Of a DNA stretch of 64,000 nucleotides, positions 1 through 64,000 are shown piece by piece. Where the stretch lies: positions 4,084 to 68,083 of the forward strand of contig CAYHBB010000016.1 in the NCBI GenBank assembly GCA_964354795.1, read 5' to 3'. Numbering within the stretch: the stretch's first letter is position 1; each line of letters starts with the position of its first letter. Origin of the DNA: an uncultured Planctomycetales bacterium. GTDB taxonomy: Bacteria > Omnitrophota > Gorgyraeia > Gygaellales > Profunditerraquicolaceae. A model generated the notes under the pieces. The model was not told where the DNA came from. It saw nothing but the letters and a program-made list of their open reading frames with translations, and made no database searches. Both the position numbers and the translations under genes were made by a program.

Positions 1-696
1 CTGGATACTTCCAAGCCCGGCATCTTTGAGCTTGCCAAGTATCCTGCGAGATAGGCTGGTGCCATTTGTCACTAAGGCCGCGTGCATCCTTAAAGATACG
101 CAGCGCGCTATCAATTCTATAAAGTTTTTGTTCAGCGTTGGTTCTCCCCCTGTAATTGTGCAACGCAAGACTCCCAAAGCGGATGCCTCCTCCAGGACTC
201 TTATAAATTCCTTGTAACTCAATTCATTTTTTGCTTGTTTAGATTCGGATCCCACAAAACAATAACAGCAATTCATATTACAACGATTGGTAAGATAAAG
301 GTCTAATTCCACAGGCCGGTCATACGGTATGCCGGTGTCCCAGGGATTACCCGATTGTATATAAGCCTGTTTCGCGAATATAACCGGATCCGGTAATTGT
401 ATAGGTTCGCGCAGTGGAGTACTTCTTAAATGCAAATAGTTCTTTGAAGACTCCTTTATGAAACCTTCCAGGCTATCTTTAGATATTTTCCGGCCATTAT
501 CAAGGGTTTGCGATAAATCAAAGATCTGGTTTTCCGAGAAGCGGCCGTTACAAAGCGAGATCAAAAAAGCATAGCGCGCCTCCAATGGAAGGTGCGAGCC
601 TGAACATAAATCCATCAAAATAGCGTAATCTTTGCACGGCACAAATGCCGTGGTCTTATTTAACACCGGAAAAGTTTCTTTCAGTTCAATTGCCAT
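1..696 (-). CDS. radical SAM enzyme (rSAM-4), N-terminal 232 aa; 3' end lies beyond window start
   Basis: Manual minus-strand translation from ATG 696..694 stays open to position 1: MAIELKETFPVL...TNRCNMNCCYCFVGS (CxxxCxxC)...TITGGEPTLNKNF. Absent from ORF track because truncated. Starts 9 nt after the stop of the upstream rSAM gene. Confidence 0.6.
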   Translation of the reverse strand, partial: MAIELKETFPVLNKTTAFVPCKDYAILMDLCSGSHLPLEARYAFLISLCNGRFSENQIFDLSQTLDNGRKISKDSLEGFIKESSKNYLHLRSTPLREPIQLPDPVIFAKQAYIQSGNPWDTGIPYDRPVELDLYLTNRCNMNCCYCFVGSESKQAKNELSYKEFIRVLEEASALGVLRCTITGGEPTLNKNFIELIARCVSLRMHAALVTNGTSLSRRILGKLKDAGLGSIQ

Positions 697-704
697 ACGT
701 TTTT

Positions 705-2177
705 CTATTTACAGGCCAACACCGGATTATCCGAAAGTTTGACCTTCGGGCAGTGCGGATCAGGAGCAAACGGGTTATCTGAATAAAGCAAGGCGTAGGC
801 GTGGCAGCCGCCGCGGCAGTGGCTAAGGTGCCTGCATTCAAGACAGGTATCCGTCAATTCATCCTTCGGCGTATTTGCTATACGTTCCGCCTCCTGGCTA
901 TTCCATAAATCCTTTAGCGAAGTTTCCCGAATATTGCCTATTTTTAATGATTCCACGCTTGGCAGCAACTCGCACGGCCCAACATCACCGTTTGGCTGGA
1001 TAACCATGCTTGAAATAAATCCACCGCAGGTTGTGCAATGATCAGGAAGGTTTTTCCACTGCATAGGTTTCTTTAACCCTGTTCCCATGATTGTAACGCG
1101 ATGACCAAAATGTTCTTCTGCCTCATTAAGCCTGTTTAGACAATCTTTGCGCTGCGCGTCACTTAACAATAACTCCTTGCCTCCCCTGCCAAACGGCGCG
1201 TTTCCGTAAGGAGCGAAATCAACGATACGGACCCCTAAATCCAAGCAGGTTTCTATAATTTTTCCCGCAAATTTATAATTTAGCGGAATAACCACGGATT
1301 TGACCATTACCTCAATTCCTGCATCAGATAACTTACGGATATTATTTAAGACTATTTCAAATCCCTTTTGAATTCCTGTCATTTTGTAAAATAAATCTTC
1401 CTCAGCCGCATCAAGGCTCACTTGAATTCTTCTCAATCCCGGCTTGACTAAACCTTTTATTATTTCATCGTTTAAATATAATGCATTAGTGCTTATATAC
1501 GGGTATATGCCTCGTTCAAGTAACGCAGAAATAATCGGCAGAAAGCCTTCATGTAAAGTTGGTTCTCCGCCTGTCACAAAACAACGCACAACTCCCATGC
1601 CAGAGGCCTGCTCAACAATATTAAGCCAATCTTGTGTGTTCAATTCGGATTTGGCCTGGGTTCCTGCGCTGCGGAAACAATAAATGCAGCGCATATCGCA
1701 TTTCTGTGTTAATACTGCTACCAAAAACAAAGGGTTAGGACAGCGCCGGCCCTGAGGCGTCTTTCCATTTGTGGCTTCCTTAAGAATTAATTCCGGCGCG
1801 CATAAAGATTTGGTAGCGCCTGCCTGGGCAAGCGGACCTATTGCGAACATTTCTTTATCAAGGCATTTTTCAAATATAGGCCTTATTTCCTGTTTTGCCC
1901 TAGAGGGTGAAATTTTAAAGGCATAACTTACTATATCCAGAAGCTGCGATAAGCTAAATTTGCCATAGCAAAGACAAAGGGCAAACGCCTGCTCTATCGA
2001 AACTCGCAATTGAGCGCCTGTCCACTTATTGACTATCAGGCAATATTGCCCCCATTGTTTCAGGCATATATCTTTGGTTAATTGCGGAAAGGCTTCTTTG
2101 GGATTATCCCAATCAAGCATCGGCTTTGCCAATAAGTTCTTTTTTACTAATACAGCTGTTTCAGTATTACAAGGCAC
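705..2177 (-). CDS. radical SAM / SPASM-domain peptide-modifying enzyme (rSAM-3)
   Basis: 490 aa. CDMRCIYCF (CxxxCxxC), GGEPTL, C-terminal Cys clusters CTTCGG...CLECRHLSHCRGGCHAY typical of SPASM. About 150-aa N-terminal extension could be a peptide-recognition element. Confidence 0.8.
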   Translation of the reverse strand: MPCNTETAVLVKKNLLAKPMLDWDNPKEAFPQLTKDICLKQWGQYCLIVNKWTGAQLRVSIEQAFALCLCYGKFSLSQLLDIVSYAFKISPSRAKQEIRPIFEKCLDKEMFAIGPLAQAGATKSLCAPELILKEATNGKTPQGRRCPNPLFLVAVLTQKCDMRCIYCFRSAGTQAKSELNTQDWLNIVEQASGMGVVRCFVTGGEPTLHEGFLPIISALLERGIYPYISTNALYLNDEIIKGLVKPGLRRIQVSLDAAEEDLFYKMTGIQKGFEIVLNNIRKLSDAGIEVMVKSVVIPLNYKFAGKIIETCLDLGVRIVDFAPYGNAPFGRGGKELLLSDAQRKDCLNRLNEAEEHFGHRVTIMGTGLKKPMQWKNLPDHCTTCGGFISSMVIQPNGDVGPCELLPSVESLKIGNIRETSLKDLWNSQEAERIANTPKDELTDTCLECRHLSHCRGGCHAYALLYSDNPFAPDPHCPKVKLSDNPVLACK

Positions 2178-2254
2178 TTTTGTTTAATCTCCTTACTTTT
2201 GATAACATAAAGCCGGTGACATAATAAAGCCACCGGCTTTATGTATCCTTATTT

Positions 2255-2431
2255 TTAGATATCTGTCCAAGCGATACATGGTGAACAGCCACCGTGTACT
2301 TCCTGACCTTCCACGCCTCCACGAGCCGCCTTCTTCATCATTGGAGCAGCTTTCCTGCGGAATTTTTTGAATTCCGTGGAGATTTTTTTCAGTTCTCTTT
2401 TAAGACACGCTACATCTTTCGCACTTGCCAT
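2255..2431 (-). CDS. 58-aa precursor-like peptide (third candidate RiPP precursor, no NHLP domain)
   Basis: Manually translated: MASAKDVACLKRELKKISTEFKKFRRKAAPMMKKAARGGVEGQEVHGGCSPCIAWTDI. Strong SD (AGGAGGGAGG) 6 nt upstream. Shares a VEGQ junction and an RKELKKAA-like segment with the two NHLP precursors. Below the 60-aa track threshold. Confidence 0.5.
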   Translation of the reverse strand: MASAKDVACLKRELKKISTEFKKFRRKAAPMMKKAARGGVEGQEVHGGCSPCIAWTDI

Positions 2432-2479
2432 TTTTCCTCCCTCCTTTTTTAATTTTTGTTTACCTGCTTGTTAATTTAA

Positions 2480-2911
2480 TTATCCGCGCAGCGAGCAAGC
2501 GTTGGGACAGGTCCAAGGAAATCTCCATGGCTCCCACCATTCTTGCCCTTCCACGCCCAGTGTTTCAGCTTTCCAGGCCAAGGCAGCCTTTTTAAGCTCT
2601 TTCCTATCCCTGACCGCAAAGATTGACAGCATGCTTTTAGGTACCTTATAGAATATACCGCCCTTATCCATTGCCAGGATTGAAGGCTCTGCCTTGGCTG
2701 TGCCTTTGGGCCTTTGGGGAATAGCTATGTGCCAGGTCTTTGGGGTTTCTTCGATGACAATAATCTTGGCTCCGGGACTGAATTTAACCTTAAGCTCTTT
2801 TTCAATGGTAGCCTTGGGGTTTTTGATCAGACGCCTGCGAAAGGCCTTGTCTTTGTTCGCCTTCGCAACAAGATGCGATTCAGCAGCAAAACGCGAGGTG
2901 TTCCTTGCCAT
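2480..2911 (-). CDS. NHLP (nitrile hydratase-like leader) family RiPP precursor peptide B
   Basis: From internal ATG (MARNTSRF...) with AAGGAGG SD. Leader ...AKANKDKAFRRRLIKNPKATIEKELKVKFSPGAKIIVIEETPKTWHIAIPQRP matches the NHLP pattern. C-terminus ...LGVEGQEWWEPWRFPWTCPNACSLRG. Confidence 0.8.
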   Translation of the reverse strand: MARNTSRFAAESHLVAKANKDKAFRRRLIKNPKATIEKELKVKFSPGAKIIVIEETPKTWHIAIPQRPKGTAKAEPSILAMDKGGIFYKVPKSMLSIFAVRDRKELKKAALAWKAETLGVEGQEWWEPWRFPWTCPNACSLRG

Positions 2912-3794
2912 TCTTAGCCTCCTTTGTTTTTCCGTATGAGATAGGTACGCCAAATAGCTGGACAGCCTCAAACTGCATGCCGTAACAACGCCTTTTAAAT
3001 TGGCATTGCAGACATGGCTGGCCTCCTATCCGGTTATAATGACTTCCTACTCCGTCAAACGCCAGTTCCGCCCCTTCTGGAACATGTAATTCCTCCGCTA
3101 CTTTAAAATTCCTGCCTAAAAGGCAAAAAGGGATCAGTTCAGATCTCAAAGGAACGCGCCTAGATTTACCTAAAAGCGAAACTATCACCTTGATCACCTC
3201 TTCGTATTCCGGGATCAGTTCGCTATGTTTTAAAATATCTCCCATCAAAGCAGGATAAGTTATCCTGTGATTTAAGGCATCCGGGAATCGCTCTTGGACC
3301 AATAGGTGTATTGCCGGTATATCGCGCATGTTGGAGTTGACCGCAACCGTGTTAATGATTGTTTTTACTCCTAATTCAAGGGCATTTTCAATCCCCGCTA
3401 AAGCCTCCTCAAAATGCCTTGTTCCTACTATCCTGTTATGGATATCTGCGCAAGAACCATGTAGCGAAAGCATGGCGCTGTGCAAGCCATGCTGCGAAAG
3501 CTCCTTGGCGAATTTTTTGTCGCAAAAACGAGTTGCGTTGGAAAAAAAGCTGATCCTCTTAAATCCCTTCTTTACAGCCGCATCCATGATCTCGAATATT
3601 TGCGGATGCAAAGTAGGTTCTCCCCCGCTTAACACAATAGTATCGCAGTTGCACAGCGACTTTGCTTTATTAAGGTTGCGCCTAATCTCCCGCAGCGGCC
3701 GATGGAAACAATTTCTTCTCCGGCCTATATAACAGAAACTGCACCGCTGATTGCAATGCGTGGTGATATTTAAAAAAACCTGATTATAGCGCAT
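2880..3794 (-). CDS. radical SAM enzyme (rSAM-2), short C-terminal Cys cluster
   Basis: Start placed at MRYNQVFLNITTHCNQRCSFCYIG (CxxxCxxC near N-terminus). ORF could also begin at 3848 or 3863, overlapping precursor A. GGEPTL present; C-terminal CLQCQFKRRC. Overlaps the start of precursor B by about 30 nt. Confidence 0.75.
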   Translation of the reverse strand: MRYNQVFLNITTHCNQRCSFCYIGRRRNCFHRPLREIRRNLNKAKSLCNCDTIVLSGGEPTLHPQIFEIMDAAVKKGFKRISFFSNATRFCDKKFAKELSQHGLHSAMLSLHGSCADIHNRIVGTRHFEEALAGIENALELGVKTIINTVAVNSNMRDIPAIHLLVQERFPDALNHRITYPALMGDILKHSELIPEYEEVIKVIVSLLGKSRRVPLRSELIPFCLLGRNFKVAEELHVPEGAELAFDGVGSHYNRIGGQPCLQCQFKRRCYGMQFEAVQLFGVPISYGKTKEAKNGKEHLAFCC

Positions 3795-3802
3795 AATACC
3801 TT

Positions 3803-4234
3803 TTATCCGCGAATCCCGCAAGTGGGATAAGCCCAAGGACGATTCCATGGAGATTCCCACCATCCTTGCCCTTCCACATCAGGTGTTTCAGCTTTCCAGG
3901 CCCTAGCAGCGCTTTTAAGTTCTTTCCTGCCCCTGACTGCAAAGATTGACAGCATGCCTTGGGGAACCTTATAGAAAATACCTCCTTTATCCTTTACCAG
4001 GATTGAAGGCTCTGCCTTGGCTGTGCCTTTGGGCCTTTGGGGAATAGCTATGTGCCAGGTCTTTGGGGTTTCTTCGATGACAATAATCTTGGCTCCGGGA
4101 CTGAATTTGACCTTAAGCTCTTTTTCAATGGTAGCCTTGGGGTTTTTGATCAGACGCCTGCGAAAAGCCTTGTCTTTGTTCGCCTTTACGACAAGCTGCG
4201 ATTCAGCAGCAAAACGCGAGATGTTCTTTGGCAT
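3803..4234 (-). CDS. NHLP family RiPP precursor peptide A (paralogue of B)
   Basis: From internal ATG (MPKNISRF...) with AAGGAGA SD. Near-identical NHLP leader. C-terminus ...PDVEGQGWWESPWNRPWAYPTCGIRG. Confidence 0.8.
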   Translation of the reverse strand: MPKNISRFAAESQLVVKANKDKAFRRRLIKNPKATIEKELKVKFSPGAKIIVIEETPKTWHIAIPQRPKGTAKAEPSILVKDKGGIFYKVPQGMLSIFAVRGRKELKSAARAWKAETPDVEGQGWWESPWNRPWAYPTCGIRG

Positions 4235-4253
4235 TTTTAGTCTCCTTTCTAAA

Positions 4254-5642
4254 TTAATTGTCACTATACTCAAGCATTAACCTTTTCTCTATGTTATATT
4301 TAAATGTCGGGCATGGCGCGTCGCATTCAAGCCAGCGCCTTGGACATGCACCGCCGCATAATGGCAAGACTCTGCAGGTCCCGCAAGGAACTTCTCCCTG
4401 CTCTATGCGATCATTAAATCCGGATAAAAGAACCCGATTCCCCGGATTTTTGCCGCCGGATAATGACCCTATAGAAAAAATATTCCTGCCTGTTCCATTT
4501 TTAGAACTTGACCCTGCTGGCTTTTCATACATCTGAGAGATTACGTCCGCGCAGTTAAACAGATTGCCAAAAGCATCCACTACCTCTGATGACGCATCTA
4601 TCGCAAAGCAAGCCTTCTTCAGGCGATGCGGGATAAGGTTTATGTTTTGTAATCCGAGATGCTTCATCTGTTCGAGCCATTTAATTTCCCGCGAAGCGAT
4701 CTCCTCTGTTTTGCCAAAAATTCTGTCAGTTAAGCTGCCCCGATCATGCACAGGTATTATAGAAAAACCGTTTAGCCGTTTAAAAACGGCCTTATCCGCC
4801 AGTTCCCGCATCAAGGCGGAAACTCCTTCATAATTGCGATGGTCAACATTACACCGTACCTGGATCTTCATTTTAGATTTTTCATTACGCGCAATCGCGA
4901 TCACATTTTTAAGGATTTTGCCAAATGTCGGCATCCCATTCTTTCCGCATCTTCTCTTATCGTGATACAATTTCGAGCCATCAAGCGTCACTTCGGCAAG
5001 AGTAATGCCGCATTCTCTCGACAGTTCTGCGGCAATTTTGGGGGTAAAAAGCAGGCCATTGGTCATAATATCAGAGATATAATCACACTCAAATTCTCTG
5101 GCCAAGGACATAAACTTCGGGCTCATTTTCCGGATAACATCCAAAGCCAATAAAGGCTCCGCCCCGGTCCAACAGACTTTTAGTTCCCGGTATGGATGCC
5201 TTTCTAATTTGTTTCGCACCCGCTTTAAAAAAAGTTTCTGATTAGCGCTGCTTATTTTTTTTTTCTTGTGCGCCTGGCCGCAGTAGGAACAATCAAACTG
5301 GCAATCTGCCGAAGGCAACACCCCAAAAGCAAGCCTATGGCTATTTACAATGACCTGATGATTCTCCTTCAAGACAGATGCCAATTCATCTTCATCTAAG
5401 CTAACTATAATCTTGGATGCTTTTAACGCCTCCATTAAGCCGTGGGATAACGAATCAAAATCCCCGGTATAGATATGCTCCCACTGCTTGGCAGTTACAA
5501 TTTTAACTGCATCGGTTCTCGTTGCAAAAATAATGCGTTTCTCTTGTCTTTCCAAAGGGCTGAAAAATTTATCCGTTACTATGAGATAGCGCGAGAGTTT
5601 ATAATTGCCTATATCGCGATTTACTCTTAACGCAGTAATCAT
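4254..5642 (-). CDS. radical SAM / SPASM-domain peptide-modifying enzyme (rSAM-1)
   Basis: 462 aa. CQFDCSYCGQ (CxxxCxxC), C-terminal CGTCRVLPLCGGACPRRWLECDAPC SPASM-like clusters. About 110-aa N-terminal domain before the cluster. Confidence 0.8.
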   Translation of the reverse strand: MITALRVNRDIGNYKLSRYLIVTDKFFSPLERQEKRIIFATRTDAVKIVTAKQWEHIYTGDFDSLSHGLMEALKASKIIVSLDEDELASVLKENHQVIVNSHRLAFGVLPSADCQFDCSYCGQAHKKKKISSANQKLFLKRVRNKLERHPYRELKVCWTGAEPLLALDVIRKMSPKFMSLAREFECDYISDIMTNGLLFTPKIAAELSRECGITLAEVTLDGSKLYHDKRRCGKNGMPTFGKILKNVIAIARNEKSKMKIQVRCNVDHRNYEGVSALMRELADKAVFKRLNGFSIIPVHDRGSLTDRIFGKTEEIASREIKWLEQMKHLGLQNINLIPHRLKKACFAIDASSEVVDAFGNLFNCADVISQMYEKPAGSSSKNGTGRNIFSIGSLSGGKNPGNRVLLSGFNDRIEQGEVPCGTCRVLPLCGGACPRRWLECDAPCPTFKYNIEKRLMLEYSDN

Positions 5643-6433
5643 TCTATGTTTACATGCCTTTTTAAAATGGAAAATTTATCAAGCACCGCTTTTACCTGGC
5701 AGCTTCGGATATCAGGAAAAACACTGAGCAAAAGAGCTGCTATTCCGGTTATGTGCGGCGTGGCAAAACTAGTTCCTGAGCTGCGATGATATTCCCCATT
5801 CAGATACACCAGCTCCAGATCCTGGCCCCTTGCGCCGTATTGAATCCTATTTTTTAAATAACGCGTTACTTTATATTTATCTTCGTAATCTTCGCAATCC
5901 ACGCTTATAACAGAGGAAAACATCGCCGGATATCCTAAGGGCCCGAAGTTTCGTTTTGAGACAACCAAAATAGTATCCTGAACATAGGCTTGTTCGCATA
6001 AATCAAAAAGCGCCGGAACGAATTTTTCGTTTATGGTAGCCAAGCTCATATTGATGAGCTTAAATTTTTTATCCAGCGCCCAACGCAACCCTGCTATTAA
6101 GGCCTCGCCTGAGCCTGTATTATTTTCTCCGAGGACTTTTACGCTTGTTATTTCTACATCAGGAGCTAAGTCTAAGATTATTCCCGCAACGCCGCTGCCG
6201 TGGCCGAATGAGTCAGAACTTTTTTTGCCCGGGATTCCCTGGCATCTGATTTTGCCATTATGGTCATGGACGACGCAGGCTCGTTTTACTTTTCCGCGCA
6301 GAGCCGGATGTGATGCGTCAACACCGCTGTCAATAATAGCTACCTTTACTCCCTTACCGGTACTATTGCTAACTAGCCATTTTATATTTAAGCGAGGATT
6401 TATAAGTGGCAGGATGTGAGCCTTGGTTTTCAC
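5639..6433 (-). CDS. subtilisin-like serine peptidase (S8), no signal peptide or prodomain; candidate leader peptidase
   Basis: Catalytic motifs VAIIDSGVD (Asp), FGHGSGVAGII (His), GTSFATPHITG (Ser). 264 aa, begins directly at catalytic domain. 4-nt overlap with rSAM-1. Confidence 0.8.
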   Translation of the reverse strand: MKTKAHILPLINPRLNIKWLVSNSTGKGVKVAIIDSGVDASHPALRGKVKRACVVHDHNGKIRCQGIPGKKSSDSFGHGSGVAGIILDLAPDVEITSVKVLGENNTGSGEALIAGLRWALDKKFKLINMSLATINEKFVPALFDLCEQAYVQDTILVVSKRNFGPLGYPAMFSSVISVDCEDYEDKYKVTRYLKNRIQYGARGQDLELVYLNGEYHRSSGTSFATPHITGIAALLLSVFPDIRSCQVKAVLDKFSILKRHVNIE

Positions 6434-6436
6434 TGC

Positions 6437-7174
6437 TTATTTTCCTTCTCGCAAGCTGCCCTTCCAACTCAGCTCGCCGGCAATCCGGCCGATAATCTCA
6501 ACTAAATCCGCGCAAAGCGGCATTAAATCTTTCCGCTTTTGAGAAAGGTTCCCAAGATTGCGCGCAATATCCACAGCTGCTTTGTCAGAACGCTTTAAAA
6601 ACTTAACCCCGCCCTTTTTTCCCAAAAGCATATTGCGCACAGCTTCCTCGCGCCTGAGCTGGCGTATAACCATTCCGCAGAGCTGGGAAAAACGGCTGTA
6701 AAGCTTTACATCTTGGCTTGAAAAAACTCGGCCCTTTTTAAAGGTAACTGCTGTAATTACTCCAATAACTTCACCTTCAACAAGCATCGGAGCGGCTAAC
6801 ACAGCTTCGGGTTCATTTGGATGCTTCTTTTCATAATCTGCCTGTTTTACGCCGTGATAAGTAGGAGCACCCGTCTGAGGCTCTCCTGTTGACGCGGCTA
6901 ATCCGGTAATTCCTTTGTGCATTGAAAAACGCTGCCCCTTAAGGCGCTGCTGGACTTCATGCTCGCCGATAGTAATCATAAATTCCAGTTCCTGCCTTTT
7001 CTTATCCAACAAGAGCAACGAACCTTCGTCGGCGCTCATCATCCCTACTCCTATTTCCATAATAAGGCGAAGAAGCTCATCGTCTTTTAATTCTTCCCCG
7101 AAGGATAGATACGCGGCAAGCGCCACAAGATTCTTAAATGGAAGCTCTTTTCTTGATGCTTTTTTCTTAACCAT
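6437..7174 (-). CDS. GAF domain protein
   Basis: 245 aa; GAF-like pattern (GSLLLLD...GITGLAASTGEP...VIGVITAV). No DNA-binding or kinase domain. First gene of the co-directional cluster. Confidence 0.5.
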   Translation of the reverse strand: MVKKKASRKELPFKNLVALAAYLSFGEELKDDELLRLIMEIGVGMMSADEGSLLLLDKKRQELEFMITIGEHEVQQRLKGQRFSMHKGITGLAASTGEPQTGAPTYHGVKQADYEKKHPNEPEAVLAAPMLVEGEVIGVITAVTFKKGRVFSSQDVKLYSRFSQLCGMVIRQLRREEAVRNMLLGKKGGVKFLKRSDKAAVDIARNLGNLSQKRKDLMPLCADLVEIIGRIAGELSWKGSLREGK

Positions 7175-7468
7175 ATATTCTTTCCCTTTTTACTAGCGTT
7201 TATAATTTATAATACATTTTGCCTATCTTTATTTTACAATATGGGATTAAAGAGGATCTGCCATAACGGCAGTGCCATAGCACAACACTTCTGATTAAGC
7301 GCAGATAACTCTATTATAAGACAACTAGCTAAAATCTCAACCATAATTGTATAAACAGATATAGCCATACATACGTGGTAATGAATTTACGAGCCATTGC
7401 TGCATGTCTCTGTTGACTACAAACGTATGTACTGCGTTTGTTGAGAAATGGTGATCTGAATATCTGAA

Positions 7469-8878
7469 TTATTTTTTGGAAGGAACCAGGAACACTACCT
7501 CTCCCTCTCCTTCGAGACGACCGTACTGCGGCGTCTGCAGATTGTCCGAGGCACGCGAGACCTGAGGCATGAGGTAGGCGCCAAGCTCCGAGGCGGTCAC
7601 CACCCCATCGTTGTCCCGGTCAGCCTCCCCGTCAATCCCTTGCAAAAAATATTGCGTGAAGAGACCGTGCCCATCAAGTTCGACGACCTGCTCCGCTTTA
7701 CCACCCGCGGTGATCATCTGCACCGAACGTAACGACGTGATCTTCTGGATGTAGCCGTTGATCCCCGGATCCACGCCTAAGGCCCGGGTGAACCCTAGAC
7801 CAGAATAACAGGCGTCCATCGCATACAGGATGTGCTTGGCCGGAATCCGCTCGGATATATCACGCACCTGCTGCATGGAGATGGCCGTCGTAAAATAGTT
7901 GGTGATATCACCGTCGACCGGAATAATGTAACCCTTCTCTTTCCCGTCGGGCATGGATTCGGTCTGTCCGTGGCCAGCAAAGAAAATTAGCACACGATCA
8001 TCCGGCCCGACGTTTTTGGGAAGTTCGGACCCGAGCACGGTCAGAATGCGTTCCCGAGTCGCTTCTTTATCCAGTATCTCGATGACCTCATCGAAACCGA
8101 TCTCTCTAAGCTTCTTCGCAACGACCTGCGCATCGTTTGCCGCATACTCCAGCGGCGGCCAGAGATCGTATTTGTTGATCCCGATCACGACCGCCCAGCT
8201 TTTGCGGTAGAAACTCCCGGCTTTAAGCTCGGCGGGTTCCGCGGACGACTCCGCTGTTCTAACGACAGATGCCGGTAAGCTACGCCGCTGGGCAAAGGAA
8301 GTCATCAGTTCAGACTTGTCCAGGCCGCTCTCGAACTGCTTGAACGCTGGCCCCAGCGCCGCATCGAAGCCATAGCTAAAGGAAACATACGCCGGTGTCG
8401 AGAGCCCGCTGCCTTTAATGGTGTCAATAATGTGCCCCTGCCGATTCGTAAAGGTGCTGGTGATGTCCACCGTGGTGTTCTGGTCGACTTTTTGGCAGAT
8501 CGTACAGCGATAATCAAATGCAAGGATCAGATCCACGTCGGATTTGACCGCATCGTCCATGCTGGCAAACTTCGTCACGCGTTTGAAACGCGACTGAATG
8601 ATTTTGTTCAATCCTTGAGTCACCTTTTTCGGATCGCACTTTTCGAGGAACGGAACAAAGACTCTGTGCCCGTGACGCATATGTTTTCTCATGTAGTCGA
8701 AAGCTTGTTCCGTGTTCTCGGTGTACACCAGTCCAAGATGGATACTCGCTAATGGACCGCCCTGCCCGTAGACCGCTCCTGGTACGACAACTTGTTCCTT
8801 ATAGCTTGGCGTTGCGAGGCATCCAAAGAGAGAAAAACAGGCAATAGTAATAAGCCAATAAAATTTTTGTAAGTTCAT
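7469..8878 (-). CDS. caspase-like (peptidase C14) lipoprotein
   Basis: Start moved to MNLQKFYWLITIACFSLFGC (lipobox, GGAGA SD); the longer track ORF overlaps the upstream gene. C-terminal half has the caspase His/Cys dyad: FFAGHGQTE and DACYSG. Confidence 0.65.
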   Translation of the reverse strand: MNLQKFYWLITIACFSLFGCLATPSYKEQVVVPGAVYGQGGPLASIHLGLVYTENTEQAFDYMRKHMRHGHRVFVPFLEKCDPKKVTQGLNKIIQSRFKRVTKFASMDDAVKSDVDLILAFDYRCTICQKVDQNTTVDITSTFTNRQGHIIDTIKGSGLSTPAYVSFSYGFDAALGPAFKQFESGLDKSELMTSFAQRRSLPASVVRTAESSAEPAELKAGSFYRKSWAVVIGINKYDLWPPLEYAANDAQVVAKKLREIGFDEVIEILDKEATRERILTVLGSELPKNVGPDDRVLIFFAGHGQTESMPDGKEKGYIIPVDGDITNYFTTAISMQQVRDISERIPAKHILYAMDACYSGLGFTRALGVDPGINGYIQKITSLRSVQMITAGGKAEQVVELDGHGLFTQYFLQGIDGEADRDNDGVVTASELGAYLMPQVSRASDNLQTPQYGRLEGEGEVVFLVPSKK

Positions 8879-8915
8879 GGGTTTTGTCTCCTCATTGCCT
8901 TGTGATACGTTTGTA

Positions 8916-9860
8916 TTAGTAATGGAGGTTTGAATATCTGATTTGAAGCAGCTTTTCCCGGCGTTGCCGTATTGCCTCGCTTTGGCTATGTGTTGCACAG
9001 ATAATTCCATACTGCGTAAGCGCGGCATCATAGAGGCGGTAATTCTCAAGAAACAGAATAAATGCCAGGCGCGTAGCTGTCTTTTGAGCATTACGCGACA
9101 GTTCCTCCTGGAAACGCGCTATGTCCGCGCTTAAATACGCGACATCCCTTTCTTTTAACAAATAAAAATAACTGCGTTTCTCAGCGATGACTCTTCTATT
9201 TTTTAAACCTTTGACGTCCCATTTGTAACGGGCGCCAAAGGTAAGGGGGGTTTCAGATTGAGGGTAGGGCAGCTCTTCCCCGGTAGTCGTACTCTGCCAG
9301 AGAAATTTAGCGCCCGGCTCAAGATAAAGGGTCACCGTATAGCTGTCCGCGCCATTCACCGGCTTCCAGCTAAAGGTCGGCCGTTGCTCAAGTATAGCGG
9401 TATTAGAAAGCCCGGTTACTTCTATTTTGCTGTTGAGCGTAACCTCATCTGAACTACTCAGCCCCCTCAGTGTAAAACTACCCTTCTGCGGAGAATCTAT
9501 CTGCGGTAATACCACTTTATTGTTTGCAATAAGCACTCCAGAAGGAATGTGCTTGCTTTGGGCAATTCCCACAACAACTTTCATGCTTCCCGGCCATTGT
9601 TCTTGCTGGCCGGATTCCAAATAATTAATCGTAAAGGAGGCATCCTTTGCGAGCTCTACCATATCACCCGAATACAACAGTTCTCCTAAACCAACTTCTC
9701 TCTTTTTCCCATTCCGCACCAAAGAAACATTCCCTCCTGTATCCATAATAATCGCGCTATAGGAACTATTTTCTGCGACCGCGATCTCGGGCAGAGTGAA
9801 AACGAGAAACGTAAGTGCGGCAACAAGAGAATAAAGGTATGTGTGGCTATTTTTCATCAT
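8916..9860 (-). CDS. secreted protein with FecR-like N-terminal domain and Fn3/Ig-like middle region
   Basis: Signal peptide MMKNSHTYLYSLVAALTFLVFTLPEIAVA. GNVSLVRNGKKREVGLGELLYSGDMVELAKDASFTI resembles the FecR fold pattern. Weak assignment. Confidence 0.4.
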   Translation of the reverse strand: MMKNSHTYLYSLVAALTFLVFTLPEIAVAENSSYSAIIMDTGGNVSLVRNGKKREVGLGELLYSGDMVELAKDASFTINYLESGQQEQWPGSMKVVVGIAQSKHIPSGVLIANNKVVLPQIDSPQKGSFTLRGLSSSDEVTLNSKIEVTGLSNTAILEQRPTFSWKPVNGADSYTVTLYLEPGAKFLWQSTTTGEELPYPQSETPLTFGARYKWDVKGLKNRRVIAEKRSYFYLLKERDVAYLSADIARFQEELSRNAQKTATRLAFILFLENYRLYDAALTQYGIICATHSQSEAIRQRREKLLQIRYSNLHY

Positions 9861-9983
9861 TAAGAGTTATTAAGAAACTTCATTAGTTTATTTTCTGCGT
9901 TATAGAATCGTTGCGTTTGCACCTTAAGCATTTTAAGGGCAACCTCAGGAAACTTTGAGCAGTTTCATGGTTATGTAACTATG

Positions 9984-10955
9984 TTATACGTGTATCGCGC
10001 GAGGAATTGGAATACTGTGGCAAGGGGTCTTTGGCGATATCTCCTCGACCATCTTTTCCAAAAGCCCCACCTTCCCTTCGAAATCAAGCCAGGCCCATTC
10101 GCCATTGGCATTCACCTCTAAAAAGAAGTAGTCCCCATTTGCATACAGCATATCCAGCCGGCCGAAATGAAGCCCTAAGTCGTGCATAAAATGAACTATG
10201 GAATGCTCAAGGGATCTAGGAAGGTGATGGATACACCAGGCGTCCGTAGCGGTATCGGGGCCCATTTCGCGCCAGTCCACGGTTTTGTCTAAAAAAGGTT
10301 CTCGGTTGAGTTCAAACCCATACATCTTACCCCTGACAAAGACAATGGTAATATCGGATGAAGCATTTACATAGTCCTGTATCAGCCATGGAGTCGAGGG
10401 GTCTAATTGATCCTCTTGAACCCTCGTGGTATAGAGAACCGCGTTTTCATTCACTCGTTTTGAGGTGAGACTTTTAACGATGGAAGACTTTCCTTTTTCA
10501 AAAAATTCCGCCGAGCCACTTACGAATTTGTATGGCGGAATTTTAAAATACTTGCTCGCGACTTTGAGCTGAACAAGCTTTCCTATCCTGGCATCTGCCA
10601 TGGGCTCTACGAGAACAAGCTTGCCTTTCGACCAGGCCAGATTGACCATATCGCGCAGCGCATACGAAACTTCTTCTTGCATATAGACAATCTCAGTGCG
10701 GATCTTGCGGTTAGGATACAGCTGCTGTGTCATAAACGGCCTGCGCCAATAGAACTTAGCGATATCGCTGCTGGTAATACAGCGACCGGCCGGGTTTTCG
10801 ATGGAGAATTGAGAATGGTCAATTTTTATTTTGTATTCTTGCCATAAATCAAGATTAAAGCGAAAAACATTCTCGCTTCCAATTTTAGAGATCAATAGAT
10901 CAACCGTGAGATCTAAAGAATTGGTGTAGATAAAAGTGACGGAATTCATCCCCAC
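9984..10955 (-). CDS. ATP-grasp family ligase (peptide-maturase-like)
   Basis: 323 aa. C-terminal GRLDMLYANGDYFFLEVNANGEWAWL matches the ATP-grasp Mg-binding E-x-N region. Size and layout fit RiPP-type ATP-grasp enzymes. Recalled homology only. Confidence 0.55.
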   Translation of the reverse strand: MGMNSVTFIYTNSLDLTVDLLISKIGSENVFRFNLDLWQEYKIKIDHSQFSIENPAGRCITSSDIAKFYWRRPFMTQQLYPNRKIRTEIVYMQEEVSYALRDMVNLAWSKGKLVLVEPMADARIGKLVQLKVASKYFKIPPYKFVSGSAEFFEKGKSSIVKSLTSKRVNENAVLYTTRVQEDQLDPSTPWLIQDYVNASSDITIVFVRGKMYGFELNREPFLDKTVDWREMGPDTATDAWCIHHLPRSLEHSIVHFMHDLGLHFGRLDMLYANGDYFFLEVNANGEWAWLDFEGKVGLLEKMVEEISPKTPCHSIPIPRAIHV

Positions 10956-10983
10956 TGCTTTCGGTGCTTAGTTTCCGCTATTA

Positions 10984-11163
10984 TCACGCATCAGCCTCTT
11001 GTGAGCCTTCACCGTCAAACAAGGTGCTGCTCTTAAGGGCGTGCTTAAGCCCGGGGCACGTAAGATCCAGCTCGCGGCGCTGAGTGTGATGATCATAGGG
11101 CGCCTTCTCTACTTCTTTAATGACACTGCCTTTGCAGCGAGCCAACTCTAAAATTGTCTTCAT
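10984..11163 (-). CDS. 59-aa peptide, candidate ATP-grasp substrate/precursor
   Basis: ATG at 11163 with AAAGGAGGTGA SD 8 nt upstream (the track's GTG start is 3 codons earlier). MKTILELARCKGSVIKEVEKAPYDHHTQRRELDLTCPGLKHALKSSTLFDGEGSQEADA. Tail is rich in S/T/K and D/E. Confidence 0.4.
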   Translation of the reverse strand: MKTILELARCKGSVIKEVEKAPYDHHTQRRELDLTCPGLKHALKSSTLFDGEGSQEADA

Positions 11164-11249
11164 TGCGTTCACCTCCTTTATTTGAAATTGTTATTTACCA
11201 CACACGTCTTCCCTTTTTAAAACAATGGCAAGAAAGATTTGTTACGCCG

Positions 11250-12689
11250 TCACACACTGATGCTTTTAAGCGCGAACTCGCGAATCCTGTTCTCTAAATT
11301 CCCGCGTATGAACCAATAACAGTGATCGTCGTCTTTTAACTTTCCCGACTGAAAACGTCTTTTATGCGCGCAGCCGCCTGCACATTGAGGCAGTACGGGA
11401 CATTTTTTGCACATATCATACTGGAACCAATCATAATTCAGCCAGGGAATTAAATTGCTGAATATAATAGGGTACTTAAGAAAGATTGAGCCATACGCTC
11501 GTTCAACCAACCCCAGATCTTCGACGCATTTATACAGTTCACCTTCGGGGCCGATAGTTGCAGAAGAGTAGCAGGTCGCTGCGCAGCCAGCGTTGCTGGC
11601 TTTTGTCAACGGAACGAAGGTCATAAAAGCTAAACCTAAGGCTTTGGCTTTAGCGGTTTCGCGTCTTAAAATTTCCAAATATGGCTGTGGAGGGATATGC
11701 TGGATTACACAGCCGTCCCTGGCGCACTCCGGCTCAAAAACATTGGCTATATTGATTGATTGTATCCGTTTGTGCAAGTTTCTTCGGATAAGACCGTCAT
11801 AGAGTTGGTCAAACTCCTTTTCATTATCCTGAGTAAGATTAATACGGACGTGTATTCTTAACTTTTCTGCCGCGATACTTAAATTTTCCAGCACTTTATC
11901 CAGAGTATCCCGCCCTTGTTTGTCTTGTTTTGTTGATTTCGGAATATCAACTGTTACCTGAACCAAAGAAACCCTGTATTTATGGAGTAAATTAACAACA
12001 TCCCGGTTTAATAAAGTTCCGTTGGTGGACGACAAGCCGTGGTATTCAATTCCGGCCTTATCAAATGCGGGAATAATCCGGGAGCTGATGCGCTCTATCG
12101 TTCCTACGGCAAGTAACGGTTCTCCTCCGAACCAAACAATCTGCACTCTCTTTTTCTCTCGGGATATTCTGGCGATGTAAGAAACAACTGCATTTTCAGT
12201 TTCCCGGGACATCATTTTGCGATTACGGATAATCTGGGCTTTTCCTTCAAAGCAATAAGGACATTGTAAGTTGCAAAGCAGTGTGGGTACGACATTCAAA
12301 CTTAATATATCATTCCTGTAGCGGGAAAATAAAAGCTGCTGTTTGACAATTTCAAGTTCGTTAATATTTTTGGAGACAAAGAAACCTTTTGAATAAAGAA
12401 GGTGCATGGGCTGCGGAATAGATTTTCCACGCATTTGATATTCAGAACCACGAGATAGGTATTTACGCCAGGCATCGCGATTCAGAATAGCGAGAGTTCC
12501 GGTGAGTGTATTATATACTGCCTTCTTATTGTCAGGTAAATCAACCGATACATTGAACTGCGAGGGGATCCAAGTATCCGAAAACAACTCGTATGCTCTT
12601 TTTACAGATGCCGTTGCGGAAAACAAATTTACTTCTGACTTAGCTTCGGGTGACACTTCAAAAACAGCAGTGGGGTTTTCGTTAGGCAT
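11250..12689 (-). CDS. radical SAM / SPASM-domain enzyme (rSAM-5)
   Basis: CNLQCPYCFEG (CxxxCxxC), GGEPLL, C-terminal CKKCPVLPQCAGGCAHKR SPASM motif. Track start is TTG; ATG start at 12689 (MPNENPTAVF) chosen. Confidence 0.8.
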   Translation of the reverse strand: MPNENPTAVFEVSPEAKSEVNLFSATASVKRAYELFSDTWIPSQFNVSVDLPDNKKAVYNTLTGTLAILNRDAWRKYLSRGSEYQMRGKSIPQPMHLLYSKGFFVSKNINELEIVKQQLLFSRYRNDILSLNVVPTLLCNLQCPYCFEGKAQIIRNRKMMSRETENAVVSYIARISREKKRVQIVWFGGEPLLAVGTIERISSRIIPAFDKAGIEYHGLSSTNGTLLNRDVVNLLHKYRVSLVQVTVDIPKSTKQDKQGRDTLDKVLENLSIAAEKLRIHVRINLTQDNEKEFDQLYDGLIRRNLHKRIQSINIANVFEPECARDGCVIQHIPPQPYLEILRRETAKAKALGLAFMTFVPLTKASNAGCAATCYSSATIGPEGELYKCVEDLGLVERAYGSIFLKYPIIFSNLIPWLNYDWFQYDMCKKCPVLPQCAGGCAHKRRFQSGKLKDDDHCYWFIRGNLENRIREFALKSISV

Positions 12690-12863
12690 ATCTATTAAGC
12701 CTTTGGTTTTGCAAATAGCAGCAGGCAATTTAAAAAAAATCAATTTGCATTGCCGGGGCAGAATTTATCCAATCATCCACGTCAGGATTACTATCTACCC
12801 AGCGGCAGCATGCAATCTTAAGATTTCAGTTCTCTTAGGTATAATACAGCAGCGGCAGTTGTA

Positions 12864-13064
12864 TTATAAGCAAGATGCAAAATAACTTCTCTTGTCCATG
12901 CAGCAGGTGGTCAAATCCACGACATAATCGCAACTTTGACCCGCTACTTCTGCAGATTTTTTCTTGTTGGCTTTTTCAAACTTCGCCTTTGAAATCTTAC
13001 ATTTTTTTAAAACACTGGTTGGTATTGCGTAATATTTTTTCCCTGATTTAATTAGTATCGACAT
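12864..13064 (-). CDS. 66-aa Lys-rich/Cys-rich peptide, candidate rSAM-SPASM substrate
   Basis: SD AGGAGGGG 6 nt upstream. MSILIKSGKKYYAIPTSVLKKCKISKAKFEKANKKKSAEVAGQSCDYVVDLTTCCMDKRSYFASCL. Four Cys in last 24 residues. Immediately upstream of rSAM-5. Confidence 0.45.
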   Translation of the reverse strand: MSILIKSGKKYYAIPTSVLKKCKISKAKFEKANKKKSAEVAGQSCDYVVDLTTCCMDKRSYFASCL

Positions 13065-13314
13065 GGTTTTCCCCTCCTAGCTTTTTGTACCCACACAAAG
13101 GTTGCTTTTAACACCCATTTGGGTCATTCTTTACTACTGAACTACTGAATCTTATCTTGCTATTTCTCTATTTTTTCATCACCTCCTTTTTTTTATAACT
13201 TTCTTTAGTTTTAAAGAAAATTTATCCTTATCCATTGTAGGGTATTATAGCATAAAAAAACGCCTTGATAGCAAAATAAAATCGGCGGAACTTCAGCTGA
13301 CACAACAGCCAAAC

Positions 13315-14259
13315 TCAAGGTTTTCCCTCCAGATAAGCAATAATTGCGGGTGCCGCTTTGCCGTATTCTTCACGCAGCATCTCACAAAACATTTTCCAAT
13401 GACGCGCGGTATCGTCTGTAGCTAATGTACGAGCAATTTCATAAAAGTTATTTCCTGCTGTCGTGGCATGTGGAACCACTATGCTCCCCTGAAATGAATT
13501 CTTATCATCCTTGTTAAGTTCGCAATGAAGCACTTCTTTATCTCCCACTACGTAATCAAGGGCGTTTGTGTAGGTGGGATTGTTTTTACGTATTTTATAT
13601 TCCTCATCCGTATGAAACCGTATCTCAGGATGCTGCGTATGCAACTCCTTGAGTAACTCCTCCGCCGAACCAGCCCTGGGGCGAAACATCTCATTATCTA
13701 ACAGCCAACTGAAATAATAATAGCCGGAACGAATTCCGGGAGGAATTCCTGCCTTCCAGTCCATAGGCACAAGGGGTTTATTGTCGCGTAAAAGCCACTC
13801 TACATAATTGGAATGCGAGTAAAAATCCTGGAGAGTATGAAATGCCTCTCCCAGCATGTACAGCACCCTATTTCTGGATTTCGGATTACCAACTACATTC
13901 GCGGCAGCTATTTTTGCAATGTTCAACTGATGCGTAATATATTCATAACTATCACGAATGCGATTATCATCAAAATGGTGATGGGGGGAATTGGTGAATT
14001 TAGAGCTGAAAGGCCAATCCTGGCTATTGCAGCCTTCAATAATCTTACCTATGCTTTGTTCTTGGAATCCCAGAGGAGTGAGGGCATCTTTCAAGATGCT
14101 TTCGTGAATGGGCTCGCCGAAACCAAAGCGGGTCTTAAAGGCATGGCTATTGTGCGGCACACAAAAAATAAATAGCGCTGCTATCCATATCCACAAACAA
14201 CCATGTTTTGACACCTTATTTACAGACCTTATGTTTATTTCGCTAAACACTATAGACAC
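13315..14259 (-). CDS. secreted Het-C-like / zinc-phospholipase-C-fold protein
   Basis: Signal/TM MSIVF...LWIWIAALFIFCVPHNSHA. Motif HTLQDFYSHSNYVEW resembles the Het-C domain signature. Memory-based. Confidence 0.4.
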   Translation of the reverse strand: MSIVFSEINIRSVNKVSKHGCLWIWIAALFIFCVPHNSHAFKTRFGFGEPIHESILKDALTPLGFQEQSIGKIIEGCNSQDWPFSSKFTNSPHHHFDDNRIRDSYEYITHQLNIAKIAAANVVGNPKSRNRVLYMLGEAFHTLQDFYSHSNYVEWLLRDNKPLVPMDWKAGIPPGIRSGYYYFSWLLDNEMFRPRAGSAEELLKELHTQHPEIRFHTDEEYKIRKNNPTYTNALDYVVGDKEVLHCELNKDDKNSFQGSIVVPHATTAGNNFYEIARTLATDDTARHWKMFCEMLREEYGKAAPAIIAYLEGKP

Positions 14260-14312
14260 TGTATAAGCCGATTATTAAGAACATCCCGGGATTAGAGAGA
14301 CGATTTTTTATT

Positions 14313-14915
14313 TCAATAAAGACTGGAGAGAATAGTCTTAACCGCTTTTTGAATTTCCTTTTCCTTATCTAAAGATGGAACGGTTGCCCTGATTTTGCAA
14401 ATATAACCCTTTAACCCTGTAATGTATAGATAAGAAAGCCTATTCCCCAGCGAAGCGCCGTCTAAGGGATCAATTGACTCCAATGAAAAAGACACAGAGA
14501 GCACCTTGAGCGTTTTGCTATTGCTTAATGAGAAATCCATCTGGGTTTCAGAAAGAATCTTCACATTACGATACAGGATATTCTCAAGTGATTTTATTTC
14601 TTCTAAGGCAGAATCTTTTGCTTTACGAATTGCTTCTGAACCAACGCCATCTTTTATTCCTTGCTCACCAAGGTTATAGACATACACAGTTAAATCTGAG
14701 CCAAAAGAGGATAGGCTGTGATAACCCAGAGAAGCACCCATTGCTTCATCCTCATAGGTCATTATGCTGCTCTCGGCAGCAAAATCTCCGATCTGTAAAG
14801 GAAGAGTACTTAAGATTTCTTGCGCTTTCTCAGCATAGGCAGAAGAAACGCTTAAGGATAATACCCCCATTAAGAAAAATATCATTATTCTTGAAATCTG
14901 AAGTTTCATTTCCAT
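14313..14915 (-). CDS. secreted hypothetical protein
   Basis: Signal peptide M(E)MKLQISRIMIFFLMGVLSLSVSSAYA. Its RBS and first 8 codons are nucleotide-level homologous to the serpin gene head. Confidence 0.5.
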   Translation of the reverse strand: MEMKLQISRIMIFFLMGVLSLSVSSAYAEKAQEILSTLPLQIGDFAAESSIMTYEDEAMGASLGYHSLSSFGSDLTVYVYNLGEQGIKDGVGSEAIRKAKDSALEEIKSLENILYRNVKILSETQMDFSLSNSKTLKVLSVSFSLESIDPLDGASLGNRLSYLYITGLKGYICKIRATVPSLDKEKEIQKAVKTILSSLY

Positions 14916-14955
14916 CCCCCCCTGTTAGTTGGCCTAATTTTCCCTGCCGAAGTGG

Positions 14956-15402
14956 TCATTGACCTTCTATATAATCTTTTATCATCTTCCAAACACCATC
15001 TTCTTTTGTAAGAGTAACTTTACCCGAAAAACCAGGATGTCCTTTTCGTCCGTAATTTATTGTAACAATATCTCCTTGAGTAGAAACATCTTTAATTTCC
15101 AGCTCAGATATATCAAAAAATGATGACTTCATCATTTTAAACATATTTTCCTTAAACTCCTGCGTAAGATCTTCCGTTTGCTCCTGCCCTTCAGGCGAAT
15201 CTAATTGCCTAAGATTTTCTTTTGTTCCGATTTCCCTGTTTAACTTTTCAAATTCATCATAATTAGCGCAAGCGTTCTTCTTCAGAAAAATAGATTTGAA
15301 AGCCCCTACAGCCTCATCTTCCATTGGAGTAGCAGAAGATAATGTAAATAACCCAAATACACAAAAACTAATTATTGCCCCAATCAAAAGATTATTTTTC
15401 AT
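14956..15402 (-). CDS. secreted hypothetical protein
   Basis: Signal peptide MKNNLLIGAIISFCVFGLFTLSSA. Directly downstream of promoter cassette copy A. Confidence 0.5.
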   Translation of the reverse strand: MKNNLLIGAIISFCVFGLFTLSSATPMEDEAVGAFKSIFLKKNACANYDEFEKLNREIGTKENLRQLDSPEGQEQTEDLTQEFKENMFKMMKSSFFDISELEIKDVSTQGDIVTINYGRKGHPGFSGKVTLTKEDGVWKMIKDYIEGQ

Positions 15403-15444
15403 ATTCCCCCTTTATCTCCTTTTTTCTTTATTCTACTCCAACCA

Positions 15445-15531
15445 AAAACCATCTACAATATATTCTATCACAGCGGGTTAAGAAGTCAAACTCCCCTTTT
15501 AACTTCGCATTCTATCCAAATTGTGAAGTTA
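15445..15531 (-). promoter_or_regulatory. repeated promoter cassette, copy A (hairpin 1 degenerate)
   Basis: Read on the minus strand: TTGACT (rc of 15484..15489), 16-nt spacer, TG-n-TAGAAT (rc of 15463..15468). Followed on plus strand by hairpin TAACTTC...GAAGTTA (15500..15531). Confidence 0.5.
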
Positions 15532-15810
15532 AACTACCCTTTGTCACCTTTTTAAAAGGCAAGTTTTCCCTAGCCTATGGGTAAACAGAGATTTAACTAA
15601 TACCACCTTAACCTATAGTAACATCTTCCAAAGGCCCCTTCTCCTGCGTGTCACTTTAAAAATCCCAGTTTTGGTAACAAAAAATAAATCCTTTGCCTTC
15701 TTATTCTTTTTTTGTTTTACCTGTTAATTATCTGTGATAAAATGTGAAATAAGATGTTTCTTAGATCAGATTTAGATGTACGAAATTTACCCAATATTGA
15801 AAGATGAAAC

Positions 15811-17067
15811 ATGCATAAAATATTTGGCTTGGCATTAGTAGGTATATTAAGCATCAATGCATTTGCGCAAAATCCTTCTCAAAAGGATTTGCCAAGAGAT
15901 TTTGATATCGATGGAATTCGGACTTTCTTAATGCATCAGCAAAGTCCCGAAACCAAAATTCTGGAAAGCTTCATCAATACTACCGATGAGATGCTTTCTA
16001 ACCAAGCTTCTACTTATGACCAGGCGCTAGCGGGTTTAGGCTTTCTTGAGCTGGGGGATCAGAATGGAGCAAAGGGAGTTCTCTCTTTTTTTAAGGCAAA
16101 GTGGTCCGATTTGGGCTTATGCAATTTTTATAACACAGAAAATGGTTCATGCGGTATAGAAGAAACTGTGCATTTAGGCCCGAATATGTGGATAGCCTCG
16201 CTGGCTTTACAATATGGTCAGAAAACAGGAGATGCCAGATTTAATAATCTAGCAGAAAAGATAGCGTTCTGGAGTATAGAATTAAACCACAATAACGGAG
16301 GAATCAGCATGGGGCCTGTTGCTGACTGGGGCGGAGATTGGCCTAATGTCTATTCTTCAGAAAATAATATTGTTGCCTTTGCGGTATTCAGGGCTTTATA
16401 TAATCATGAAAATAACCAGACTTATAGAGAGATTTATTCCCAACAAATGCAAGGGATCATTAATTTTATCAACGAAGTGACTTTACAAAGAAGTACTGAT
16501 GGAAAAATCATTAATGTAAGCGTCGGTTATAATCCCGAGGAAGGAATCTCTAGCATTTCATCATGTGATGTAGTAACCATGCTGCTTTTAGTATTTAATC
16601 CACAAGAACTTCAGCAGTTTTTTTCTATAGATGAATCGGATTTGTTAGAATTTGCTAAGGATAATTTCTTCGTCTGTGTGGATGGAATTTGTGGATATGA
16701 TTTTACCAGTGAATCTTCTACCATTTTGATCGGCAGACAGAGGATGATTTCTTTGGAATGGACAGCGCAGATGGCACAGGCGGAGATTGCAGTAGCGCAA
16801 TTCTACCAGATTAATTCGCCTCATGAAGAAAGAGCTGCAGATTATTTTAAGGAATCTGATCAACTTTTATCTGAGATCGATAAAACAATTATTAACTATC
16901 AAGAGATGTGTTTCTATCCGTATGCGACAAAAGCCGCAGAACAACCTTTTACTTTTGCGCCCTGGTGGAAAACGCCACAGGGTGACCCGGAATTTTGCGG
17001 AGCACTTTCATCGACCTTATGGAGATTGTTTGCGTATAAAGAATTTAACCCATTGGATTTACGCTAG
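15811..17067 (+). CDS. secreted hypothetical protein (418 aa)
   Basis: Signal peptide MHKIFGLALVGILSINAFA. Only large plus-strand gene in the island. No recognisable catalytic motif. Confidence 0.55.
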   Translation: MHKIFGLALVGILSINAFAQNPSQKDLPRDFDIDGIRTFLMHQQSPETKILESFINTTDEMLSNQASTYDQALAGLGFLELGDQNGAKGVLSFFKAKWSDLGLCNFYNTENGSCGIEETVHLGPNMWIASLALQYGQKTGDARFNNLAEKIAFWSIELNHNNGGISMGPVADWGGDWPNVYSSENNIVAFAVFRALYNHENNQTYREIYSQQMQGIINFINEVTLQRSTDGKIINVSVGYNPEEGISSISSCDVVTMLLLVFNPQELQQFFSIDESDLLEFAKDNFFVCVDGICGYDFTSESSTILIGRQRMISLEWTAQMAQAEIAVAQFYQINSPHEERAADYFKESDQLLSEIDKTIINYQEMCFYPYATKAAEQPFTFAPWWKTPQGDPEFCGALSSTLWRLFAYKEFNPLDLR

Positions 17068-17119
17068 ATTTAGATAGACGTAGCACTCTTTCCTCTAACT
17101 TCGCATTCTACATCTACTA

Positions 17120-17160
17120 GGATGTATAAATAAAAAGGGCTGAACGGTTAAGTCCAGCCC
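17120..17160 (-). terminator. rho-independent terminator (minus strand), copy 1 of duplicated module
   Basis: rc: GGGCTGGACTTAACCGTTCAGCCC followed by TTTTTATTTATAC. Confidence 0.5.
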
Positions 17161-17208
17161 TGAAATTTGCTCCCCATCGTGAAAGATTTTCGAACTTTTC
17201 TGGCTTCA

Positions 17209-17266
17209 GGGGAGGTGGAAAAATTATGTCAAGAACTGGCTTTTAGTGCTTAATACCACCTCCCCC
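17209..17266. repeat. long inverted repeat GGGGAGGTGG ... CCACCTCCCC (10-bp stem, about 38-nt loop)
   Basis: Seen directly. Followed on plus strand by TTTTCTTATTTT. Lies between the converging ends of 15811..17067(+) and 17291..17668(-). Confidence 0.4.
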
Positions 17267-17290
17267 CTTTTCTTATTTTAAACTAAAATT

Positions 17291-17668
17291 TTATTCGGTG
17301 CCAATACGGGGAGGAATTTCATTTGCGATAGCGGTGGCTAATTCATGTTTACCATTTTTTTCATAAATTTTTATTATTTCGCTTAAATAATACCCTACGG
17401 GGCTTATTGCATAAGCTTCGTAAAAGTCAGCGATAGCTCGGTTTAGGTCACCTTTTTTAGAATAAACTGCAGCCCGCTCACCATAGGCTTCCGCATAATT
17501 AGGATTCATTGAGATAGCTTGATTAAACTTACTTATTGCCTCGCTATATTTACCTTGTTTAACAAATTCCATTCCTTTATTAAACGCATCAGTTGATGTT
17601 TCTGCAAAAGAATTGCTAAATATCAAGAGTATTAAAAGCAGAACTATGAAACCTATTTTCTTTCTCAT
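17291..17668 (-). CDS. small secreted TPR-repeat protein
   Basis: Signal peptide MRKKIGFIVLLLILLIFSNSFA. TPR-like AxxYxxxGxxYxxxG spacing (EAISKFNQAISMNPNYAEAYGERAAVYSKKGD). Confidence 0.55.
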   Translation of the reverse strand: MRKKIGFIVLLLILLIFSNSFAETSTDAFNKGMEFVKQGKYSEAISKFNQAISMNPNYAEAYGERAAVYSKKGDLNRAIADFYEAYAISPVGYYLSEIIKIYEKNGKHELATAIANEIPPRIGTE

Positions 17669-17713
17669 CTTTACTTTCTCCTTTCTACTTTTTTCATTAA
17701 TTTACTTTATAAC

Positions 17714-17800
17714 AAAAACCCGCTGCAATATATTCTATCACAGCGTGTTAAGAAGTCAAACTCCGCCTAACTTCGCTTTTTTCCCAATTACGAAGTTCAA
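17714..17800 (-). promoter_or_regulatory. repeated promoter cassette, copy B
   Basis: -35 rc of AGTCAA 17754..17759, -10 rc of ATTCTA 17733..17738. Stem CCCGCTG/CAGCGTG flanks conserved CAATATATTCTATCA. Second hairpin TAACTTCG...CGAAGTT. Confidence 0.55.
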
Positions 17801-17854
17801 GGCACTATATATGCGTCCTAGTTTATTCGAATAGCGAAGTATCCCTTGATCTAA

Positions 17855-17891
17855 TTATAAATAAAAAGGGCTGAACGGTTAAGTCCAGCCC
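17855..17891 (-). terminator. rho-independent terminator of serpin gene (copy 2 of duplicated module)
   Basis: rc: GGGGGCTGGACTTAACCGTTCAGCCC + TTTTTATTTAT. About 35 nt downstream of serpin stop. Identical hairpin to the one at 17137..17160. Confidence 0.6.
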
Positions 17892-17926
17892 CCGTAAGAA
17901 TGATGGTATTTACTTGAACTACTCCT

Positions 17927-19126
17927 TTACTTCGCTGGATTACTAACTCTACCCACAAATAAAATATTTCCTGTTTTATTATCGTGGATTAAGAATATAA
18001 ACGGATGATCTGCTTTAAATACTTTTCTTATTTTTCGCTCTACCATACTTGTGATGCCCATCCTAACAGCGGTTGCGGCAGCAGCTTCGGTACCCTCTTC
18101 ATTTACATCCACAAAAGCTTTGTGGATCACTTGGCTTATATACAAATCCTTTTGTCCCGTCATCCCGGAGAAATCTGCATTTTCACCAAAGGCAGTTGGC
18201 ATCCCCATCGCAGCCAAGTCTACGGACATAGAATACTCAGTTTCAAACTTGAACTTAGGCAGATAAACATCCACTTCCTCCCGGCTAAGCATCCCCTCCA
18301 AATCAGACAGTCCTTTTGAACTCAAAGATTCTTCCATAGCCCCTAAGTCATTATCTTTTGGCAGGATGATAAACATGGATAATTCCTTGCCTTCATAGGG
18401 CAATTCCAGAACCTGAAGCTTGTCTGTCTCCGCGTAATATAATTCTTTAGCAAACAACTGCATCGTTTTTACCTTAATTGTATTCACCGGGCTTGTCCTG
18501 AAATCCTGGTCTTTGGTATTACTCTTTTCAAACTGTTCTACCCATTTTCCTTTGAAGTAAACCGCATTGGTGATAACTAAGCGTGTGTTACCATCAAGGG
18601 AAGAGATCAGATTTCTTATCTTATAATTTGTCTGCTCCTCAATCCAGCTGTTTATTATCCTGCACGATTCGCTATTTTCGTTTTTAAAATCGAGGTTTCT
18701 TGCTTCCCCGCCGTAATAATCTTTTATTACCTTAAGGTATTCTTCCGGGAAGGGATATTTTTTCTGTGCCCATAAGGCATTTGCCGTATAGAGTTGGTAT
18801 TGTTCGTGCCCCTTGTTGATCTGATTATATATTTCTAGAAAAGAATTCCTGCGCACAGAATCATCTTTAGGAAAATGAAAAACTGACTGAATTTCATCTG
18901 CTGTTAGTCCTCTAGCTCCTTCATATGTCATGGCTAGTGCCGAAGAGATGCTAAACGGAGAAAAGAAAATATTGCCTTGTTTTGATTTATATTTGGAATA
19001 AAGCTCAAAGGTGAATTGATTATTGGCATTGACAACGCTACTTACGTCTTGGGCAAACGCCATATGAGATATAAATAATACCCCTATTAAGACAAACATC
19101 ATTACTTTGGAATTCTGAAGTTTCAT
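17927..19126 (-). CDS. serpin (serine protease inhibitor), secreted
   Basis: Start at MKLQNSKVMMFVLIGVLFISHMAFA (AAAGGAGGAT SD). The track's MIEYIAAGF N-terminus is encoded by the promoter repeat. Hinge/RCL EEGTEAAAATAV and C-terminal FKADHPFIFLIHD...ILFVGRVSNP are serpin signatures. Confidence 0.8.
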   Translation of the reverse strand: MKLQNSKVMMFVLIGVLFISHMAFAQDVSSVVNANNQFTFELYSKYKSKQGNIFFSPFSISSALAMTYEGARGLTADEIQSVFHFPKDDSVRRNSFLEIYNQINKGHEQYQLYTANALWAQKKYPFPEEYLKVIKDYYGGEARNLDFKNENSESCRIINSWIEEQTNYKIRNLISSLDGNTRLVITNAVYFKGKWVEQFEKSNTKDQDFRTSPVNTIKVKTMQLFAKELYYAETDKLQVLELPYEGKELSMFIILPKDNDLGAMEESLSSKGLSDLEGMLSREEVDVYLPKFKFETEYSMSVDLAAMGMPTAFGENADFSGMTGQKDLYISQVIHKAFVDVNEEGTEAAAATAVRMGITSMVERKIRKVFKADHPFIFLIHDNKTGNILFVGRVSNPAK

Positions 19127-19145
19127 TTTCATCCTCCTTTTCAAA

Positions 19146-19250
19146 GCAAAGCCCGCTGCAATATATTCTATCACAGCGAGTTAAGAAGTCAAACTCTCCC
19201 TAGCTTCGCTTTTTACCCAATTCTCACTTTCGCTTTTTACTCGATTTTGG
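19146..19250 (-). promoter_or_regulatory. repeated promoter cassette, copy C
   Basis: -35 rc of AGTCAA 19187..19192, -10 rc of ATTCTA 19165..19170. Stem CCCGCTG/CAGCGAG. Confidence 0.55.
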
Positions 19251-19363
19251 CGGGTTTTCCGTGCTTGGATGGGTTTCCGAGCTTCGCATCCTGCTTCCGA
19301 AGGCGAAGCATTCTTTGACCTACTTATAAATTACTCTCTTAAGTTTAACTCTTTGTTTCATAG

Positions 19364-20005
19364 CTAATATTGATTATAATTAAAGCCTCGCCCTTCTTCC
19401 AAGCATACAGGGATACCCAACTTTTCTATCGCTTGAACAATCTTTTCGTCTTTTGGCTTATATATTTCTTCCATTCCTTCTTTCATCCAGGAATGAAATT
19501 CGACATATAACTTATCAATATATTTAATGCTCCCGTCTTTCAACATTTGATCAAGTATCGGATATTCAGCCGCTTCTATGTCCATTTTTACATAAATAAT
19601 ATCTTCCTTCTTAAAGTCTCTCTCCAACCATTTGCCAAAATCAATAGATTCAACATGTACTGGCACCTTCTTCTTATCTGAACCTAGGGCGTTCACGACA
19701 TTCCCACCTAAATCATTAATTCCAAAGTAAAAATTTACTCCTTTATCATCAATCCACATTGCCTTATTAATCACTGTCACATTTGGCTTCTTCGGTATAA
19801 AACGAATCAACTCAGGATTAGCTTCAAAAGCAAATATCTCCCATTGATATTTTGAATACAAATTACTTTTTTCGAATGCTTCAATACTATCTCCCTTATA
19901 AGCTCCCCCATCTATAAATATATGCCTCCTGCCGGGCACGCAGCCATAAATTATTATTGTTAATAGAAATATTATAAATATTTTCACGAATATTCGATTT
20001 CTCAT
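19364..20005 (-). CDS. FkbM-family methyltransferase-like protein with N-terminal TM/signal
   Basis: Start at MRNRIFVKIFIIFLL... (the track's MIEYITEGF comes from the promoter repeat). DGGAYKGDSIEAF...FAFEANP resembles the FkbM methyltransferase motif. Confidence 0.4.
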   Translation of the reverse strand: MRNRIFVKIFIIFLLTIIIYGCVPGRRHIFIDGGAYKGDSIEAFEKSNLYSKYQWEIFAFEANPELIRFIPKKPNVTVINKAMWIDDKGVNFYFGINDLGGNVVNALGSDKKKVPVHVESIDFGKWLERDFKKEDIIYVKMDIEAAEYPILDQMLKDGSIKYIDKLYVEFHSWMKEGMEEIYKPKDEKIVQAIEKLGIPVCLEEGRGFNYNQY

Positions 20006-20040
20006 TCTATCGCCTCCTTCGTTACTCTCTTGCCGTAAAT

Positions 20041-20125
20041 AAAAACCCTCTGTAATATATTCTATCACAGAGGGTTAGAAAATCAAACTACTCTAACTTC
20101 GCATCCTGCTTCCAATCACGAATAT
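20041..20125 (-). promoter_or_regulatory. repeated promoter cassette, copy D (compensated stem)
   Basis: Stem CCCTCTG/CAGAGGG around the same loop AATATATTCTATCA. -35 rc of AATCAA (TTGATT), -10 TAGAAT (rc of 20058..20063). Confidence 0.5.
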
Positions 20126-20184
20126 AATCGAGCAAACAAAAGTTCTATTTAAGCGGATTGCCGAACTGGTAAAAACCTAAGATA

Positions 20185-22026
20185 TTAGTGACCGGTGCTA
20201 CGGGTTGGCCTAGTCGCGTCGCGCAAGACAATGGGGCTTGCGCCAAAATTATAGGTAAGGCTTAAATAACCCCCTCTTTTTTGATACGAGCGCTGTCCGT
20301 GATCCGGCCAGGTGGTAAAATTATCTCCCGAAGCGGAGAGCAGCCAATTTTCAGTCAGTCTGTAATTTAAGCTGGCTGCCGCATAACAAGTGGGATGATT
20401 TGACTTTTTGTGGTTGACATCGGGCTTATTTTGAAATTCATATCCTCCGGATACTTTACCTTCCACAAAAAACTTCTTGCTCAAATCAACTCCGGAGTAG
20501 ACGCCTAATGCGTGTGAAAGAAGCGAACGGGGATTAAAATAGCCGTGATTCAGCTGAGGTTCTGCCCAGCTTGAATAATAATAATTATAATAAAGTTTAA
20601 CGTAAGGCTTTTGTTTAATGCGGTACTCGGCTGTGCCAAAGATCTGGTTCTGCCGGTTGTCATCAGTAAAATAACTCCGCTTATATTTTACATTAAAGAA
20701 CCAGAAACGATTCGGCCTGAAATCTGTGGAAAATGTCGAACTATTGGTGATAACTTTATAAGCCAGTGCGTCATTATCCTCGAACGTCTCGCGGTCATAA
20801 GCAAGGTCAAATCTCCAGAGATCATCCGGCTTGTAAGTAAACCAGGTATTGGTGGTAAAAGGAGTAAAATCGACTTTTCTAAAGTGCGTCTCATATACAA
20901 AGGTGTTGAATTCAAAGGCGTCTCCTAAAACCTTGCTCAGACCCAGGCCCCAGCGGTTCGCCGCTATGGTCGGGTCAAGGCCGTTTAGCGGGAAAGCAGG
21001 ATCCGCGGAAACCGCCCCCTTCTTGCGCAACACCTGACGCTCGTATATGGCGTCAACCGTCGTCGAGTAATTCAAGTGCATGCCTGAGCGCAGGCCTTGT
21101 GTAGACACTGTCTGCGGAGTGCTGTCCCTTGAGAAACGGCCATACGACCTGGCAAAGGGAAGCTGAGAATTCTTTATTTGATAATAAAGATCTTCTGCCT
21201 CTTTACGGTTAGGTTCGAATTCCAACAATTCTTTTACTTTTTCAACCGCCCGCACGTCATCTCCAAGCCAATGCAGGGCAAAAGCCATCCCTTCGATAGC
21301 GTCGAGATTTTTGGGATAACGCCTCAGTATCTCCTCGTACCGGTTGACACCCTTACGATGATAACCCTGCCACACTAAAACTCTGGCCTGATTATTAAGC
21401 GCGTTAAGGTTCCCGGGATCTTTATCAAGGACCTTTTGATATAGGGCGTACGACTCCTCAAGCTTATCCTGAAAGCTCAAGACATTAGCCTTGCCAAGGA
21501 GAGCATCCAAGTTATCCGGCCAACGATTAAGAGCAACGTCATAAATTTCTATAGCTTCGCTTTTTTTATCATTCCAAACAAGTGCTTCGGCCAATCCCAG
21601 AAATATCCGCTGGTCTTCGACTTTTAACGCAAGGCCTTCCTTATATACCTCTATTGCCTTAGGTATTTGACCGCTCCACTTATACTGCTCAGCCAGCTCC
21701 CGGATTATCTCATTGGTGCGCTCCGGATGCGTCGAACGCACCTCTTCGAAAAGCTCAATTGCCTCCTCATGCTTATCTGCATACGAATAAACACGTGCCC
21801 ACTCTATGACTAAGCCCGGATCCTTACGCAGGCCTTCGCTGATACCAGGATAAACCTCAAGAGCTTCGCTATATGCCTTTTTCTCTACCAGGCTCCGTGC
21901 TTTACTTAATTCGTTATTAAAATTATCGTCGGCAAAAGCGCTGCCTACCAAACATGCGCCGATAAAAAATGCCAAAATTAATTTGATATTCCGGTTTTTC
22001 ATTTTTACCTCTTCGAAACTACCCAC
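20185..22026 (-). CDS. TPR-repeat outer-membrane beta-barrel protein (PgaA/BcsC-like exopolysaccharide exporter)
   Basis: Signal peptide; multiple TPR-like repeats in N-terminal half. C-terminal half Tyr/Asn/Gly-rich amphipathic strands ending ...LSLTYNF. 22-nt overlap with the upstream GT2 gene. Confidence 0.55.
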   Translation of the reverse strand: MGSFEEVKMKNRNIKLILAFFIGACLVGSAFADDNFNNELSKARSLVEKKAYSEALEVYPGISEGLRKDPGLVIEWARVYSYADKHEEAIELFEEVRSTHPERTNEIIRELAEQYKWSGQIPKAIEVYKEGLALKVEDQRIFLGLAEALVWNDKKSEAIEIYDVALNRWPDNLDALLGKANVLSFQDKLEESYALYQKVLDKDPGNLNALNNQARVLVWQGYHRKGVNRYEEILRRYPKNLDAIEGMAFALHWLGDDVRAVEKVKELLEFEPNRKEAEDLYYQIKNSQLPFARSYGRFSRDSTPQTVSTQGLRSGMHLNYSTTVDAIYERQVLRKKGAVSADPAFPLNGLDPTIAANRWGLGLSKVLGDAFEFNTFVYETHFRKVDFTPFTTNTWFTYKPDDLWRFDLAYDRETFEDNDALAYKVITNSSTFSTDFRPNRFWFFNVKYKRSYFTDDNRQNQIFGTAEYRIKQKPYVKLYYNYYYSSWAEPQLNHGYFNPRSLLSHALGVYSGVDLSKKFFVEGKVSGGYEFQNKPDVNHKKSNHPTCYAAASLNYRLTENWLLSASGDNFTTWPDHGQRSYQKRGGYLSLTYNFGASPIVLRDATRPTRSTGH

Positions 22027-23339
22027 TCACGCTTACCCAAAAGCTCATCCTTGATAGCAACTACCTGTATTGTGTTCTTGAATAATGTATACCAGAAAGC
22101 GCAAAATGCATAGTAAAAGTACTGCCAGACTGGGGCTCTCGGCAGCGATGCGTTTTTATAAGCGACCAGGGCTTCAAATGGCCCACTAAGCATCACAAAG
22201 AATAAAGCAAACCAGATAAAGCTGTTCATGGGAAAATCTATCTTGCCTCTTGTCAACCAGAACGCGAACACTACTGGAAAAAGTAAATGGCTTAAGATAT
22301 CGTAAACAACGCGCCACATCAACAATGTAGTCCACATAAACTTCTGTAAAATATTAAGGAATTTGCTCTTTAAGATAGCTATCTGGTATTTCACTGATAC
22401 CTGGAACCACCCCTGGGCCCAGCGCTTCCTCTGGAACCAAAGCCCTGCCAGCGTCTCAGGGGCCAGCTCAGTCGAGATTATGTTACGGTCATGGACAATA
22501 TGGTTTCCTTGCAGTATGGCGCGCAGGGTGGCGTCAATATCTTCAGTCAGCCTATCCGGAGAAAACTTTATTTCCTTGATAACCGAGCTGCGCCAGTAGC
22601 CGTTTGTGCCGCCGAAAAGCGTAGAATCAAAAAGCCTAGACTTAGCGTAATGACTAATGCCATAAATAGCCTCAAACTCCACCTCAACCAATGAGCATAC
22701 TGGGCTACTTTTTCCGTTTCGGATCTTGCACCTGCCCTGGACTACATTATAACCTTCGTCCAGCCAACGCCAGGCAAGCTTCAAGCAATCCGGAGCCACC
22801 AGGTGATCGGCATCCAACAATACGATCATCTCCCCGGATGCAATCTCAAGGGCATAGTTTAGATTTTCACTCTTGCTCTTGGAGCCGTAAGCGTTTGCCA
22901 ATATGAGTTCAGGCCACTTATAAGCAAGCTCCCTTAAACGCGGCTCTATCTCCTCCATATGCGGAGTGTTGTAGGCCAGGATCAGCTCAATCCCGGCCTC
23001 CGGACGCTGGATACGCTCTAGAATATTTAAAAGCGTATCTTCAATAACCTCAAGCTCATTAGGAAGATAAGCACTGACGATAAATGTGGTTTTGGGCAGG
23101 ACAATATGCTTTGCGGTAGGCAACTCTTTGAATGCTCCCCGCCTGAAAGCGCTAAGGGAATACATATACGACAACCCAGCCTGGAATATAAATAGAGAGA
23201 CAAGAAAATAATAAGAGTAATTCAGGAAAGCCGGCTTGCGTAATCCAATGAGGTAGAAAATAAGGGTGGGAATTACCAGAAGAATAAGTAAAATCTCAAA
23301 GATTTTGCTCCATTCTACCGCACGCTTCTTCTCGCCCAA
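22005..23339 (-). CDS. processive family-2 glycosyltransferase (PgaC / cellulose-synthase-like polysaccharide synthase)
   Basis: TM helices at both ends, DADHL (DxD), QRKRW (Q-x-x-R-W processive GT2 motif). Confidence 0.7.
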   Translation of the reverse strand: MGEKKRAVEWSKIFEILLILLVIPTLIFYLIGLRKPAFLNYSYYFLVSLFIFQAGLSYMYSLSAFRRGAFKELPTAKHIVLPKTTFIVSAYLPNELEVIEDTLLNILERIQRPEAGIELILAYNTPHMEEIEPRLRELAYKWPELILANAYGSKSKSENLNYALEIASGEMIVLLDADHLVAPDCLKLAWRWLDEGYNVVQGRCKIRNGKSSPVCSLVEVEFEAIYGISHYAKSRLFDSTLFGGTNGYWRSSVIKEIKFSPDRLTEDIDATLRAILQGNHIVHDRNIISTELAPETLAGLWFQRKRWAQGWFQVSVKYQIAILKSKFLNILQKFMWTTLLMWRVVYDILSHLLFPVVFAFWLTRGKIDFPMNSFIWFALFFVMLSGPFEALVAYKNASLPRAPVWQYFYYAFCAFWYTLFKNTIQVVAIKDELLGKREWVVSKR

Positions 23340-23342
23340 CTT

Positions 23343-23534
23343 TTATCTCTCCAGTAGCGATAGCATCTCTTCACCTAAAGCGATATGGCGTTTTTCATCT
23401 TCAGCTATGCCGGAAAATAATTTGCGCTTAGCCTCATCTTTTGTTAATTCCGATAATTCCGTATATATGGCAAGAGCATTTTTATCGGCTGCCGTAATCT
23501 GGCGCAATCTTGCTATCAATGTATTTCGGTCCAT
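23343..23534 (-). CDS. small hypothetical protein (possible C-terminal half of a split ferritin-like protein)
   Basis: 63 aa with EDEKRHIALGEEM (E-x-x-H-like). Starts 2 nt after the stop of the preceding small ORF in a different frame. Confidence 0.25.
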   Translation of the reverse strand: MDRNTLIARLRQITAADKNALAIYTELSELTKDEAKRKLFSGIAEDEKRHIALGEEMLSLLER

Positions 23535-23536
23535 AG

Positions 23537-23752
23537 TTATGCCAAGCTTTCTCTTGTTTCTGACACTATTTTCTTATGGCGTAATGTATCTGCCTTGATA
23601 CCGAGAAGTATATCTTCTATGCGCTTACGCGCCCCTTCGGACAGATCATCAGGCAAAGACTTAGGATGACAAAGGTCAATGAGCGTACTCGCCATTTCTT
23701 CTTCCATTATATAAGCCCGTTTAAGCTTGTCTAAAAGTTCTTCTTTATTCAT
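23537..23752 (-). CDS. small hypothetical protein (possible N-terminal half of split gene)
   Basis: 71 aa, helical, Glu-rich (YIMEEEMASTLIDLCH). Confidence 0.25.
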   Translation of the reverse strand: MNKEELLDKLKRAYIMEEEMASTLIDLCHPKSLPDDLSEGARKRIEDILLGIKADTLRHKKIVSETRESLA

Positions 23753-23796
23753 AAATACTCTTCTTTGCCCATATACAGGTAACGATTATAGGAAAA

Positions 23797-23982
23797 TTAT
23801 AACCTTTTTTTCATTTGCCCTTTTACGATCTTTTCAGCCTGCAACCAATAATCAAAATCACGGCCACTCTTGCATCCATCCTTTTCCCACAGCTCCTTCG
23901 CCTTCTCTTTAATACAACTCAATAATTCTTCCTTTTCAAATCTCTTTTCCATGACTTCCTCCTTTTTAATGTCACTCTGCAA
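23797..23982 (-). CDS. small DUF2934-like protein
   Basis: KELWEKDGCKSGRDFDYWLQAEK resembles the DUF2934 consensus (memory-based). True start may be the internal MEKRFEK. Confidence 0.35.
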   Translation of the reverse strand: MQSDIKKEEVMEKRFEKEELLSCIKEKAKELWEKDGCKSGRDFDYWLQAEKIVKGQMKKRL

Positions 23983-23989
23983 TTTTAAT

Positions 23990-24140
23990 TCTACTCCAAA
24001 TATAAACCCTCTGCAAGTGTTTTACTTACAGAGGGTTGAAGTATTTTCTCATCACAGTGGACGAAATTAGAAACTATTTGATAGCGGCTATTATGTCAAA
24101 TACTCTTTCCCCTAACTTCGTATCCTGCTCAGAATGTGAA
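23990..24140 (-). promoter_or_regulatory. divergent copy E of the repeated cassette
   Basis: Hairpin CCCTCTG...CAGAGGG (23998..24026) with a different loop. GTCAAATACTC (rc TTGACA) and terminal hairpin CTAACTTC...GAAGTTAG. Longer spacing than copies A-D. Confidence 0.35.
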
Positions 24141-24185
24141 GTTAGTTTCTTTAGTCAGGCGGAGAATTTCAAGGCAATAAAGGAG

Positions 24186-24455
24186 CTAGACTCTGTAGCG
24201 CTTGTAGAGCTCGACCCGGACCGGGCATTTGCAGATACCGGCGATACCGTAGGAGAGGAATTTCTCGCACTTGCGGCCTTCTCTTTCCTTCACAAAGAGA
24301 TTCTGATCAGCCAAGAGGTATTCGGCTTTGCATACTGTGCCATCGGGATCAGATAAGCATCTATGGGAATGCAGACATTCTCCGGATTTGGTCAGGATCT
24401 CCGGGCTCACGTCATATTTTTTTGTTTCCATAATAACCTCATACAGGCTACACAA
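24186..24455 (-). CDS. Cys-rich hypothetical protein
   Basis: 89 aa with 8 Cys (CLHSHRC, CKAEY, CEKF, CKCP). Confidence 0.3.
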   Translation of the reverse strand: MCSLYEVIMETKKYDVSPEILTKSGECLHSHRCLSDPDGTVCKAEYLLADQNLFVKEREGRKCEKFLSYGIAGICKCPVRVELYKRYRV

Positions 24456-24596
24456 TTTAATTACATATTATACGTGTTACACATTATATGTACCAGTTGA
24501 GGCCTGTCAAGGGAATATTTAAGAATTACCTTGCCAAAAATGTAAGTTTGTATAGAATAAGGGGGCTTAAAACCTAATAAACCCGAGGAGGAAAAT

Positions 24597-24926
24597 ATGC
24601 TTAAAAGATATCAGGTATTATTGACCGACTGGCAGGAAGAATACGTGAAGTTTCTGGTAGAAAAATACGACCTAAGCTTTTCTGAGGTCATCAGGATACT
24701 GATCGTGCTGGAGGCGATCATGATCACCGGCCACCTTCACCCCGAATATAAAACCGGTATATCTATGAAAAAACTGGCGGTAGAGCTTAAGAAAATGGCT
24801 AATCCTAACCGCAACGAAGCTGAGATGTATAAGCTGATCTCAGCCGGATATTTCGAGGCGCGTAAAGCCATTGAATACCGGATGAGCAAAGAAAAACAGA
24901 AAGCAAAGAAAACAAAGAAAGCTTAA
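24597..24926 (+). CDS. ribbon-helix-helix-like small DNA-binding protein (hypothetical)
   Basis: N-terminal RYQVLLTDWQEEYVKFL...SFSEVIR fits a beta-strand then helix RHH pattern. GGAGG SD upstream. Confidence 0.4.
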   Translation: MLKRYQVLLTDWQEEYVKFLVEKYDLSFSEVIRILIVLEAIMITGHLHPEYKTGISMKKLAVELKKMANPNRNEAEMYKLISAGYFEARKAIEYRMSKEKQKAKKTKKA

Positions 24927-24940
24927 GCACCCCTTACGCG

Positions 24941-25465
24941 TTAACTCTTTTTTAGCTGTAAAGCTATAAATCCGGCTACACCCGCAAGACCCATCCCCAG
25001 ATACCCGTAGAGCGTAAGCCAGAGACCCACCCCGATCTTCACATTCAAGACCAGTTTATTCATATCGGTGGAAGCTATCTTATATACCCCGAGGACAAAT
25101 ACCAACGCGCATACCGCTCCAATCACCAGGCTCACCCATTTATTATTTCCAAAAGCTGCGAGCGCAAAGGCTACGGCAATAGCAAAAATGGGCGTAAACC
25201 AGACCAGATAGCTTTTCTTGTGGGCGTCTTTTACGTCTGGATTGAATATCTTGATCACGCTGATGGCCAGGCGCGAGTCGTCGCTATTTGCCATACGCGG
25301 GATACCGAATCCGCTGACGCTAGCGATATTGGCCTGAGCTTTACCGGTAAGGATTTTTGAGATCATTCCCACTTCCTGAGACTCAACATTCGCCCAAGGG
25401 AGAAAAAACGAGATGACGATCACCGCAGCCAGTGCTATGACGATAACGTTAGGCAACTTAGGCAT
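24941..25465 (-). CDS. integral membrane protein (4-5 TM), hypothetical
   Basis: Hydrophobic segments throughout. Confidence 0.45.
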   Translation of the reverse strand: MPKLPNVIVIALAAVIVISFFLPWANVESQEVGMISKILTGKAQANIASVSGFGIPRMANSDDSRLAISVIKIFNPDVKDAHKKSYLVWFTPIFAIAVAFALAAFGNNKWVSLVIGAVCALVFVLGVYKIASTDMNKLVLNVKIGVGLWLTLYGYLGMGLAGVAGFIALQLKKS

Positions 25466-25479
25466 CTCAACCCTCCTTT

Positions 25480-25866
25480 TTATTTAATGTTGACAACAAA
25501 TTCTTCAATTTTTACCGGCGCTACACCCTTTTCCCAGGAACGTAAATATTGAAAGGATATATTTGTGCTACCGGGTTTAAGCGCTTTAAAGGTCCACTGC
25601 TGCTCGCATCCTGCTCCGATAAGAGTCGTATCTTCGGTCAGATATTCAGTGCCTAATAGCTGCAGGAATTGCGGATCAAGCGGCTTTGCCAGCTGCCACT
25701 CATAGCCGGTAGAAGGATTGGCGTAAACAGAGATGGCAAACTCCTCCCCTGCTTTAACTTCCATCAACTTCTTACCGTCAACAACCTTGACCACTGAGCT
25801 GTCTTTGCAGGCAAATAAACTCAAACAGCATAACAAAAAACCAAGCGCGAATATCCTGCTTTTCAC
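25480..25866 (-). CDS. chagasin-like (I42) peptidase-inhibitor lipoprotein
   Basis: Lipobox MKSRIFALGFLLCCLSLFAC. Motif NPSTGYEW matches the chagasin NPTTGY(S/E)W signature; about 110-aa mature size. Confidence 0.5.
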   Translation of the reverse strand: MKSRIFALGFLLCCLSLFACKDSSVVKVVDGKKLMEVKAGEEFAISVYANPSTGYEWQLAKPLDPQFLQLLGTEYLTEDTTLIGAGCEQQWTFKALKPGSTNISFQYLRSWEKGVAPVKIEEFVVNIK

Positions 25867-25937
25867 TTGCTACCTCCTTAATCCAGGGACGGTTCTCATT
25901 GAGAACCGTCCCTGCTTGTATTAAGAACCGTCCCTGG

Positions 25938-28900
25938 TTATTCCGCGCCTTCCATGCGTTTGCGCGCGGCTTCTGAACGGGTAAGCTCAAATTTATCCAA
26001 GACCTGCGACTGGAATTTCTGCATATAGAGGAATAATCCGGGGGTGACAAATAATGTAATGACCTGCGAGAAGATCAAGCCACCTACGACGATAAGACCA
26101 AGCGGCCGGCGCGAAGAGCCATCAGCGCCGAAGCCAAGCGCGATAGGCACCGCGCCCATGATGGCGGCCAGGCCGGTCATCAGGATGGGGCGGAAACGCA
26201 CAATACAGGCGTCGTAAATAGCGTCGAAATCGCTGACATTACCCTTATTCAGGTTGGCGTTAGCGAAGTCCACCATCATAATGCCATTTTTAGCTACAAT
26301 ACCCAACAACATAAACATGCCGACATAGCCGTAAAGAGAAAGTTCTGACCCAAAGAGAAAAAGCGTAAGCAGGCCTCCGAAAGTAGCTACAGGCAAAGTA
26401 GTAAGAATGGTCAAAGGATGCACGTAGTTTTCATAAAGTACGCCAAGAACGATGTATTTAAGAAAGACCGCGATGATGATCAAAATACCAAGGCTTGCCA
26501 CTGCCTCCTGAAACTGCTGGGCTTCGCCCTGAAAGAATCCAGTGACACCCGGGGGAAATGCCTTGGCCGCGGAATCTTGCAAAAGTTTGGTGGCGTTGCC
26601 TATCGGCACACCGGGATCCACGTTAAAAGAAAGCGTGGCGGAATTAAGCTGGTTATAGTGCGGCACATTCTGAGGCCCCACACCCTGCTCCCAACTGGCA
26701 ATTGCGCTTAACGGCACAAGGCTCCCCCCTTTGCTTCCGTGAGGAACAAGGGACGCGGCCTGTGTCGAATGCAGATAAATATGCGATAGGTTCTCGGGAT
26801 TCTTCTGAAATTTCTTATCCAACTCTACAATAACATTGTAGATATCCACGTCAGTCTTAAAAGTGGTGACTTTACCTTGAGCGTAGGACAGAGCCAGCGC
26901 GTTTTCGATATCCTGGGCAGTGATGCCAAAGGTGGATGCCCGGTCGCGGTTGATCTTGATATTAAGCTGGGGCATATTCAGCTTGACGCTGTTTTGCACG
27001 TCGCGGATACCGGCAAGCCCGCGCATGGTCTTTTCAAAATCCAGAGCTGTCTTATAAAGTTGGGTCTGGTCCGGACCAGTCAAGACATAGGAATACTTAG
27101 CGCCCGAAGCCGTACTCTCGGCACCCGCGCTTATCTTTAAGGTCGGCACCGGCTCCAAAAACACGAACCCGCTGGGAATCCTGCCCAGCTTTACGCGCAT
27201 TTTTTTGGTGAACTCCTGGATGCTCATCTTTCTTTCATCAAGAGGCTTCAGAACGCAGACGAAAAATCCGGTGCTTTGATCCGCTCCGGGATTTAACCCG
27301 GTCACGGTCAGGAACCTGTCCACAATTTTATCCTCGATCACTACCCGGTCAATAGCGTCCTGATAATTCCGCACTTTAGTAGTGGATGTGCCAAGGGGCA
27401 CCAGTATCCCGCCGGTTATAAATCCACTGTCTCCTTCAGGCAAAAACGACTGCGGCAAAATAAAGAAAAAGACGATCGTCCCCACAAAACAGAATATCCA
27501 GGCAAAGAGCGTAGTCAGAGGCCGCTTCAGGGTCCAGGTAAGCCAGACTCCGTAAGTGTCAATCACCCCTTTCATAAATTTATTCATATGCTTCTGCAGG
27601 GCTTTTTCTTTTTCCTTGCCCTTTTCTTTAAGCATGCGCGCGCACATCATCGGGCTTAAGGTCAGTGAGATCACCCCCGAGCAAAGAATAGCCAGGATTA
27701 CGGTGATAGCAAACTCCTGAAATACCCTTCCTACTGTCCCTCCCATAAAAACCAGCGGCACGAAAATGATCGTGAGAGACAAGGTCATGGAAATGATGGT
27801 AAAGGTGATTTCTTTAGCGCTTTCGATAGCCGCGGCCAGCGGCTTCATCCCCTTTTCTATCAGGCGCACGGTATTTTCCAGGACGACGATAGCGTCATCC
27901 ACGACAAACCCGACGGAAAGGGTGAGGCCCATCAACGACAGGTTATCCAGGCTAAAATTCAGAGCGTACATCAGGATAAAAGTGGCCACAATGGATAAAG
28001 GTAGGGTGATACTGGGGATGATAGTATCTGAAAGGCTGCCCAGGAAAAGATAAATGATCAGAATAACCAGGATAAGCGCGATTATGATAGTGAGCTTTAC
28101 GTCATTGACTGATTCTACAATTGTAATGGACTTATCATAAAATATATCCAGCTTTACCGAGCCGGGGATCTCCTTTTGCAACTGCGCCACCGTATCCCTC
28201 AGGCGCTGGGCAAGGGCTACGGTATTGGCACCGGCAACACGGGAAACCGCGACCACTACTGTCCCGCCTCTTACTCCCTCTTTGGCTTTTCCATAATCGA
28301 CGTTCATCACGTCGTTATCTACGCTATCAATGCACCTGCCGATATCCTTAAGCCGGATAGGCGCGTTATTGCGGTAGGCGACGATGACATTCTCGTAATC
28401 CTTGGCCTTAAACAGCTGACCCTTGGGCTCAATGGAGAAGGTGCGCACTTCTCCGTTAAGGCTTCCTCCGGGGACAGTGACTGTGCCGTTATTCACGGAG
28501 TTAGCCACCTCAGCCATACCTATCTGATAAGCGGACATTTTATTGGGATCGACCTGCACTCTTACCGCAGTCTTGGCCCCCCAGGTCTGCACCTGCGAAA
28601 CATCCTCGACCATACTCAGGCGCTGGCCGATAGTGCGATTTCCGAAATCAAAAAGCTGTCCGGGAGTAAGGGTGTCGGAATTTACCAGAAAATACATGAC
28701 AGGCGTGTCGCTGGGGTTGGTCTTGGAATAGCTTGGCGGCGCCGGAAGGTCCGTTGGCAGGTTCCCGGTAGCCCGCTGGATAGCCGCTTGCACGTCAGGG
28801 GCAGCCAGATCGACGCTGCGGCTAAGCTCGAAAGTAAGCATGATACTGGTCTGGCCTTCGGTGTTAGTGGAAATAATGGTGTTGAGGCCGGGGATCTGGG

Positions 28901-29114
28901 TAAACTGGTTCTCTAGAGGGGAAGCCACAGTCATAGCCATGGTGTTAGGGCTTGCCCCAGGATAGGCTACGCTTACGGTGATGACCGGATAATCCACAAC
29001 CGGCAGGTCGCTGATAGGTAATTTAAAGTATGCCGCGATACCAAATATCAGAACCACCACCATTACCAGGGTGGTCATTACGGGCTTTTTAATAAAGTTT
29101 TCTGAAAAATTCAT
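25938..29114 (-). CDS. RND efflux permease (AcrB/HAE1 family)
   Basis: 1058 aa, 12-TM with two large periplasmic loops, typical AcrB N-terminus MNFSENFIKKPVMTTLVMVVVLIFGIAAY. Confidence 0.9.
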   Translation of the reverse strand: MNFSENFIKKPVMTTLVMVVVLIFGIAAYFKLPISDLPVVDYPVITVSVAYPGASPNTMAMTVASPLENQFTQIPGLNTIISTNTEGQTSIMLTFELSRSVDLAAPDVQAAIQRATGNLPTDLPAPPSYSKTNPSDTPVMYFLVNSDTLTPGQLFDFGNRTIGQRLSMVEDVSQVQTWGAKTAVRVQVDPNKMSAYQIGMAEVANSVNNGTVTVPGGSLNGEVRTFSIEPKGQLFKAKDYENVIVAYRNNAPIRLKDIGRCIDSVDNDVMNVDYGKAKEGVRGGTVVVAVSRVAGANTVALAQRLRDTVAQLQKEIPGSVKLDIFYDKSITIVESVNDVKLTIIIALILVILIIYLFLGSLSDTIIPSITLPLSIVATFILMYALNFSLDNLSLMGLTLSVGFVVDDAIVVLENTVRLIEKGMKPLAAAIESAKEITFTIISMTLSLTIIFVPLVFMGGTVGRVFQEFAITVILAILCSGVISLTLSPMMCARMLKEKGKEKEKALQKHMNKFMKGVIDTYGVWLTWTLKRPLTTLFAWIFCFVGTIVFFFILPQSFLPEGDSGFITGGILVPLGTSTTKVRNYQDAIDRVVIEDKIVDRFLTVTGLNPGADQSTGFFVCVLKPLDERKMSIQEFTKKMRVKLGRIPSGFVFLEPVPTLKISAGAESTASGAKYSYVLTGPDQTQLYKTALDFEKTMRGLAGIRDVQNSVKLNMPQLNIKINRDRASTFGITAQDIENALALSYAQGKVTTFKTDVDIYNVIVELDKKFQKNPENLSHIYLHSTQAASLVPHGSKGGSLVPLSAIASWEQGVGPQNVPHYNQLNSATLSFNVDPGVPIGNATKLLQDSAAKAFPPGVTGFFQGEAQQFQEAVASLGILIIIAVFLKYIVLGVLYENYVHPLTILTTLPVATFGGLLTLFLFGSELSLYGYVGMFMLLGIVAKNGIMMVDFANANLNKGNVSDFDAIYDACIVRFRPILMTGLAAIMGAVPIALGFGADGSSRRPLGLIVVGGLIFSQVITLFVTPGLFLYMQKFQSQVLDKFELTRSEAARKRMEGAE

Positions 29115-29117
29115 GGT

Positions 29118-30299
29118 TTACTTCTTCTTATTCTTCTGGGCAGCAGCCTGCGCCGCTTCCATAGCTTTCATTTGCGCGGTATCAATGACCAAAGCCCCCG
29201 GGCTTAACCCAAGCTGTCCGGCAGTGACCACTTTTTCACCGGATTGTATACCCTGATAGATCACAATATTGCCCTCCTGGCGGCTGCCGCTTTTGACCAG
29301 CCTAAGGTCCGCTTTATTATCAGCAGTGACCACAAAAACATAAGGGCCGTTTTGGCCAAGCTGTACCGCTTCATACGGCACCTGTACCGCATTTTTATCT
29401 ATGTTTAAAATAAGCCTGACAGTAACAAACTGCCCGGCCCACAATTCTCTGTTTTTATTAGAAACGATAGCCCGCAGGAGAAATGACCCGGTAGTGTTAT
29501 CTACGGCGTTATCCAGCAATAACAGCTCACCCGTATACACCTTATCCGGAGCGTCGTTTGAGGCGATCTCGACTTTAAGCGTACCCTTGCTCATCGCCTC
29601 ACGCACCCTGCCCAGATCCACCTCAGTGACCATAAAGTCAATATTCAACTCATCAATAGTCTTGATGTTGACCAGCGTCGGGCCGTCATTGGCAATGATG
29701 ACATTTCCGATATCCACCTGGCGCTTTCCCGTGAGCCCGTCCACCGGAGAGCGGATAAAACAGTATTCGAGATTTATCTGAGCAATATCCACGCCAGCTT
29801 TATCCATACGCACCTGCGCCTCAGAGCCCGAGAAATCAGCGGAGTAGCTATCGTAATCCTGCTTAGAAATAAGCTGCTTCTCAAAAAGAACCTTGTTTCT
29901 CTCGAAAGTCACTTTCTTAAGCTTCAGGTCGGCAAGAGCCTGGTTTAAAGCTGCCCGGGCTTTATCCAGCTGAGCCTGATACGAGGCCGGATCAATGGTG
30001 ATAAGCAGGTCTCCCGTTTTTACGTCCGAGCCCTCAGTGAAGTTTATTTCTTTGATCTGCCCGGTGACCTGGGCTTTTATATTTACGTCGTTAAGTGAAT
30101 AGAGATTGCCGAAAGACTCCAAATAAACAGGCGCGTCTTTAGTGAAGGCCACTCCCACATCCACCGGGCGGGGGAACGCCTGCGGCGCGAGCTTTTTGGC
30201 AAAGCAGCCTTTGAAGATAAAGAAGGCTCCCACGAGCGCGCAACCGATGATGATCAATTTTGTAAGCTTATTGGATTTCTTAGGTTTATCCATTATCAT
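29118..30299 (-). CDS. RND efflux periplasmic adaptor (membrane fusion protein)
   Basis: N-terminal anchor, coiled-coil/lipoyl/beta-barrel pattern of the HlyD/AcrA family. Immediately upstream of the RND permease. Confidence 0.85.
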   Translation of the reverse strand: MIMDKPKKSNKLTKLIIIGCALVGAFFIFKGCFAKKLAPQAFPRPVDVGVAFTKDAPVYLESFGNLYSLNDVNIKAQVTGQIKEINFTEGSDVKTGDLLITIDPASYQAQLDKARAALNQALADLKLKKVTFERNKVLFEKQLISKQDYDSYSADFSGSEAQVRMDKAGVDIAQINLEYCFIRSPVDGLTGKRQVDIGNVIIANDGPTLVNIKTIDELNIDFMVTEVDLGRVREAMSKGTLKVEIASNDAPDKVYTGELLLLDNAVDNTTGSFLLRAIVSNKNRELWAGQFVTVRLILNIDKNAVQVPYEAVQLGQNGPYVFVVTADNKADLRLVKSGSRQEGNIVIYQGIQSGEKVVTAGQLGLSPGALVIDTAQMKAMEAAQAAAQKNKKK

Positions 30300-30312
30300 T
30301 ATCCCCCTAGAA

Positions 30313-31848
30313 TTAATTTTTTGCCGCTTCTATCTTAATATTAGGCGTGCCGGTGGAATGCGCTAGTGCCGCCAAAAACACGAACACGTCCTGCTTTGAC
30401 TGGATCAGGCGGCTGCGCGCCGAAGAAAGGTCGCTTTGCGCCTGAGTTAGGTCAAGAATGCTTTTTAATCCAGCGTTGTAACTTTCTAAAGCCAGGTCAT
30501 AAGAATTCACCGTAGTGTCGAAATACGACTGGCTGAATTGAAGCTTCTGCACCGCGGTGTTGAAATCATAATATTTCACCCAGACATCCGAACTGGCCGA
30601 TAGCTCGGCCTGGATCAACTTATCCAGGGCCACCGCGCTCTCAGCGTCCGCCTGCTTCTTAATGTTTAGGTTGCTGAACCCGTCAAAAATATCCCAGTTG
30701 ACGCTGGCGTAACCGGAATAATCCCGCTGATTGTCTTTAAGGCCTCCAGAATTAACATATTTATATTTATTATCCGAGACAGTGCCCCCCACGCTTACGC
30801 TCGGCAGCATATTCGAAAGCGCCGCCTTTACCGCGGCCTGCTTAGATTTTAACTCGGCCTTGAGCGCCGCTATATCCGGACGCTTTTGCATAGCCTCTTC
30901 TATCAGGCGGCTTACATCATCCTCATTGATCCCCGTAGGCAATTCTTTGGTTGGGGCCACAATATCAAAATTAGTGTCAGCAGATACTCCGATCGCCAGG
31001 GCAAGATCAGCCTTGGTGGTCTTTACTTTTCCCTTAGCGCTTTCCAGATTATACAGGGAATTCTCGTAATTAGATTTTGCCTGAAGCACATCCAGCTTTG
31101 GTACCAGGCCCACGTCGAATTTAGCCTGGGCCGCGTCGTAATCCACCTTGGTATTCTGCACATCGAGCTTCGCCGCCTCTACCTGAGATTGCGCGGCGTA
31201 ATAATTATAGTAAGTCTTTTGCACATTGAGGATCAGGTCCTGCAAAGACTGGTCATACTGGGCATTGGCCTCAAGCACCTTTTGGAATTTAGATTCGATA
31301 TTCGCTCCCCTGCCTCCGAAATCCAGGATCAGCCAGGTAAGCTGTGCGCTGGGTCCGTAATGCGTATCGTTAAAGCGGTTGGCGGGGATATTGGAGACCT
31401 GCTTCTCCCTGGTTCCCGTTGCCGCAATGGTAAGCTGCGGGTAAAGATTGCTCTCCGCCTGCTTCTCAATCGCCCGGGAAACCCGGATCTGATCCCAGTC
31501 CTGGCGGGTCTGGGGATTATTGGTAAGCGCCATGTCGATAAGCTCGGTCAGGGTGTAATTCTTTTCGGATTTTGTCTTTTGCTTTTGAATTGACTTCCAG
31601 GCAGGGTCAATGATCTTGGCCGGTTTAACTGGCTTAGCTTTTACCTTTGGCTCTGAAGACTGTTTAGCCTCGTTCTTCTTTTCGTAAGCGAAACTTTGAG
31701 CAAAATCCCGGGCATCTTGCGCCTGTTCGGTCTTATCGGCATTGACGCTCATGAACGAAGGCGCTGGAGGCGTCTTAAGATAATGACAACCGGAGGTCAA
31801 AAGTGATAAACTTAAAATCAAAGTTGTCTGTCGCGCGAAAATATTCAT
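30313..31848 (-). CDS. outer-membrane efflux protein (TolC-like OMF)
   Basis: 511 aa, signal peptide, duplicated coiled-coil repeats of the OEP family. First gene of the OMF-MFP-RND operon. Confidence 0.8.
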   Translation of the reverse strand: MNIFARQTTLILSLSLLTSGCHYLKTPPAPSFMSVNADKTEQAQDARDFAQSFAYEKKNEAKQSSEPKVKAKPVKPAKIIDPAWKSIQKQKTKSEKNYTLTELIDMALTNNPQTRQDWDQIRVSRAIEKQAESNLYPQLTIAATGTREKQVSNIPANRFNDTHYGPSAQLTWLILDFGGRGANIESKFQKVLEANAQYDQSLQDLILNVQKTYYNYYAAQSQVEAAKLDVQNTKVDYDAAQAKFDVGLVPKLDVLQAKSNYENSLYNLESAKGKVKTTKADLALAIGVSADTNFDIVAPTKELPTGINEDDVSRLIEEAMQKRPDIAALKAELKSKQAAVKAALSNMLPSVSVGGTVSDNKYKYVNSGGLKDNQRDYSGYASVNWDIFDGFSNLNIKKQADAESAVALDKLIQAELSASSDVWVKYYDFNTAVQKLQFSQSYFDTTVNSYDLALESYNAGLKSILDLTQAQSDLSSARSRLIQSKQDVFVFLAALAHSTGTPNIKIEAAKN

Positions 31849-31855
31849 AAAATCT

Positions 31856-32848
31856 TTACCACTTAACCTGCCTCAAAAACTCCGCCGACTCTTCGGGGAG
31901 CGCGGTATTAATAAACATGCCGCTTCCTAACTCAAATCCCGCCGGCTGCGTGACCCTGGGAATGATGCTGATATACCAGTGAAAATATTCCGTGCCCCGC
32001 TCTTTTACCGGGATGGAGCGGATATTAAAATTGTAGTCCGGATTATCCAGGCCATAATAAAGTTTCTGCAGGACGGTCTGAAGATTTACCGCTAGGTCCT
32101 TTATCTCATCATCGTTTATATGCGCGAAATACGCCGTGTGCCTGCGCGGAAATAACCAGGTGGTAAACGGCGACGGCCCGGCAAAAGGCATAAACGCCAC
32201 AAATTTATCTGTTTCAAAAATAATACGCTTCTTAGTTTTCAGCTCCTCTTCCATCGTCTTACAAAATACGCATTGACCAGTCATATCAAAATAATGTACA
32301 GCTTTTTCCACGCGGCCCCTCATCTGCGGCGGCACGATCGGTGTGGCGATCATCTGCGAATGCGAGTGCTCGATGGAGGTCCCGGCCATGGCCCCATGGT
32401 TCTTGAAGATGGTTATCGCCTCGATCCCTTCGACGCGAGTCATGGCGGTATATCGCAGCTTGTACATGCGGATGATGTCCTCGACTTCCTCTTTTCTCAT
32501 CAAAGGGATGATCATGTTGTGCAGCGGATGCTCGATCAGGACCTCGGAGACGCCGAAACCTCCCATCGATAAATAGATGCTATCCAAATTCCTCAGGCGC
32601 GGGGTGTTCGGGGAAAACGCTCCGAACAGGTTGGTCACCGAACGCACCTTCCAGCTCTTTTCGTCTCCTAAGCGGTATATCTCGCCAGGTGTCTTAACTT
32701 CGTTGCCGGGACAAAAAGGGCAATCCGCCCTGTACTCAGGCAGGGACTTCTTCTCTCTTACCTTGACAAATTCCTCCGGCCGCTTAGCGCGCTCAGTCGC
32801 CATCACCACCCACTCTCCGGAAACCAGATTATAGCGTAATTCTGACAT
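31856..32848 (-). CDS. galT: galactose-1-phosphate uridylyltransferase (HIT family)
   Basis: Zn site CPFCPGNE and HSHSQ (HxHxQ). Confidence 0.7.
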   Translation of the reverse strand: MSELRYNLVSGEWVVMATERAKRPEEFVKVREKKSLPEYRADCPFCPGNEVKTPGEIYRLGDEKSWKVRSVTNLFGAFSPNTPRLRNLDSIYLSMGGFGVSEVLIEHPLHNMIIPLMRKEEVEDIIRMYKLRYTAMTRVEGIEAITIFKNHGAMAGTSIEHSHSQMIATPIVPPQMRGRVEKAVHYFDMTGQCVFCKTMEEELKTKKRIIFETDKFVAFMPFAGPSPFTTWLFPRRHTAYFAHINDDEIKDLAVNLQTVLQKLYYGLDNPDYNFNIRSIPVKERGTEYFHWYISIIPRVTQPAGFELGSGMFINTALPEESAEFLRQVKW

Positions 32849-32863
32849 AACGAGTCTCCTCTA

Positions 32864-33460
32864 CTACGGTTGGGCTTTCTCTTGAGTAAGCGCGGTTTCT
32901 TTTATAGCCGCAAAATCTTCCCTGAGCGTAATAAGTTTATTTTCTAAGGCTTCGATTTTACGGTCAAAGGCTGATCCCAAATTTATCACCTGAGCCTTGA
33001 CCTGAGAGCTTACTTCCCGCAGCGCTTTAAGCGCATCCAAATTTTCTTTATTAAAAGCTAAAGATTCCTGCCTGTTCAAATCCAGCTGAGTTGCAAACTT
33101 AGATTCTGACTGCTTACTAGAGTCATCAAGCTGTTTTAATGAGACAACAAGCGCACTGATACGCTCCTGCAGAGATCTATCCAGCTCATCAAGCGTAGTC
33201 TTTAATCCGTCCAGCCCCTGGGAATAATCTTGGACTATCTCTTTCTGGCTATCAATGCGCTCGATAAAATTCCGCGCGTCTTTCTTGGTCTCCACCTGCT
33301 TCTGCACGTTCTGGGCTATCTGCCAACGATCCTCTATCTCTCTTGCCACATCCTCCTGCATTAGAGAGAACTTTTCCTGCTGATTTTTGTGCAGATAATA
33401 TAAAGCCACGCCGTCCAGTAAAACCAGGACTACAAGAAAAGTTACTAACGCCTTTTTCAT
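32864..33460 (-). CDS. membrane-anchored coiled-coil protein, hypothetical
   Basis: N-terminal TM then heptad-rich sequence. Confidence 0.4.
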   Translation of the reverse strand: MKKALVTFLVVLVLLDGVALYYLHKNQQEKFSLMQEDVAREIEDRWQIAQNVQKQVETKKDARNFIERIDSQKEIVQDYSQGLDGLKTTLDELDRSLQERISALVVSLKQLDDSSKQSESKFATQLDLNRQESLAFNKENLDALKALREVSSQVKAQVINLGSAFDRKIEALENKLITLREDFAAIKETALTQEKAQP

Positions 33461-33942
33461 TTATGCATCAATTTGTGCGTGACCAAAAGCGTGAGGATTA
33501 CTATAGGTATGAGTATGTCATTTACAAAAAGCACCGGCCCGACGTTATAGATAGCGAAGTTCTGTTTTAAGATCATATCCCGGATATGCCCGCTTGCCGC
33601 GCCCAGCGAGAATATCGCGCTGCCGATCCCGGTCGCCCACCAGAAATTGCCTCTTATCCACATGCAAAGGACCCCCAGGACCCCAAAAGCAAGATTAGCG
33701 ATAGCTACCTCAAACTGAAACGGGCTTCCCGTAGGCCAGCCGATGCTGGTGGCTACTCTGTCGGCAAGAAAAGCGTGGCCGGTAAAACTGAATAGCCCGG
33801 TGCAGCCGATATTGATAAAAAGAAAATAAGCCAGGATCACCTCGATAATGCGCCTGGGGCTGAGGCGCTTTTTAGATTTACGTAAAAGCAGATGAATTGC
33901 CGCGACAACCAAAGTTATGCTTAAAAATACTAATGGATACAT
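33457..33942 (-). CDS. integral membrane protein, hypothetical
   Basis: 4 hydrophobic helices. Confidence 0.4.
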   Translation of the reverse strand: MYPLVFLSITLVVAAIHLLLRKSKKRLSPRRIIEVILAYFLFINIGCTGLFSFTGHAFLADRVATSIGWPTGSPFQFEVAIANLAFGVLGVLCMWIRGNFWWATGIGSAIFSLGAASGHIRDMILKQNFAIYNVGPVLFVNDILIPIVILTLLVTHKLMHK

Positions 33943-33953
33943 TGCTAACCTCC

Positions 33954-34349
33954 TTAATTTGCCCGCCGAATTCTCTTTTCCATTTTCTTTATCTTATGCC
34001 AGTTCCTGATGATCTCATGGGCTGACTTTACTTTTGTGGTGCCGAAAACATGCGGATGGCGGCGCTTTAGCTTTTTGATCAGCCCCTCTATCACATCCTC
34101 GATGTCAAAGCTACCTTCTTTGGAAGCGATCTGGGAGTGAAACATCACCTGAAGCAAAACATCTCCCAGCTCTTCTTTCATGTGATGCGTGTTGCCCTTA
34201 CGCACAGCATCACAAAACTCACCCGATTCTTCTCTCAAATATTTAAGCAGTGATCTATGCGTCTGCTTCTTGTCCCAAAGGCAGCCGCTTGGCCCATGGA
34301 GGGTCTGAAACAGCTCTTTAAGCTGGATAAACTTCGTTCGCTTGGCCAT
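33954..34349 (-). CDS. mazG: MazG-like nucleoside triphosphate pyrophosphohydrolase
   Basis: EESGEFCDAV...EELGDVLLQVMFHSQIA MazG EExxE/D motifs. Confidence 0.7.
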   Translation of the reverse strand: MAKRTKFIQLKELFQTLHGPSGCLWDKKQTHRSLLKYLREESGEFCDAVRKGNTHHMKEELGDVLLQVMFHSQIASKEGSFDIEDVIEGLIKKLKRRHPHVFGTTKVKSAHEIIRNWHKIKKMEKRIRRAN

Positions 34350-34437
34350 ATTAATGTTTTATTCTATCCTATATATATACTTATTTCAACCAGATTTTAG
34401 TGGTTTTACCATAAATTTAAGTGTAAAATATAAACCA

Positions 34438-35304
34438 ATGAAAATCAATCTGGCTAAATCCGCGGGGTTTTGTTTCGGGGTAAAGAGAGCAATCGACATC
34501 GCGCTTAACAGCGCGGCTTCGGCTAAAAATATCTACATGCTCGGAGATATTGTGCATAATGAAACAGTAGTCAGGCAGATCAAGAAAGCGGGGATCAAAA
34601 AAATCAGCAGGCTAAGCGACGGCGCCGGAAAAACAATTCTTATCCGCGCCCATGGGGTGCCCCTTTTGACCCTGAATAAAGCGATCAAGTCCGGATACCG
34701 GATCATCGATGCCACCTGTCCCATGGTCAAGGAAATCCACAAAATCGCCAAGGATATGGAAGAAAAAAATTATACTATCATCGTTATCGGAGATAAAAAT
34801 CACGATGAGGTGCGCGGGATCGTCGGACAGCTTCGGGGTAAAGCCATAGTAGTCGATGATATTAGAAATACACCGGGTAGGACATTCAAGAAAGCATGCG
34901 TGGTCGTTCAGTCGACCCAAAATATACAAAAAGTCCTCAAGATCATAAAGGCTTTGCAGCCCCATACAAAAGAACTAAAAGTTTTCAACACTATCTGCAA
35001 ACCCACTACCATGCGCCAGGATGAAGCAAGGCGCCTGCCGCTGGAAAACGACGTGATGCTGGTCATCGGCTCAAAAGAAAGCGCCAATACCAAAAGACTT
35101 TATGAGATCTCTAAATCGCTAAATACCAGAAGCTACTGGGTGGGCTCAAGAGAAGATATTAAGAAGTCCTGGTTCAAAGGTGTTAAAAGTGTCGGGATCA
35201 CTGCCGGAGCCTCTACTCCCGAATCAACCACGCAAAACATCATCAACTACTTGAAAACGTTTAAAATCAATCCCCGGCAGGTTTTATCTTTTGTGCCGGC
35301 TTAA
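34438..35304 (+). CDS. ispH: 4-hydroxy-3-methylbut-2-enyl diphosphate reductase
   Basis: Start at MKINLAKSAGFCFGVKRAIDIA (IspH/LytB N-terminus with Cys ligand). Conserved Cys at CPMVKEIH and ICKPT. Confidence 0.85.
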   Translation: MKINLAKSAGFCFGVKRAIDIALNSAASAKNIYMLGDIVHNETVVRQIKKAGIKKISRLSDGAGKTILIRAHGVPLLTLNKAIKSGYRIIDATCPMVKEIHKIAKDMEEKNYTIIVIGDKNHDEVRGIVGQLRGKAIVVDDIRNTPGRTFKKACVVVQSTQNIQKVLKIIKALQPHTKELKVFNTICKPTTMRQDEARRLPLENDVMLVIGSKESANTKRLYEISKSLNTRSYWVGSREDIKKSWFKGVKSVGITAGASTPESTTQNIINYLKTFKINPRQVLSFVPA

Positions 35305-36154
35305 AAAATCCCTTGTTTCCCTCCGGTTTCGCTACTTCCGGCTTTTCTTCCTTAACTTGAGTTTCCTGAGGTTCTGTGACAGGCTGCGCTTTTGCCGCCT
35401 TTACATCAACCGGGATCTTTAGTTCATTATTGCCCGCGTTCATATCCTCTTTGCACTCCACGCTAATGCTTATATTCTGCGCTCCCGGATTACGGGCCAT
35501 CCAGGAGAATACGACTACTGCCGAAGACTTTGGCAGAATAGACGTCCGCTTAAAATCCTTAAATCCGTCATCCGTATTCAAGATGACATTGGCTTCCCGG
35601 ATCTGGACATCCGCATCATTGAAGATTTCCGCCTCAATGTTTACCAGGCTACCGGAATAAAGCTCGGGAGGGATCTTGGCGGAAACGATCTTTAAATCCA
35701 CATAGGTCTCGCTGCTGACCTCAACAAACTCCACCTGCTGATTATTTAAAGGGCTGGTATCGTTTTTGGAAGCAACAGAGACGACAATCCTGTGCTTTCC
35801 TGCGCTTTTAGGAGCCCAACTAAAACTGACCCGCTCTCTTGCTTTAGGCCCAAGCGCGATTACCTGCCTGTCGGCAGAGCCGTCATCCGAAGCAAAGCCT
35901 ACCCTCACATCCTGAGCCTGAGCGTCAGAGTTATTGGCAATCTCTACTTCTATCCTTGCGAGAAGCCCGATGTAAAGATCATTAAAAAGGCGGATGCTTT
36001 CAATGGAAATATCTATTGGCAAATCCGACTGAGGTCCAGCCTGCGCCTCAACAGCGACAGGCGTTTGAGCAAAAAGCGATCCACAACTTAATAAAAAAAA
36101 GCTAATAATGATCATCGAGCCGGATTTAATAAATCTTATGCACATATTATTCAA
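35267..36154 (-). CDS. secreted hypothetical protein (repeated beta-domains)
   Basis: Signal peptide MIIISFFLLSCGSLFAQ; two similar about 100-aa segments. Confidence 0.45.
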   Translation of the reverse strand: MNNMCIRFIKSGSMIIISFFLLSCGSLFAQTPVAVEAQAGPQSDLPIDISIESIRLFNDLYIGLLARIEVEIANNSDAQAQDVRVGFASDDGSADRQVIALGPKARERVSFSWAPKSAGKHRIVVSVASKNDTSPLNNQQVEFVEVSSETYVDLKIVSAKIPPELYSGSLVNIEAEIFNDADVQIREANVILNTDDGFKDFKRTSILPKSSAVVVFSWMARNPGAQNISISVECKEDMNAGNNELKIPVDVKAAKAQPVTEPQETQVKEEKPEVAKPEGNKGFFKPAQKIKPAGD

Positions 36155-36896
36155 TTGCGAAACTGACCGTAACTACCGCGGTCACCCTCTTCTCAAGAGA
36201 GCTAGTGTCATTTACCCCGTAATCAGAGACTTCCGTGGAATTCATAGGAGTGATCTGAAAGACCCCCATCTTTGCGGAGCGCATAAAGCCGATCTTGTTA
36301 CCCGTAGCCTGCGCCATATTCCAAGCCCGCTGCTTGGCGTTTTCCGTGGCTTTAGCCAGCATCTCTATCTTAAGTTCATCCAGCTTGGTGTAAAAATACT
36401 CCGGAGAAAAAGAGGTAAACTCAACTCCCTGATTGATCAACTCGGTGGACTGCCGGGACAGCTGTGTCACCTTATCCACATCTTTTGAATGTATCTCGAC
36501 AGATTGGCTAAGACGGTAAGCCTCGATATCATTAGTGTCATTACCCTTGTCGTTTTTATTATAAATAGTCTCGGTGTTAATGGGAGTTGCCACAACCTCA
36601 TTCTCCGAGGCCCCTTGACTGACTAAATAACTTCTTACCTTACTTAGATCATCCTGCAAAGCCTTATAGGCCAGGCTTAAGGAAGGTTCCCTACGGGAAA
36701 ATGACCCGCTCCACACCGCGTAATCGCTCTTAATGTCTTTTTGAGCTGAGCCGGTGACTGAGATCACCTCGCGAGTGAATTTCATCACCTTCAAAAAGCC
36801 TTGAGAAAGGATCACGCTTGATACGATGGTCGCAACCGCGATACAAATCCCCAGAATTATGATCTGAGAGTTACGCAACATCTTTGAGCCTTCCAT
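36147..36896 (-). CDS. SIMPL/DUF541-like membrane-anchored protein
   Basis: N-terminal TM, size and pattern (VTGSAQKDIKSDYAVWSGSF...) like the BP26/SIMPL family. Memory-based. Confidence 0.45.
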   Translation of the reverse strand: MEGSKMLRNSQIIILGICIAVATIVSSVILSQGFLKVMKFTREVISVTGSAQKDIKSDYAVWSGSFSRREPSLSLAYKALQDDLSKVRSYLVSQGASENEVVATPINTETIYNKNDKGNDTNDIEAYRLSQSVEIHSKDVDKVTQLSRQSTELINQGVEFTSFSPEYFYTKLDELKIEMLAKATENAKQRAWNMAQATGNKIGFMRSAKMGVFQITPMNSTEVSDYGVNDTSSLEKRVTAVVTVSFAIE

Positions 36897-36962
36897 AAAA
36901 CCTCCTTAATTCCCATCTTTTAACTTGTCAGGAATTAACCCCACAGGGGTAGCCCTTCCTAT

Positions 36963-37035
36963 ACCTATTAAGGAAGGGGCTAACCCCGCCGAATGCCTGC
37001 AAAGTTTATGAAAGAAACTTTGCGGCGTTTATGAG
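36963..37035. repeat. structured intergenic element (family member 1 of 2)
   Basis: CCCCGCC-GAAT-GCCTGCAAAGTTTATGAAAGAAACTTTGCGGCG-TTTATGA-GGCGGGG, a nested hairpin. Homologous to 57885..57950. Confidence 0.4.
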
Positions 37036-37047
37036 GCGGGGTATTCA

Positions 37048-37476
37048 TTAATCCTTATATTTAATGATCTGGCCTTTAACAGTATAAACTTTGTAGGAAT
37101 ATCCCGGTGAGTAAGTGGGAGTAATCTCCGCCGGCCGCGTCCTCTGATCGATCCCCAGCTTCGCGGCCTCGGATTCGATCGTTGTAGTCAAATCCGAGAT
37201 GATCACCGCGTCTCCTCCCACCTTGCGCGCCCTGGCCCTAAGGATGGCCTTGGGCTCGCCCACAATACTGCCGCTAATTTGAGCGATCACATCATACGGC
37301 TTTGCCGGCATAGTCGAGAAAAATAGCTCTACGTCTGTCTTCTTAGGCTTAGAGGGATATTTGACTGTACCCACGAGAGTAATAGTCAGCTCCTTTTCCT
37401 GAGCCGCGGCCATTGAAACAAACCCTAAGATGAGAAAAACCCCTGCCAAAGCAATCAAGAAATTTAATTTTCTCAT
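37048..37476 (-). CDS. secreted hypothetical protein
   Basis: Signal peptide MRKLNFLIALAGVFLILGFVSMAAA. Confidence 0.4.
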   Translation of the reverse strand: MRKLNFLIALAGVFLILGFVSMAAAQEKELTITLVGTVKYPSKPKKTDVELFFSTMPAKPYDVIAQISGSIVGEPKAILRARARKVGGDAVIISDLTTTIESEAAKLGIDQRTRPAEITPTYSPGYSYKVYTVKGQIIKYKD

Positions 37477-38201
37477 TACTCCTTCTCCTTTTCAGCAAGC
37501 AATCTATTTCGTACATCATCGCGCAGGCGGGCAAAATCCTTAGTTCCGTATGAAACGGTATCCACGGCCGGCAGCACCCGCAAAGTACAATCCGCTCTGC
37601 CCTTAAAAATCCAGCTTCCCCGCTTCATGATCTCCCGCGCCCCTCCGATATAAAGCGGCAATACCGGCACCTGCTCTTTTACCGCCAGCTTAAACGCCCC
37701 GTTTTTAAAAGGCCCCATCTCTTCGCTATTTGCTCGCGTGCCTTCCGGAAAAAACAACACAGATACGCCGTCCCTAAGCCAGAGCGCAGCCTGGTCATAG
37801 ACATCCTTTATGCTGCCGAACTCACCCCTGGCAAGCCTCATGTATTTCATCAGCATCATGGTCCAGCCGAATATTGGGATCCTGTAAAGCGCGTCTTTTG
37901 CCACCCACTTAAACTGCATACGCGTTTTATAGACGATCACGATATCCGCCATACTCTGATGGTTGGCCACCAATACGTAAACCTTATTTCTATCGATATT
38001 CTCAAGGCCCTCGATCTTTAAGCTCCAAAAAGGATTTATCACCGCCAGGCAATCCGACCACCAGAACCCGCATGTATGGGCCAGCTTACGCTTGCGGTCA
38101 AAAGGGTACAATACCGTGGCGCAGAAAAGCGCGCCCAAAAATACCCCCAGTGTAAATATCCCGGCCATGATCCAGAAAAATATAGAGATCAATACTCTCA
38201 T
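37476..38201 (-). CDS. plsC: 1-acyl-sn-glycerol-3-phosphate acyltransferase
   Basis: NHQSMADI (HX4D) and FPEGTR motifs, N-terminal TM. Confidence 0.75.
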   Translation of the reverse strand: MRVLISIFFWIMAGIFTLGVFLGALFCATVLYPFDRKRKLAHTCGFWWSDCLAVINPFWSLKIEGLENIDRNKVYVLVANHQSMADIVIVYKTRMQFKWVAKDALYRIPIFGWTMMLMKYMRLARGEFGSIKDVYDQAALWLRDGVSVLFFPEGTRANSEEMGPFKNGAFKLAVKEQVPVLPLYIGGAREIMKRGSWIFKGRADCTLRVLPAVDTVSYGTKDFARLRDDVRNRLLAEKEKE

Positions 38202-38231
38202 GCCGCCCCTTTAACGCATTACGCTTTCCTC

Positions 38232-38425
38232 GTAACGCCCCGCCATATAGGAATGGCGGGCGTTACACCTTCTGCTACACCCAACCTTATAGGAAAGGTT
38301 GGCTGCACAGAAAGTGCGCGCTCGCCCATCCTTTTGGGCGAGGCGTGTGCCGCTTTCTGCTACACCCAACCTTATAGGAAAAGTTGGTGTGCCGCTTTCT
38401 GCGGCAAAAAAACGGTCCCGGCACT
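38232..38425. repeat. cluster of REP-like GC-rich hairpins incl. tandem direct repeat
   Basis: AACGCCCCGCCAT-ATAGGA-ATGGCGGGCGTT. CCAACCTT-ATAGGAAA-GGTTGG occurs twice (38281.., 38367..) within a 2x tandem repeat of GCCGCTTTCTGCTACACCC.... Confidence 0.5.
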
Positions 38426-38464
38426 TTCTTTAAAAAAGCGCCGAGACCATTGTTTGTTTTTAGG

Positions 38465-38665
38465 TTATAGCTTCACTACGTTAGTAGCCTGCTCGCCCTT
38501 GGGCCCTTTTTCGATATCAAACTCCACTTCCTGCCCCTCATCCAGAGTCTTGTAACCCTCGCCCTGAATCGCGGTGTGATGAACGAATACGTCGCTGCCT
38601 GATTCCGGAGTGATGAAACCGTACCCCTTCTGATTGCTGAACCACTTCACTTTACCTTTTGCCAT
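38465..38665 (-). CDS. cspA: cold-shock protein (CspA family)
   Basis: [33 protein letters not shown]; RNP1/RNP2 motifs. AAGGAGGT SD 9 nt upstream of this ATG. Confidence 0.85.
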
Positions 38666-38713
38666 TTCTTTACTACCTCCTTCCACTTGAAATTAGCGGA
38701 TTTCAGGACTACA

Positions 38714-38732
38714 CCTGGCCTTATAGGCCAGG
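38714..38732. repeat. REP-like hairpin CCTGGCC-TTATA-GGCCAGG
   Basis: Seen directly; same loop family as the other REP-like elements. Confidence 0.3.
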
Positions 38733-38878
38733 CCAGTGTGGTGTCTCTACACCAAAAACAATTGCGCCGAAAGGTTAGTTATCCACACCTTCCGGCTGCT
38801 GACTTCTAATCCCTTATCCACTGCGCTGTTACTGTAACACATTCCGCTTTTCCTGTCAATTTCAAATACCGATAATTC

Positions 38879-40918
38879 TTAAGGTAATTTCCAAATCAAC
38901 TGCTTGTATTCATCAAGCATCCGGTAGGTGTTGAAATGCGCGCTTGCCACGATGCAGCTGATCATGTAATCTATCCATGGTGAAGTAAGATCGACTTCAT
39001 TCTTACTACCATGCACAGTTTTATAATAAAGACCGACCAGCTCCTCAAGGGCCTGATACAACGCAACGGAATCCTCCTGCATGTGCAAATCCATTTCGTT
39101 TCCGATCTTACCCTCGCCGTTTTTATAACCGAAGATCATGCCTATGCCCTTATCCGCCGCCTCCACCACCCAACCGTCGAGAGTGGACAGCTGCACCACG
39201 CCGTTTAAAAGCGCCTTCATCCCACTGGTGCCGGAAGCCTCAAAAGGCGGCAAAGGATTGTTCAGCCAGACATCCACACCGCTGGTCAGAGCCTTTCCAA
39301 AATACATATCGTAATTCTCCAGGATCACAATCTTTAAATAATCATAGGCATTAGACAGCCCGTCCACCTTATCCATCATCTCATTGACAAAGGTTGACCC
39401 CAGGTTGTCGTTAGGATGAGCCTTGCCGGCGAGGATCAGCTGTATAGGACCGGTAATTTTAGCGATCCCTATCAGCCTTTGCACATCATAGAGCACAAGG
39501 CTCGGCCGCTTGTAGGCAGCGATCCTGCGCGCCCAGCAAACGGTAAAGGCGTCTTTTTTAAGGGACCATTTCTCAAGCAGGCCGCAAAGCCCGGACTTGC
39601 TTTCCTGATGCGCCTGCCAAACAGCCTTGCGAAAACCCTCATCGCTCCTTAACTCCTCAGCTTTGGCCAGGATCATGGGATTATCTTCGAAATTTTTGAA
39701 AACCGCAGGAAAGCTCTTATACACCTGCATGAAAGGCTCAGAGATCCAGGTATAAGGATGCACTCCGTTAGTCACATATTGAATCTGCTCTTTATATTTA
39801 GGAAATTGCAGGTGCATCACCATCTGATGGTTCTTGGAGACCGCATTTATGGCGCTGCTTGAGTTCATGGCTAAAAGCGTAAGGTTCACTACGCCTGCCC
39901 GGTCTTTACCCAAACGCTGAGCCAACAAAAAATCGCTCTCGGGGAGGATATTGCGCAATTCCTCCGATGGAAAACGGTCGTGCCCTGCCTCTACCGGCGT
40001 ATGGCAAGTATAGACAAAATGCTTTTTCAGATTTTCGACCTCCGCCTCAGACATACCGCGGGATTTCTCAATAAAAGCGAACGCCGCATGCCCTTCGTTC
40101 AAATGGAACGTGTCAATATCATGCCCTAGCTCTTTAATAGCCGCGATACCGCCATAGCCCAAGATTATTCTCTGCATAGCTTTAAGCCAATTGTTATCGC
40201 TACGATAAAGCTGATCGGTAAGTCTGCGAACATCCTCTCTGTTTGGCTCCACATCGGCATCCAAAAGGATCAATGGTATAACGTAATCGTGCTTATAGCT
40301 ATAGACGTAATATTTCCATAATCTTAAAAATATTGTCTCCTGCTTAAGAGAAATCTTTATGATGTTCTTAAGCGGGATCAGCCCGGGGTAGCTTTTGGGG
40401 TCCCACTTCATCTTCTCCGGCACCTGGCCATGCTTGAACCAGAACCGCTGGCGAAAATACCCCGAACGCCAGAGTATCCCCACTGCCAATGCCGGCAGCT
40501 TGTAATCAGCCATGGTCTTAACCGTATCTCCGGCTAAAACCCCCAAACCTCCGCTATATATAGGTAAATCAATAAGGCTATCCACCTTGACGTCAAAGAA
40601 ATAATCCGCCAGGCGGTAGTTGGAAAACACAGTGTTTTCGGGGATCTTATTGTCGGGGTTCAGCGGACGCACAGAAGTAAAAGTGTTGTAAAAGCTCGGG
40701 GCCAACCCGTACTCCATGGAAAAATAACCTAGGCGCCGGGCTGCCTGGTCTTTAAGCTTATTCTCCGCGCGGATGATGGAAGCGATGGGCATGCCGAAAT
40801 AATTATCGGCGGTGATATCCTGGGCGTAATTCTCCCCAAACCCCTCCACCTGATTCAAAGCGAGGAATTCAGCCAGGTAATCAATATTCTGCGTCTGTTT
40901 ATCCACTGTTGATTCCAT
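38879..40918 (-). CDS. glgP: alpha-glucan phosphorylase (GT35, short glgP-type)
   Basis: GGLGVLAGD motif and PLP-lysine region EASGTSGMK. Confidence 0.85.
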   Translation of the reverse strand: MESTVDKQTQNIDYLAEFLALNQVEGFGENYAQDITADNYFGMPIASIIRAENKLKDQAARRLGYFSMEYGLAPSFYNTFTSVRPLNPDNKIPENTVFSNYRLADYFFDVKVDSLIDLPIYSGGLGVLAGDTVKTMADYKLPALAVGILWRSGYFRQRFWFKHGQVPEKMKWDPKSYPGLIPLKNIIKISLKQETIFLRLWKYYVYSYKHDYVIPLILLDADVEPNREDVRRLTDQLYRSDNNWLKAMQRIILGYGGIAAIKELGHDIDTFHLNEGHAAFAFIEKSRGMSEAEVENLKKHFVYTCHTPVEAGHDRFPSEELRNILPESDFLLAQRLGKDRAGVVNLTLLAMNSSSAINAVSKNHQMVMHLQFPKYKEQIQYVTNGVHPYTWISEPFMQVYKSFPAVFKNFEDNPMILAKAEELRSDEGFRKAVWQAHQESKSGLCGLLEKWSLKKDAFTVCWARRIAAYKRPSLVLYDVQRLIGIAKITGPIQLILAGKAHPNDNLGSTFVNEMMDKVDGLSNAYDYLKIVILENYDMYFGKALTSGVDVWLNNPLPPFEASGTSGMKALLNGVVQLSTLDGWVVEAADKGIGMIFGYKNGEGKIGNEMDLHMQEDSVALYQALEELVGLYYKTVHGSKNEVDLTSPWIDYMISCIVASAHFNTYRMLDEYKQLIWKLP

Positions 40919-40961
40919 AATTGTTATATTCTACAACGATAAAGCGGATTTAGCAACCGAT

Positions 40962-41126
40962 CTATCTATCTTTTTTATCGGTCCTACGCAAAGCCTTGAC
41001 CATACGCTCATAGGCCTCATGCTCGGTCTTGCCCTCAGTCAAATGGTCGCAGCAAACCGCGGCGTACCCTACGCGGTTTTTGATCTTGAATATATCTACT
41101 TTCAGGTGGCCAATCTTAGTCTCCAT
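40962..41126 (-). CDS. 54-aa hypothetical small protein (not in ORF track)
   Basis: METKIGHLKVDIFKIKNRVGYAAVCCDHLTEGKTEHEAYERMVKALRRTDKKDR. AAGGAG SD 8 nt upstream. Confidence 0.3.
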   Translation of the reverse strand: METKIGHLKVDIFKIKNRVGYAAVCCDHLTEGKTEHEAYERMVKALRRTDKKDR

Positions 41127-41154
41127 AAAGCACTCCTTGATTCTCCGGCCTGCG

Positions 41155-41937
41155 TTATTTTACCGCCAGTATCTTGAATACCTCCGGAGGATTGATCCTC
41201 ACATCCCCGGTAAAAGGATAATCCAGCGAGAAGATGGTAAACATGCTCAAAGAGATAATTATCGCAAGCAGCACCGACATAGCCGCCTGGGTCCTTAAGC
41301 TTTCCGCTCCGAAAAAGAAAGTGAAGGCTATGGTGACTATCCCGCCGACGGTCAGCACCATCAACAGGATGGGATGTATACCGTTATGCGCATCGACGAT
41401 ACGCATCACCCTCAGCTCTCCGAATTCATTAAGTTTACGCACTGACTCCTCGAAAAAAGCCTGTTCCGTAGCATTACGCGGCAGGTATCCTGAGTAAAGA
41501 GTCCACATCTTATTCACTATCTCTCCCACCTTCGGGCTCATTTCTCCTTTAGCAAGTATGTCCCACTCTTCACTGACCACTACCTTGCTATATTCCCTGA
41601 ATAACCCCTGCGCCTTGCCTTTAAACTCCGGGGTAAAAGCCTCGGAGTCTCTCCACAGATCCACCAGGCAATTAGCTTCCTTTTGCGCATTCATATCAGA
41701 CTTATCAAACCTCTCCCAAACTACAATCACCACAAACGCCAGAAGCACGGCGTACACCACGCCCAGGGTGCTGAAAATCGGTCCGGAGACGTCATTATGC
41801 GCCTTTAATTTGTGATGCGGCACGAAGCGGCGCACCACCAAGAGGCCAAGAATCGTCAAAATAACCGAACCGCACACCATCATCAAGCACAAAACAACCG
41901 ACGGAACGCTCAATAATATCTGCTGAGTAAAAGACAT
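41155..41937 (-). CDS. integral membrane protein, hypothetical
   Basis: Start at MSFTQQILLSV with AAGGAGGAT SD. The track's longer N-terminus (..ATPNFIGKVG..) is encoded by a REP-like repeat. Confidence 0.45.
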   Translation of the reverse strand: MSFTQQILLSVPSVVLCLMMVCGSVILTILGLLVVRRFVPHHKLKAHNDVSGPIFSTLGVVYAVLLAFVVIVVWERFDKSDMNAQKEANCLVDLWRDSEAFTPEFKGKAQGLFREYSKVVVSEEWDILAKGEMSPKVGEIVNKMWTLYSGYLPRNATEQAFFEESVRKLNEFGELRVMRIVDAHNGIHPILLMVLTVGGIVTIAFTFFFGAESLRTQAAMSVLLAIIISLSMFTIFSLDYPFTGDVRINPPEVFKILAVK

Positions 41938-41959
41938 ATATCCTCCTTGCGCAGTAAGC

Positions 41960-42040
41960 GCAACACCAACTTTTCCTATAAAGTTGGGTGTAGCGGAAAG
42001 CGACACACTGGCCTATCCTTTAAGGCCGGGTGTATAACCT
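41960..42040. repeat. REP-like hairpins (inverted orientation copy)
   Basis: CCAACTTTTCCTATAAAGTTGG (rc of the CCAAC..TTATAGGAAA..GTTGG unit) plus CTGGCC-TATCCTTTAA-GGCCGG. Confidence 0.45.
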
Positions 42041-43632
42041 TATACCGCTTTTATGATCATTATGGTTATATCGTCAAACTGGGGCTGCTTACCGACAAAC
42101 TTCTTAAGATCATCCTCAATTCTATGCATCAGCTGATCAGCCGATAAATGGCGGTTATCCTTGACTATTTCCCCAAGTCTATCGACATTAAATTGTTCTC
42201 TTTTATCGTTAATCGCCTCAGTCACTCCGTCAGTGTAAAGTATCACCAGATCTCCCGGCTTAAGAGTGAGCTCTTCCGTTGTCGCCTCAATATCCTGGGT
42301 TATGCCCAAAGGCATAGTCTGGGCCTTTAGCAGCACTATATCATTGCTGGCTGCAGAGACCAGAAGCGGCGGATTATGCCCGGCGTTGGCATATTTAAAA
42401 GTTTTAGTCTCAGCGTCAAGTACAGCATAAAAAAGCGTGACGAACATGTTCGCCTTTGAGTCCTGGCAGATAAGGTTATTGGCGTGATTAATAGCCTTAT
42501 CCGGAGAGGTGGTCACGGTTGCGCTTGCGCGCATCAAAGCCCGGGAAAGCGCCATAAAGAGTGCTGAAGGAATGCCTTTGCCCGAGACATCGGCTATGGC
42601 CAGGCCCCAGGTATTTTTATCTATAGGTATGAAATCGTAGAAATCCCCGCCCACCATGCGCGCCGGCAGGGTCATCGCCGCGATATCGATACCGGCCATC
42701 TTAGGATATGAGTCAGGAAGGAAACTCCGCTGGATCTCCTGGGCGATCTCGATCTCGCGCACCAGACGCTCTTTTTCCGCGGTTGTACGCTTAAGCTCCT
42801 CGATATGCAGCTTTAAATCCTCGGACATCGAATTAAAAACGCAAGCAAGCTGGGCCAACTCATCTGCCCCTTTTACAACCACCTTGCAGTCAAGGTCTCC
42901 CTTTCCGAAATGCTGGACCCCCTTCATTAATTCCCTCACCTGCCGGGTTACCCCTCCGGAGATAAAGAACCCGAGCAGTATAGCCGCCAGTATCTTGATC
43001 AGAAAAAAAAGCCGCATCCTTTGGCGCACTACCGTCTGCACACCGCGCACATCCTCGGCCGTCATATCCACTCCCAGCACGGCGACAACAGCGCCGTCGC
43101 GGCTGCGGACAGGAGCGTAGCCGGAAAGAAACACGCCCCACTGATCCGCCCCCATTTCCTTATCCGCGGAAGCTTTCTCAAAGCCCTCTAGCATTTCCGG
43201 GAAACGCGTTGCGTCATACTCATCCCCGGGATACGCAATCGCGGTTTCGCTCTGTTTTTCTTCAGTGCTGTCATTTACCACAAACTGCAGGATCCCAGGC
43301 TTAGCGGTTTTTGCAAGAATGTAAATGTATCTTATACCAGGGACCTTGTGTTTTATTTCCAAAAGCTTTCCGACGACATCCTTATATACCGGGGCTTGTG
43401 CCCCTTCTTTATTAAGAGGTATGCTTTGCAGGCTTGAGCCGTCGATAGAAACAGCCGCGGTCTGGGCGATGCTCTCAAGCTTTGAGCGCAGCTGCTCGAA
43501 CTGCGAGCGAAGCGCGTAATTAGTCACCAGGATGTTCGTTGCGGTGCCGGCTGCCACCATTGTCAGCACGAAAAAAAACATTATCTTAAACCGCAAGCTC
43601 CTGAATAAAAAGAACGGCTTCTTCACTTTCAC
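42040..43632 (-). CDS. membrane sensor with HAMP and PP2C (SpoIIE/RsbU-type) serine phosphatase domains
   Basis: N-terminal TM, periplasmic segment, second TM + HAMP; PP2C motifs (GGDFYDF, DVSGKGIPSALFMA, DGVTE). Confidence 0.75.
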   Translation of the reverse strand: MKVKKPFFLFRSLRFKIMFFFVLTMVAAGTATNILVTNYALRSQFEQLRSKLESIAQTAAVSIDGSSLQSIPLNKEGAQAPVYKDVVGKLLEIKHKVPGIRYIYILAKTAKPGILQFVVNDSTEEKQSETAIAYPGDEYDATRFPEMLEGFEKASADKEMGADQWGVFLSGYAPVRSRDGAVVAVLGVDMTAEDVRGVQTVVRQRMRLFFLIKILAAILLGFFISGGVTRQVRELMKGVQHFGKGDLDCKVVVKGADELAQLACVFNSMSEDLKLHIEELKRTTAEKERLVREIEIAQEIQRSFLPDSYPKMAGIDIAAMTLPARMVGGDFYDFIPIDKNTWGLAIADVSGKGIPSALFMALSRALMRASATVTTSPDKAINHANNLICQDSKANMFVTLFYAVLDAETKTFKYANAGHNPPLLVSAASNDIVLLKAQTMPLGITQDIEATTEELTLKPGDLVILYTDGVTEAINDKREQFNVDRLGEIVKDNRHLSADQLMHRIEDDLKKFVGKQPQFDDITIMIIKAV

Positions 43633-44180
43633 CGGCCGGCCCCCTTATCCGTTTCCGAAACAAAAAGTACGACGATCGTAAAACGCCCCTCCAAAGCCTG
43701 ATTTCCCGGGCGCAGGCTCAATTGGAACTTTTTTATCTTCAAAAGAGTTAGGCTGTTTTCCAGCTTGTAGATAAAAGCGAAAAACCCTTTTACTTCTCCC
43801 TCAGCCCTTAATTCGATAAGCGCTTCTTTGTGCTGACCGCTCGACTTCACCTGCGGGTCCGGACGTATATCGATTATGCGGATATTGGATTGTTGCGCCA
43901 GGAGCTCTATCGCGGAAAGCCCGGATAATAACGGATCATCCTGATCGGAAGTATTACCGGAAGAGCCACCTGCCGCGTATTTAGCCATTAGAAAATCTTT
44001 CTGAGAAAGAAGCCAGGAGTATTTTACCAGCTTCATTCGGGTAAGAGCGATTTCCTTGTTAAGCCGGCTGATCCTGGCGAACAATGGCACGAGCAGAAAA
44101 TTAAAGGTCAGGGCGAAAACGATCAGTCCTGCGGTAAGATAAAAAATAGTTTTTTCCCTGCCCGTAAAGATTTTAAGCAT
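43629..44180 (-). CDS. PilO/GspM-like pilus/secretion assembly protein
   Basis: Single N-terminal TM + periplasmic domain. Position in the operon after the PilM/N-like gene. Confidence 0.4.
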   Translation of the reverse strand: MLKIFTGREKTIFYLTAGLIVFALTFNFLLVPLFARISRLNKEIALTRMKLVKYSWLLSQKDFLMAKYAAGGSSGNTSDQDDPLLSGLSAIELLAQQSNIRIIDIRPDPQVKSSGQHKEALIELRAEGEVKGFFAFIYKLENSLTLLKIKKFQLSLRPGNQALEGRFTIVVLFVSETDKGAGR

Positions 44181-45563
44181 TTATTTCCTCGAAGCCATTA
44201 TTTCAAAACTTATGGACTCGCCAGCGCTGGTATTTTTCTTGGTGGCATAGCGCACCTTGAAGCTGAATTTTCTGAATACGCTTGAGCCTTCCAACTGCGA
44301 GACCAGCGAAAGCACGGAATTAAGCTGCTGGGCCTGGCCTCGTAAAGTCAACTCTCTTCCCGCTTCATAAATAAAATCAGTCAAAAGTACCTGTGGCGGG
44401 ATGATACGGTAGACTTCGGAGAACCCCTCGGGATTTCCCGGCTTTTCCGCAGAAGTTCCCGCGGCGATAGAAAGCCTCTTCTCAATATCTTTAAGCGGTT
44501 TTACCTCAACAGAAATACTGTCCAACCGGGCTTTAAGCTTAAACAGATAGCGCTCCTTATTATCTAGGCTCTTGAGTACTCCCAGGCCAAAAATAATCAC
44601 GGCGGCAGATACCATAATCGCGAATCTGGAGTATTCCAGGCGCTTCAATCCCCTCTTGCTTTGCTCTTTCAGCCCCTTCGGCATCAGGTTCAGGGAATAC
44701 GCCACATCCTCTAACCCTAAGCCGATCAATGCCGCAAATGACACATCGGCATCCGATTTCTTGCAAGCAATGACCTGTGCCTTAAATCCCGCATATCCAT
44801 CCAGCGCTTGAGCGAAATCCCGGGCTGATATCTCCTGGCCGGTGACGAATATATTTTCCGGAGCCTTAAATCCGGTTTCCTTAGCGTAAGCATCCCGGCT
44901 CTTTGCCACCTCATCAATGAATACACTATGCGAATCCACGCCGGCATTTACCTTAAAATACCGGCTAAAAAGTAATTTGCCCTGCGCCACGATCACCAGT
45001 TCCATGTGCGAAGCGTCAATATCCACGATTATTGAAGGAGTTTTTAACTGCGGCTGCGACCAACTAAGAAATTTCGCCAAGCCGTAAGAAGTCAATGCGA
45101 CGCAAGCCTGCGGGATAAACGCGTCCTTTGAGATATTGATATAGCGACTGATCACATCCCTGTGCGCGATCACCAGCGTTATAGCGGAGTATCCGTCTTT
45201 ATCAGTAGAAACCACCTCGTAGCCGGTGACTAGCTCTTCCTGCGGATAAGGAAGATAGCGCGAGGCCTGTAAAGATACGATGCTCTCTAATTCCTGAGCG
45301 GAGTGTGCGGGAACGGAAAGGTACCTGCAAGTGACTTTGCTGCGGGGTATAGCCACAACCACCGGATGGTTGTGGTATCCCAGCGAGACAAGTTGCTGCC
45401 GGAGCCTTGCGGCTATCTCCTTGTCATCGGCCTGCGGCGAGAGTTCCTGCGCCAGAAAGTCAGTGCTTTCGCGCTTCGATTTGCCGACAGACTGAAACTT
45501 GACCACCTTAAGATACGTTTCGGTGATCTGACAGATAAAGACTGTATTCATACGATTCATCAT
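44181..45563 (-). CDS. PilM-like actin-fold protein fused to PilN-like TM/periplasmic region
   Basis: N-terminal about 330 aa actin-like ATPase fold pattern. Hydrophobic helix (AIMVSAAVIIFGLGVL) then a coiled periplasmic tail. Start chosen at MMNRMN; track uses GTG further upstream. Confidence 0.5.
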   Translation of the reverse strand: MMNRMNTVFICQITETYLKVVKFQSVGKSKRESTDFLAQELSPQADDKEIAARLRQQLVSLGYHNHPVVVAIPRSKVTCRYLSVPAHSAQELESIVSLQASRYLPYPQEELVTGYEVVSTDKDGYSAITLVIAHRDVISRYINISKDAFIPQACVALTSYGLAKFLSWSQPQLKTPSIIVDIDASHMELVIVAQGKLLFSRYFKVNAGVDSHSVFIDEVAKSRDAYAKETGFKAPENIFVTGQEISARDFAQALDGYAGFKAQVIACKKSDADVSFAALIGLGLEDVAYSLNLMPKGLKEQSKRGLKRLEYSRFAIMVSAAVIIFGLGVLKSLDNKERYLFKLKARLDSISVEVKPLKDIEKRLSIAAGTSAEKPGNPEGFSEVYRIIPPQVLLTDFIYEAGRELTLRGQAQQLNSVLSLVSQLEGSSVFRKFSFKVRYATKKNTSAGESISFEIMASRK

Positions 45564-45588
45564 ACTATAGCCACCATGATTTTCAAGC

Positions 45589-46512
45589 CTAGTTTTCATG
45601 CCAAAAAACCACCTTGGACTTAGAGCGGTCATACACTGCTTCAACACTCCTTACCACCCTGTTGACGCGGTCCAAAGCTTTTATACGGATAAAATCCGAC
45701 TTCACCCCGATTATATTATTCACAACAGCCTGCTGCAGGATCTCCAGCTCCTTATCGTTTAAATCAAGCTCGCCTGAGATCAGCGCGGTATCGCGAAACA
45801 CCCGATCATCCGCGGAGCCGGTGACATTATCGGGGCCGCTACGCCAACTGACTATTTTTTGCACGAGGCTCTCGGCATCAGCCGCAGTCACACCGCTGAC
45901 CCCGTTATTGCTAAGGAAAACGGCCTGCGAATGCATGATCATGGTCAGCACCTCCTGCGAAACGGTATTAATATTTGTCTTCTTGGCGAAAACGGTGACA
46001 TAATCCCTTACTTTCCTATAGTCTTCTGCCGTCAAATCCTTTATCATTACCAACTCTTCGGCAGCAGCGAAGTCCGCGCCCTTTGGGCTATAGCCCAGGC
46101 TCTCATAAACCTTCGCGCTATCCTGGGCATCGCCGCGCCAAATAAGCAGGTTATTCACGAGGTCAGTAGTTACAGGCACCCCGGACTCCTCGAAAAGCGC
46201 GGTAAGTAGCACGGAAGGAGCCTCGTTTAAATTCAAGAGCCGGTCTTCGTCGGAAATCTTATAAAGCGCGGGCTCCCCGGGGTTCATCCACTCCTCTAGC
46301 CTAGAATCATACCCGACGCTGGTATCCGCCAATATCCTGGAGATCGCCAGGTTCACCTGCGCCTTAGCCTGATAAAGCGCCTGCAGGCTGTCGCGCTCAT
46401 AACGGCTCATCCTTAAAGACATGGCCACGCGGTGCCCGATGCCCACGGCCATAACCGCCAAGATCGCCAGGACCCAAAGGCTGATGATCAGCGCCTGCGC
46501 TTTTTTATTCAT
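45589..46512 (-). CDS. GspK-like minor pseudopilin
   Basis: Start at MNKKAQALIISLWVLAILAVMAV; about 310 aa, no Glu+5. Confidence 0.5.
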   Translation of the reverse strand: MNKKAQALIISLWVLAILAVMAVGIGHRVAMSLRMSRYERDSLQALYQAKAQVNLAISRILADTSVGYDSRLEEWMNPGEPALYKISDEDRLLNLNEAPSVLLTALFEESGVPVTTDLVNNLLIWRGDAQDSAKVYESLGYSPKGADFAAAEELVMIKDLTAEDYRKVRDYVTVFAKKTNINTVSQEVLTMIMHSQAVFLSNNGVSGVTAADAESLVQKIVSWRSGPDNVTGSADDRVFRDTALISGELDLNDKELEILQQAVVNNIIGVKSDFIRIKALDRVNRVVRSVEAVYDRSKSKVVFWHEN

Positions 46513-47107
46513 TTTCCTGCGGCGCGGACGACGGCACGCTGACAAAATAAACAGTCCGCTCAAAATCATAAGTAAATTTTTTCTTCAACGATAGTTTTAC
46601 TTTAACCGCTGCCGGAAGTTTCTTGGCGAAACCCCAGGCAACGGCCTCCTTTAAAGCGCCATTATCTTCATATATATAGGAAAAAATCAGCTTATCTATA
46701 TCAGGGTCCATCTCATCTGCCTTAACCCGAGAAGAATCTTTCAGGCACTCCTGACCCCTGCGGCATAAGCGCATCAGCGTATTACCTTCTAGATAGTAGC
46801 TGACAAACGCCACATTGCGGACAAATTCCAGCAAACTGTAATCATCCACTAACGCCATAAAGCTGACCTTATCGGCGGTACCGCTGAACTTAGTATCGCC
46901 GGAAGAATAGGCGTAGCTGTTGCGAATATCGCGGTTAATACGCCCCAAAACCTGGCGCGCCTGCTGATAGGCCGAGACACGCTCATTGATATTTCGGTAA
47001 CCGAAAACTCCGGAGCTAAAGGCCGCATATAGCGCCACCATTACTACCGCGAATATGGATGAGGCGATCAAAAGCTCTACTAGAGTAAAAGACTTGGACT
47101 TTTTCAT
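46505..47107 (-). CDS. GspJ-like minor pseudopilin
   Basis: Prepilin N-terminus MKKSKSFTLVELLIASSIFAVVM (Ser at -1, Glu+5). Confidence 0.5.
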   Translation of the reverse strand: MKKSKSFTLVELLIASSIFAVVMVALYAAFSSGVFGYRNINERVSAYQQARQVLGRINRDIRNSYAYSSGDTKFSGTADKVSFMALVDDYSLLEFVRNVAFVSYYLEGNTLMRLCRRGQECLKDSSRVKADEMDPDIDKLIFSYIYEDNGALKEAVAWGFAKKLPAAVKVKLSLKKKFTYDFERTVYFVSVPSSAPQENE

Positions 47108-47478
47108 TTTCGAAAATACGTCTGGACGCCGAAGCTCTCCTGCCAAGATTTCGTCTTCCATTTCAGTTCCATATCCATTACGTACAGCCCGACTCCGGGG
47201 TCAAGCTTAAACGTGCGCTTCCAACTGAATTTATCCCGCGCCCCTTCGGACTCTTCGGGCTCATTTGAGATTATAGAATTCGCCTCTTTATATTCCAGCT
47301 CCTGCAGTTTGTCCTCAGCCAGAAATACCGCGCTGACCACATCGCAGGATAATCCCGCAGCCCTGGTACTGAACACTATAGCCTCCATGACCACCACAAT
47401 GCCCGCCGATAATATGGCGATGGCAATGATCATCTCCAGCAAAAATATACCTTTATTACTGTTCTTGAGATTTAACAC
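47104..47478 (-). CDS. GspI-like minor pseudopilin
   Basis: KGIFLLEMIIAIAILSAGIVVV prepilin N-terminus. Confidence 0.5.
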   Translation of the reverse strand: MLNLKNSNKGIFLLEMIIAIAILSAGIVVVMEAIVFSTRAAGLSCDVVSAVFLAEDKLQELEYKEANSIISNEPEESEGARDKFSWKRTFKLDPGVGLYVMDMELKWKTKSWQESFGVQTYFRK

Positions 47479-47899
47479 CTGCGAAAACTCCTTTTGTAGT
47501 AAGAGTAACGGAATGCCCTTCGGAAGAGGTGAGCTTTATGGTGCAGGGATCTATGCTGCCGTCAGGATAGAAGATTATCTGACTTTGGTCTGTTTCGATA
47601 GTTATAGAAGAGGGAATATTGTATGACCTTATCCGGATACTGCTGTCTTTAAACTTAGCCCAGTAAGCCTTGCCTTCGGGGTCTATATGAAGGTAAACGC
47701 TTGTCCCTTCGGCTACCGCGCGGCCATCCAGATAATTCATAAATGTCTGCAATTGACGGCAGCTGTCATCAAGCTGCAGACTGACAAAGGTCCTGCGCAA
47801 AGCAGGATATGACACTCCCGCCAAAATACCGATGATGATGATGACAAAAAGAAGCTCAAGCAGGCTAAACCCCGTTAGATGCTTACGCTTCTTACGCAT
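47456..47899 (-). CDS. GspH-like minor pseudopilin
   Basis: MRKKRKHLTGFSLLELLFVIIIIGILAGV. Confidence 0.55.
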   Translation of the reverse strand: MRKKRKHLTGFSLLELLFVIIIIGILAGVSYPALRRTFVSLQLDDSCRQLQTFMNYLDGRAVAEGTSVYLHIDPEGKAYWAKFKDSSIRIRSYNIPSSITIETDQSQIIFYPDGSIDPCTIKLTSSEGHSVTLTTKGVFAGVKSQEQ

Positions 47900-47927
47900 T
47901 AACGCCTCTAACGGGGCAAGTGAGCGC

Positions 47928-48326
47928 TTACCAGTTGCCGATGTCGTCATTATCCCCCTGCGTGCCGTTAGGCCCGGAAGAGTAAAGGTCATAGTCGGTA
48001 TTGTGAGTCCCGGGGCAGATATAGATATACTCCTTGCCCCACGGATCCTTGGAAGCTTTCTTTAAATACGGGCCTTTCCAGGTGTCAGGGTTAGAGCCCT
48101 TCTGCATCAGCTCATCAAGAGTAGCCGGATAATGGCCCATATGCATCTCAAACATATCCAGCCCTAATGCAATGTTCGAGTTGATATCGGCTTTAGCAGC
48201 GGAAATCCGCGCCTCTTCGGAGCGGCCCACAAGCCTGGGCATGACCATGGCCGCAAGCACGCCGATAATAATCACCACTAACATAAGCTCGATCAAAGTA
48301 AAAGCTTTTCTACGTGACTTGACCAT
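47928..48326 (-). CDS. gspG: major pseudopilin (GspG-like)
   Basis: MVKSRRKAFTLIELMLVVIIIGVLAAMVMPRL; note Ala rather than Gly at -1. Confidence 0.75.
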   Translation of the reverse strand: MVKSRRKAFTLIELMLVVIIIGVLAAMVMPRLVGRSEEARISAAKADINSNIALGLDMFEMHMGHYPATLDELMQKGSNPDTWKGPYLKKASKDPWGKEYIYICPGTHNTDYDLYSSGPNGTQGDNDDIGNW

Positions 48327-48334
48327 TCTTCCTC

Positions 48335-49543
48335 CTATCTTACAATCAGATTAATCTGAAATATCGGCAATAACATTGACAGGACAATAAAACAGACTAT
48401 CAGGCCCATCAGCAGTATTATAACCGGTTCGATCAAACGCGCAACTGTCTTTAAGTTGCGCTCGACCTCTGACTCGTAATCCTGGGCGACTCTGAAAAAC
48501 GCTTTTTCAAGCGAACCCGTCTCCTCCCCAACGGAGATGATGTTCACCGAAAACTGGGGGAAAAATTTCGAGCCCTTCATGGCCTGAGATAACATAGATC
48601 CTGAGGCTATAGCGCCTTTAAACTTTTCCGCCTCCTGGCGCAGAATATAGTTGGAAAATGTTGAATTCGCTACTTCCAACGCCGGGGTGATAGGCATTCC
48701 GCCGGCTACCAGCAAAGACAGCGTGCGCATAAACCTGCCGATCTCGGCCTTTACAATGATATTGCCCAATAGCGGCAGCTTAAGCCTGAAAGTGTCTAAA
48801 GCTATTCGCCCCTGCGGATTCTGCTTCATGCGCTGCAGAAAAAATATTATAAAGAAAATAACGACCGGAAAAACCCACCAGAAACTGCGCATTAAGCCTG
48901 ACACGGCGATCAGGATCTTGGTAGGCAGCGGCAACACCTGTCCCATATCGGAAAACATGCTCACTAGGCGGGGGATGACAAATGCAAGAAGCACGATTAT
49001 GGTCAAAACGCTTACCGAGAATATAAATGCCGGATAGATCATTGCCTGGCGCAAAGAGTCCCGGAACTCCTCCTCTTTCTCAAGGTAGCCACTTAAACGC
49101 CGCAAAGCCTCTTCGATATTCCCGCTTGCCTCTCCCGAGCGCACCATGGAAGTATAAAGCGCGGGGAAAACTTGCGGGTACATGGAAAGCCCGTCTGAAA
49201 AAGCCTTGCCACCCTTGACCTGATCGGCGACATCCAATAATACCGCCTTAAGATACTTGTTCGGCAGCTGCTCGATAACGATGCCAATGGCTTTTAAGAT
49301 GTGTACGCCGGAGCCGACAAGCGCGGACAGCTGCGTAGTGCACAGGACCAGCTCTGAAGTCTTGAATTTTGAGAAAGCCCAGCCGCTTTTTTTATCCAGC
49401 GGGCTTTCTTTGGGATGGACAGAAACGGGGAAATATCCCAAGCCGGTGATCTTCGAAATGGCGTCCTGAGCGGAATCCGCCTCAATATCTCCCCGGATGG
49501 TTTTGGATGGATCAGTCTTGGCTGTATAGGCGTATCGCGTCAT
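48335..49543 (-). CDS. gspF: type II secretion / type IV pilus inner-membrane platform protein (GspF/PilC)
   Basis: 402 aa, duplicated cytoplasmic domain + 3 TM pattern of the GspF family. Confidence 0.8.
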   Translation of the reverse strand: MTRYAYTAKTDPSKTIRGDIEADSAQDAISKITGLGYFPVSVHPKESPLDKKSGWAFSKFKTSELVLCTTQLSALVGSGVHILKAIGIVIEQLPNKYLKAVLLDVADQVKGGKAFSDGLSMYPQVFPALYTSMVRSGEASGNIEEALRRLSGYLEKEEEFRDSLRQAMIYPAFIFSVSVLTIIVLLAFVIPRLVSMFSDMGQVLPLPTKILIAVSGLMRSFWWVFPVVIFFIIFFLQRMKQNPQGRIALDTFRLKLPLLGNIIVKAEIGRFMRTLSLLVAGGMPITPALEVANSTFSNYILRQEAEKFKGAIASGSMLSQAMKGSKFFPQFSVNIISVGEETGSLEKAFFRVAQDYESEVERNLKTVARLIEPVIILLMGLIVCFIVLSMLLPIFQINLIVR

Positions 49544-51261
49544 CAGTCCTCGGACAGCTCTTCCTGTTGCGTCACGCGCACCACTTCAGAAAACGTAGTC
49601 AGCCCGGCCAGCACCTTGCGTAAGCCATCCTGGCGCAGGGTGCGCATCCCCTCAGAGATCGCCTGACGCTTGATCTGCTGGCTGGAGGAACGGCTTAAGA
49701 TCAGTTCTCGGATCTTCTCGCTCATCAGGATGATTTCATGGATCCCGGTCCTGCCGCGATAGCCGGTGAACCTACACTCCTGGCAACCCTTACCTTCATA
49801 TATCTGAGTGGTCTTGATATCGAAATCTATATCCTTATGCATCTGGGCCAGGAACTCTTCCCCGGCCTTTACCACGGTTTTGCATTTAAGGCAGATCAGC
49901 CTGACTAGCCTTTGCGCGATAAGGCATTCCAGCGATGAGGAAACCAAAAACGGCTCTACCCCCATATCCAGCAAGCGGGTCACTGCTCCCGCCGCATCAT
50001 TGGTGTGCAGGGTCGAGAATACCAAGTGGCCCGTAAGAGAGGACCTGATGGCTATCTCCGCAGTCTCATAGTCGCGTACCTCTCCCACCATGATCACGTC
50101 CGGGTCATGCCTAAGCATGTGCCTGAGCGCCGTGGCGAAGTTAAACCCTATCTGCGCGTTTACCTGTATCTGGTTTACCCCGCGCAGCTGATATTCAACA
50201 GGATCTTCGATAGTGATGATCTTTACCGCGTTTGAATTGATACGGGCCAATGCCGCATACAGCGTTGTAGACTTTCCGGAGCCGGTAGGCCCGGTTACGA
50301 AAATAACCCCATGCGGCCGGGTGATAACGCCCTCAATAATCTTAAGCTCATCCGCAACAAGCCCGATCTTCTCAAGCTCTAAAAACGACCCCTGACTCAA
50401 CACCCTTATCTGCACCGCCTCCCCAAAAACGGTGGGGATCACCGACACGCGCAGGTCCAGCTCATAATCCACGACCTTGATCTTTATGCGCCCGTCCTGC
50501 GGAAGCCTGCGCTCGGCGATATTCATGCCGGCCATGATCTTTATGCGCGAGACGATCGCGGGATGAAAATATTTTATTGTTTCCGGGATATGAATATCAT
50601 AAAGAATACCATCGATCCTGAAACGCACGCGCAGCTCATCCTGAAACGGCTCCAGATGCAAGTCAGTAGCCCTGTCCTTGATCGCCTCCTGCAAAATCTG
50701 ATTTACGAACTTTATGATAGAGGCGTCTTCCGCCATACCCTCCAGATCCTCGACCTTTCCGGCTACCGAAACTAAAGACTCCTGCGCCGGCTTCTCGGCG
50801 ATCATACGCTCCAGGGTCTCCGCACCCACGCCGTAATACTTGCGTATCGCCTCCTGAATACCGATCTCGCTTGCCAATACCCCCTTCACCTCAATACCCA
50901 AAAGCAGGCGAAGATCATCCAGAGTCCGGATATCCAGCGGGTCTGTCATAGCAATGACCAAAACGTTGTCCTTGAAATCAACGGGAATGATCTTGTAGTG
51001 GCTGGCGAACTTTGCGGGGACTTTCTGGATTATCAAACTATCAATATCAGTATCCTTAAGTTTTATATAAGGAATCTCCAGTTTGCGGGCAAGGACGGTT
51101 AAAGCCTTTTCTTCGCTGATAAACCCAAGCTTTATCAACGCCTGGCAGACAAAACTTCCGGTCTTTTTCTGCTCTTTTAGTCCGGCCTCTAGCTGCTCAG
51201 AGGTGATCAATCCCTCCTCAACCAGCAGCTGCCCGATCAGCAAACTATCTCTCACCGACAT
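49543..51261 (-). CDS. gspE: type II secretion / type IV pilus assembly ATPase (GspE/PilB)
   Basis: Walker A GPTGSGKST, N-terminal T2SSE_N-like domain, tetracysteine CLKCK...CQEC. Confidence 0.85.
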   Translation of the reverse strand: MSVRDSLLIGQLLVEEGLITSEQLEAGLKEQKKTGSFVCQALIKLGFISEEKALTVLARKLEIPYIKLKDTDIDSLIIQKVPAKFASHYKIIPVDFKDNVLVIAMTDPLDIRTLDDLRLLLGIEVKGVLASEIGIQEAIRKYYGVGAETLERMIAEKPAQESLVSVAGKVEDLEGMAEDASIIKFVNQILQEAIKDRATDLHLEPFQDELRVRFRIDGILYDIHIPETIKYFHPAIVSRIKIMAGMNIAERRLPQDGRIKIKVVDYELDLRVSVIPTVFGEAVQIRVLSQGSFLELEKIGLVADELKIIEGVITRPHGVIFVTGPTGSGKSTTLYAALARINSNAVKIITIEDPVEYQLRGVNQIQVNAQIGFNFATALRHMLRHDPDVIMVGEVRDYETAEIAIRSSLTGHLVFSTLHTNDAAGAVTRLLDMGVEPFLVSSSLECLIAQRLVRLICLKCKTVVKAGEEFLAQMHKDIDFDIKTTQIYEGKGCQECRFTGYRGRTGIHEIILMSEKIRELILSRSSSQQIKRQAISEGMRTLRQDGLRKVLAGLTTFSEVVRVTQQEELSED

Positions 51262-51283
51262 CCTTGACTCCTTGCGCAGAAAG

Positions 51284-51385
51284 CTGCACCCCAGCTAAAA
51301 GGTATGCTGGGTGCGTCCTTTTTAGGACGCACACTGGCCTATCCTATAAGGCCAAGTGCCTTCATAAAGTGCGGCTACCTGTGCC
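51284..51385. repeat. REP-like hairpin cluster
   Basis: GCACCCCAGC..GCTGGGTGC, GCGTCC-TTTTTA-GGACGC, CTGGCC-TATCCTATAA-GGCCAAG. Confidence 0.45.
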
Positions 51386-51715
51386 TATACGCAACATCTC
51401 CATCAGCCTGTACCACAGATCCATGAAAAACGAGCTGAAATCCTTAAAATAATTATCAAATCCCTGAGGCAAACCGGGGAAATTCGGCAAATGAGGAACA
51501 TTGGTGAACACCTTAAAAATAACAAACTTAAGTGCCAGAAAGCTAAGAATAGAAAACAATATCGTCAGTATGACCATGCCGGCGATAACCGAAAGACAGC
51601 CGATAAGGCAGCCCTTCCACGCCGCAAGTTTAATCTTACGAAGATCTGCCTGGCAGAAACGGCATTTTACAGCTTCATCCTGGATCTCTTCCGCGCAATA
51701 CGGACATTTTTTCAT
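51362..51715 (-). CDS. zinc-ribbon + TM small protein, hypothetical
   Basis: [19 protein letters not shown] followed by two hydrophobic helices. Confidence 0.4.
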
Positions 51716-51720
51716 ATTCC

Positions 51721-52338
51721 TTACCTGCCTTTCGCCGTTTTTATGAACTGCCTCACTAAAACGTGATCTTTCTTCCCCGGGATCAATTCGATCGAACTAC
51801 ACACATCCACCCAGCTTGGTTTAGCTGTCTGAATAGCTTTTCTTACGTTATCCGTAGTCAAGCCGCCTGACAAAAATACCGGAATCTTTATCTCCCTTAA
51901 ATGCCTGATGAGTTTCCAGTCGAAATTTTTCCCTGTGCCGCCAATCCTGGATTTCACATAAGTATCAAAGAGATAAGCAAAAGACTTATACCGCAATATA
52001 TCAGCCACATCCAGCTTATCTTTGACCCGAAAAACTTTGATGAACTTGTAATTTTTGAACTTCTTGCAGTATTCGGGAGATTCTGTCCCGTGAAACTGCA
52101 GCATATCCAAACGGCACATACGGGCAATACGCTTAACCGCCTGTTCTTTGGCATTGACAAAAACACCGATCTTAATAATGCGCGGCGGGACCTGCTTGAC
52201 TATGCTACTGACCTTCTTAGGAGAAACATAGCGCGGGCTCTTTTTATAAAAAGCAAACCCCAGAGCATCGCAACCAGCTTTTACCGAAGCAAGGGCATCT
52301 TTTAGATTAGTTATCCCGCATATCTTTACTTTCACCAC
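51721..52338 (-). CDS. trpF: phosphoribosylanthranilate isomerase
   Basis: [30 protein letters not shown]. Confidence 0.8.
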
Positions 52339-53135
52339 CCCATGACCTCTTCGACTTTAGCCCTGATATTCTCCGATTCCATAAAAACACTGCCTATAAG
52401 CACAGCGCTCACTCCAAGAATCTTCAGGAAACTCACATCCTGACGGCAAGTCAATCCGCTCTCAACAACTACAGGCTTTCCCTTGGGGATCAGGGTATAA
52501 AGTCTCTCAGTGGTCTTAGGATCGACTTCCAGCGTATGCAAGTCGCGGTTATTGATCCCGATAAGCTGGACTTCTTTAAGCTTAAGAACTTTCTTTAACT
52601 CCTTTTCCGTATGCACTTCTACCAGGCAATCCATCCCCAGCCCAGTTGCGACCTGGATCAGCCCAGAGATTGTTTCCTGAGTAAGTATGTCGGCAATGAG
52701 TAAAATAGCGTCCGCCCCGAAACAGCGTGACTCATACACCTGATACGGCTCAAGGATAAAATCTTTTCTTAAAATCGGCATAGTGGTAACGCTTTTTACG
52801 TCATCAAGAAAAGAGACATTCCCCTGAAAATAATCTTCTTCAGTCAAGACAGATATCGCCTGGACTCCGGCATCCTGGTAAATCTTTGCGATATCGATAT
52901 GATTGAAGCTCTCCCGGATCACGCCATGCGTAGGCGAGGCTTTCTTGATTTCAGCGATAAGCGAGATCTGGCGCTCCTTGGTGATAGCCTTGATAAACGG
53001 CCGCGTCGGAGCCAAGCCCTGCGCCTTAGCCTTTAATTCCTCCTCGGGCAGCTGGACCTTAGCGAAAACCAGCCTTTCTTTTTTCTTGGCTACTATTTCC
53101 TTAAGCATGTCGTTTTTACTCATCGTCGTGAACAC
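52332..53135 (-). CDS. trpC: indole-3-glycerol phosphate synthase
   Basis: IAEIKKASPTHGVIR..., ILRKDF..., LVEVH. Confidence 0.85.
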   Translation of the reverse strand: MFTTMSKNDMLKEIVAKKKERLVFAKVQLPEEELKAKAQGLAPTRPFIKAITKERQISLIAEIKKASPTHGVIRESFNHIDIAKIYQDAGVQAISVLTEEDYFQGNVSFLDDVKSVTTMPILRKDFILEPYQVYESRCFGADAILLIADILTQETISGLIQVATGLGMDCLVEVHTEKELKKVLKLKEVQLIGINNRDLHTLEVDPKTTERLYTLIPKGKPVVVESGLTCRQDVSFLKILGVSAVLIGSVFMESENIRAKVEEVMGW

Positions 53136-54130
53136 TCCCTTAGCTGCTCCAGCTTTTCCAGGGCTTTACCTGAATCAACGGCTTCGGCCGCAAGCTTCAC
53201 CCCTTCTTTTATGGACTTAGCCTTGTCCGCGACATATATGGCTGCCCCGGCGTTTAAAACCACGATATCGCGCTTTGGCCCGGGCTTTCCCTCGAGAATA
53301 TCTAGGAGTATCTCGGCATTTTCGTGGGCATTGCCTCCGGCCAAATTCTTAAGCCTCGCCCTCTTGATCCCGAAATCCTCAGGATAAATCATTCTGGTTG
53401 AGACCTTGCCATTACGGACTTCTGCCACATGCGTGCCTGCGGTAGTAGTGATCTCATCAAGGCCGTCCTCTCCGTGCACCACAAGCGCGTGCTTTGAACC
53501 AAGATCATTTAAAACGTTAGCTAATACCTTTACCCAATGCCGCTCATATACTCCCACCAGCTGATGCGTGGCCCCAGCAGGATTACTCAAAGGCCCGAGG
53601 ATGTTAAAAATAGTACGGTGTCCTATAGCCTTACGCGCGGGCATGGCGTATTTCATCGCCGGGTGCAAGCTCTGAGCAAATAAAAAAGCGATGCCTACCT
53701 CATTCAGGCACCGCTCTATTCTTTCTTTATCGCCATTGATCTCTATAGCCAGAGCTTCCAGTATATCCGCGCTTCCGCAAAGGCTGGATATGGAGCGGTT
53801 CCCGTGCTTGGCCACCGCTACTCCCGCTCCCGCAGCCACGAAGCCAGCGGCTGTGGAAATATTGAATGTCCCCTTTGTATCACCTCCTGTGCCGCAGGTA
53901 TCCAGGATTGTCTTATGCTTCGGCCTTATCTTGATGGCGTGCCTACGCATTACCCTAACGGCAGCTACCACCTCTCTAACTGTCTCGCCTTTCTTAGAAA
54001 GCGTGGCCAGGAACGCCACGATGCTTGCCATATCCGCTTTACCGGTGAGGATCTCCTCCATGGCTAAACGCATCTGCGGTCCGGTAAGATCAACTTTCTT
54101 CGAAAGTATCGCCGTTACTTTCTTGATCAC
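53120..54130 (-). CDS. trpD: anthranilate phosphoribosyltransferase
   Basis: [21 protein letters not shown] and KHGNRS motifs. Confidence 0.85.
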
Positions 54131-54690
54131 CGTTTTACGAAGTTTTCCAATAGATCCATCCCGGATTTAGTCAGGACAGACTCTGGATGAAACTGCACCC
54201 CCCACACCGGATACTTTCTGTGTTTTAAGCCCATGATCTCTCCCTCCTTGGTCCAGGCAATTATCTCAAGACACGGGGGAAGGCTCTTCTTCTGGACCAC
54301 CAACGAGTGATACCGGGTCGCTTCGAAAGGAAGAGGCAGGCCCTTAAAAATTTCTTTTTTATTATGGTATATTTTTGAGGTTTTTCCGTGCATCAGCTCT
54401 TTAGCGTGTACGATCTTTGCGCCAAACACAAACCCGATAGACTGGTGACCGAGGCAGACTCCCAGTATCGGAACTTTCCCGGCAAAAGACCTGATTACCT
54501 CACAGGATATCCCGGCACCCTCAGGCCTGCCCGGACCCGGGGAAATGACGATCTTACGGGGTTTGAGCTTTCTGATCGCCTCAACCGTGATCTTATCGTT
54601 ACGATACACCTTTATCTCCTGTCCCAGAGAACTTAAATACTGGACCAGGTTATAGGTGAAGGAGTCATAGTTGTCTATCATGAGAATCAT
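54127..54690 (-). CDS. trpG: anthranilate synthase component II (glutamine amidotransferase; could also be PabA)
   Basis: GVCLGHQ catalytic Cys motif, about 187 aa, adjacent to trpD. Confidence 0.75.
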
Positions 54691-55955
54691 TCTTTCTCTC
54701 TCCAGATCTTAGCGCCCAACTTCTGCAACTTCTCTTCGATATTTTCGTACCCGCGCTCTAGGTGATATATCCTTGAAATCTGGGTTTTACCTCTGGCAGC
54801 CAAGCCGGCTAACACCAGGCCGGCGGATGCGCGCAAATCAGATGCCATTACCGGAGCTCCGGACAACTCCTTGATCCCCTCGACTATGGCGTGCGGCCCC
54901 TCTCTTTGAATATGCGCGCCCATACGGTTAAGCTCAGCCACGTGCATGAACCGATCAGGGTAGATCTTCTCGGTGATCACGCTGATCCCGGGGGTAACGC
55001 TCATCAGGCTCATCATCTGCGCTTGCATATCCGTGGGAAAGCCCGGATAGGGAAGTGTCGTAATATTCACGGCATTAAGCGGCTTCTGATAACGCACATG
55101 AAGAGAACCCTCGGTTCGCGTGAACTGCGCCCCGGCATCTTCCAATTTATCGATCACAGCACCCAAGTGGCGGTAATGACAATTCTTTATTACAATGTCC
55201 CCTTTAGTGATCAAAGCAGCTAAAATCAACGTCCCCGCCTCGATCCTATCGGCGATCGCGGTATGCGTTGCTCCGTGCAGATGACGCACTCCATCAATCT
55301 CAACGATTGGAGTGCCGTGCCCTTTGATCTTAGCACCCATCTTGATCAGGAACTCAGCAAGGTCCACCACTTCCGGCTCGCAGGCTGCTGACTCGATCAC
55401 TGTCTTTCCGTGAGCTAAGACCGCGGCCATCATCACGTTATCAGTAGCTAAAACCGATGAGCCGTAAGCTCCGCCCAGATACATGTGAGCGCCGATGAGC
55501 TTACTGGCCTTGGCGATCACGTATCCGCCTTCGACCTCAAGATCGGCTCCTAATAATTTTATCCCTTTTAAATGCAGGTCAACCGGCCGGGTCCCAATAG
55601 CGCATCCTCCGGGTAAAGATACGCGCGCTTTCTTTAATTTACCCAACAGCGGCCCTAAGACGCAAAATGACGCGCGCATAGTAGAGACGATTTTGTAATC
55701 GGCGATGTAATTCGCGGTCTTTCCGGCGGTAACTATAGCCACTCCCTTATCCACTTCCACGTTCTTGCCCAGTGAACGCAAAAGCTTAAACATGGTGGAG
55801 GTATCGCGTAAATCCGGAATGCCCTTGATAATACAAGCGTCATCGGTCAATAATGTGGCGGCGAGTATTGGCAGGGCCGAATTCTTAGCTCCCGAAACCG
55901 TCACCTCACCCCTTAGCTTTACTCCACCCTCGATCACTAACTTATCCATTTGCAC
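54687..55955 (-). CDS. murA: UDP-N-acetylglucosamine 1-carboxyvinyltransferase
   Basis: [33 protein letters not shown]; catalytic Cys region PGGCAIG. Confidence 0.9.
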
Positions 55956-56745
55956 CTATCCTTTTAGCTACAATGACCCGTTCGATTAAATTGAAATCCG
56001 TGACTACATGTATTATCTCAAAATCCCGCGCGGTTGCAAAAAGATTTCTTATCGGCTCAAGTTGTCCAAAACCTATCTCTAATATAAGCAATCCGTCCCT
56101 TGCCATGTAATGCGGCGACTCCTGGATTATGCGCCGAAAAAAAAGTAAACCATCTTCACCTGCGTCAAGGGCGATGCGCGGCTCATGCCGCACCTCTGGC
56201 TGCAGGGAATCGATCGCTGAATTTGCGACGTAAGGCGGATTGCTGATGATCACGTCATACGCCCGGTTGCATAAATAAAACATGTCGCTTTGAATAAAAT
56301 TTATCCTGCCGCTGACCTTATTTACAAAAGCGTTTTCCCGGGCTACACTTAACGCGTCAGGCGATATATCTATCGCGGTAAGAGAAATATTCTTAGCCAA
56401 TAGCGCTAATGTTACAGCGATGCAACCGGAGCCGGTTCCCAGCTCCAGGATCTCAAGGGGCAAATCTTTTTCAATCTGCGCCTTGGTGATATAGCCAAGC
56501 GCTGCCTCTACCAATAGCTCTGTCTCAGGGCGCGGGATAAGCACGCGGGGATCCACCTTGAATTCCCGGCCCATAAAATGAGCTTTACCCAAAATATACT
56601 GAAGAGGCTCTCCCCCGGACCTACGCTTTAGGACCGAGGCAACAAACTTGGCTTTTTCTTTATCCAGAGCTTTATCGCGGTTCTGATAGAGAGTAAGTCT
56701 ATCGCAATTTAAAAGTTCGGTAAATAATAATTCCGCTTCATCCAT
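55942..56745 (-). CDS. prmC: release-factor glutamine N5-methyltransferase
   Basis: IISNPPYV (NPPY), SAM-binding [11 protein letters not shown]. Confidence 0.8.
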
Positions 56746-57811
56746 TTCGCTTGGCTTCCTGCTTCTTTTCTTCCGCTGCCTTGATCAGAGCGTCAGAGAG
56801 CTCTTCCAGCTTGCCCTCAAGCATCCCTTCCAGCTGGTGCGAGGTAAAATTTATCCGGTGGTCAGTGACCCTGCGGTCGGGGAAATTATAAGTACGGATC
56901 TTTTCGCTGCGGTCTCCAGTGCCGATCTGGCCCTTGCGCTCAGCGGAGACCTTCTTTGCCTCAGCTTCTATCTTCATATCCAGAATCTTGGCGCGCAGGA
57001 TCCTCAAAGCCTTGGTCTTATTTTTAAGCTGCGAGCGCTCGTCCTGGCAGGCTACCACAGCTCCCGTAGGAATGTGAGTAATGCGCACCGCGGAATCCGT
57101 TTTTTGCATATGCTGCCCGCCCGGGCCGCTTGAACGGTAAGTGTCTATTCGTAGGTCCGACGGCAGGATCACAAGGTCTACTTCTTCGGGCTCCACAAAC
57201 ACCGCGACAGTCGCGGTTGAGGTGTGGATCCTGCCCTGGGACTCGGTCTCAGGCACGCGCTGCACCCGGTGCACTCCGCTTTCATAGCGCAGCCTTTTAA
57301 AGGCGTCCTTGCCCTTGACGCTGAAAGACACTTCCTTTAAGCCGCCTGACTCATTGCTGCTTGAAGACATCACTTCCACTGTCCAACCCTTGCTGTCCGC
57401 GTACATCTTGTACATGCGGTAAAGGTCAGCGGCAAAAAGACCTGCCTCGTCTCCACCGGTGCCCTGGCGGATCTCGACGATGATATCGCGTCCGGCGAAC
57501 TCATCCTCTTCAGCGAGCTCTTCCTTGATCTTCGCCTCGACATCGGCGACTTTATTTTTCAGCTCCTCAAGCTCAAGTTTCGCCATATCCACGAAATCCC
57601 GGTCATGCTTTTCCTTAAGCACCGTCTCAAGGTCCCGCATCTCTTTAGCCAAGCGTTTATGCTCGCGGTACAAACCCACCGGCTCACGCAAAGACGCCAG
57701 CTCCTTGGCCAGCTTGCTAGACTTCTCCCGGTCAGTAGCTACTTCGCAAGAAGCAAGCAACTGCTCCAGCTCTTCGTAACGAGCGACTAATTTTTGTAAT
57801 TGATCTAACAT
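56738..57811 (-). CDS. prfA: peptide chain release factor 1
   Basis: [11 protein letters not shown] (GGQ), [17 protein letters not shown] (RF1 P-x-T region, here PET). Confidence 0.9.
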
Positions 57812-57817
57812 TTAATG

Positions 57818-57950
57818 AGCCCACAACTTATGGAACGCCTGCCGAAGGCAGGCAGTGAACATAAGTTGTTTGGGCGAATTAATCCCGTCGAATGCGCCAA
57901 AAATTATGAAATAATTTTTGGCAGCGTTTATGAGACGGGATAAATATATT
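57818..57950. repeat. two structured intergenic hairpin elements
   Basis: GCCCACAACTTATG..CCTGCCgaagGCAGGC..CATAAGTTGTTTGGGC; then CCCGTC-GAAT-GCGCCAAAAATTATGAAATAATTTTTGGCAGCG-TTTATGA-GACGGG (homologue of 36963..37035). Confidence 0.4.
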
Positions 57951-57960
57951 ATGTCCTCAC

Positions 57961-58161
57961 TTATTTTTTCCCATACTTCTTCATAAACTTATCTATACGG
58001 CCGGCGGAATCAACCAGCTTATGCTTTCCGGTGAAAAACGGATGGCACTTGGAGCAGATCTCAACCCGGATACTCGGCTTAGTTGAACGGGTGTGGATCG
58101 TCTCGCCGCAGGCGCAAACAATCGTGGCTTCTTTGTAGTTTGGGTGGATTTTCTCTTTCAT
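57961..58161 (-). CDS. rpmE: 50S ribosomal protein L31
   Basis: [29 protein letters not shown]...[11 protein letters not shown]. Confidence 0.9.
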
Positions 58162-58164
58162 TAT

Positions 58165-58286
58165 TTCCTCCTAAATTTACCCGCTATTACGGGTAGGTAA
58201 ATTACCCCGCAGCCTGCCCCAAAAATATCGAAGACTCCCTTGTGGGGCCGAAGAGATTTTTGGGGCGTTTAGGCAAGGGGTTATTC
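58165..58286. repeat. hairpin elements between rho and rpmE
   Basis: AATTTACCCG-CTATTA-CGGGTAGGTAAATT and CCCCAAAAAT...ATTTTTGGGG (29-nt loop). Confidence 0.35.
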
Positions 58287-59530
<1,244 letters not shown>

Positions 59531-59552
<22 letters not shown>

Positions 59553-60154
59553 AACAACACTCTCCTTATTTCATCTACCTGTTTCTTTGTTTGCGCTAAA
59601 CTACCGTCATTATCTATTACAAAATCCGCAATGGATATCTTTTTCTTAAGTTTGATTTGTGAGTTTATGCGTTTTAATATACCGGCTCTATCTAGTGAAC
59701 ACCTCCTTTGGAGCCTTTTTACCTGGTTGATTTGATTAGCCGTAACCACCACAACTTTATCTACTTGCCTTTGCAGCCCTGCCTCGATCAAAAGCGGCGC
59801 ATCCAGGACTACCAATCCGGATTTAGCGGCCCTGACCCTACGCCTGATCTCACGGATCACCTCAGGATGGATGATGCTGTTTAATTTAAGCAGCCTGCGG
59901 TGGTCGTCAAAGACCACCTCCCCCAGGCGCCTGCGATCAATTGTCTTATTTACGCAGAGTACGCCTTTGCCGAATATAGAAATTATTTTTTTGTACGCCG
60001 CGCTCCCCGGACGCAGGCACTCATGAGCCAGAGAATCTGCGTCAATAACGCAGGCACCACTTTTCTTAAAGATTCCGGCGACAGTACTTTTGCCGCTGCC
60101 GAAACTTCCGGTGATTCCGATTACAACCTTAAATCTTCGCTTTTGCCTTGGCAT
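59531..60154 (-). CDS. coaE: dephospho-CoA kinase
   Basis: [19 protein letters not shown]-loop at N-terminus, about 200 aa. Confidence 0.8.
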
Positions 60155-60159
60155 ATAGC

Positions 60160-60273
60160 TTTACGTATTCCGCTCCCCTTAAGCGGCTACCCCCAACTTT
60201 AAAGGTAAAGTTGGGGTGCCGTCCAGAAAGGACGCACCCAGCTTCCTTTTAGCTGGGGTGCCGCCTTCTGCGG
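60160..60273. repeat. REP-like hairpin cluster
   Basis: CCCCAACTTTAAAGGTAAAGTTGGGG; GTCC-AGAAA-GGAC; CACCCAGCT-TCCTTTT-AGCTGGGGTG; flanking CGGCTAC repeats. Confidence 0.45.
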
Positions 60274-63200
60274 CTACTTACCAATTTTTTTGACCCGCAA
60301 TATATGGGCGGGCGTTACGGCAGGATCGAGTTCGACATAGTTCCACTCGCCCTTCCAAGCAAAAGTCTTTTTGCTTAATAAATCCTCGACTTCATAATAG
60401 TCATCGGCCGACAAGCCGAGGTCTTCTAACGGCACGCTTACCAGGCCCGCATGCGTATTGTGCGGGTCGACATTCACAACAGTCAAGATCACATTTGACA
60501 GATCCTCGGTGGCCTTCACGTAAGAAAGCATGTTTGGGTTATTCGTTTCCCTGACGCTTATATTGTTTGTCTCCTGAAGCGCCGGGTTCTCCTTCCTGAT
60601 CTTGTTTATAAGGGTGATTTCTTTCTTGATATTGCCCGCAGCGTTCAGATCCCAATCTTTCAGTTCGTACTTTTCGTTGTTTGCATACTCTTCTTTCCCC
60701 GGATAGGGCTCGTTCTGGCATGTTATATAAGCACCCCCGTATATCCCGTAATTCGAAGAAATGGTCCCGGCAAGGACGAGCCGTATGATAAAAGCGCTCC
60801 TGCCGCCTTTCTGCAGGTACTCATGCAGGATATCGGGAGTATTCGGCCAGAAATTCGGCCTGAAAAACTCGGCGGAGGCGGTCTTCGTCAGGTCATTGAT
60901 ATATTCGGCAAGCTCATTCTTTGTATTTCTCCAGGTAAAGTAAGTGTATGACTGTGAAAAACCGATTTTGGCAAGCATGTTCATCATCTTAGGCCTGGTG
61001 AACGCCTCGGCAAGAAAGAGCGCGTCCGGGTATTCTTTTTTCACCTCAGCTATCACCCATTCCCAGAAGGCGATCGGTTTTGTGTGGGGATTATCCACCC
61101 TGAATATCCTCACCCCCCTTTCCGCCCAGAAAATAAAGATGGATTTTAGCTCTTCCCACAGCTCCTTCCAGTTGTCCGTCCTGAAATTAAAAGGCACGAT
61201 ATCTTCATATTTCTTCGGGGGATTTTCAGCGTATTGGATAGTCTTGTCCGGCCTCCATAAGAACCACTCAGGGTGCTCTTTGATATACGGGTGGTCATTT
61301 GAACACTGGAAAGCGATATCAAGGGCTATTTCCATCCCGTATTTTTCGGCCTTGGCGACCAGTGAGGCAAAGTCATCAAACGTACCCAGCTGGGGATGTA
61401 TTGCCTTATGCCCGCCCACTTTTGCTCCCACTGCCCAGGGGCTGCCCGGATCTAGAGCTGCCGCTTTGAGAGAATTATTCCTCCCCTTCCTGTTCCCGGC
61501 CCCTATGGGATGGATGGGCGGCAAATATAGGACATCAAAGCCCATACCCGCGATTTCCGGGATCAGCTTTTCGCAATCTTTAAAGGTCCCGTGCCTGCCG
61601 GAGGAGCCCGAAGTTGAACGGGGGAAGATCTCATACCAGGTGCTAAACATTGCCCTGTTCCTCTCCACTTTCACTTCGAGTTCGTTGTGATATTGCGCGA
61701 TAAGGGCCTTTTCGGGATATTTTTTCATGACCTCAAGGAGTTCAGTGCTTAGGGCTGCCTTTATCCCATCCTTGCCCTTATGCTTGATTTTTTCAATATA
61801 CCCGGACAATTTTTTTCTGTCTTTATCTTGCGCCCTTGCCAGCGTTTCTTCTATGAGGGAAACGCCTATTAAAAGGTCTACGGCAACATCCTGACTTACT
61901 GCGATCTTTTTCTCAAGGTCATTCTGCCATGTCTTAAAATGGTCGATCCAGGAGCGTATCGTATAAAAGTAGGTTCCTTCTTTCTCGATCTTAAAATCCC
62001 CGAACCATTCGTCGTTATATTTTAGGGTTAGTTCAATTTCTTGCCAAGTTTTATCCGAAGCGTGGCAATAATATAGATATGCCGCCTTCTCATCGTGCCC
62101 GTCTGAAATAATATGGGCTTTTACATTCACGCGCTGCCCGGGCACTCTTTTTATCGGATATTTTCCATTGTCCACCTCAGGCAGGACCTTTTCAATAGTC
62201 ACCCGCTGCTTGCCTAAGATATCCGCCGCGCTCTTTTTCTCAATAAGGTGCTTATAAAAATCAAGTGTCTCTTCGGCAATGCTTTTCCAGCTGAAAAATT
62301 CCACTACCCGCTGCCTGGATCTGAGCCCCATGCTTTTGAGTTTATCGGGGGAGTCTATGATCGAATTGATGGCGAAAGCCAGGTCCTGCGAGAATTTTTC
62401 CGGCTCAACTGGCTCAAAGTCATTCGCGCCTTTGGGTTTGATCGGCACCAGAAACCCTGTCTCACCAGGGACTACGACTTCAGGGATACCTCCCACTTTT
62501 GTCGCGACTACCGGGGTCTCGCATGCCATTGCTTCGATATTGATCATACCGAAAGGCTCGTAAACCGAGGGGCATACAAAAAGCGCTGCCTGCGAATAAA
62601 GCGCTATTGTATCTTCCCTGGAGACCATCTCCTCTATCCATATGACTTTATTTTTTGTTTCCTTTCTGACTTTGCTGACCCTGACTTTCATCTCCTCGGC
62701 AATTTCTTTGGTGTCGGGTGCCCCCGCGCATAAAACCACCTGATGCCCCGCCTTGATGTGCTTAATGGCGTTGACCAGATGGATGATCCCTTTTTGCCTG
62801 GCGATCCTACCGACAAAAAGTATATACGGGATCTTCGGGTCTATTTTATATTTATCAAGGACCGCCTTGTCCCTGACCGGCTTGTAAAGGTTTAAGTCAA
62901 TGCCGTTATAAATCACTCTGATCCTGTCAGAAGGCACGCCATATAGGTCCCTGACATCTTTTCTCATTGCCTTGGAGACCGCTATGACGCCGTCAGCGTT
63001 TTGATAAGCGGTCTTTTCAATCCAGGAACTCGCGTTATAGGCGGTGCCGAGCTGCTCGAATTTCCACGGCCGGTGCGGCTCCAGGGAATGGGTCGTCAGG
63101 ACAAGGGGGACGTTTAGCAGCTGTTTTATCAGCATACCCGCGAAATGGCTGTACCAGGTGTGGCAATGCACTATATCGACACCGTCAAGCTGGCCTGAAA

Positions 63201-63453
63201 TGATGATGTCTTTGAGCATGGCGTCCAGGAACTTCTTGTGCCGCTCGTCCTTGACCGGGAAATCATACTGGGCGTTGACTCCCTCCACGCTTAAGTTGCC
63301 CCTCGCAGCCTTCTGGTTTCCAAAACAAAAGACTTTAACCGTGTGCGCGCCGTTATCCAGCTTGGAAAGTTCGCGGGTCAGATGTTCAACATGAACACCG
63401 GCGCCGCCATATATATTCGGAGGGTATTCGTTTGTCAGGATGGCTATTTTCAT
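60274..63453 (-). CDS. fusion protein: N-terminal GT4 glycosyltransferase (GlgM-like maltose-1-phosphate synthase) + C-terminal GlgE alpha-1,4-glucan:maltose-1-phosphate maltosyltransferase
   Basis: Start at MKIAILTNEYPPNIYGGAGVHVEHL (GT4 N-terminus). GT4 C-terminal PVVATKVGGIPEVV. After a linker: GlgE-type DUF3416 region (PGQRVNVKAHIISDGHD...) and catalytic core (STWYEIFPRS, GFDVLYLPPIHPIG, GH13 motifs). Single 1059-aa ORF. Confidence 0.7.
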   Translation of the reverse strand: MKIAILTNEYPPNIYGGAGVHVEHLTRELSKLDNGAHTVKVFCFGNQKAARGNLSVEGVNAQYDFPVKDERHKKFLDAMLKDIIISGQLDGVDIVHCHTWYSHFAGMLIKQLLNVPLVLTTHSLEPHRPWKFEQLGTAYNASSWIEKTAYQNADGVIAVSKAMRKDVRDLYGVPSDRIRVIYNGIDLNLYKPVRDKAVLDKYKIDPKIPYILFVGRIARQKGIIHLVNAIKHIKAGHQVVLCAGAPDTKEIAEEMKVRVSKVRKETKNKVIWIEEMVSREDTIALYSQAALFVCPSVYEPFGMINIEAMACETPVVATKVGGIPEVVVPGETGFLVPIKPKGANDFEPVEPEKFSQDLAFAINSIIDSPDKLKSMGLRSRQRVVEFFSWKSIAEETLDFYKHLIEKKSAADILGKQRVTIEKVLPEVDNGKYPIKRVPGQRVNVKAHIISDGHDEKAAYLYYCHASDKTWQEIELTLKYNDEWFGDFKIEKEGTYFYTIRSWIDHFKTWQNDLEKKIAVSQDVAVDLLIGVSLIEETLARAQDKDRKKLSGYIEKIKHKGKDGIKAALSTELLEVMKKYPEKALIAQYHNELEVKVERNRAMFSTWYEIFPRSTSGSSGRHGTFKDCEKLIPEIAGMGFDVLYLPPIHPIGAGNRKGRNNSLKAAALDPGSPWAVGAKVGGHKAIHPQLGTFDDFASLVAKAEKYGMEIALDIAFQCSNDHPYIKEHPEWFLWRPDKTIQYAENPPKKYEDIVPFNFRTDNWKELWEELKSIFIFWAERGVRIFRVDNPHTKPIAFWEWVIAEVKKEYPDALFLAEAFTRPKMMNMLAKIGFSQSYTYFTWRNTKNELAEYINDLTKTASAEFFRPNFWPNTPDILHEYLQKGGRSAFIIRLVLAGTISSNYGIYGGAYITCQNEPYPGKEEYANNEKYELKDWDLNAAGNIKKEITLINKIRKENPALQETNNISVRETNNPNMLSYVKATEDLSNVILTVVNVDPHNTHAGLVSVPLEDLGLSADDYYEVEDLLSKKTFAWKGEWNYVELDPAVTPAHILRVKKIGK

Positions 63454-63475
63454 CTTCTTCTTGGCATCGCGATCT

Positions 63476-64000
63476 TCATGCCGGCTCCATTTCCAGCCAG
63501 TTGTCCCCGGCCTTGACATCCACCTTTACTGGGACATCCAGCTTAAGCACGTTCTCCATGCGCTCTCTGACCAGCGCGGTCAGCTCCTCGAGCTCCGCTT
63601 TCTCAACGTCAAAAAGCAGCTCATCATGTATCTGCAGGATCATTTTTGACTTGAGCTTTCTGACTTTAAACTCTTTATGTATATCGATCATCGCCAACTT
63701 TATCAGGTCAGAGGCTGAGCCCTGTATCGGAGTATTTACTGCCTGCCTTTCGGCAAACTGGCGCAGCATCATATTCTTGCTGAGGATCTCCGGGACATAC
63801 CTGCGCCGGCCCATGATAGTGGTGACAAACCCATCGTTTTTCGCCCGCTCGATTTGGCCATCAATATAATCTTTAACTTGCGGATAGGTAACGAAATAAG
63901 CATCAATAAACCCCTGTGCTTCCTCTAATCCGATGCCTAAATCCCGGCTTAAACCGTAGGAAGTAAGGCCATAGACTATCCCGAAATTCACTCTCTTAGC
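63476..64000 (-). CDS. polA: DNA polymerase I, C-terminal part (gene start beyond window end)
   Basis: Family-A polymerase motifs (VNTPIQGSASDLIKLAM, LQIHDELLFD); frame open to position 64000. Confidence 0.85.
   Translation of the reverse strand, partial: AKRVNFGIVYGLTSYGLSRDLGIGLEEAQGFIDAYFVTYPQVKDYIDGQIERAKNDGFVTTIMGRRRYVPEILSKNMMLRQFAERQAVNTPIQGSASDLIKLAMIDIHKEFKVRKLKSKMILQIHDELLFDVEKAELEELTALVRERMENVLKLDVPVKVDVKAGDNWLEMEPA

Follow-up and report, generated by a model that had tools for sequence, protein, structure and literature searches.

A likely composite RiPP island in Candidatus Omnitrophota, with separate precursor and radical SAM modules and common genes for processing and export

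Does a cluster of short precursors and several radical SAM (rSAM) enzymes build one heavily modified peptide, or does it house several pathways side by side? The question is raised by positions 1-7174 of a 64,000-nucleotide stretch (the window) from a Candidatus Omnitrophota genome. We consider it likely that the locus is a composite RiPP island, in which separate modules use shared processing and export genes, rather than a single pathway. The nine tightly packed, co-directional genes described in the initial annotation are all present as minus-strand ORFs and run GAF, S8 protease, rSAM1, PreB, rSAM2, PreA, PreC, rSAM3 and rSAM4, the last being cut at base 1 (Table 1). They probably share one transcript. 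A promoter-like site upstream of the GAF gene, the top match in 1-14500, is an only suggestive candidate for the operon start, as promoter-like sites in total equal the shuffle expectation. The system reaches past these genes: in orthologous contigs rSAM4 is followed by an ABC exporter and by a small cNMP-binding protein, which here would lie just past base 1, and at 9984-13064 there are genes for rSAM5, an ATP-grasp enzyme and one further precursor, the fourth (PreD).

Table 1. Positions and sequence characteristics of the features at the locus.
Feature	Position	Strand	Characteristics
rSAM4, first 232 aa	1-696	-	radical SAM/SPASM; full enzyme 478-482 aa in orthologues
rSAM3, 490 aa	705-2177	-	radical SAM/SPASM; N-terminal extension of about 145 aa; Radical_SAM 90 bits, SPASM 49.9 bits
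RNA hairpin	2201..2247	-	just 3' of PreC stop codon; -30.3 kcal/mol
PreC, 58 aa	2255-2431	-	unrelated Lys-rich leader, GVEGQ junction, core EVHGGCSPCIAWTDI
PreA, 143 aa	2480-2911	-	PreB paralogue; GVEGQ junction, core EWWEPWRFPWTCPNACSLRG
rSAM2, 304 aa	2880-3794	-	CNQRCSFC, SGGEPTL, one auxiliary four-Cys motif
PreB, 143 aa	3803-4234	-	NHLP domain, 'GGIFYKVP' leader module, DVEGQ junction, core GWWESPWNRPWAYPTCGIRG
rSAM1, 462 aa	4254-5642	-	radical SAM/SPASM; CQFDCSYC, full 7-Cys SPASM motif
S8 subtilase, 264 aa	5639-6433	-	Peptidase_S8 107 bits; triad D34/H78/S231
GAF-domain protein, 245 aa	6437-7174	-	GAF_2 42.6 bits; GAF at residues 32-170
Promoter-like site	7313..7340	-	TTGAGA-16-TATAAT; upstream of GAF gene; 11/12 matches
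rSAM5	11250..12743	-	radical SAM/SPASM, rSAM1 paralogue; TIGR04463 216 bits (cutoff 525)
PreD, 66 aa	12864..13064	-	Cys-rich precursor; 'KKYYAIP' leader module, EVAGQ junction, core SCDYVVDLTTCCMDKRSYFASCL

HMM searches bore out the nitrile-hydratase-like leader proposed for PreA and PreB: both matched the Pfam model NHase_alpha at 44-47 bits (gathering score 27.2), and with the NHLP model TIGR03793 PreB reached 51.2 bits and PreA 50.3, the latter just under the cutoff of 50.9. The peptide tails originally quoted are exact, and the exact PreB protein is already present in public collections. The two leaders share 109 of 123 residues (89%) and the cores 6 of 20 (30%), the usual RiPP pattern of near-identical leaders and diverged 20-residue cores. 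Across 12 aligned sequences, the conserved leader ends in an invariant VEGQ, behind which the core is hypervariable. These cores, together with the HMM matches, uphold the earlier reading of a RiPP-type cluster with NHLP-led precursors and several rSAM maturases. An rSAM gene does not follow each NHLP-led precursor, as had been stated, since PreB is followed by rSAM2 and PreA by PreC; strong AAGGAGG ribosome-binding sites precede PreA and PreC. Because the core alignment showed no Cys conservation across NHLP-led cores, thioethers can be ruled out as the family-defining modification; the best-conserved core features are Trp, Pro and a C-terminal RG.

A V-x-G-Q leader/core junction is common to all four precursors and to those of most related loci. 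In PreA, PreB, PreC and PreD it takes the form V-[EA]-G-Q, 15-23 residues ahead of the stop codon, and the window has no further credible ORF with this motif so placed, two matches within 40 residues of a stop being spurious reading frames. Most precursors also carry a "YxIP" leader module ('[FY]-x-[IV]-P') and a junction of the form D/G-V-x-G-Q; the window contains the combined leader motif three times and the related locus L176 four times, versus two spurious occurrences in 2.0 Mb of unrelated loci. The junction reads DVSGQ in a Nif11-type precursor (L174) and DVTGQ in four Pseudomonas peptides that adjoin GAF-S8 and an ABC::cNMP fusion. As far as Pseudomonas, the leader co-occurs with a set of genes for GAF, QhpE-like S8, ABC and cNMP-binding proteins, an association for which we found no description in curated families and literature.

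The S8 protein is a leaderless subtilase with an intact D/H/S triad, as initially described. It has no N-terminal hydrophobic segment, signal peptide or prodomain, and is a minimal, cytoplasmic subtilase. Small S8 proteins form 274 related clusters, and V-x-G-Q peptides lie near S8 in seven of the seven contexts examined. Going by the conservation boundary alone, we propose that this protein is a shared leader peptidase cutting at V-x-G-Q. A separate protease is needed because the ABC exporter of the orthologous contigs has no C39 peptidase domain. The GAF protein, which ends in a conserved tail of about 75 aa, is the constant partner of the protease: its gene lies immediately upstream of S8 in L001, L004, L171, L174, L176 and ERZ1426817.

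Among the rSAM enzymes, rSAM2 appears to be tied to the W/P-rich NHLP-led cores and to define that precursor family, because distant relatives carry an NHLP precursor and rSAM2 only. It adjoins precursors or shares their gene cluster in L001, L002, L003, L004, L005, L007, L008 and the ERZ1426817 gene list; in L008 the precursor-like peptide is without V-x-G-Q, and GAF, S8 and ABC are absent in 5.7 kb. The start is most likely Met24 (base 3794) of a 327-aa ORF, as relatives align only from this residue on, which gives 304 aa. Radical_SAM matched rSAM2, rSAM3 and rSAM4 at 68-93 bits. No SPASM match was obtained for rSAM2, which also lacks an N-terminal recognition domain; it is a small, HxsC-like enzyme whose four-Cys motif (C224, C261-x2-C264-x5-C270) points to a single auxiliary Fe-S cluster, and C48, C224, C261, C264 and C270 are conserved in its relatives. 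The AlphaFold model is unreliable over the C-terminal 84 residues. The family is tiny, with only five close clusters and the next at E=1e-17, and its nearest curated models are HxsC/HxsC4 and TrsS (TrsS slightly higher), all under cutoff. HxsC/HxsC4 of the His-Xaa-Ser system (TIGR03977, NF038332), also near to the 25-30%-identity relatives, are similarly short and without SPASM, but rSAM2 scores 71.6 bits against a cutoff of 268, and HxS-repeat peptides and HxsB/HxsD partners are missing here. The chemistry of HxsC itself is, to our knowledge, not known. Trp-cyclophane enzymes (StrB, WgkB, DarE and triceptide synthases) join Trp, within W-x-x motifs, to an sp3 carbon close by, and the twitch-type WprB works with just one auxiliary cluster and with a chaperone, WprC (PMC11851443), a pair comparable to rSAM2 and GAF in combining one auxiliary cluster with a separate helper protein. 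Homology of rSAM2 to these enzymes is not demonstrable outside the rSAM core (47 bits with the WgkB model, cutoff 650). As a rough split, rSAM2 might tentatively install an oxidative Trp crosslink or, doubtfully, epimerise residues, or do something else.

The rSAM1 enzyme looks like an accessory, lineage-specific extra for PreA/PreB: it is found in L001 and L003, and in L004 and ERZ1426817 it is missing beside the NHLP genes. Of the CxxxCxxC plus GGEPTL signature initially assigned to all four rSAMs, rSAM2 has both parts, whereas rSAM1 has TGAEPLL in place of the second, and its Radical_SAM score (27.4 bits) lies below the gathering score of 29.5. SPASM-type Cys clusters, ascribed to three enzymes, were found in rSAM1 and rSAM3, and for rSAM4, whose SPASM part falls outside the window, only in orthologues. 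Full-length best models for rSAM1 and rSAM5 are the ranthipeptide, SCIFF and TIGR04463-type maturases of Cys-rich peptides (PapB, CteB, CefB, Clo7bot), with 7-Cys SPASM motifs; for rSAM1, TIGR04463 (185 bits) is followed by Clo7bot, CefB and PapB. Both enzymes score so far under the cutoff of 525 that neither is a member, the leaders differ, and substrates of rSAM1 carry no more than one or two Cys; we propose that rSAM1 most likely makes a Cys thioether. The rSAM5 enzyme, which probably starts at Met19 (near base 12689), resembles ranthipeptide-type systems in adjoining the Cys/Asp-rich PreD, whose relatives are P0074-P0076. Both L001 and L171 keep PreD paired with rSAM5, so that PreD is probably matured by rSAM5, most likely through Cys thioethers.

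PreC, annotated as MCX5704564.1 in an Omnitrophota MAG, is always followed by rSAM3 and rSAM4 in orthologous contigs, and we propose that these two enzymes mature it. The strong hairpin between the precursor genes and rSAM3 is a possible attenuator or mRNA stabiliser. The PqqE model gives rSAM3 143 bits, under its cutoff of 381, and PDB matches are PqqE, SkfB and 5v1q; rSAM4 is an rSAM3 paralogue (about 29-32% identity), and its L002 and L171 orthologues, which are full-length, include SPASM and precede the ABC exporter and cNMP-binding protein. PqqE, anSME and MoaA models score far below cutoffs for all rSAMs, placing none of them in a characterised non-RiPP family.

Comparison of contigs separates these modules. 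L171, about 95% identical in DNA, lacks the 3.2-kb rSAM1-PreB-rSAM2-PreA block (window 5668-2458, blastn) and reads GAF-S8-PreC-rSAM3-rSAM4-ABC-cNMP. NHLP precursors stand with rSAM2 alone in ERZ1426817 (GAF-S8-ABC-cNMP-precursor-rSAM2, other rSAMs absent), L007 (NHLP-NHLP-rSAM2-ABC-cNMP) and L004 (GAF-S8-NHLP-rSAM2). These arrangements, from few, mostly closely related, metagenomic contigs on which our enzyme-substrate pairings draw, do not support the earlier view that four rSAMs act on one W-rich core. A pathway in which they would work in turn on the 19-20-residue W/C-rich PreA/PreB cores to give a heavily crosslinked peptide, with PreC a minor extra substrate, is improbable also in view of the cores' lack of conserved Cys, even though the genes are packed in what is probably one operon, junction and protease are common to all precursors, and multi-rSAM RiPP pathways have precedent. 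Some cross-talk between the probably co-transcribed modules is possible.

Proteusins (polytheonamide PoyA/PoyD, landornamide OspA/OspD) are NHLP-led RiPPs matured by rSAM enzymes, and the locus shares with them the long nitrile-hydratase-like leader, short hypervariable core, rSAM maturases and several precursor paralogues. This hallmark leader raises the alternative that rSAM2 is a leader-dependent epimerase converting L- to D-residues, like PoyD/OspD, with protease-resistant products that are linear or lightly crosslinked rather than cyclophanes. The invariant C48, outside the cluster motifs, could donate an H-atom, and Ala, Val and Pro are abundant in cores of rSAM2-only clusters (P0010). 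We nevertheless regard this as unlikely: rSAM2's 25 best NCBIfam matches include no epimerase family, the enzyme is without the N-terminal leader-binding domain that epimerases typically have, and conservation in the cores falls on Trp, Pro and RG. Proteusins differ further in that no epimerase or B12-rSAM family is among the best NCBIfam matches of the locus's four rSAMs, and here a 'GGIFYKVP...AW' leader module is added, V-x-G-Q replaces Gly-Gly, a putative small S8 leader protease stands in for a C39-ABC or papain-like protease, and W/P-rich cores end in [ILV]-R-G. Far less probable still is that the locus matures an enzyme subunit or a protein-derived cofactor instead of making secreted natural products. 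In quinohemoprotein amine dehydrogenase (QHNDH) maturation, QhpE cuts the leader off rSAM-crosslinked QhpC in the cytoplasm, and an ABC transporter then exports the product; this system (QhpC/QhpD/QhpE/QhpF) mirrors the locus in its prodomain-less subtilisin, rSAM/SPASM enzyme and transporter (PMC7876137). QhpE is also the best NCBIfam match of our S8 protein, but at 111 bits against a cutoff of 165; qhpA, qhpB and qhpG homologues are absent, the QhpD model (TIGR03906) gives 39-72 bits (cutoff 453), GAF and cNMP-binding partners are extra, and several paralogous small precursors with hypervariable cores would be unexpected for an enzyme subunit.

In the composite island that we favor, rSAM enzymes appear as swappable modules, each precursor class bringing its own, while GAF, S8, the ABC exporter and the cNMP-binding protein would serve several classes. 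The rSAM enzymes would modify the core with the leader still attached, the S8 protease would then cleave at V-x-G-Q, perhaps guided or gated by GAF, and the transporter would export the product, possibly under cyclic-nucleotide control. An ABC exporter is likewise linked to NHLP and Nif11 precursors in the TIGR03796/TIGR03797 export systems, some members of which carry cNMP-binding domains. The transporter here differs in having no C39 peptidase domain, low scores (61-90 bits versus cutoffs above 700) and an insertion of about 200 aa in its nucleotide-binding domain, and the cNMP-binding domain stands alone as a protein, or is fused at the C-terminus in Pseudomonas. The 'PW' and 'VRG' motifs of rSAM2-linked cores recur in the Pseudomonas peptides with no rSAM nearby, and may reflect product function rather than rSAM2 recognition.

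Comparison with related loci indicates that the island is modular, three precursor classes with separate radical SAM enzymes (rSAMs) being apparently grouped around one common processing/export gene set. The precursors comprise PreA and PreB, paralogous 143-aa peptides with nitrile-hydratase-like (NHLP) leaders, as well as PreC (58 aa) and PreD (66 aa), which have other leaders, while the common set consists of a small subtilase (S8), its upstream partner (GAF), an ABC exporter, and a small cNMP-binding protein (cNMP). In L171, an Omnitrophota MAG contig whose DNA is ~95% identical to the window, the gene order reads PreD-rSAM5-59 aa-ATP-grasp-313 aa-C14-YbjQ-GAF-S8-PreC-rSAM3-rSAM4-ABC-cNMP-binding. 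A clean 3.2-kb insertion/deletion (window 5668-2458 vs L171 7639-7657) separates the two, in that the rSAM1-PreB-rSAM2-PreA block is absent from L171; its breakpoint lies just inside the S8 3' end and alters approximately the nine last S8 residues. A 36.5-kb contig (ERZ1426817) carries GAF-S8-ABC-cNMP-precursor-rSAM2 and lacks the other rSAMs, and further loci read NHLP-NHLP-rSAM2-ABC-cNMP (L007), GAF-S8-NHLP-rSAM2 with rSAM1 absent (L004), and rSAM1-NHLP-rSAM2-NHLP-NHLP (L003, L005). The initial annotation had four rSAMs acting on one W-rich core, a notion that is unsupported in view of both L171, with its missing block, and the rSAM2-only loci ERZ1426817, L007, and L004, while its broader interpretation as a RiPP system was supported. 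Based on these gene contexts, rSAM2 appears to be the enzyme linked to the NHLP/W-P-rich precursors and PreC probably goes together with rSAM3 and rSAM4, whereas rSAM1 would be an optional extra, seen, on the basis of three related lineages, only where at least one core ends with a C-terminal Cys.

Genes of the probable operon in the window
Feature	Position	Strand	Basis
GAF protein	6437-7174	-	ORF list and translation
S8 protease	5639-6433	-	ORF list and translation
rSAM1	4254-5642	-	ORF list and translation
PreB	3803-4234	-	ORF list and translation
rSAM2	2880-3794	-	ORF list and translation
PreA	2480-2911	-	ORF list and translation
PreC	2255-2431	-	ORF list and translation
rSAM3	705-2177	-	ORF list and translation
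rSAM4, first 232 residues	1-696	-	ORF list and translation

As annotated initially, all nine genes run in the same direction and are tightly packed, but an rSAM gene does not follow each NHLP peptide, since PreA is followed by PreC. Strong ribosome-binding sites (AAGGAGG) precede PreA and PreC. Directly 3' of the PreC stop codon and ahead of rSAM3 we observed a stable hairpin (2201-2247, minus strand, -30.3 kcal/mol), which may act as an attenuator setting the precursor:enzyme ratio; Rfam and tRNA scans over the window were empty.

We found the leader/core junction to be the feature common to the different precursors. The proposed NHLP nature of the two 143-aa peptides was borne out, with PreB scoring 51.2 bits, above the TIGR03793 cutoff of 50.9, and PreA, which we count as a member, scoring 50.3, 0.6 below it; both pass Pfam NHase_alpha (44.4 and 46.9 bits vs a gathering score of 27.2). 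Their 123-residue leaders are 89% identical and their 20-residue cores 30%. At the leader end, V-E-G-Q is invariant in all NHLP-type precursors, and PreC, whose leader is unrelated to the NHLP type, yet has the junction GVEGQ. PreD (12864-13064) has the junction EVAGQ, and its leader (ILIKSGKKYYAIP...) shares homology with the second module of the PreA/PreB leaders (ILVKDKGGIFYKVP...). In the cores, Cys is not conserved; the conserved features are a Trp beside Pro, in many cases as W-x-x-P-W-x-x-P, and an [ILV]-R-G at the C-terminus. These peptides are rare: among 5.8 billion proteins, the NHLP precursors had ten relatives at 90% clustering, and an exhaustive HMMER search of 1.84 billion recovered nine representatives of the second leader module plus core. 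Across 2.0 Mb of unrelated loci, the combined leader motif turned up twice, both times spuriously. Neither the leaders nor the GAF partner fall within any family of NCBIfam, Pfam, or PADLOC, and our literature search found this system nowhere described. Among rSAM RiPP systems it looks like a new variant.

Radical_SAM matches were solid for rSAM2, rSAM3, and rSAM4 and weaker on Pfam for rSAM1, and the GGEPTL motif initially ascribed to all rSAMs holds except in rSAM1, which reads TGAEPLL. The SPASM-type clusters proposed for three of the enzymes were recovered in rSAM3 (PF13186/TIGR04085, 49.9 bits) and, read directly off the sequence, in rSAM1 (CX13GX4C...CX2CX5CX3C), with SPASM also detected in the rSAM4 orthologue (47.3 bits) and in rSAM5, the enzyme of the PreD module (TIGR04085, 43 bits). 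rSAM1 aligned over its full length with TIGR04463, although at 185 bits it fell short of the 525-bit cutoff, as did rSAM5 at 216 bits. Both enzymes resemble thioether-forming maturases and may share their chemistry. Several familiar identities were rejected: PqqE (TIGR02109, cutoff 381 bits; rSAM3 143, rSAM4 orthologue 144, pqq genes absent nearby), the anaerobic sulfatase-maturing enzyme (TIGR03942, cutoff 349 bits; only 55-71 bits for rSAM1, rSAM3, and rSAM5), and MoaA. In PDB sequence searches, rSAM1 had no match, and the matches of rSAM2 and rSAM3 were generic rSAM ones.

rSAM2, whose most likely start is Met24 within the long ORF, stands apart from these families. A SPASM domain was not found in it even at E=1, and it carries one four-Cys auxiliary motif (C224 plus CX2CX5C), in a region where the AlphaFold2 model has a pLDDT <50 (residues 221-304). 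Its nearest curated models, TrsS and HxsC/HxsC4, all lie far under cutoff; HxsC membership failed at 71.6 bits (TIGR03977, cutoff 267.9 bits), and Hxs partner genes are absent. Beyond five close clusters we found generic rSAM similarity only, with distant relatives (25-30% identity) that are HxsC4-like and occur without the precursors, GAF, or S8. A scan of genome contigs with rSAM2 alone gave zero matches, and rSAM2-alignment scans with generic GGEPT patterns gave 160 loci whose rSAMs were unrelated or distantly related (HxsC4-like), none with homologues of the precursors, GAF, or S8. The HxsC4-like rSAMs of ~310 aa are themselves widespread (Elusimicrobia, Saccharibacteria, Myxococcota, and archaea; L011-L043 and other loci), are sometimes tandem fusions (L018, L043), and have a C-terminal Cys motif in common with rSAM2, with no recognisable precursors nearby.

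For the chemistry of rSAM2 we favour a Trp-centred oxidative crosslink, for which the twitch-type enzyme WprB, with its separate helper protein, offers a precedent (PMC11851443). The main alternative is that rSAM2 epimerises its substrate. Proteusins pair an NHLP-led precursor with a radical SAM epimerase of the PoyD/OspD type; here the NHLP leader is present, and epimerase families are absent from the 25 top NCBIfam matches of the four enzymes, a count that covers PoyD only insofar as the model library includes it. Along with the favoured Trp-centred crosslink, we note a caution concerning the core motifs, as 'PW' and 'VRG' also occur in Pseudomonas peptides lacking a nearby rSAM and may thus serve product function rather than enzyme recognition.

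The protease was confirmed as an S8 enzyme (PF00082, 107.2 bits vs 21.8) with D34/H78/S231 in canonical motifs and without signal peptide or prodomain, and the protein upstream of it as GAF-only. The top PDB match of S8 was subtilisin BPN', and S8 is one of a broad family of small proteases (250-275 residues, several phyla); the GAF gene always adjoins S8. The best characterised analogue is QhpE, a cytoplasmic subtilisin that takes the leader off rSAM-crosslinked QhpC ahead of ABC export (PMC7876137). QhpE membership itself failed (NF049966, cutoff 165 bits; S8 111.3 bits), qhpA, qhpB, qhpC, and qhpG are absent nearby, and a QHNDH-type cofactor maturation was rejected. The ABC exporter lacks a C39 peptidase domain and so requires leader removal by a separate peptidase; on this ground and on the QhpE analogue we propose a scheme in which module-specific rSAMs would modify the core with the leader still attached, S8 would then cleave at V-x-G-Q, and the product would be exported. 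The GAF protein may act by binding the leader or by gating the protease. PADLOC gave no specific defence-system match for the GAF/S8/ABC/cNMP proteins, with domain-level matches only (subtilase, the cNMP-binding part of a Pycsar effector, and pVip for the rSAM core). In L171, a ~200-residue insertion splits the nucleotide-binding domain of the exporter (10898-13462; ABC_tran matches at 354-454 and about 653-823).

Elsewhere, other precursors accompany this gene set. In L174, whose S8 is 68% identical to that of the window, GAF-S8-ABC-cNMP is preceded by a Nif11-type precursor that ends in DVSGQ and by another kind of SPASM rSAM, and is followed by a CHASE2 guanylate cyclase (15004-16842). In Pseudomonas sp. 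9AZ (LR733840.1, 9226-15833), with a 51% identical S8 and no rSAM nearby, GAF-S8 is followed by four tandem small ORFs, each with a '..YA[IV]P' module, a DVTGQ junction, and an unrelated core, and then by an ABC transporter-cNMP-binding domain fusion; neighbouring genes encode a RyR/TPR-S and an HD protein. The cNMP-binding protein and nearby CHASE2 cyclases suggest cyclic-nucleotide control of the system. A CHASE2-guanylate/adenylate cyclase lies beside GAF-S8-ABC-cNMP in two independent contexts, L174 and the ERZ1426817 contig; the window ORFs that were tested include none.

Experimental work would be worthwhile both on the rSAM2 family and on the GAF-S8-ABC-cNMP system that goes with the V-x-G-Q leader. 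Only tentatively, as a joint reading that we consider rather unlikely, might rSAM2 define a new RiPP class and the gene set, with its 'YxIP...D-V-x-G-Q' leader, a cross-phylum, cyclic-nucleotide-gated maturation/export system. Here, a minimal HxsC-like rSAM2 with one auxiliary cluster could modify W/P-rich cores in a way not described so far, possibly by a crosslink from Trp to Pro or to the backbone or by chemistry at the conserved [ILV]-R-G of the C-terminus, and the gene set, often beside CHASE2 cyclases, would amount to an undescribed peptide-signalling or regulated-bacteriocin circuit. If the modular island is confirmed, the barely explored phylum Omnitrophota would gain a new rSAM-modified peptide family, and the uncharacterised HxsC-like rSAM branch a first functional handle. 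The arrangement would be a natural example of one processing/export gene set common to plug-in maturase modules, and the V-x-G-Q motif, as a predicted cleavage site, could with its dedicated small protease become a RiPP engineering tool. Because Pseudomonas sp. 9AZ is an isolate genome, it may offer an experimental entry point to the protease, GAF, and cNMP part.

Upstream of the nine genes lies a second RiPP module (9984-13064, minus strand), with the Cys-rich PreD, the TIGR04463-like rSAM5, a conserved 62-aa ORF (10984-11172), and an ATP-grasp enzyme that is MvdC/MvdD-like (99.5 bits, under cutoff). Its layout is similar to that of grasp-with-SPASM systems, and the PreD-rSAM5-ATP-grasp module is conserved in L001, another comparison contig, and in L171. 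The stretch between the two modules (7469-9860, minus strand) encodes a C14 caspase-like protein as well as a secreted protein of 314 aa, and the N-terminal domain of the 314-aa protein recurs right after the cNMP gene in L171 (13976-14486) and L174 (13883-14281) at 43-44% identity. The region of the caspase-like and S8 proteases also encodes a full-length serpin (17927-19174, minus strand; Pfam 410 bits) together with an I42 peptidase inhibitor of the chagasin family (25480-25866, minus strand). A gene just upstream of PreD (13315-14259, minus strand) codes for a secreted protein that carries a VWA7_N/Het-C-like domain, and L001 has this protein at its edge as well.

Follow-up and report, generated by a model that had tools for sequence, protein, structure and literature searches.

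A conserved 58-residue predicted RiPP precursor with a VxGQ junction in a radical SAM/subtilisin-like peptidase cassette of Omnitrophota

Comparison with described systems

In the QhpC/D/E/F system, a small Cys/Trp-containing polypeptide with a leader of approximately 28 residues is bound through this leader by a radical SAM (rSAM)/SPASM cross-linking enzyme, and the leader is removed by QhpE, a cytoplasmic subtilisin-like protease, with an efflux ABC transporter alongside (PMC7876137). The gene logic is similar in the window analysed here (the whole stretch of 64,000 nt), where a 58-aa peptide gene (C) is accompanied by rSAM/SPASM genes and an S8 peptidase gene (Table 1), and the S8 peptidase finds its best NCBIfam match in QhpE, at 111.3 bits, which is below the cut-off of 165. 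However, the closest matches of the two cassette enzymes, rSAM3 and rSAM4, are PqqE and mycofactocin-type enzymes, TIGR03906 (QhpD) is not among the best 25 matches of either, and the peptide, with its predicted 15-aa core, is shorter than the enzyme subunit of approximately 80 aa. The dehydrogenase subunits QhpA and QhpB were not found in the 10-kb flanks of four related loci (L001, L004, L010, and L015), and no QhpG flavoprotein is present in any flank read.

The recognition motif of ElxP-type S8 peptidases is (D/E-5)(L/V-4)xxQ-1 (PMC10885120). As in ElxP/ElxA (epilancin 15X), a (D/E)-(V/I)-x-G-Q sequence directly precedes a variable core in the locus described here, and the S8 peptidase has neither a signal peptide nor a propeptide. 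Unlike in ElxP/ElxA, no LanB/C is present, the maturases are rSAM/SPASM enzymes, and an extra Gly is invariant at position -2.

Two further precursors in the window, NHLP-A and NHLP-B (hereafter A and B), resemble the NHLP-leader systems (TIGR03793; proteusins) in their NHLP domain and adjacent rSAM gene, whereas C lacks the domain. A and B differ from classical NHLP precursors in carrying an extension of approximately 45 residues after the domain and in having VEGQ, with no Gly-Gly site, as their junction. The double-glycine junction of C39/PCAT systems was not found; the junction reads G-Q instead of Gly-Gly, and the exporter has no C39 domain.

The locus also shares with PqqA/PqqE and MftA/MftC a short precursor that is most conserved at its extreme C-terminus, and PqqE and the mycofactocin enzymes are among the best matches of the rSAM proteins. 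PqqE is the best NCBIfam match of rSAM3 (143 bits; 139 bits for rSAM4; cut-off 381), and the mycofactocin model gives 98 and 118 bits for rSAM3 and rSAM4, respectively (cut-off 265); the rSAM and S8 proteins thus score below every family cut-off. Unlike those systems, the locus has no separate PqqD gene and combines two rSAM/SPASM enzymes, an S8 peptidase, and an exporter, and its core motif, C.PCIAWT.I, is unrelated. A literature search on Omnitrophica radical SAM RiPPs and on NHLP/rSAM/Trp cross-links found nothing relevant.

Table 1. Positions in the window of the features discussed in the text
Feature	Position (nt)	Strand	Remark
rSAM4, second rSAM/SPASM of the cassette (N-terminal 232 aa)	1-696	minus	CNMNCCYC; gene cut by the window edge
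rSAM3, rSAM/SPASM, 490 aa	705-2177	minus	GTG start; Pfam Radical_SAM and SPASM
19-bp stem-loop between stop codon of C and rSAM3	2201-2247	minus	conserved, covarying, no T-run
Precursor gene C, 58 aa	2255-2431	minus	ATG start; ORF and translation read directly
Stop codon of C	2255-2257	minus	
Predicted core of C, residues 44-58	2258-2302	minus	EVHGGCSPCIAWTDI
V40-E41-G42-Q43 codons, junction of C	2303-2314	minus	matches ElxP motif; predicted S8 cut after Q43
Predicted leader of C, residues 1-43	2303-2431	minus	
Shine-Dalgarno sequence of C	2436-2445	minus	AGGAGGGAGG; read directly
Accessory module	2458-5668	minus	present in the window; absent from L001, L004-9, L010-12, L015-17
NHLP-A	2480-2911	minus	NHLP domain, 50.7 bits
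VEGQ codons of NHLP-A, residues 120-123	2543-2554	minus	
rSAM2	2880-3863	minus	likely true start 3794
NHLP-B	3803-4234	minus	NHLP domain, 51.4 bits
VEGQ codons of NHLP-B, residues 120-123	3866-3877	minus	
rSAM1	4254-5642	minus	
S8 subtilisin-like peptidase, 264 aa	5639-6433	minus	Pfam Peptidase_S8, 1.2e-30
GAF-domain protein, first cassette gene	6437-7174	minus	Pfam GAF_2
Precursor-like ORF D, 66 aa	12864-13064	minus	(D/E)-V-A-G-Q at residues 39-43, then Cys-rich tail
VAGQ codons of D	12936-12947	minus	

Gene C and its conserved cassette

The ORF of C, its Shine-Dalgarno sequence, and its translation are all as the original prediction had described them. The Shine-Dalgarno sequence AGGAGGGAGG ends 4 nt before the ATG codon (8 nt if counted from the first AGGAGG), and AGGAGG is retained at L001 and also at L010; at both loci, it overlaps with the end of the S8 gene. 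The gene had been regarded as unannotated, but an identical protein is already recorded from an Omnitrophota metagenome-assembled genome (MAG) as MCX5704564.1, 'hypothetical protein NTZ92_00605'. C gave no matches in Pfam or NCBIfam at E<=0.01, and none in Pfam even at E<=10.

The C family comprises 16 distinct sequences (15 aligned sequences and a variant in L027), and homologues share 37–100% identity. The dN/dS values are 0.04–0.17 for the pairs with unsaturated dS. L10, K11, L14, F21, C49, C52, W55, T56, and I58 are invariant, and the conserved positions in the N-terminal helix are V7, L10, K11, L14, F21, and R25. AlphaFold, run with a 14-sequence alignment, places a helix at residues 4–35 (pLDDT of approximately 90 for residues 1–30) and leaves residues 36–58 disordered; across the family, a linker of varying length joins the helical N-terminus to the invariant Cys/Trp-containing C-terminus. 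C therefore has the general properties of a RiPP precursor, being a small translated gene under purifying selection that is syntenic with maturase genes and, by both alignment and AlphaFold, bipartite in leader and core. It is a real and conserved gene, and tandem copies of C-type genes are present in some loci.

Scanning of genome and metagenome contigs with a degenerate DNA pattern (C.PC[IV].WT.I followed by a stop codon) yielded true matches only in the same Omnitrophota MAG and in five metagenome contigs, and the family is therefore rare in the scanned collections. The source samples of the contigs are lake sediments, from Lake Pavin and a JGI sample series. The scan supplied the new variant in L027; three other hits (L021, L023, and L029) were rejected as chance pattern matches without the peptide.

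All motif-bearing C homologues with a readable upstream flank are located in a single type of cassette, which has been found so far only in Omnitrophota-type contigs and has the gene order GAF, S8 peptidase, C, rSAM/SPASM, rSAM/SPASM, ABC exporter, and cNMP-binding protein. The GAF gene lies upstream of the S8 gene also in L001, L004, L010, L013, and L015, and the downstream genes are also the same for C homologues of 53% (L018) and 55% identity. At every locus with enough flank, C has two rSAM/SPASM genes on one side and the S8 gene or the NHLP module on the other. A gene for a CHASE2-guanylate/adenylate cyclase is also conserved around the cassette. In four lineages (L001, L004-9, L010-12, and L015-17), the cassette contains no NHLP genes; there, C directly follows the S8 gene, precedes the two rSAM/SPASM genes, and is the only precursor gene. 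Because these lineages keep the cassette with C alone beside the S8 and two rSAM/SPASM genes, C appears to be the native precursor of the cassette, and the NHLP genes with their two rSAM genes appear to be an add-on, which is the reverse of the relationship first proposed. The view of C as a genuine third precursor with a distinct core of its own is upheld.

The rSAM3 gene is always located immediately 3' of C, and its product, which has an N-terminal extension of approximately 145 aa, is the predicted maturase of C. Its closest solved structures are PqqE, SkfB, and SuiB. A Pfam scan of the rSAM3 N-terminus gave no PqqD match, and a single-sequence AlphaFold model showed a beta3-alpha3 topology at a pLDDT of 51. 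Foldseek returned no significant match for this model, with TbiB1, CteB, and SuiB (RRE) ranking high at E>=0.06, a hint only of an RRE in this region. The window edge truncates rSAM4, the full-length orthologue of which (L001, 9417-10865) contains Radical_SAM and SPASM domains.

The alignment of the S8 peptidase spans the whole of mature subtilisin BPN'. Because no signal peptide was seen on inspection, the enzyme is probably cytoplasmic, and the cluster would thus encode a cognate cytoplasmic S8 peptidase, as do ElxP-type systems. We predict that it is the leader peptidase acting at (D/E)VxGQ. In the exporter, ABC_membrane begins at residue 21 and the alignment to NHLM_micro_ABC1 starts only from model position 145; a domain scan detected no C39 peptidase domain.

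The VxGQ junction and the proposed maturation pathway

In A, B, and C, VEGQ precedes a short tail with Trp and Cys, as had been noted originally; the tails are 15 or 20 aa long. The junction proved to be conserved among the relatives of C and of A/B. It is unchanged in all 14 NHLP-type precursors (12 aligned sequences, a 151-aa copy in L013, and a fragment in L018), where it sits at the point at which conserved sequence turns hypervariable. In the C family, which is phylogenetically narrow so that the conservation partly reflects relatedness, [VI][EQS]GQ is present in 12 of the 16 peptides, and Gly and Gln are invariant among the 12. When the motif-bearing sequences of all three precursor families, including that of ORF D, are considered together (n=30), Q-1, G-2, and V/I-4 are found in all 30 and D/E-5 in 24, with position -3 varying (E, Q, S, or A); in C and A of the window itself, position -5 is Gly. 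Thus, three precursor families keep the junction motif at their leader/core boundary, and the ElxP-type substrate pattern is found across the 30 sequences. The pattern agrees with what the subsites of subtilisins would predict: if cleavage takes place after Gln, P4 and P1 should be fixed and P3 free to vary.

The match between C and the NHLP precursors is unlikely to be due to chance. VEGQ appeared in 0.036% of 200,000 shuffles of C (P 3.6e-4), and any 6-mer in common with A in 0.08%, although any 4-mer common to both A and B appeared in approximately 10%.

The presence of the motif also co-varies with that of the S8 gene. Four C homologues, in three loci, lack the motif (P0017, P0018, P0022, and P0025), and upstream of these is a divergently transcribed caspase-like gene, with no S8 gene directly upstream; the comparison is between approximately five motif-bearing lineages and three contigs of 1.0–1.6 kb, whose clusters might have an S8 gene at another place. 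In L019, the 113 residues that can be read 3' of the motif-less peptide resemble the rSAM3 N-terminus by eye only. A caspase-like peptidase is also encoded in the window (7469-9091), and it is a less likely leader protease for C; the L010 lineage has the S8-C cassette, and no caspase gene was found in its 10-kb upstream flank.

Motif conservation, the ElxP precedent, and the co-variation with the S8 gene point to cleavage after Gln43, and the (D/E)-V-x-G-Q junction most likely tells the adjacent S8 peptidase where to cut. QhpE offers a further precedent, as a cytoplasmic subtilisin-like leader peptidase that acts alongside an rSAM enzyme and an ABC exporter (PMC7876137). We therefore regard it as probable that C is the native precursor of a conserved RiPP cassette and that the S8 peptidase cuts it after Gln43 at the shared junction. 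In the proposed pathway, the conserved amphipathic helix of C (residues ∼4–35) would act as the leader and dock on the N-terminal extension of at least one of the two rSAM/SPASM enzymes encoded immediately 3' of it. These enzymes would modify the invariant core C-x-P-C-I-A-W-T-x-I, most likely by introducing cross-links via its two Cys residues and/or Trp. The S8 peptidase would then recognize (D/E/G)-(V/I)-x-G-Q and cut after Gln43, freeing a 15-residue product that the ABC exporter, itself devoid of a peptidase domain, would ship out of the cell. In the lineage of the window, the same junction is present in A, in B, and, in a neighbouring cluster, in D, and several precursor families may thus share one protease.

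The V-x-G-Q motif might instead be functional in a different way, either as a signal for a maturase or the exporter or as part of the mature product, for example with its Glu or Gln cross-linked to Cys or Trp, in the manner of the Cys-to-Glu thioethers of QhpC. This would be in keeping with its occurrence in three precursor families that have differing rSAM partners and one common exporter, and QhpD is known to make Cys-to-Asp/Glu thioethers (PMC7876137). However, some sequences have Gln, Ser, or Ala in place of Glu, whereas Gly and Gln are invariant, which argues against an essential Glu acceptor. Because the three families differ in their rSAM enzymes and have unrelated cores, a common signal for a protease is also a more economical assumption than one for a maturase. 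Moreover, the motif fits the ElxP-type pattern at every specified position, and the motif-less homologues lack an upstream S8 gene while retaining the same first downstream gene (L019, by eye). Thus, a role other than as the S8 site seems unlikely.

It is more improbable still that C is a small protein of another kind, such as a regulator, chaperone, scaffold, or immunity factor, in which the VEGQ match is coincidental. C immediately precedes two rSAM/SPASM enzymes with N-terminal extensions, combines a helical leader with a disordered Cys/Trp-containing C-terminus, and, as many precursors do, occurs in tandem copies at some loci; it carries the NHLP-family motif at the same boundary at the low shuffling probability given above, and a third family (D) has the motif as well. 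The absence of Pfam and NCBIfam matches and the frequency of shared 4-mers in the shuffles would be compatible with a non-precursor protein. So would the C-terminus, which is more conserved than a usual RiPP core, but PqqA and mycofactocin-type precursors also have highly conserved cores.

If the cleavage model holds, one junction motif and one cytoplasmic subtilisin-like protease would be common to three precursor families that are unrelated and have separate rSAM enzymes. This would provide a natural example of modular 'plug-in' RiPP biosynthesis, and (D/E)VxGQ would be a compact tag for engineered leader removal. The peptide, which no Pfam or NCBIfam model matched, represents a precursor family in a previously undescribed cassette, and the combination of an invariant Cys/Trp core with two PqqE-like rSAM/SPASM enzymes points to cross-link chemistry. 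With respect to annotation, an ORF below the calling threshold appears to be the central gene of the operon and not a side product.

For an antimicrobial RiPP, such strong conservation of the core is unusual. In a rather unlikely extension of the model, which draws on the conserved GAF protein, cNMP-binding protein, and CHASE2-guanylate/adenylate cyclase, the product would be an invariant cross-linked 15-mer that is exported as a signal rather than as an antibiotic and is tied to cyclic-nucleotide signalling, with (D/E)VxGQ acting as a portable processing tag. If this were true, unrelated precursor/maturase modules (A/B with rSAM1 and rSAM2, and D with its rSAM enzyme) would plug into one protease and one exporter, forming a multi-product locus in uncultivated members of the Omnitrophota, a phylum with few cultivated representatives.

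The NHLP module, further ORFs, and a 3' hairpin

The original prediction took C for a paralogue of the NHLP precursors with a truncated leader and, on this basis, suggested that the conserved linker together with VEGQ is the real recognition/cleavage module. VEGQ is plausibly a cleavage signal, given its match to the ElxP motif and its co-variation with the upstream S8 gene, but the wider resemblance of the middle of C to the post-NHLP linker is weak: BLASTP aligned C with A over 18 residues (E 0.007), both having GVEGQE, and produced no alignment with B. Comparison of the two families by hhalign gave a probability of 13% (P 0.002) over 11 columns, and C has no match to the NHLP leader domain model (TIGR03793/PF02979-like; cut-off 50.9 bits). 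When hhalign was confined post hoc to the linker, the probability was 51% (P 1.5e-4) with an 11-residue gap, and KELK...AA.A.K....VEGQ was paired between C and the NHLP precursors. At a whole-family hhalign probability of 13%, C thus appears to share no recognizable homology with the NHLP precursors outside the junction.

Derivation of C from an NHLP precursor by loss of the domain is the least probable of the readings and was rejected in view of the profile comparisons and the NHLP-less cassettes, despite the short match to A, the linker-only alignment, and the adjacency of the C, A, and B genes in one operon, because C has its own 35-residue helical leader, the conserved residues of which (V7, L10, K11, L14, F21, and R25) have no counterpart in A or B, because it occurs without NHLP genes in four lineages and at a deeper divergence than the sampled NHLP family, because the NHLP block is the variable element, and because the core families (C.PCIAWT.I in C and PW..P....RG in the NHLP precursors) are unrelated.

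The accessory module, which is placed between the S8 gene and C, is a presence/absence variant. Homology to the NHLP-less loci stops at 5669 and picks up again at 2457-2460. Three lineages share a homologous NHLP-less junction sequence, which favours insertion of the block in the window over its deletion elsewhere. The rSAM3 identity to the window is 94% in L001, which lacks the block, and 90% in L014 and 58% in L018, both of which contain it. The absence of the block from the closest relative (L001) and its presence in L014 and the distant L018 suggest that its history involves recombination, transfer, or repeated loss.

ORF D lies upstream of an rSAM/SPASM gene (11250-12743) that is a paralogue of rSAM1. 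It aligns end to end with residues 78–126 of A/B (P 6.5e-4, probability 27%) and would thus fit the description of a stand-alone post-NHLP linker better than C does; A and B might have originated by fusion of an NHLP part with a D-like peptide. D appears to be a fourth precursor family carrying the junction motif, beside A, B, and C. A 62-aa ORF at 10984-11172 is possibly another precursor. The earlier estimate of at least three distinct cores is therefore sound in that C has its own core, but is an undercount, to which D and possibly the 62-aa ORF add.

Downstream of C, the terminator scan made no call, and a canonical terminator was rejected in favour of a long stem-loop without a T-run. The hairpin has a minimum free energy of -32.4 kcal/mol (z -6.6). 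In five lineages, 93.7% of the cells are paired, compared with 30–52% in slid-partner controls, and compensatory changes are present at four pairs. This conserved hairpin is probably an mRNA-stabilizing or attenuating element.

The small precursor gene C and its family

The open reading frame of precursor C starts with ATG and encodes exactly the 58 residues that the original prediction had quoted, and a Shine-Dalgarno sequence (AGGAGGGAGG) is present shortly 5' of the start codon. Protein searches yielded a small family of 54–62-residue peptides sharing 37–100% identity, one of which, identical to C, carries the annotation 'hypothetical protein' in a MAG of Candidatus Omnitrophota. The dN/dS values of C between the window and its relatives (Nei-Gojobori method) are 0.04–0.17 where dS is unsaturated. 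Given these homologues and values, C is a real, conserved gene under selection, as had been anticipated, and it lies in fixed synteny. The scanned collections contained the family only rarely, in a single GTDB representative genome and a few contigs from freshwater sediment, and C matches no Pfam or NCBIfam model.

In the family alignment, a conserved N-terminal segment (V7, L10, K11, L14, F21 and R25) is followed by a middle part of variable length and an invariant C-terminus, C-x-P-C-[IV]-x-W-T-x-I. AlphaFold, run with a 14-sequence alignment, predicted a single long helix at residues 4–35 (pLDDT ~90 for the first 30 residues) and disorder at residues 36–58. Such a predicted helix with a disordered tail is how leader and core are usually arranged. 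Directly 3' of the C stop codon lies a 19-bp stem-loop (-32.4 kcal/mol, z -6.6) that five lineages retain and in which four pairs show compensatory changes. It lacks the T-run of a canonical intrinsic terminator and may instead be a hairpin that stabilises the mRNA or acts in attenuation downstream of the precursor gene.

The cassette around C and the NHLP module

Every motif-bearing homologue of C with enough flanking DNA is found in the same cassette, which consists, in this order, of a GAF protein, an S8 (subtilisin-like) peptidase, the peptide (one or two copies), two radical SAM (rSAM)/SPASM proteins, an ABC exporter (~850 aa) and a cNMP-binding protein, often with a CHASE2-cyclase further downstream.

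Features of the window around precursor C
Feature	Position	Strand	Remark
rSAM4, N-terminus	1-696		at left edge of window
rSAM3	705-2177		cassette continues to left edge of window
Stem-loop	2201-2247	-	behind C
C	2255-2431	-	58 aa
Shine-Dalgarno sequence of C	2436-2445
NHLP module	2458-5668		rSAM1, NHLP-B, rSAM2, NHLP-A
NHLP-A	2480-2911	-	upstream of C; 50.7 bits (NCBIfam NHLP cut-off 50.9)
rSAM2, longest ORF	2880-3863	-
NHLP-B	3803-4234	-	upstream of C; 51.4 bits (same cut-off)
S8 peptidase	5639-6433	-	264 aa
GAF protein	6437-7174	-
Promoter match	7340-7313		TTGAGA-16-TATAAT
Caspase-like protein	7469-9091
62-aa ORF	10984-11172	-
rSAM/SPASM gene	11250-12743		rSAM1 paralogue
D	12864-13064	-	66 aa, MSILIKSGKKYYAIP...AEVAGQSCDYVVDLTTCCMDKRSYFASCL; upstream of rSAM/SPASM gene

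No NHLP gene is present in four C-bearing lineages, namely L001 (flanking DNA ~95% identical to the window), L004-9 (~80%), L010-12 (80–85%) and L015-17 (rSAM3 protein 69% identical), in which the peptide gene starts 5–18 nt past the S8 stop codon. These loci lose their homology to the window at 5669 and regain it at 2457–2460; therefore, the intervening segment is a module that is either present or absent. The arrangement without NHLP genes appears to be the older state, because its junction sequence is homologous across three lineages. The module was also found in L013, L014, L027 and the distant L018, and this distribution is discordant with rSAM3 identity, indicating a history of recombination, transfer or repeated loss. 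All NHLP homologues with visible context are located at this one site. C is the native precursor of the cassette, and the NHLP genes are an add-on.

The copy number and order of NHLP precursors vary between loci; L013 contains two tandem precursors before rSAM2 (9523-9978 and 10001-10432) and a third that starts after rSAM2, beyond 11324. The leader and VEGQ stay constant among them, in contrast to the hypervariable cores. At its start, the longest ORF of rSAM2 shares 61 nt with NHLP-B, and at its end 32 nt with NHLP-A; its true start is likely the Met at 3794, downstream of the stop codon of B. This protein has no SPASM domain by Pfam, yet contains a C-terminal Cys cluster (CLQCQFKRRCYG). The exporter orthologue in L001 (10898-13462; 854 aa), whose counterpart would fall left of the window edge, has ~200 aa inserted in its nucleotide-binding domain, which is thereby split in two (ABC_tran matches at 354–454 and then 653–823). 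L001 has a ybjQ-like gene (PF01906; 5644-6014) between its caspase-like and GAF genes, and such a gene is located upstream of the GAF gene in L010 as well and further upstream in L004; in the window, it has been largely deleted at about 7295, between the same two genes. The promoter match just upstream of the GAF gene is strong and sigma-70-like.

The junction motif and the candidate protease

Comparison of the peptides confirmed that C and the NHLP precursors A and B all have VEGQ ahead of a short tail containing Trp/Cys; VEGQ occurs in only 0.036% of shuffled C sequences. The expected conservation in related genomes was also observed. VEGQ is invariant in the 12 aligned NHLP-family sequences and two more from L013 and L018, exactly at the switch from conserved sequence to a hypervariable tail ending PW..P....RG, and 12 of the 16 C-family peptides contain [VI]-[EQS]-G-Q at the same relative place. 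A further precursor-like peptide, D, and its three homologues contain an invariant [DE]-V-A-G-Q ahead of a Cys-rich variable tail. The motif is thus located at the leader/core boundary in three precursor families.

Subtilisin-type substrate binding predicts a free P3 and fixed P4 and P1 if the cut follows Gln. This is the pattern seen when the 30 motif-bearing sequences of the three families are pooled: Gln at -1, Gly at -2 and Val or Ile at -4 are present in all 30, position -3 is variable (Glu, Gln, Ser or Ala), and Asp or Glu occupies -5 in 24. The pooled motif fits the ElxP pattern, (D/E-5)(L/V-4)xxQ-1 (PMC10885120), at every specified position.

The S8 protein aligns with mature subtilisin only, with visible catalytic motifs and with no N-terminal signal or propeptide in this alignment. 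Its best NCBIfam match (111 bits, below the cut-off of 165) is QhpE, which serves the QhpC/QhpD/QhpF system as a cytoplasmic leader peptidase (PMC7876137). Domain and profile matches revealed no C39 or other N-terminal peptidase domain in the exporter, and there is no Gly-Gly site; this leaves S8 as the cassette's one dedicated candidate protease. In addition, four C homologues in three loci lack the motif (TEGC or another sequence is present there), and these loci have, in place of GAF-S8, a divergently transcribed caspase-like gene upstream. This co-variation, seen in three motif-less loci on short contigs from few lineages, supports a link between S8 and the motif.

The distant, motif-less homologues (L019, 801-977; L020, 344-517 and 787-963; and the ENA contig of P0025) read R-T-E-G-C or similar, and an Arg near the junction is kept in all four, raising the possibility of a protease swap. 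Tandem copies are found in L020 (two) and on the contigs carrying the motif-bearing homologue P0015 (two 60-aa genes).

We propose that the helical leader of C would bind the N-terminal extension of rSAM3 and/or rSAM4, that these two rSAM/SPASM enzymes would cross-link the invariant Cys/Trp core, that S8 would cut after Gln43 to yield EVHGGCSPCIAWTDI in modified form, and that the ABC transporter would export the product. The N-terminal extension of rSAM3 gave an RRE-like beta3-alpha3 hint (model pLDDT 51; Foldseek hits to TbiB1, CteB and SuiB non-significant). Through the common junction, the S8 protease may also serve the NHLP precursors (together with rSAM1/2) and, probably, D.

The C cassette follows a known logic, in which a precursor is combined with rSAM/SPASM enzymes, an ABC exporter and an S8 leader peptidase. 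Its closest analogue is ElxP/ElxA as regards the protease motif and QhpCDEF as regards the set of genes. In membership tests, C and its cassette did not belong to the NHLP, QhpCDEF, PqqA/E, mycofactocin or double-glycine systems. The neighbouring rSAM and S8 proteins are below every family cut-off; rSAM3 and rSAM4, closest to PqqE, SkfB, SuiB and mycofactocin-type enzymes, are far below any. Nothing relevant was found in the literature searched on Omnitrophica rSAM RiPPs and NHLP/rSAM/Trp cross-links. Two features are noteworthy: one ElxP-like junction is common to three unrelated precursor families, and an accessory precursor/maturase module is slotted between the protease and the native precursor.

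Precursor D and the relation among the families

The original prediction regarded C as a leader-truncated paralogue of A and B that retained their linker plus VEGQ. The resemblance holds for VEGQ, but that of the wider linker is weak: BLASTP aligned C with A over 18 residues (E 0.007) and produced no alignment with B, and hhalign of the C family against the NHLP family gave 13% probability over 11 columns. The truncation itself found no support; what C has in common with the NHLP precursors is limited to the junction and possibly some residues beside it.

The idea of a stand-alone linker suits D better than it does C. D, which is conserved in L001, L004 and L013, aligns weakly but end to end with residues 78–126 of A/B (IL..xKGGIFYKVP..L......DVEGQ; P 6.5e-4, probability 27%), the part after the NHLP domain. 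This alignment, together with the paralogy between rSAM1 and the rSAM/SPASM gene next to D (25% identity, E 9e-20), suggests that A and B may have arisen by fusion of an NHLP domain to a D-like precursor.

The 62-aa ORF, noted together with 9984-10955 and 8916-9860, is flanked by a TIGR04463-like rSAM/SPASM gene and by an ATP-grasp gene of MvdC-like type, and is conserved in L001 and L013. It lacks the VxGQ motif and could be an additional precursor or else a helper protein. L004 contains a different 55-aa ORF, a PqqD protein and another rSAM gene in place of this segment.

Follow-up and report, generated by a model that had tools for sequence, protein, structure and literature searches.

Graspetides are omega-ester/amide RiPPs made by MvdC/MvdD-type ATP-grasp macrocyclases, a group for which solved structures include MdnC/MdnB, AMdnB, CdnC, PsnB and PruB. 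They include the graspimiditides, or SAV_5884-type graspetides of Actinomycetota (group 13: fuscimiditide, amycolimiditide and albusimiditide), whose cores follow a stem-loop logic (bioRxiv 10.1101/2023.06.21.545981). Cys-rich peptides are handled by a different group of enzymes, the rSAM/SPASM maturases of the TIGR04463 ('rSAM_vs_C_rich'), Clo7bot (TIGR04334) and CefB (NF038107) families and the thioether formers CteB/SCIFF and PapB. ATP-grasp and rSAM/SPASM maturases meet in the GRASP-with-SPASM system of Bacteroidota (TIGR04192/TIGR04193; Makarova branch 5; graspetide group 14), for which the literature on the system yielded no chemical characterisation of the product. They also meet in a dual cluster found in other phyla, in which a GG-leader SCSCSC peptide, a CcpM/TIGR04148-like rSAM and a C39-ABC stand next to a graspetide-type precursor (the pepB type described below), an ATP-grasp and an ABC.

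Here, we examine a module on the minus strand of a 64-kb stretch of DNA (hereafter the window, meaning the whole 64,000 nucleotides analysed). A sequence-only reading had described four minus-strand ORFs, namely a Cys-rich precursor, an rSAM/SPASM enzyme, a precursor with an S/T/K + D/E tail and a RiPP-type ATP-grasp, and had assigned them to GRASP-with-SPASM. All four ORFs are present, their identities were correctly assigned, and only the exact rSAM start and the coordinates of the 59-aa ORF needed minor correction. Because homologues of each recur in other loci beside homologues of the cognate enzyme, the four ORFs are real genes rather than chance ORFs. The assignment to GRASP-with-SPASM did not hold: as judged from sequence comparison, the module is two pairs, the second apparently spliced in, and not one known system.

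The first pair consists of pepA, a 66-aa precursor (12864–13064), and a 479-aa radical-SAM/SPASM peptide maturase (11250–12689) to which pepA is cognate. By sequence reading, the SD of pepA (AGGAGGGG) lies 7 nt ahead of the ATG, and the peptide is composed of a leader (MSILIKSGKKYYAIP..VLKKCKISKAKFEK..SAEVAGQ) and a Cys-rich core with the C-terminus SCDYVVDLTTCCMDKRSYFASCL, which also carries Ser/Thr/Lys and Asp residues. Upstream of the gene, a conserved 5' leader region (13065–13213, minus strand), homologous by blastn to the sequence preceding both pepA copies of locus L081, contains the SD-like AAAGGAGGTGA at about 13187–13197 followed by a mini-ORF (ATG AAA AAA TAG), and has no Rfam match. 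The mechanical ORF of the rSAM gene runs from 11250 to 12743 with a TTG start, the likely true start being the ATG at 12689. The enzyme displays the motif CNLQCPYC (CX3CX2C) and a complete SPASM Cys pattern (C-X14-C with GX4C, then CX2CX5CX3C, then a last C), scores 59 bits against PF04055 and 43 bits against the SPASM model TIGR04085 (cutoff 27), and matches 8vpo, CteB (5wgg) and anSME among PDB sequences.

The nearest group to this enzyme is that of the Cys-rich-peptide maturases, to which its top HMM and PDB matches belong and with which it shares, besides the CX3CX2C motif and complete SPASM domain, an N-terminal extension of ~140 residues and an adjoining Cys-rich precursor gene. However, its scores of 216, 174 and 155 bits fall short of cutoffs that range from 525 to 600 (the top family model being TIGR04463, 216 vs 525), and the pepA precursor family, with no NCBIfam or Pfam match, is without an existing model. 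The enzyme is likewise below the cutoff of every curated family model tried, GRASP-with-SPASM included, and TIGR04193 is missing from its 25 best HMM matches. Across its homologues (n=142), a pepA-like peptide is present beside the enzyme in every locus inspected, among them L001, L081/82, L083, L084/85, L089 and L090, with two copies in L081; the leader (MSILIKSG..YYEIP..VAGQ) is kept and the core ends in CxxK.S..ASC, or more fully ...C[MLI]xK[KR]S[LY][WF]ASC. The pair occurs without an ATP-grasp in L081–85, L089 and L090, and no ATP-grasp was seen in the loci of the nearest rSAM relatives (48–86% identity). By this comparison, pepA and the rSAM gene are a conserved and self-contained pair.

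The second pair consists of pepB, a 59-aa graspetide precursor (MKTILELARCKGSVIKEVEKAPYDHHTQRRELDLTCPGLKHALKSSTLFDGEGSQEADA; 10984–11163), and the 323-aa graspetide synthetase, or ATP-grasp macrocyclase, to which it is cognate (9984–10955). The SD of pepB (AAAGGAGGTGA) lies 6 nt ahead of the ATG; the leader carries the motifs LARxK and YDHxxQxR, absent from pepA in the case of the latter, and the core reads K44-S-S-T47-L-F-D50-G-E52-G-S-Q-E56-A-D58-A, the tail being KSSTLFDGEGSQEADA. The mechanical ORF list also contains a 62-aa ORF with a GTG start, in a frame identical to that of pepB. Residue-by-residue reading places pepB homologues, sharing the core motif [ST]xTxFDG[DE], immediately 5' of the ATP-grasp in ~30 loci from many phyla; loci with this order are L001–L031, L086–88, L171–173 and many metagenome loci. 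Similarity searches with tblastn detect pepB in 18 loci among L002–L032, where ORF inspection finds YDH-type precursors in ~27, and recover it from 29 of 80 metagenome loci (E<=1e-3). Both small ORFs claimed by the sequence-only reading are thus conserved in homologous loci, and neither peptide fits any NCBIfam precursor model, pepB having no match even at E<=10.

Although the 323-aa protein, which includes FLEVNANGEWAWLD, has no Pfam match and lies far under every NCBIfam ATP-grasp maturase cutoff (MvdC 99.5 bits, SAV_5884 95.8, MvdD 75.3, and GRASP_w_spasm, TIGR04192, 63.4 vs 230), HMM comparison, PDB profile search and predicted fold all agree in identifying it as a synthetase of the graspetide type. 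The family profile matches AMdnB, MdnB, CdnC, MdnC and PruB with E-values of 1e-30 to 1e-13 (AMdnB 7m4s at 1.6e-30, then 5ig8, CdnC 7mgv, 5ig9 and 9bou), and the AF2 model (pLDDT 90.8) retrieves CdnC, MdnC, AMdnB, MdnB, PruB and PsnB as top Foldseek matches. The pair resembles known graspetide systems in its fold, in the DWR and FLE(V/I)N..GEW motifs (DWR and FLEVNxNGEW being invariant across the family), in the precursor gene directly 5' of the enzyme with Ser/Thr/Lys donors preceding Asp/Glu acceptors, and in the exporter often found near its homologues (ABC in 18 of 33 ATP-grasp loci, MFS in Geobacter/Syntrophaceae loci). Its core and LARxK/YDHxxQxR leader fit no representative precursor in PMC13097080, within a comparison that covers groups 25, 27–30 and 32–43, and the core and leader motifs were not found in the PMC8939145 supplements examined. 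The nearest ATP-grasp relatives (60–74% identity) have no rSAM in their loci and the window clade is nested among such relatives in the ATP-grasp tree, so that pepB and the ATP-grasp form a conserved pair independent of any rSAM.

Graspimiditides offer a further comparison. The YDHxxQxR motif resembles the YDHxRQ-like leader motif of the actinobacterial precursors, pepB has a donor-rich N-terminal arm, a central conserved Asp-Gly and an acidic C-terminal arm, and TIGR04187 is among the two best matches of the ATP-grasp. Unlike in graspimiditides, the TIGR04187 score is 96 against a cutoff of 350, the precursor model TIGR04186, which the sequence-only reading had named for an HMM check, has no match, the pepB core is much shorter, and the hosts belong to Omnitrophota, Proteobacteria, Nitrospirota and other groups rather than to Actinomycetota. 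Neighbour clustering over 33 ATP-grasp loci returned ABC transporters as the sole recurrent family, and a Pfam scan of nine neighbour proteins showed no methyltransferase.

The way in which the two pairs came together can be read from L081, where the order is pepA, rSAM, a second pepA copy, an ABC exporter, a gene for a cNMP-binding protein, a gene for a 314-aa protein and a caspase gene; the second pepA copy, exporter and cNMP-binding gene thus occupy the position of pepB and the ATP-grasp in the window. By blastn, DNA homology between the window and L081 stops exactly at 11169 and 9974, so that a 1,194-bp graspetide cassette (9975–11168) has no L081 counterpart; GC3 is 0.52–0.57 in this cassette vs 0.37–0.43 in pepA and rSAM. 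Downstream, a 22-nt remnant (9953–9974) is 95% identical to L081 6942–6963 in the intergenic region between the ancestral second pepA copy and the ABC exporter, and a scar of 31 codons (9863–9955) retains the 3' end of the deleted cNMP-binding-domain gene (residues 121–151 of the L081 protein by tblastn, 77% identity). DNA homology resumes with window 9952–9700 aligned to L081 9882–10134. Given this remnant and the L081 order, the cassette was inserted, and its arrival beside pepA/rSAM appears to be recent; the arrangement occurs in only one Omnitrophota lineage (window, L001, L091), where the scar is present in L091 and gone from L001. Starting from an ancestral order as in L081, the 1.2-kb cassette would have taken the place of the second pepA copy by recombination at the AAAGGAGGTGA microhomology (11169–11179), up to which L081 homology reaches; this motif, present upstream of pepA, is also the native pepB SD in L002, L086, L087, L088 and L140 and so common to both contexts. 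A subsequent deletion would have removed the ABC exporter and all but the 3' end of the cNMP gene. The exporter found after the cassette at other loci is thus gone from the window, which leaves neither product with an evident export route; tblastn with the 836-aa ABC of L081, the L018 ABC and the L171 C39-ABC gave no match in the whole window.

Other neighbours accompany the pepA/rSAM pair in related loci too. The genes for a 314-aa secreted protein (8916–9860) and a caspase-like C14 peptidase (within 7469–9091; matches to PF00656 and NF047832), both on the minus strand, are conserved neighbours of pepA/rSAM, syntenic in L001, L081/82 and L083. A GAF-domain protein (6437–7174) and a subtilisin-like S8 protease (5639–6433), also encoded on the minus strand, recur next to the rSAM homologues of both L081 and L089; this couple is probably accessory to pepA/rSAM, with the S8 enzyme as candidate leader protease. 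The four module genes are co-oriented with short gaps and may share a single transcript. By a simple consensus scan, their coding strand has no terminator-like site at a gene boundary, the sole minus-strand site falling within the ATP-grasp gene.

Taken together, these data make it rather probable that the window holds two autonomous leader-guided maturation pairs that recently became neighbours. Of the two options raised by the sequence-only reading, a separate thioether-type peptide and graspetide is the one favoured by the sequence evidence; a single peptide modified by both enzymes is unlikely, because the pepB cysteines are not conserved (the window pepB carries two, C36 is Arg in L001, and most homologues have none) and pepA is without the YDHxxQ leader. 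A true hybrid of the GRASP-with-SPASM type, in which pepA or pepB would receive both rSAM cross-links and ester/amide rings, would suit the adjacency and shared orientation of the genes, the donor and acceptor residues of the pepA core and the cysteines of pepB, and has parallels in L156, whose ATP-grasp is directly followed by a 507-aa rSAM/SPASM with no obvious precursor of its own, and in the co-occurrence of Bacteroidota SPASM enzymes with ATP-grasps noted in PMC8939145 and PMC13097080 (group 14). We nevertheless consider it very improbable: beyond the missed family cutoffs, each enzyme retains its own precursor in every locus, even where the other enzyme is absent. GRASP-with-SPASM belongs to another phylum, the window clade shows no conserved co-occurrence, and the insertion scar indicates that the enzymes did not co-evolve at this locus. 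Decay of one cassette after loss of the second pepA copy, the exporter and the cNMP-binding regulator, leaving pepA/rSAM or the exporter-less graspetide cassette unproductive, is improbable too. It would account for the deletion and for the divergence from L001 (pepA 72% and rSAM 82% aa identity vs 91–97% for flanking genes), but the four ORFs are intact with strong SDs in the window and L001, every Fe-S Cys is retained in the rSAM, and pepA has diverged mostly in the core, with its leader conserved. Such a pattern is usual for RiPP precursors. Moreover, the window rSAM is nearer to that of L081 (86%) than to that of L001 (82%), suggesting allele exchange rather than decay.

A functional partnership without cross-modification, with selection keeping both cassettes together, is unlikely as an account of the window, although it draws support from another clade of the ATP-grasp family, which recurs beside a different rSAM and an SCSCSC peptide. 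This dual cluster (the peptide being TIGR04149-like at 24.4 bits vs a cutoff of 25, the rSAM 540 aa) was found in nine loci (L015, L019, L024, L025, L135, L137, L140, L154 and L156), the ATP-grasp family was met in 3/3 loci reached from the rSAM side (L171–173), and the association is found on both sides of the deepest division in the ATP-grasp tree, including the deep branch L156/L171. The broad notion of pairing grasp with SPASM was thus not baseless. As in the dual cluster, a member of the same ATP-grasp/precursor family (39–47% identity) sits in the window beside an rSAM and a Cys-rich peptide, in co-oriented genes; but the rSAM is of another family (~25% identical to the SCSC-type enzyme), the Cys-rich peptide differs, and the dual cluster keeps both exporters and recurs in many loci. 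The nearest relatives of each window enzyme lack the other, and the juxtaposition is recent. The enzymes of L171–173 are 71–84% identical to that of L140 and so probably represent the same conserved cluster rather than independent events. Were a partnership real, the two peptides might act as one product or have regulation or export in common, or the graspetide might inhibit proteases and in this way protect or complement the thioether peptide. The window would then be a third case, not orthologous to the others, of a recurrent pairing of grasp with SPASM.

With the two pairs taken as autonomous, the rSAM would recognise the MSILIKSG..YYEIP..VAGQ leader of pepA and introduce radical-mediated cross-links into the Cys-rich core. 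These would most likely be thioethers derived from Cys, the invariant site being the conserved C..K.S..ASC segment, although conserved aromatic, Lys and Ser residues make C-C or cyclophane chemistry also conceivable. Processing would probably fall to the GAF/S8 couple encoded a few kb from the pair. The ATP-grasp would bind the YDHxxQxR leader, phosphorylate core Asp/Glu side chains with ATP and form omega-ester, possibly also amide, rings with Ser/Thr(/Lys) donors. The invariant [ST]45-x-T47-x-F-D50-G-[DE]52 would then yield small nested rings, one or two in number, with T47 joined to D50 or E52 and S45 to the remaining acceptor, and additional rings via K44, S46, E56 and D58 are possible in the window subfamily. 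The topology of the rings and the kind of cross-link made by the rSAM are predictions. Both products are chemically uncharacterised, and the recurrence of the dual cluster hints at possible selection for having graspetide and rSAM cassettes side by side.

Window 9984-13064 carries four open reading frames (ORFs) on the minus strand, all present as the sequence-only reading described them. The first, pepA (12864-13064), encodes a 66-aa Cys-rich peptide with a Lys-rich leader and the core SCDYVVDLTTCCMDKRSYFASCL. It is followed by an rSAM/SPASM gene, read as an ORF at 11250-12743 in which an ATG at 12689 gives a protein of 479 aa, then by pepB (10984-11163), encoding a 59-aa peptide with the tail KSSTLFDGEGSQEADA and preceded by AAAGGAGGTGA 6 nt upstream, and finally by an ATP-grasp gene (9984-10955) whose 323-aa product contains FLEVNANGEWAWLD. 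Promoter and terminator counts do not rise above shuffle level (4 terminator-like sites, 3.1 expected), no such site falls on a coding-strand gene boundary, and an Rfam scan of window 9700-13400 at E<=1 returned no match. At class level, the locus is a graspetide cassette (pepB and the ATP-grasp) together with an rSAM/SPASM RiPP cassette (pepA and the rSAM), and probably makes two products.

A Pfam search with the 323-aa protein gave no match, and its NCBIfam matches are exclusively RiPP ATP-grasp maturase models (MvdC, 99.5 bits; SAV_5884, 95.8; MvdD, 75.3; GRASP_w_spasm, 63.4), all far under their cutoffs of 230-475. A profile built from 22 homologues, A1, matches the solved graspetide synthetases AMdnB (1.6e-30), 5ig8, CdnC, 5ig9 and 9bou over the full length, as well as MdnB, MdnC and PruB. 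In Foldseek, the AlphaFold2 model of the protein (pLDDT 90.8) is matched best by CdnC, MdnC, AMdnB, MdnB, PruB and PsnB, with RimK behind these; the top matches are all graspetide synthetases, at TM 0.7-0.75. DWR, D268, E280 and N282 are invariant in the family alignment, and the protein combines the MvdC/MvdD-like macrocyclase fold with the ATP/Mg-binding motifs of the graspetide class. Because HMM, PDB profile and predicted fold all point to the same superfamily, its identification as an ATP-grasp stands. Both this enzyme and the rSAM are clear members of their own superfamilies and of no curated family.

When 1.84 billion cluster representatives were searched with the family profile, 190 proteins passed E<=1e-30 and 4,471 passed E<=1e-10. 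The figure of about 190 counts 50%-identity clusters at E<=1e-30 against the family profile and presumably takes in a distant sister clade found in Akkermansia. The family is modest but real, and sits inside the large graspetide synthetase superfamily. The sister clade (comparison loci L039-L080, 27-33% identity; for most of them the match lies near 7001-7900) occurs widely in gut MAGs of Akkermansia and other Verrucomicrobia. The precursor encoded upstream in this clade is different: its N-terminus is hydrophobic, its leader carries a YNWxxQ motif and its C-terminus ends in DDW(H/Y)LA.

A scan of genomes with A1 resulted in 80 loci. One of these, L001, belongs to a MAG of Ca. Omnitrophota recovered from sediment of Lac Pavin; since its ATP-grasp is 97% identical and its gene order the same, the window represents a sister strain. 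Across L002-L032 the ATP-grasp is immediately preceded by a pepB homologue, which tblastn detects in 18 of these loci; inspection of the ORFs reveals YDH-type precursors in about 27. The hosts are Syntrophaceae, Geobacter, Bradyrhizobium, Nitrospirota, Acidobacteriota, Planctomycetia, Hyphomicrobiales and Verrucomicrobia, and tblastn found no homologue of the window's rSAM or pepA in any of L002-L032. The loci of the closest ATP-grasp relatives, P0004 and P0005 (72%) plus P0014 (63%), are laid out alike: a gene for a peptide of 59-60 aa precedes the ATP-grasp, ABC or MFS transporters are close by, and an rSAM is absent. When neighbouring genes were clustered across 33 loci, the only further recurrent partner was a fused ABC permease/ATPase (18/33), replaced by an MFS exporter in the Geobacter and Syntrophaceae loci; no methyltransferase appeared among the recurrent neighbour families or in nine neighbour proteins scanned.

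[quoted passage not shown] By analogy with solved macrocyclases, we infer that the ligase would bind the conserved pepB leader (LARxK, YDHxxQxR), phosphorylate core carboxylates and then close ester or amide rings. Because minimal members (PTSTRFDGDRT and VSDTMFDGEKS among them) keep only [ST]45-x-T47-x-F-D50-G-[DE]52, we predict one small ring or two that are nested, in which T47 and S45 would be the donors and D50 and E52 the acceptors. In the window subfamily, K44, S46, E56 and D58 could serve as optional extra ring partners.

Known graspetide groups were compared with this pair. For the microviridin group (MvdC/MvdD, group 1), the ATP-grasp scores 99.5 bits against a cutoff of 425 (TIGR04185) and 75.3 against 475 (TIGR04184), and pepB lacks both the PFFARFL leader and the TxKxPSDx(E/D)(D/E) core. 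For the SAV_5884/graspimiditide group (group 13), the TIGR04187 score is 95.8 against 350 bits and no precursor match to TIGR04186 was obtained; the PIMT-type O-methyltransferase expected in clusters of this group did not turn up among the recurrent neighbour families of the 33 loci or the nine neighbour proteins scanned. Actinobacterial graspimiditide precursors do resemble pepB in having a donor arm, an Asp-Gly centre, an acidic arm and a YDHxxQ-type leader motif. Among the representative precursors that the PMC13097080 SI gives for groups 25, 27-30 and 32-43, none resembles pepB; the family may already have a number among groups 1-24. Its core motifs are also absent from the parts of the PMC8939145 and PMC13097080 supplements covered, a weak negative, and from the text reached by a full-text literature search. 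A YD(H/P)xxQ leader motif like that of pepB occurs in actinobacterial SAV_5884-type precursors (Actinopolyspora, Amycolatopsis; PMC8939145) and in the group 43 representative (PMC13097080 SI), and judging from these sequences it may be a recognition element common to distant graspetide groups.

The rSAM exceeds the cutoffs for PF04055 (59 against 29.5 bits) and the TIGR04085 SPASM domain (43 against 27 bits), and the CX3CX2C motif and seven SPASM cysteines of the radical-SAM/SPASM RiPP maturase superfamily can be read from its sequence. Its best family, TIGR04463 'rSAM_vs_C_rich', scores 216 bits against a cutoff of 525, which places the enzyme outside it. The next NCBIfam matches are Clo7bot, CefB, FlmE/OhkG, the geopeptide maturase and PapB; scores for PapB (105, cutoff 340) and SCIFF (63.7, cutoff 425) stay under these ranthipeptide/sactipeptide family cutoffs. 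PDB sequence matches are 8vpo, CteB and anSME. Among relatives of the rSAM at 48-86% identity (L081/82, L083, L084/85, L089 and L090), a pepA-like peptide adjoins the enzyme in every locus examined and none of these loci holds an ATP-grasp. The pepA family shares the leader MSILIKSGxxYYEIPxxVLKKxKITKxxFEK...ADVAGQ and the core end C[MLI]xK[KR]S[LY][WF]ASC, and a minimal member from a Verrucomicrobia MAG has the core ICMSKKSLWASCL.

As the nearest rSAM families all act on Cys-rich peptides, our best guess, by analogy, is that the rSAM would install thioether cross-links in pepA; C-C chemistry is possible, given the conserved Lys, Ser and aromatic residues. A gene pair encoding GAF and subtilisin S8 proteins (window 5639-7174) accompanies the rSAM in L081 and L089 also, and is a candidate leader protease.

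Several further features adjoin this cassette. pepA and the rSAM are 72% and 82% identical at the amino acid level between the window and its sister L001, against 91-97% for flanking genes, and the window rSAM shares more with its counterpart in L081 (86%), a more distant relative, than with the one in L001 (compared segments: window 11250-13064, L001 96-1896, L081 4587-6446). This pattern suggests allele exchange or diversifying selection on the cassette. About 125 nt upstream of pepA, at window ~13176-13197 on the minus strand, a strong SD-like AAAGGAGGTGA immediately precedes a mini-ORF (ATG AAA AAA TAG); a variant of this arrangement is conserved upstream of both pepA copies of L081 and may be a regulatory leader. 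A 314-aa signal-peptide protein without family match and a caspase-like C14 peptidase (EACC1-associated type, score under cutoff) form a conserved pair adjoining pepA/rSAM in four contexts, at window 7469-9860 and in L001, L081/82 and L083. Since 176 nt are shared between their mechanically called ORFs, the true start of the caspase gene is probably further downstream, close to MNLQKF. Upstream of pepA (13315-14259, minus strand), another 314-aa protein with a signal-like N-terminus matches PF25107 VWA7_N (2.4e-11) and PF07217 (Het-C-like); no counterpart was found in the related rSAM loci examined.

The juxtaposition of the two cassettes can be followed in the DNA. In L081, a relative with the ancestral-type order, the genes run GAF, S8, pepA, rSAM, a second pepA copy, an 836-aa ABC gene, a cNMP-binding gene, a 313-aa gene and the caspase. 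Window 12696-11169 corresponds to L081 4994-6519, window 9974-9953 to 22 nt of the stretch that separates pepA copy 2 from the ABC gene, and window 9952-9700 to the final 93 nt of the cNMP gene together with the beginning of the 313-aa gene; tblastn confirms that 31 codons of the cNMP gene survive at window 9863-9955. Between these matches lie 1,194 bp (window 9975-11168) containing pepB and the ATP-grasp, flanked by 5 nt ahead of the ATG and 9 nt past the stop. From these alignments we infer that this segment replaced pepA copy 2, with deletion of the exporter and most of the cNMP gene. The upstream junction falls within AAAGGAGGTGA, a motif present both in the pepA 5' region and in native pepB SDs of other phyla, and recombination at this microhomology therefore likely created it. 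The comparison locus L091 keeps the cNMP scar, and L001 has lost 124 nt more. GC3 is 0.52-0.57 in the inserted cassette versus 0.37-0.43 in pepA and the rSAM. No meaningful direct or inverted repeats flank the cassette, and we did not adopt a mobile element as its origin, calling only microhomology recombination. Elsewhere in the same RiPP island, a 3.2-kb block (window 2458-5668) is replaced by 17 nt in L001 and is another cassette-level indel; it holds an NHLP-leader precursor (3803-4273), a second TIGR04463-like rSAM/SPASM (4254-5642), a further rSAM (2880-3863) and a small ORF.

The sequence-only reading had matched the four genes to the GRASP-with-SPASM arrangement and proposed that the module could make both a thioether and a graspetide-like peptide, or doubly modify one of them. 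This interpretation is partly supported: the components were correctly recognized and two products are probable, but the assignment to that system did not hold up. The ATP-grasp scores 63.4 bits against the TIGR04192 cutoff of 230, lower than for MvdC and SAV_5884, and TIGR04193 is absent from the best 25 of the rSAM's 64 NCBIfam matches, the weakest of these 25 being at 42 bits. pepA and pepB match no precursor family of the expected type (TIGR04139, TIGR04149, PF14406), in NCBIfam even at E<=10 or in Pfam. The window and L001 alone combine the window-type rSAM with an ATP-grasp, the L091 sequence being too short to judge. GRASP-with-SPASM (graspetide group 14) belongs to Bacteroidota, a different phylum, and the juxtaposition in the window is recent. 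Given these scores, precursors, hosts and lack of conserved co-occurrence within the clade, the locus is not a GRASP-with-SPASM system. Crossed substrates were rejected as well: the cysteines of pepB are not conserved, which argues against modification by the rSAM, and pepA has no YDHxxQ leader, its family never being found with an ATP-grasp elsewhere. True double modification of one peptide is very improbable.

A wider pattern runs counter to this separation of the two cassettes, and may stem from functional partnership or from mere clustering in RiPP islands. A metagenome scan and re-analysis of all loci showed that a further clade of the ATP-grasp family, 41-47% identical and with the core MKSDTxFDGESKDPD, lies beside a different cassette, as does the deep branch L156. 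This cassette comprises a ~540-aa CcpM/TIGR04148-like rSAM and a GG-leader SCSCSC peptide (TIGR04149, 24.4 against 25 bits). This SCSC-type cassette adjoins the ATP-grasp in L015, L019, L024, L025, L135, L137, L140, L154 and L156, in varying gene order. Approached from the SCSC-rSAM side, 3/3 contexts examined (L171-173, with enzymes 71-84% identical to that of L140) hold a pepB-type precursor, ATP-grasp and ABC gene beside the SCSC peptide, rSAM and C39-ABC. In a neighbour-joining tree the association is confined to one clade plus the deep branch, and the window clade nests among rSAM-less relatives. Co-location of this type of graspetide cassette with rSAM cassettes arose at least twice, with non-orthologous rSAMs. 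That the cassettes are functional partners nevertheless appears unlikely to us, and we hold with equal reserve the broader proposal that this ATP-grasp/precursor family is a habitual partner of rSAM/SPASM and Cys-rich-peptide cassettes, the Omnitrophota locus being a recent independent re-creation with a non-orthologous rSAM. The dual clusters, a conserved arrangement found in Nitrospirota, Deltaproteobacteria, Firmicutes-type and other MAGs, consist of the SCSCSC peptide, ~540-aa rSAM and C39-ABC plus the pepB-type precursor, ATP-grasp and ABC (L140 2144-5960; L156 4663-9959). In L156, a 507-aa CefB/PapB-like rSAM with no obvious precursor of its own also directly follows the ATP-grasp.

We conclude that the two cassettes represent two RiPP precursor/enzyme families outside curated models: a compact graspetide family, spread over roughly ten phyla, whose invariant core, [ST]xTxFDG[DE], is very short, and a Cys-rich rSAM/SPASM family set apart by its MSILIKSG..YYEIP leader. 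The main points of interest are how clean the history of cassette replacement is, how small the conserved core of the graspetide is, and the recurrent proximity of this ATP-grasp family to rSAM cassettes. At nucleotide resolution, the locus would illustrate how a precursor gene is exchanged for a precursor-plus-enzyme module through an 11-nt SD microhomology, and it cautions genome mining that two adjoining RiPP enzymes do not make a hybrid pathway unless comparative evidence says so. If the habitual partnership were true, Bacteroidota would not be alone in having a 'grasp plus SPASM' system: this second one would produce a small graspetide alongside a thioether peptide, and the two would act together, as a two-peptide product or an inhibitor-plus-effector pair. 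The repeated occurrence of the ATP-grasp family beside rSAM cassettes would make such a grasp/SPASM partnership approachable experimentally, with small and simple substrates.
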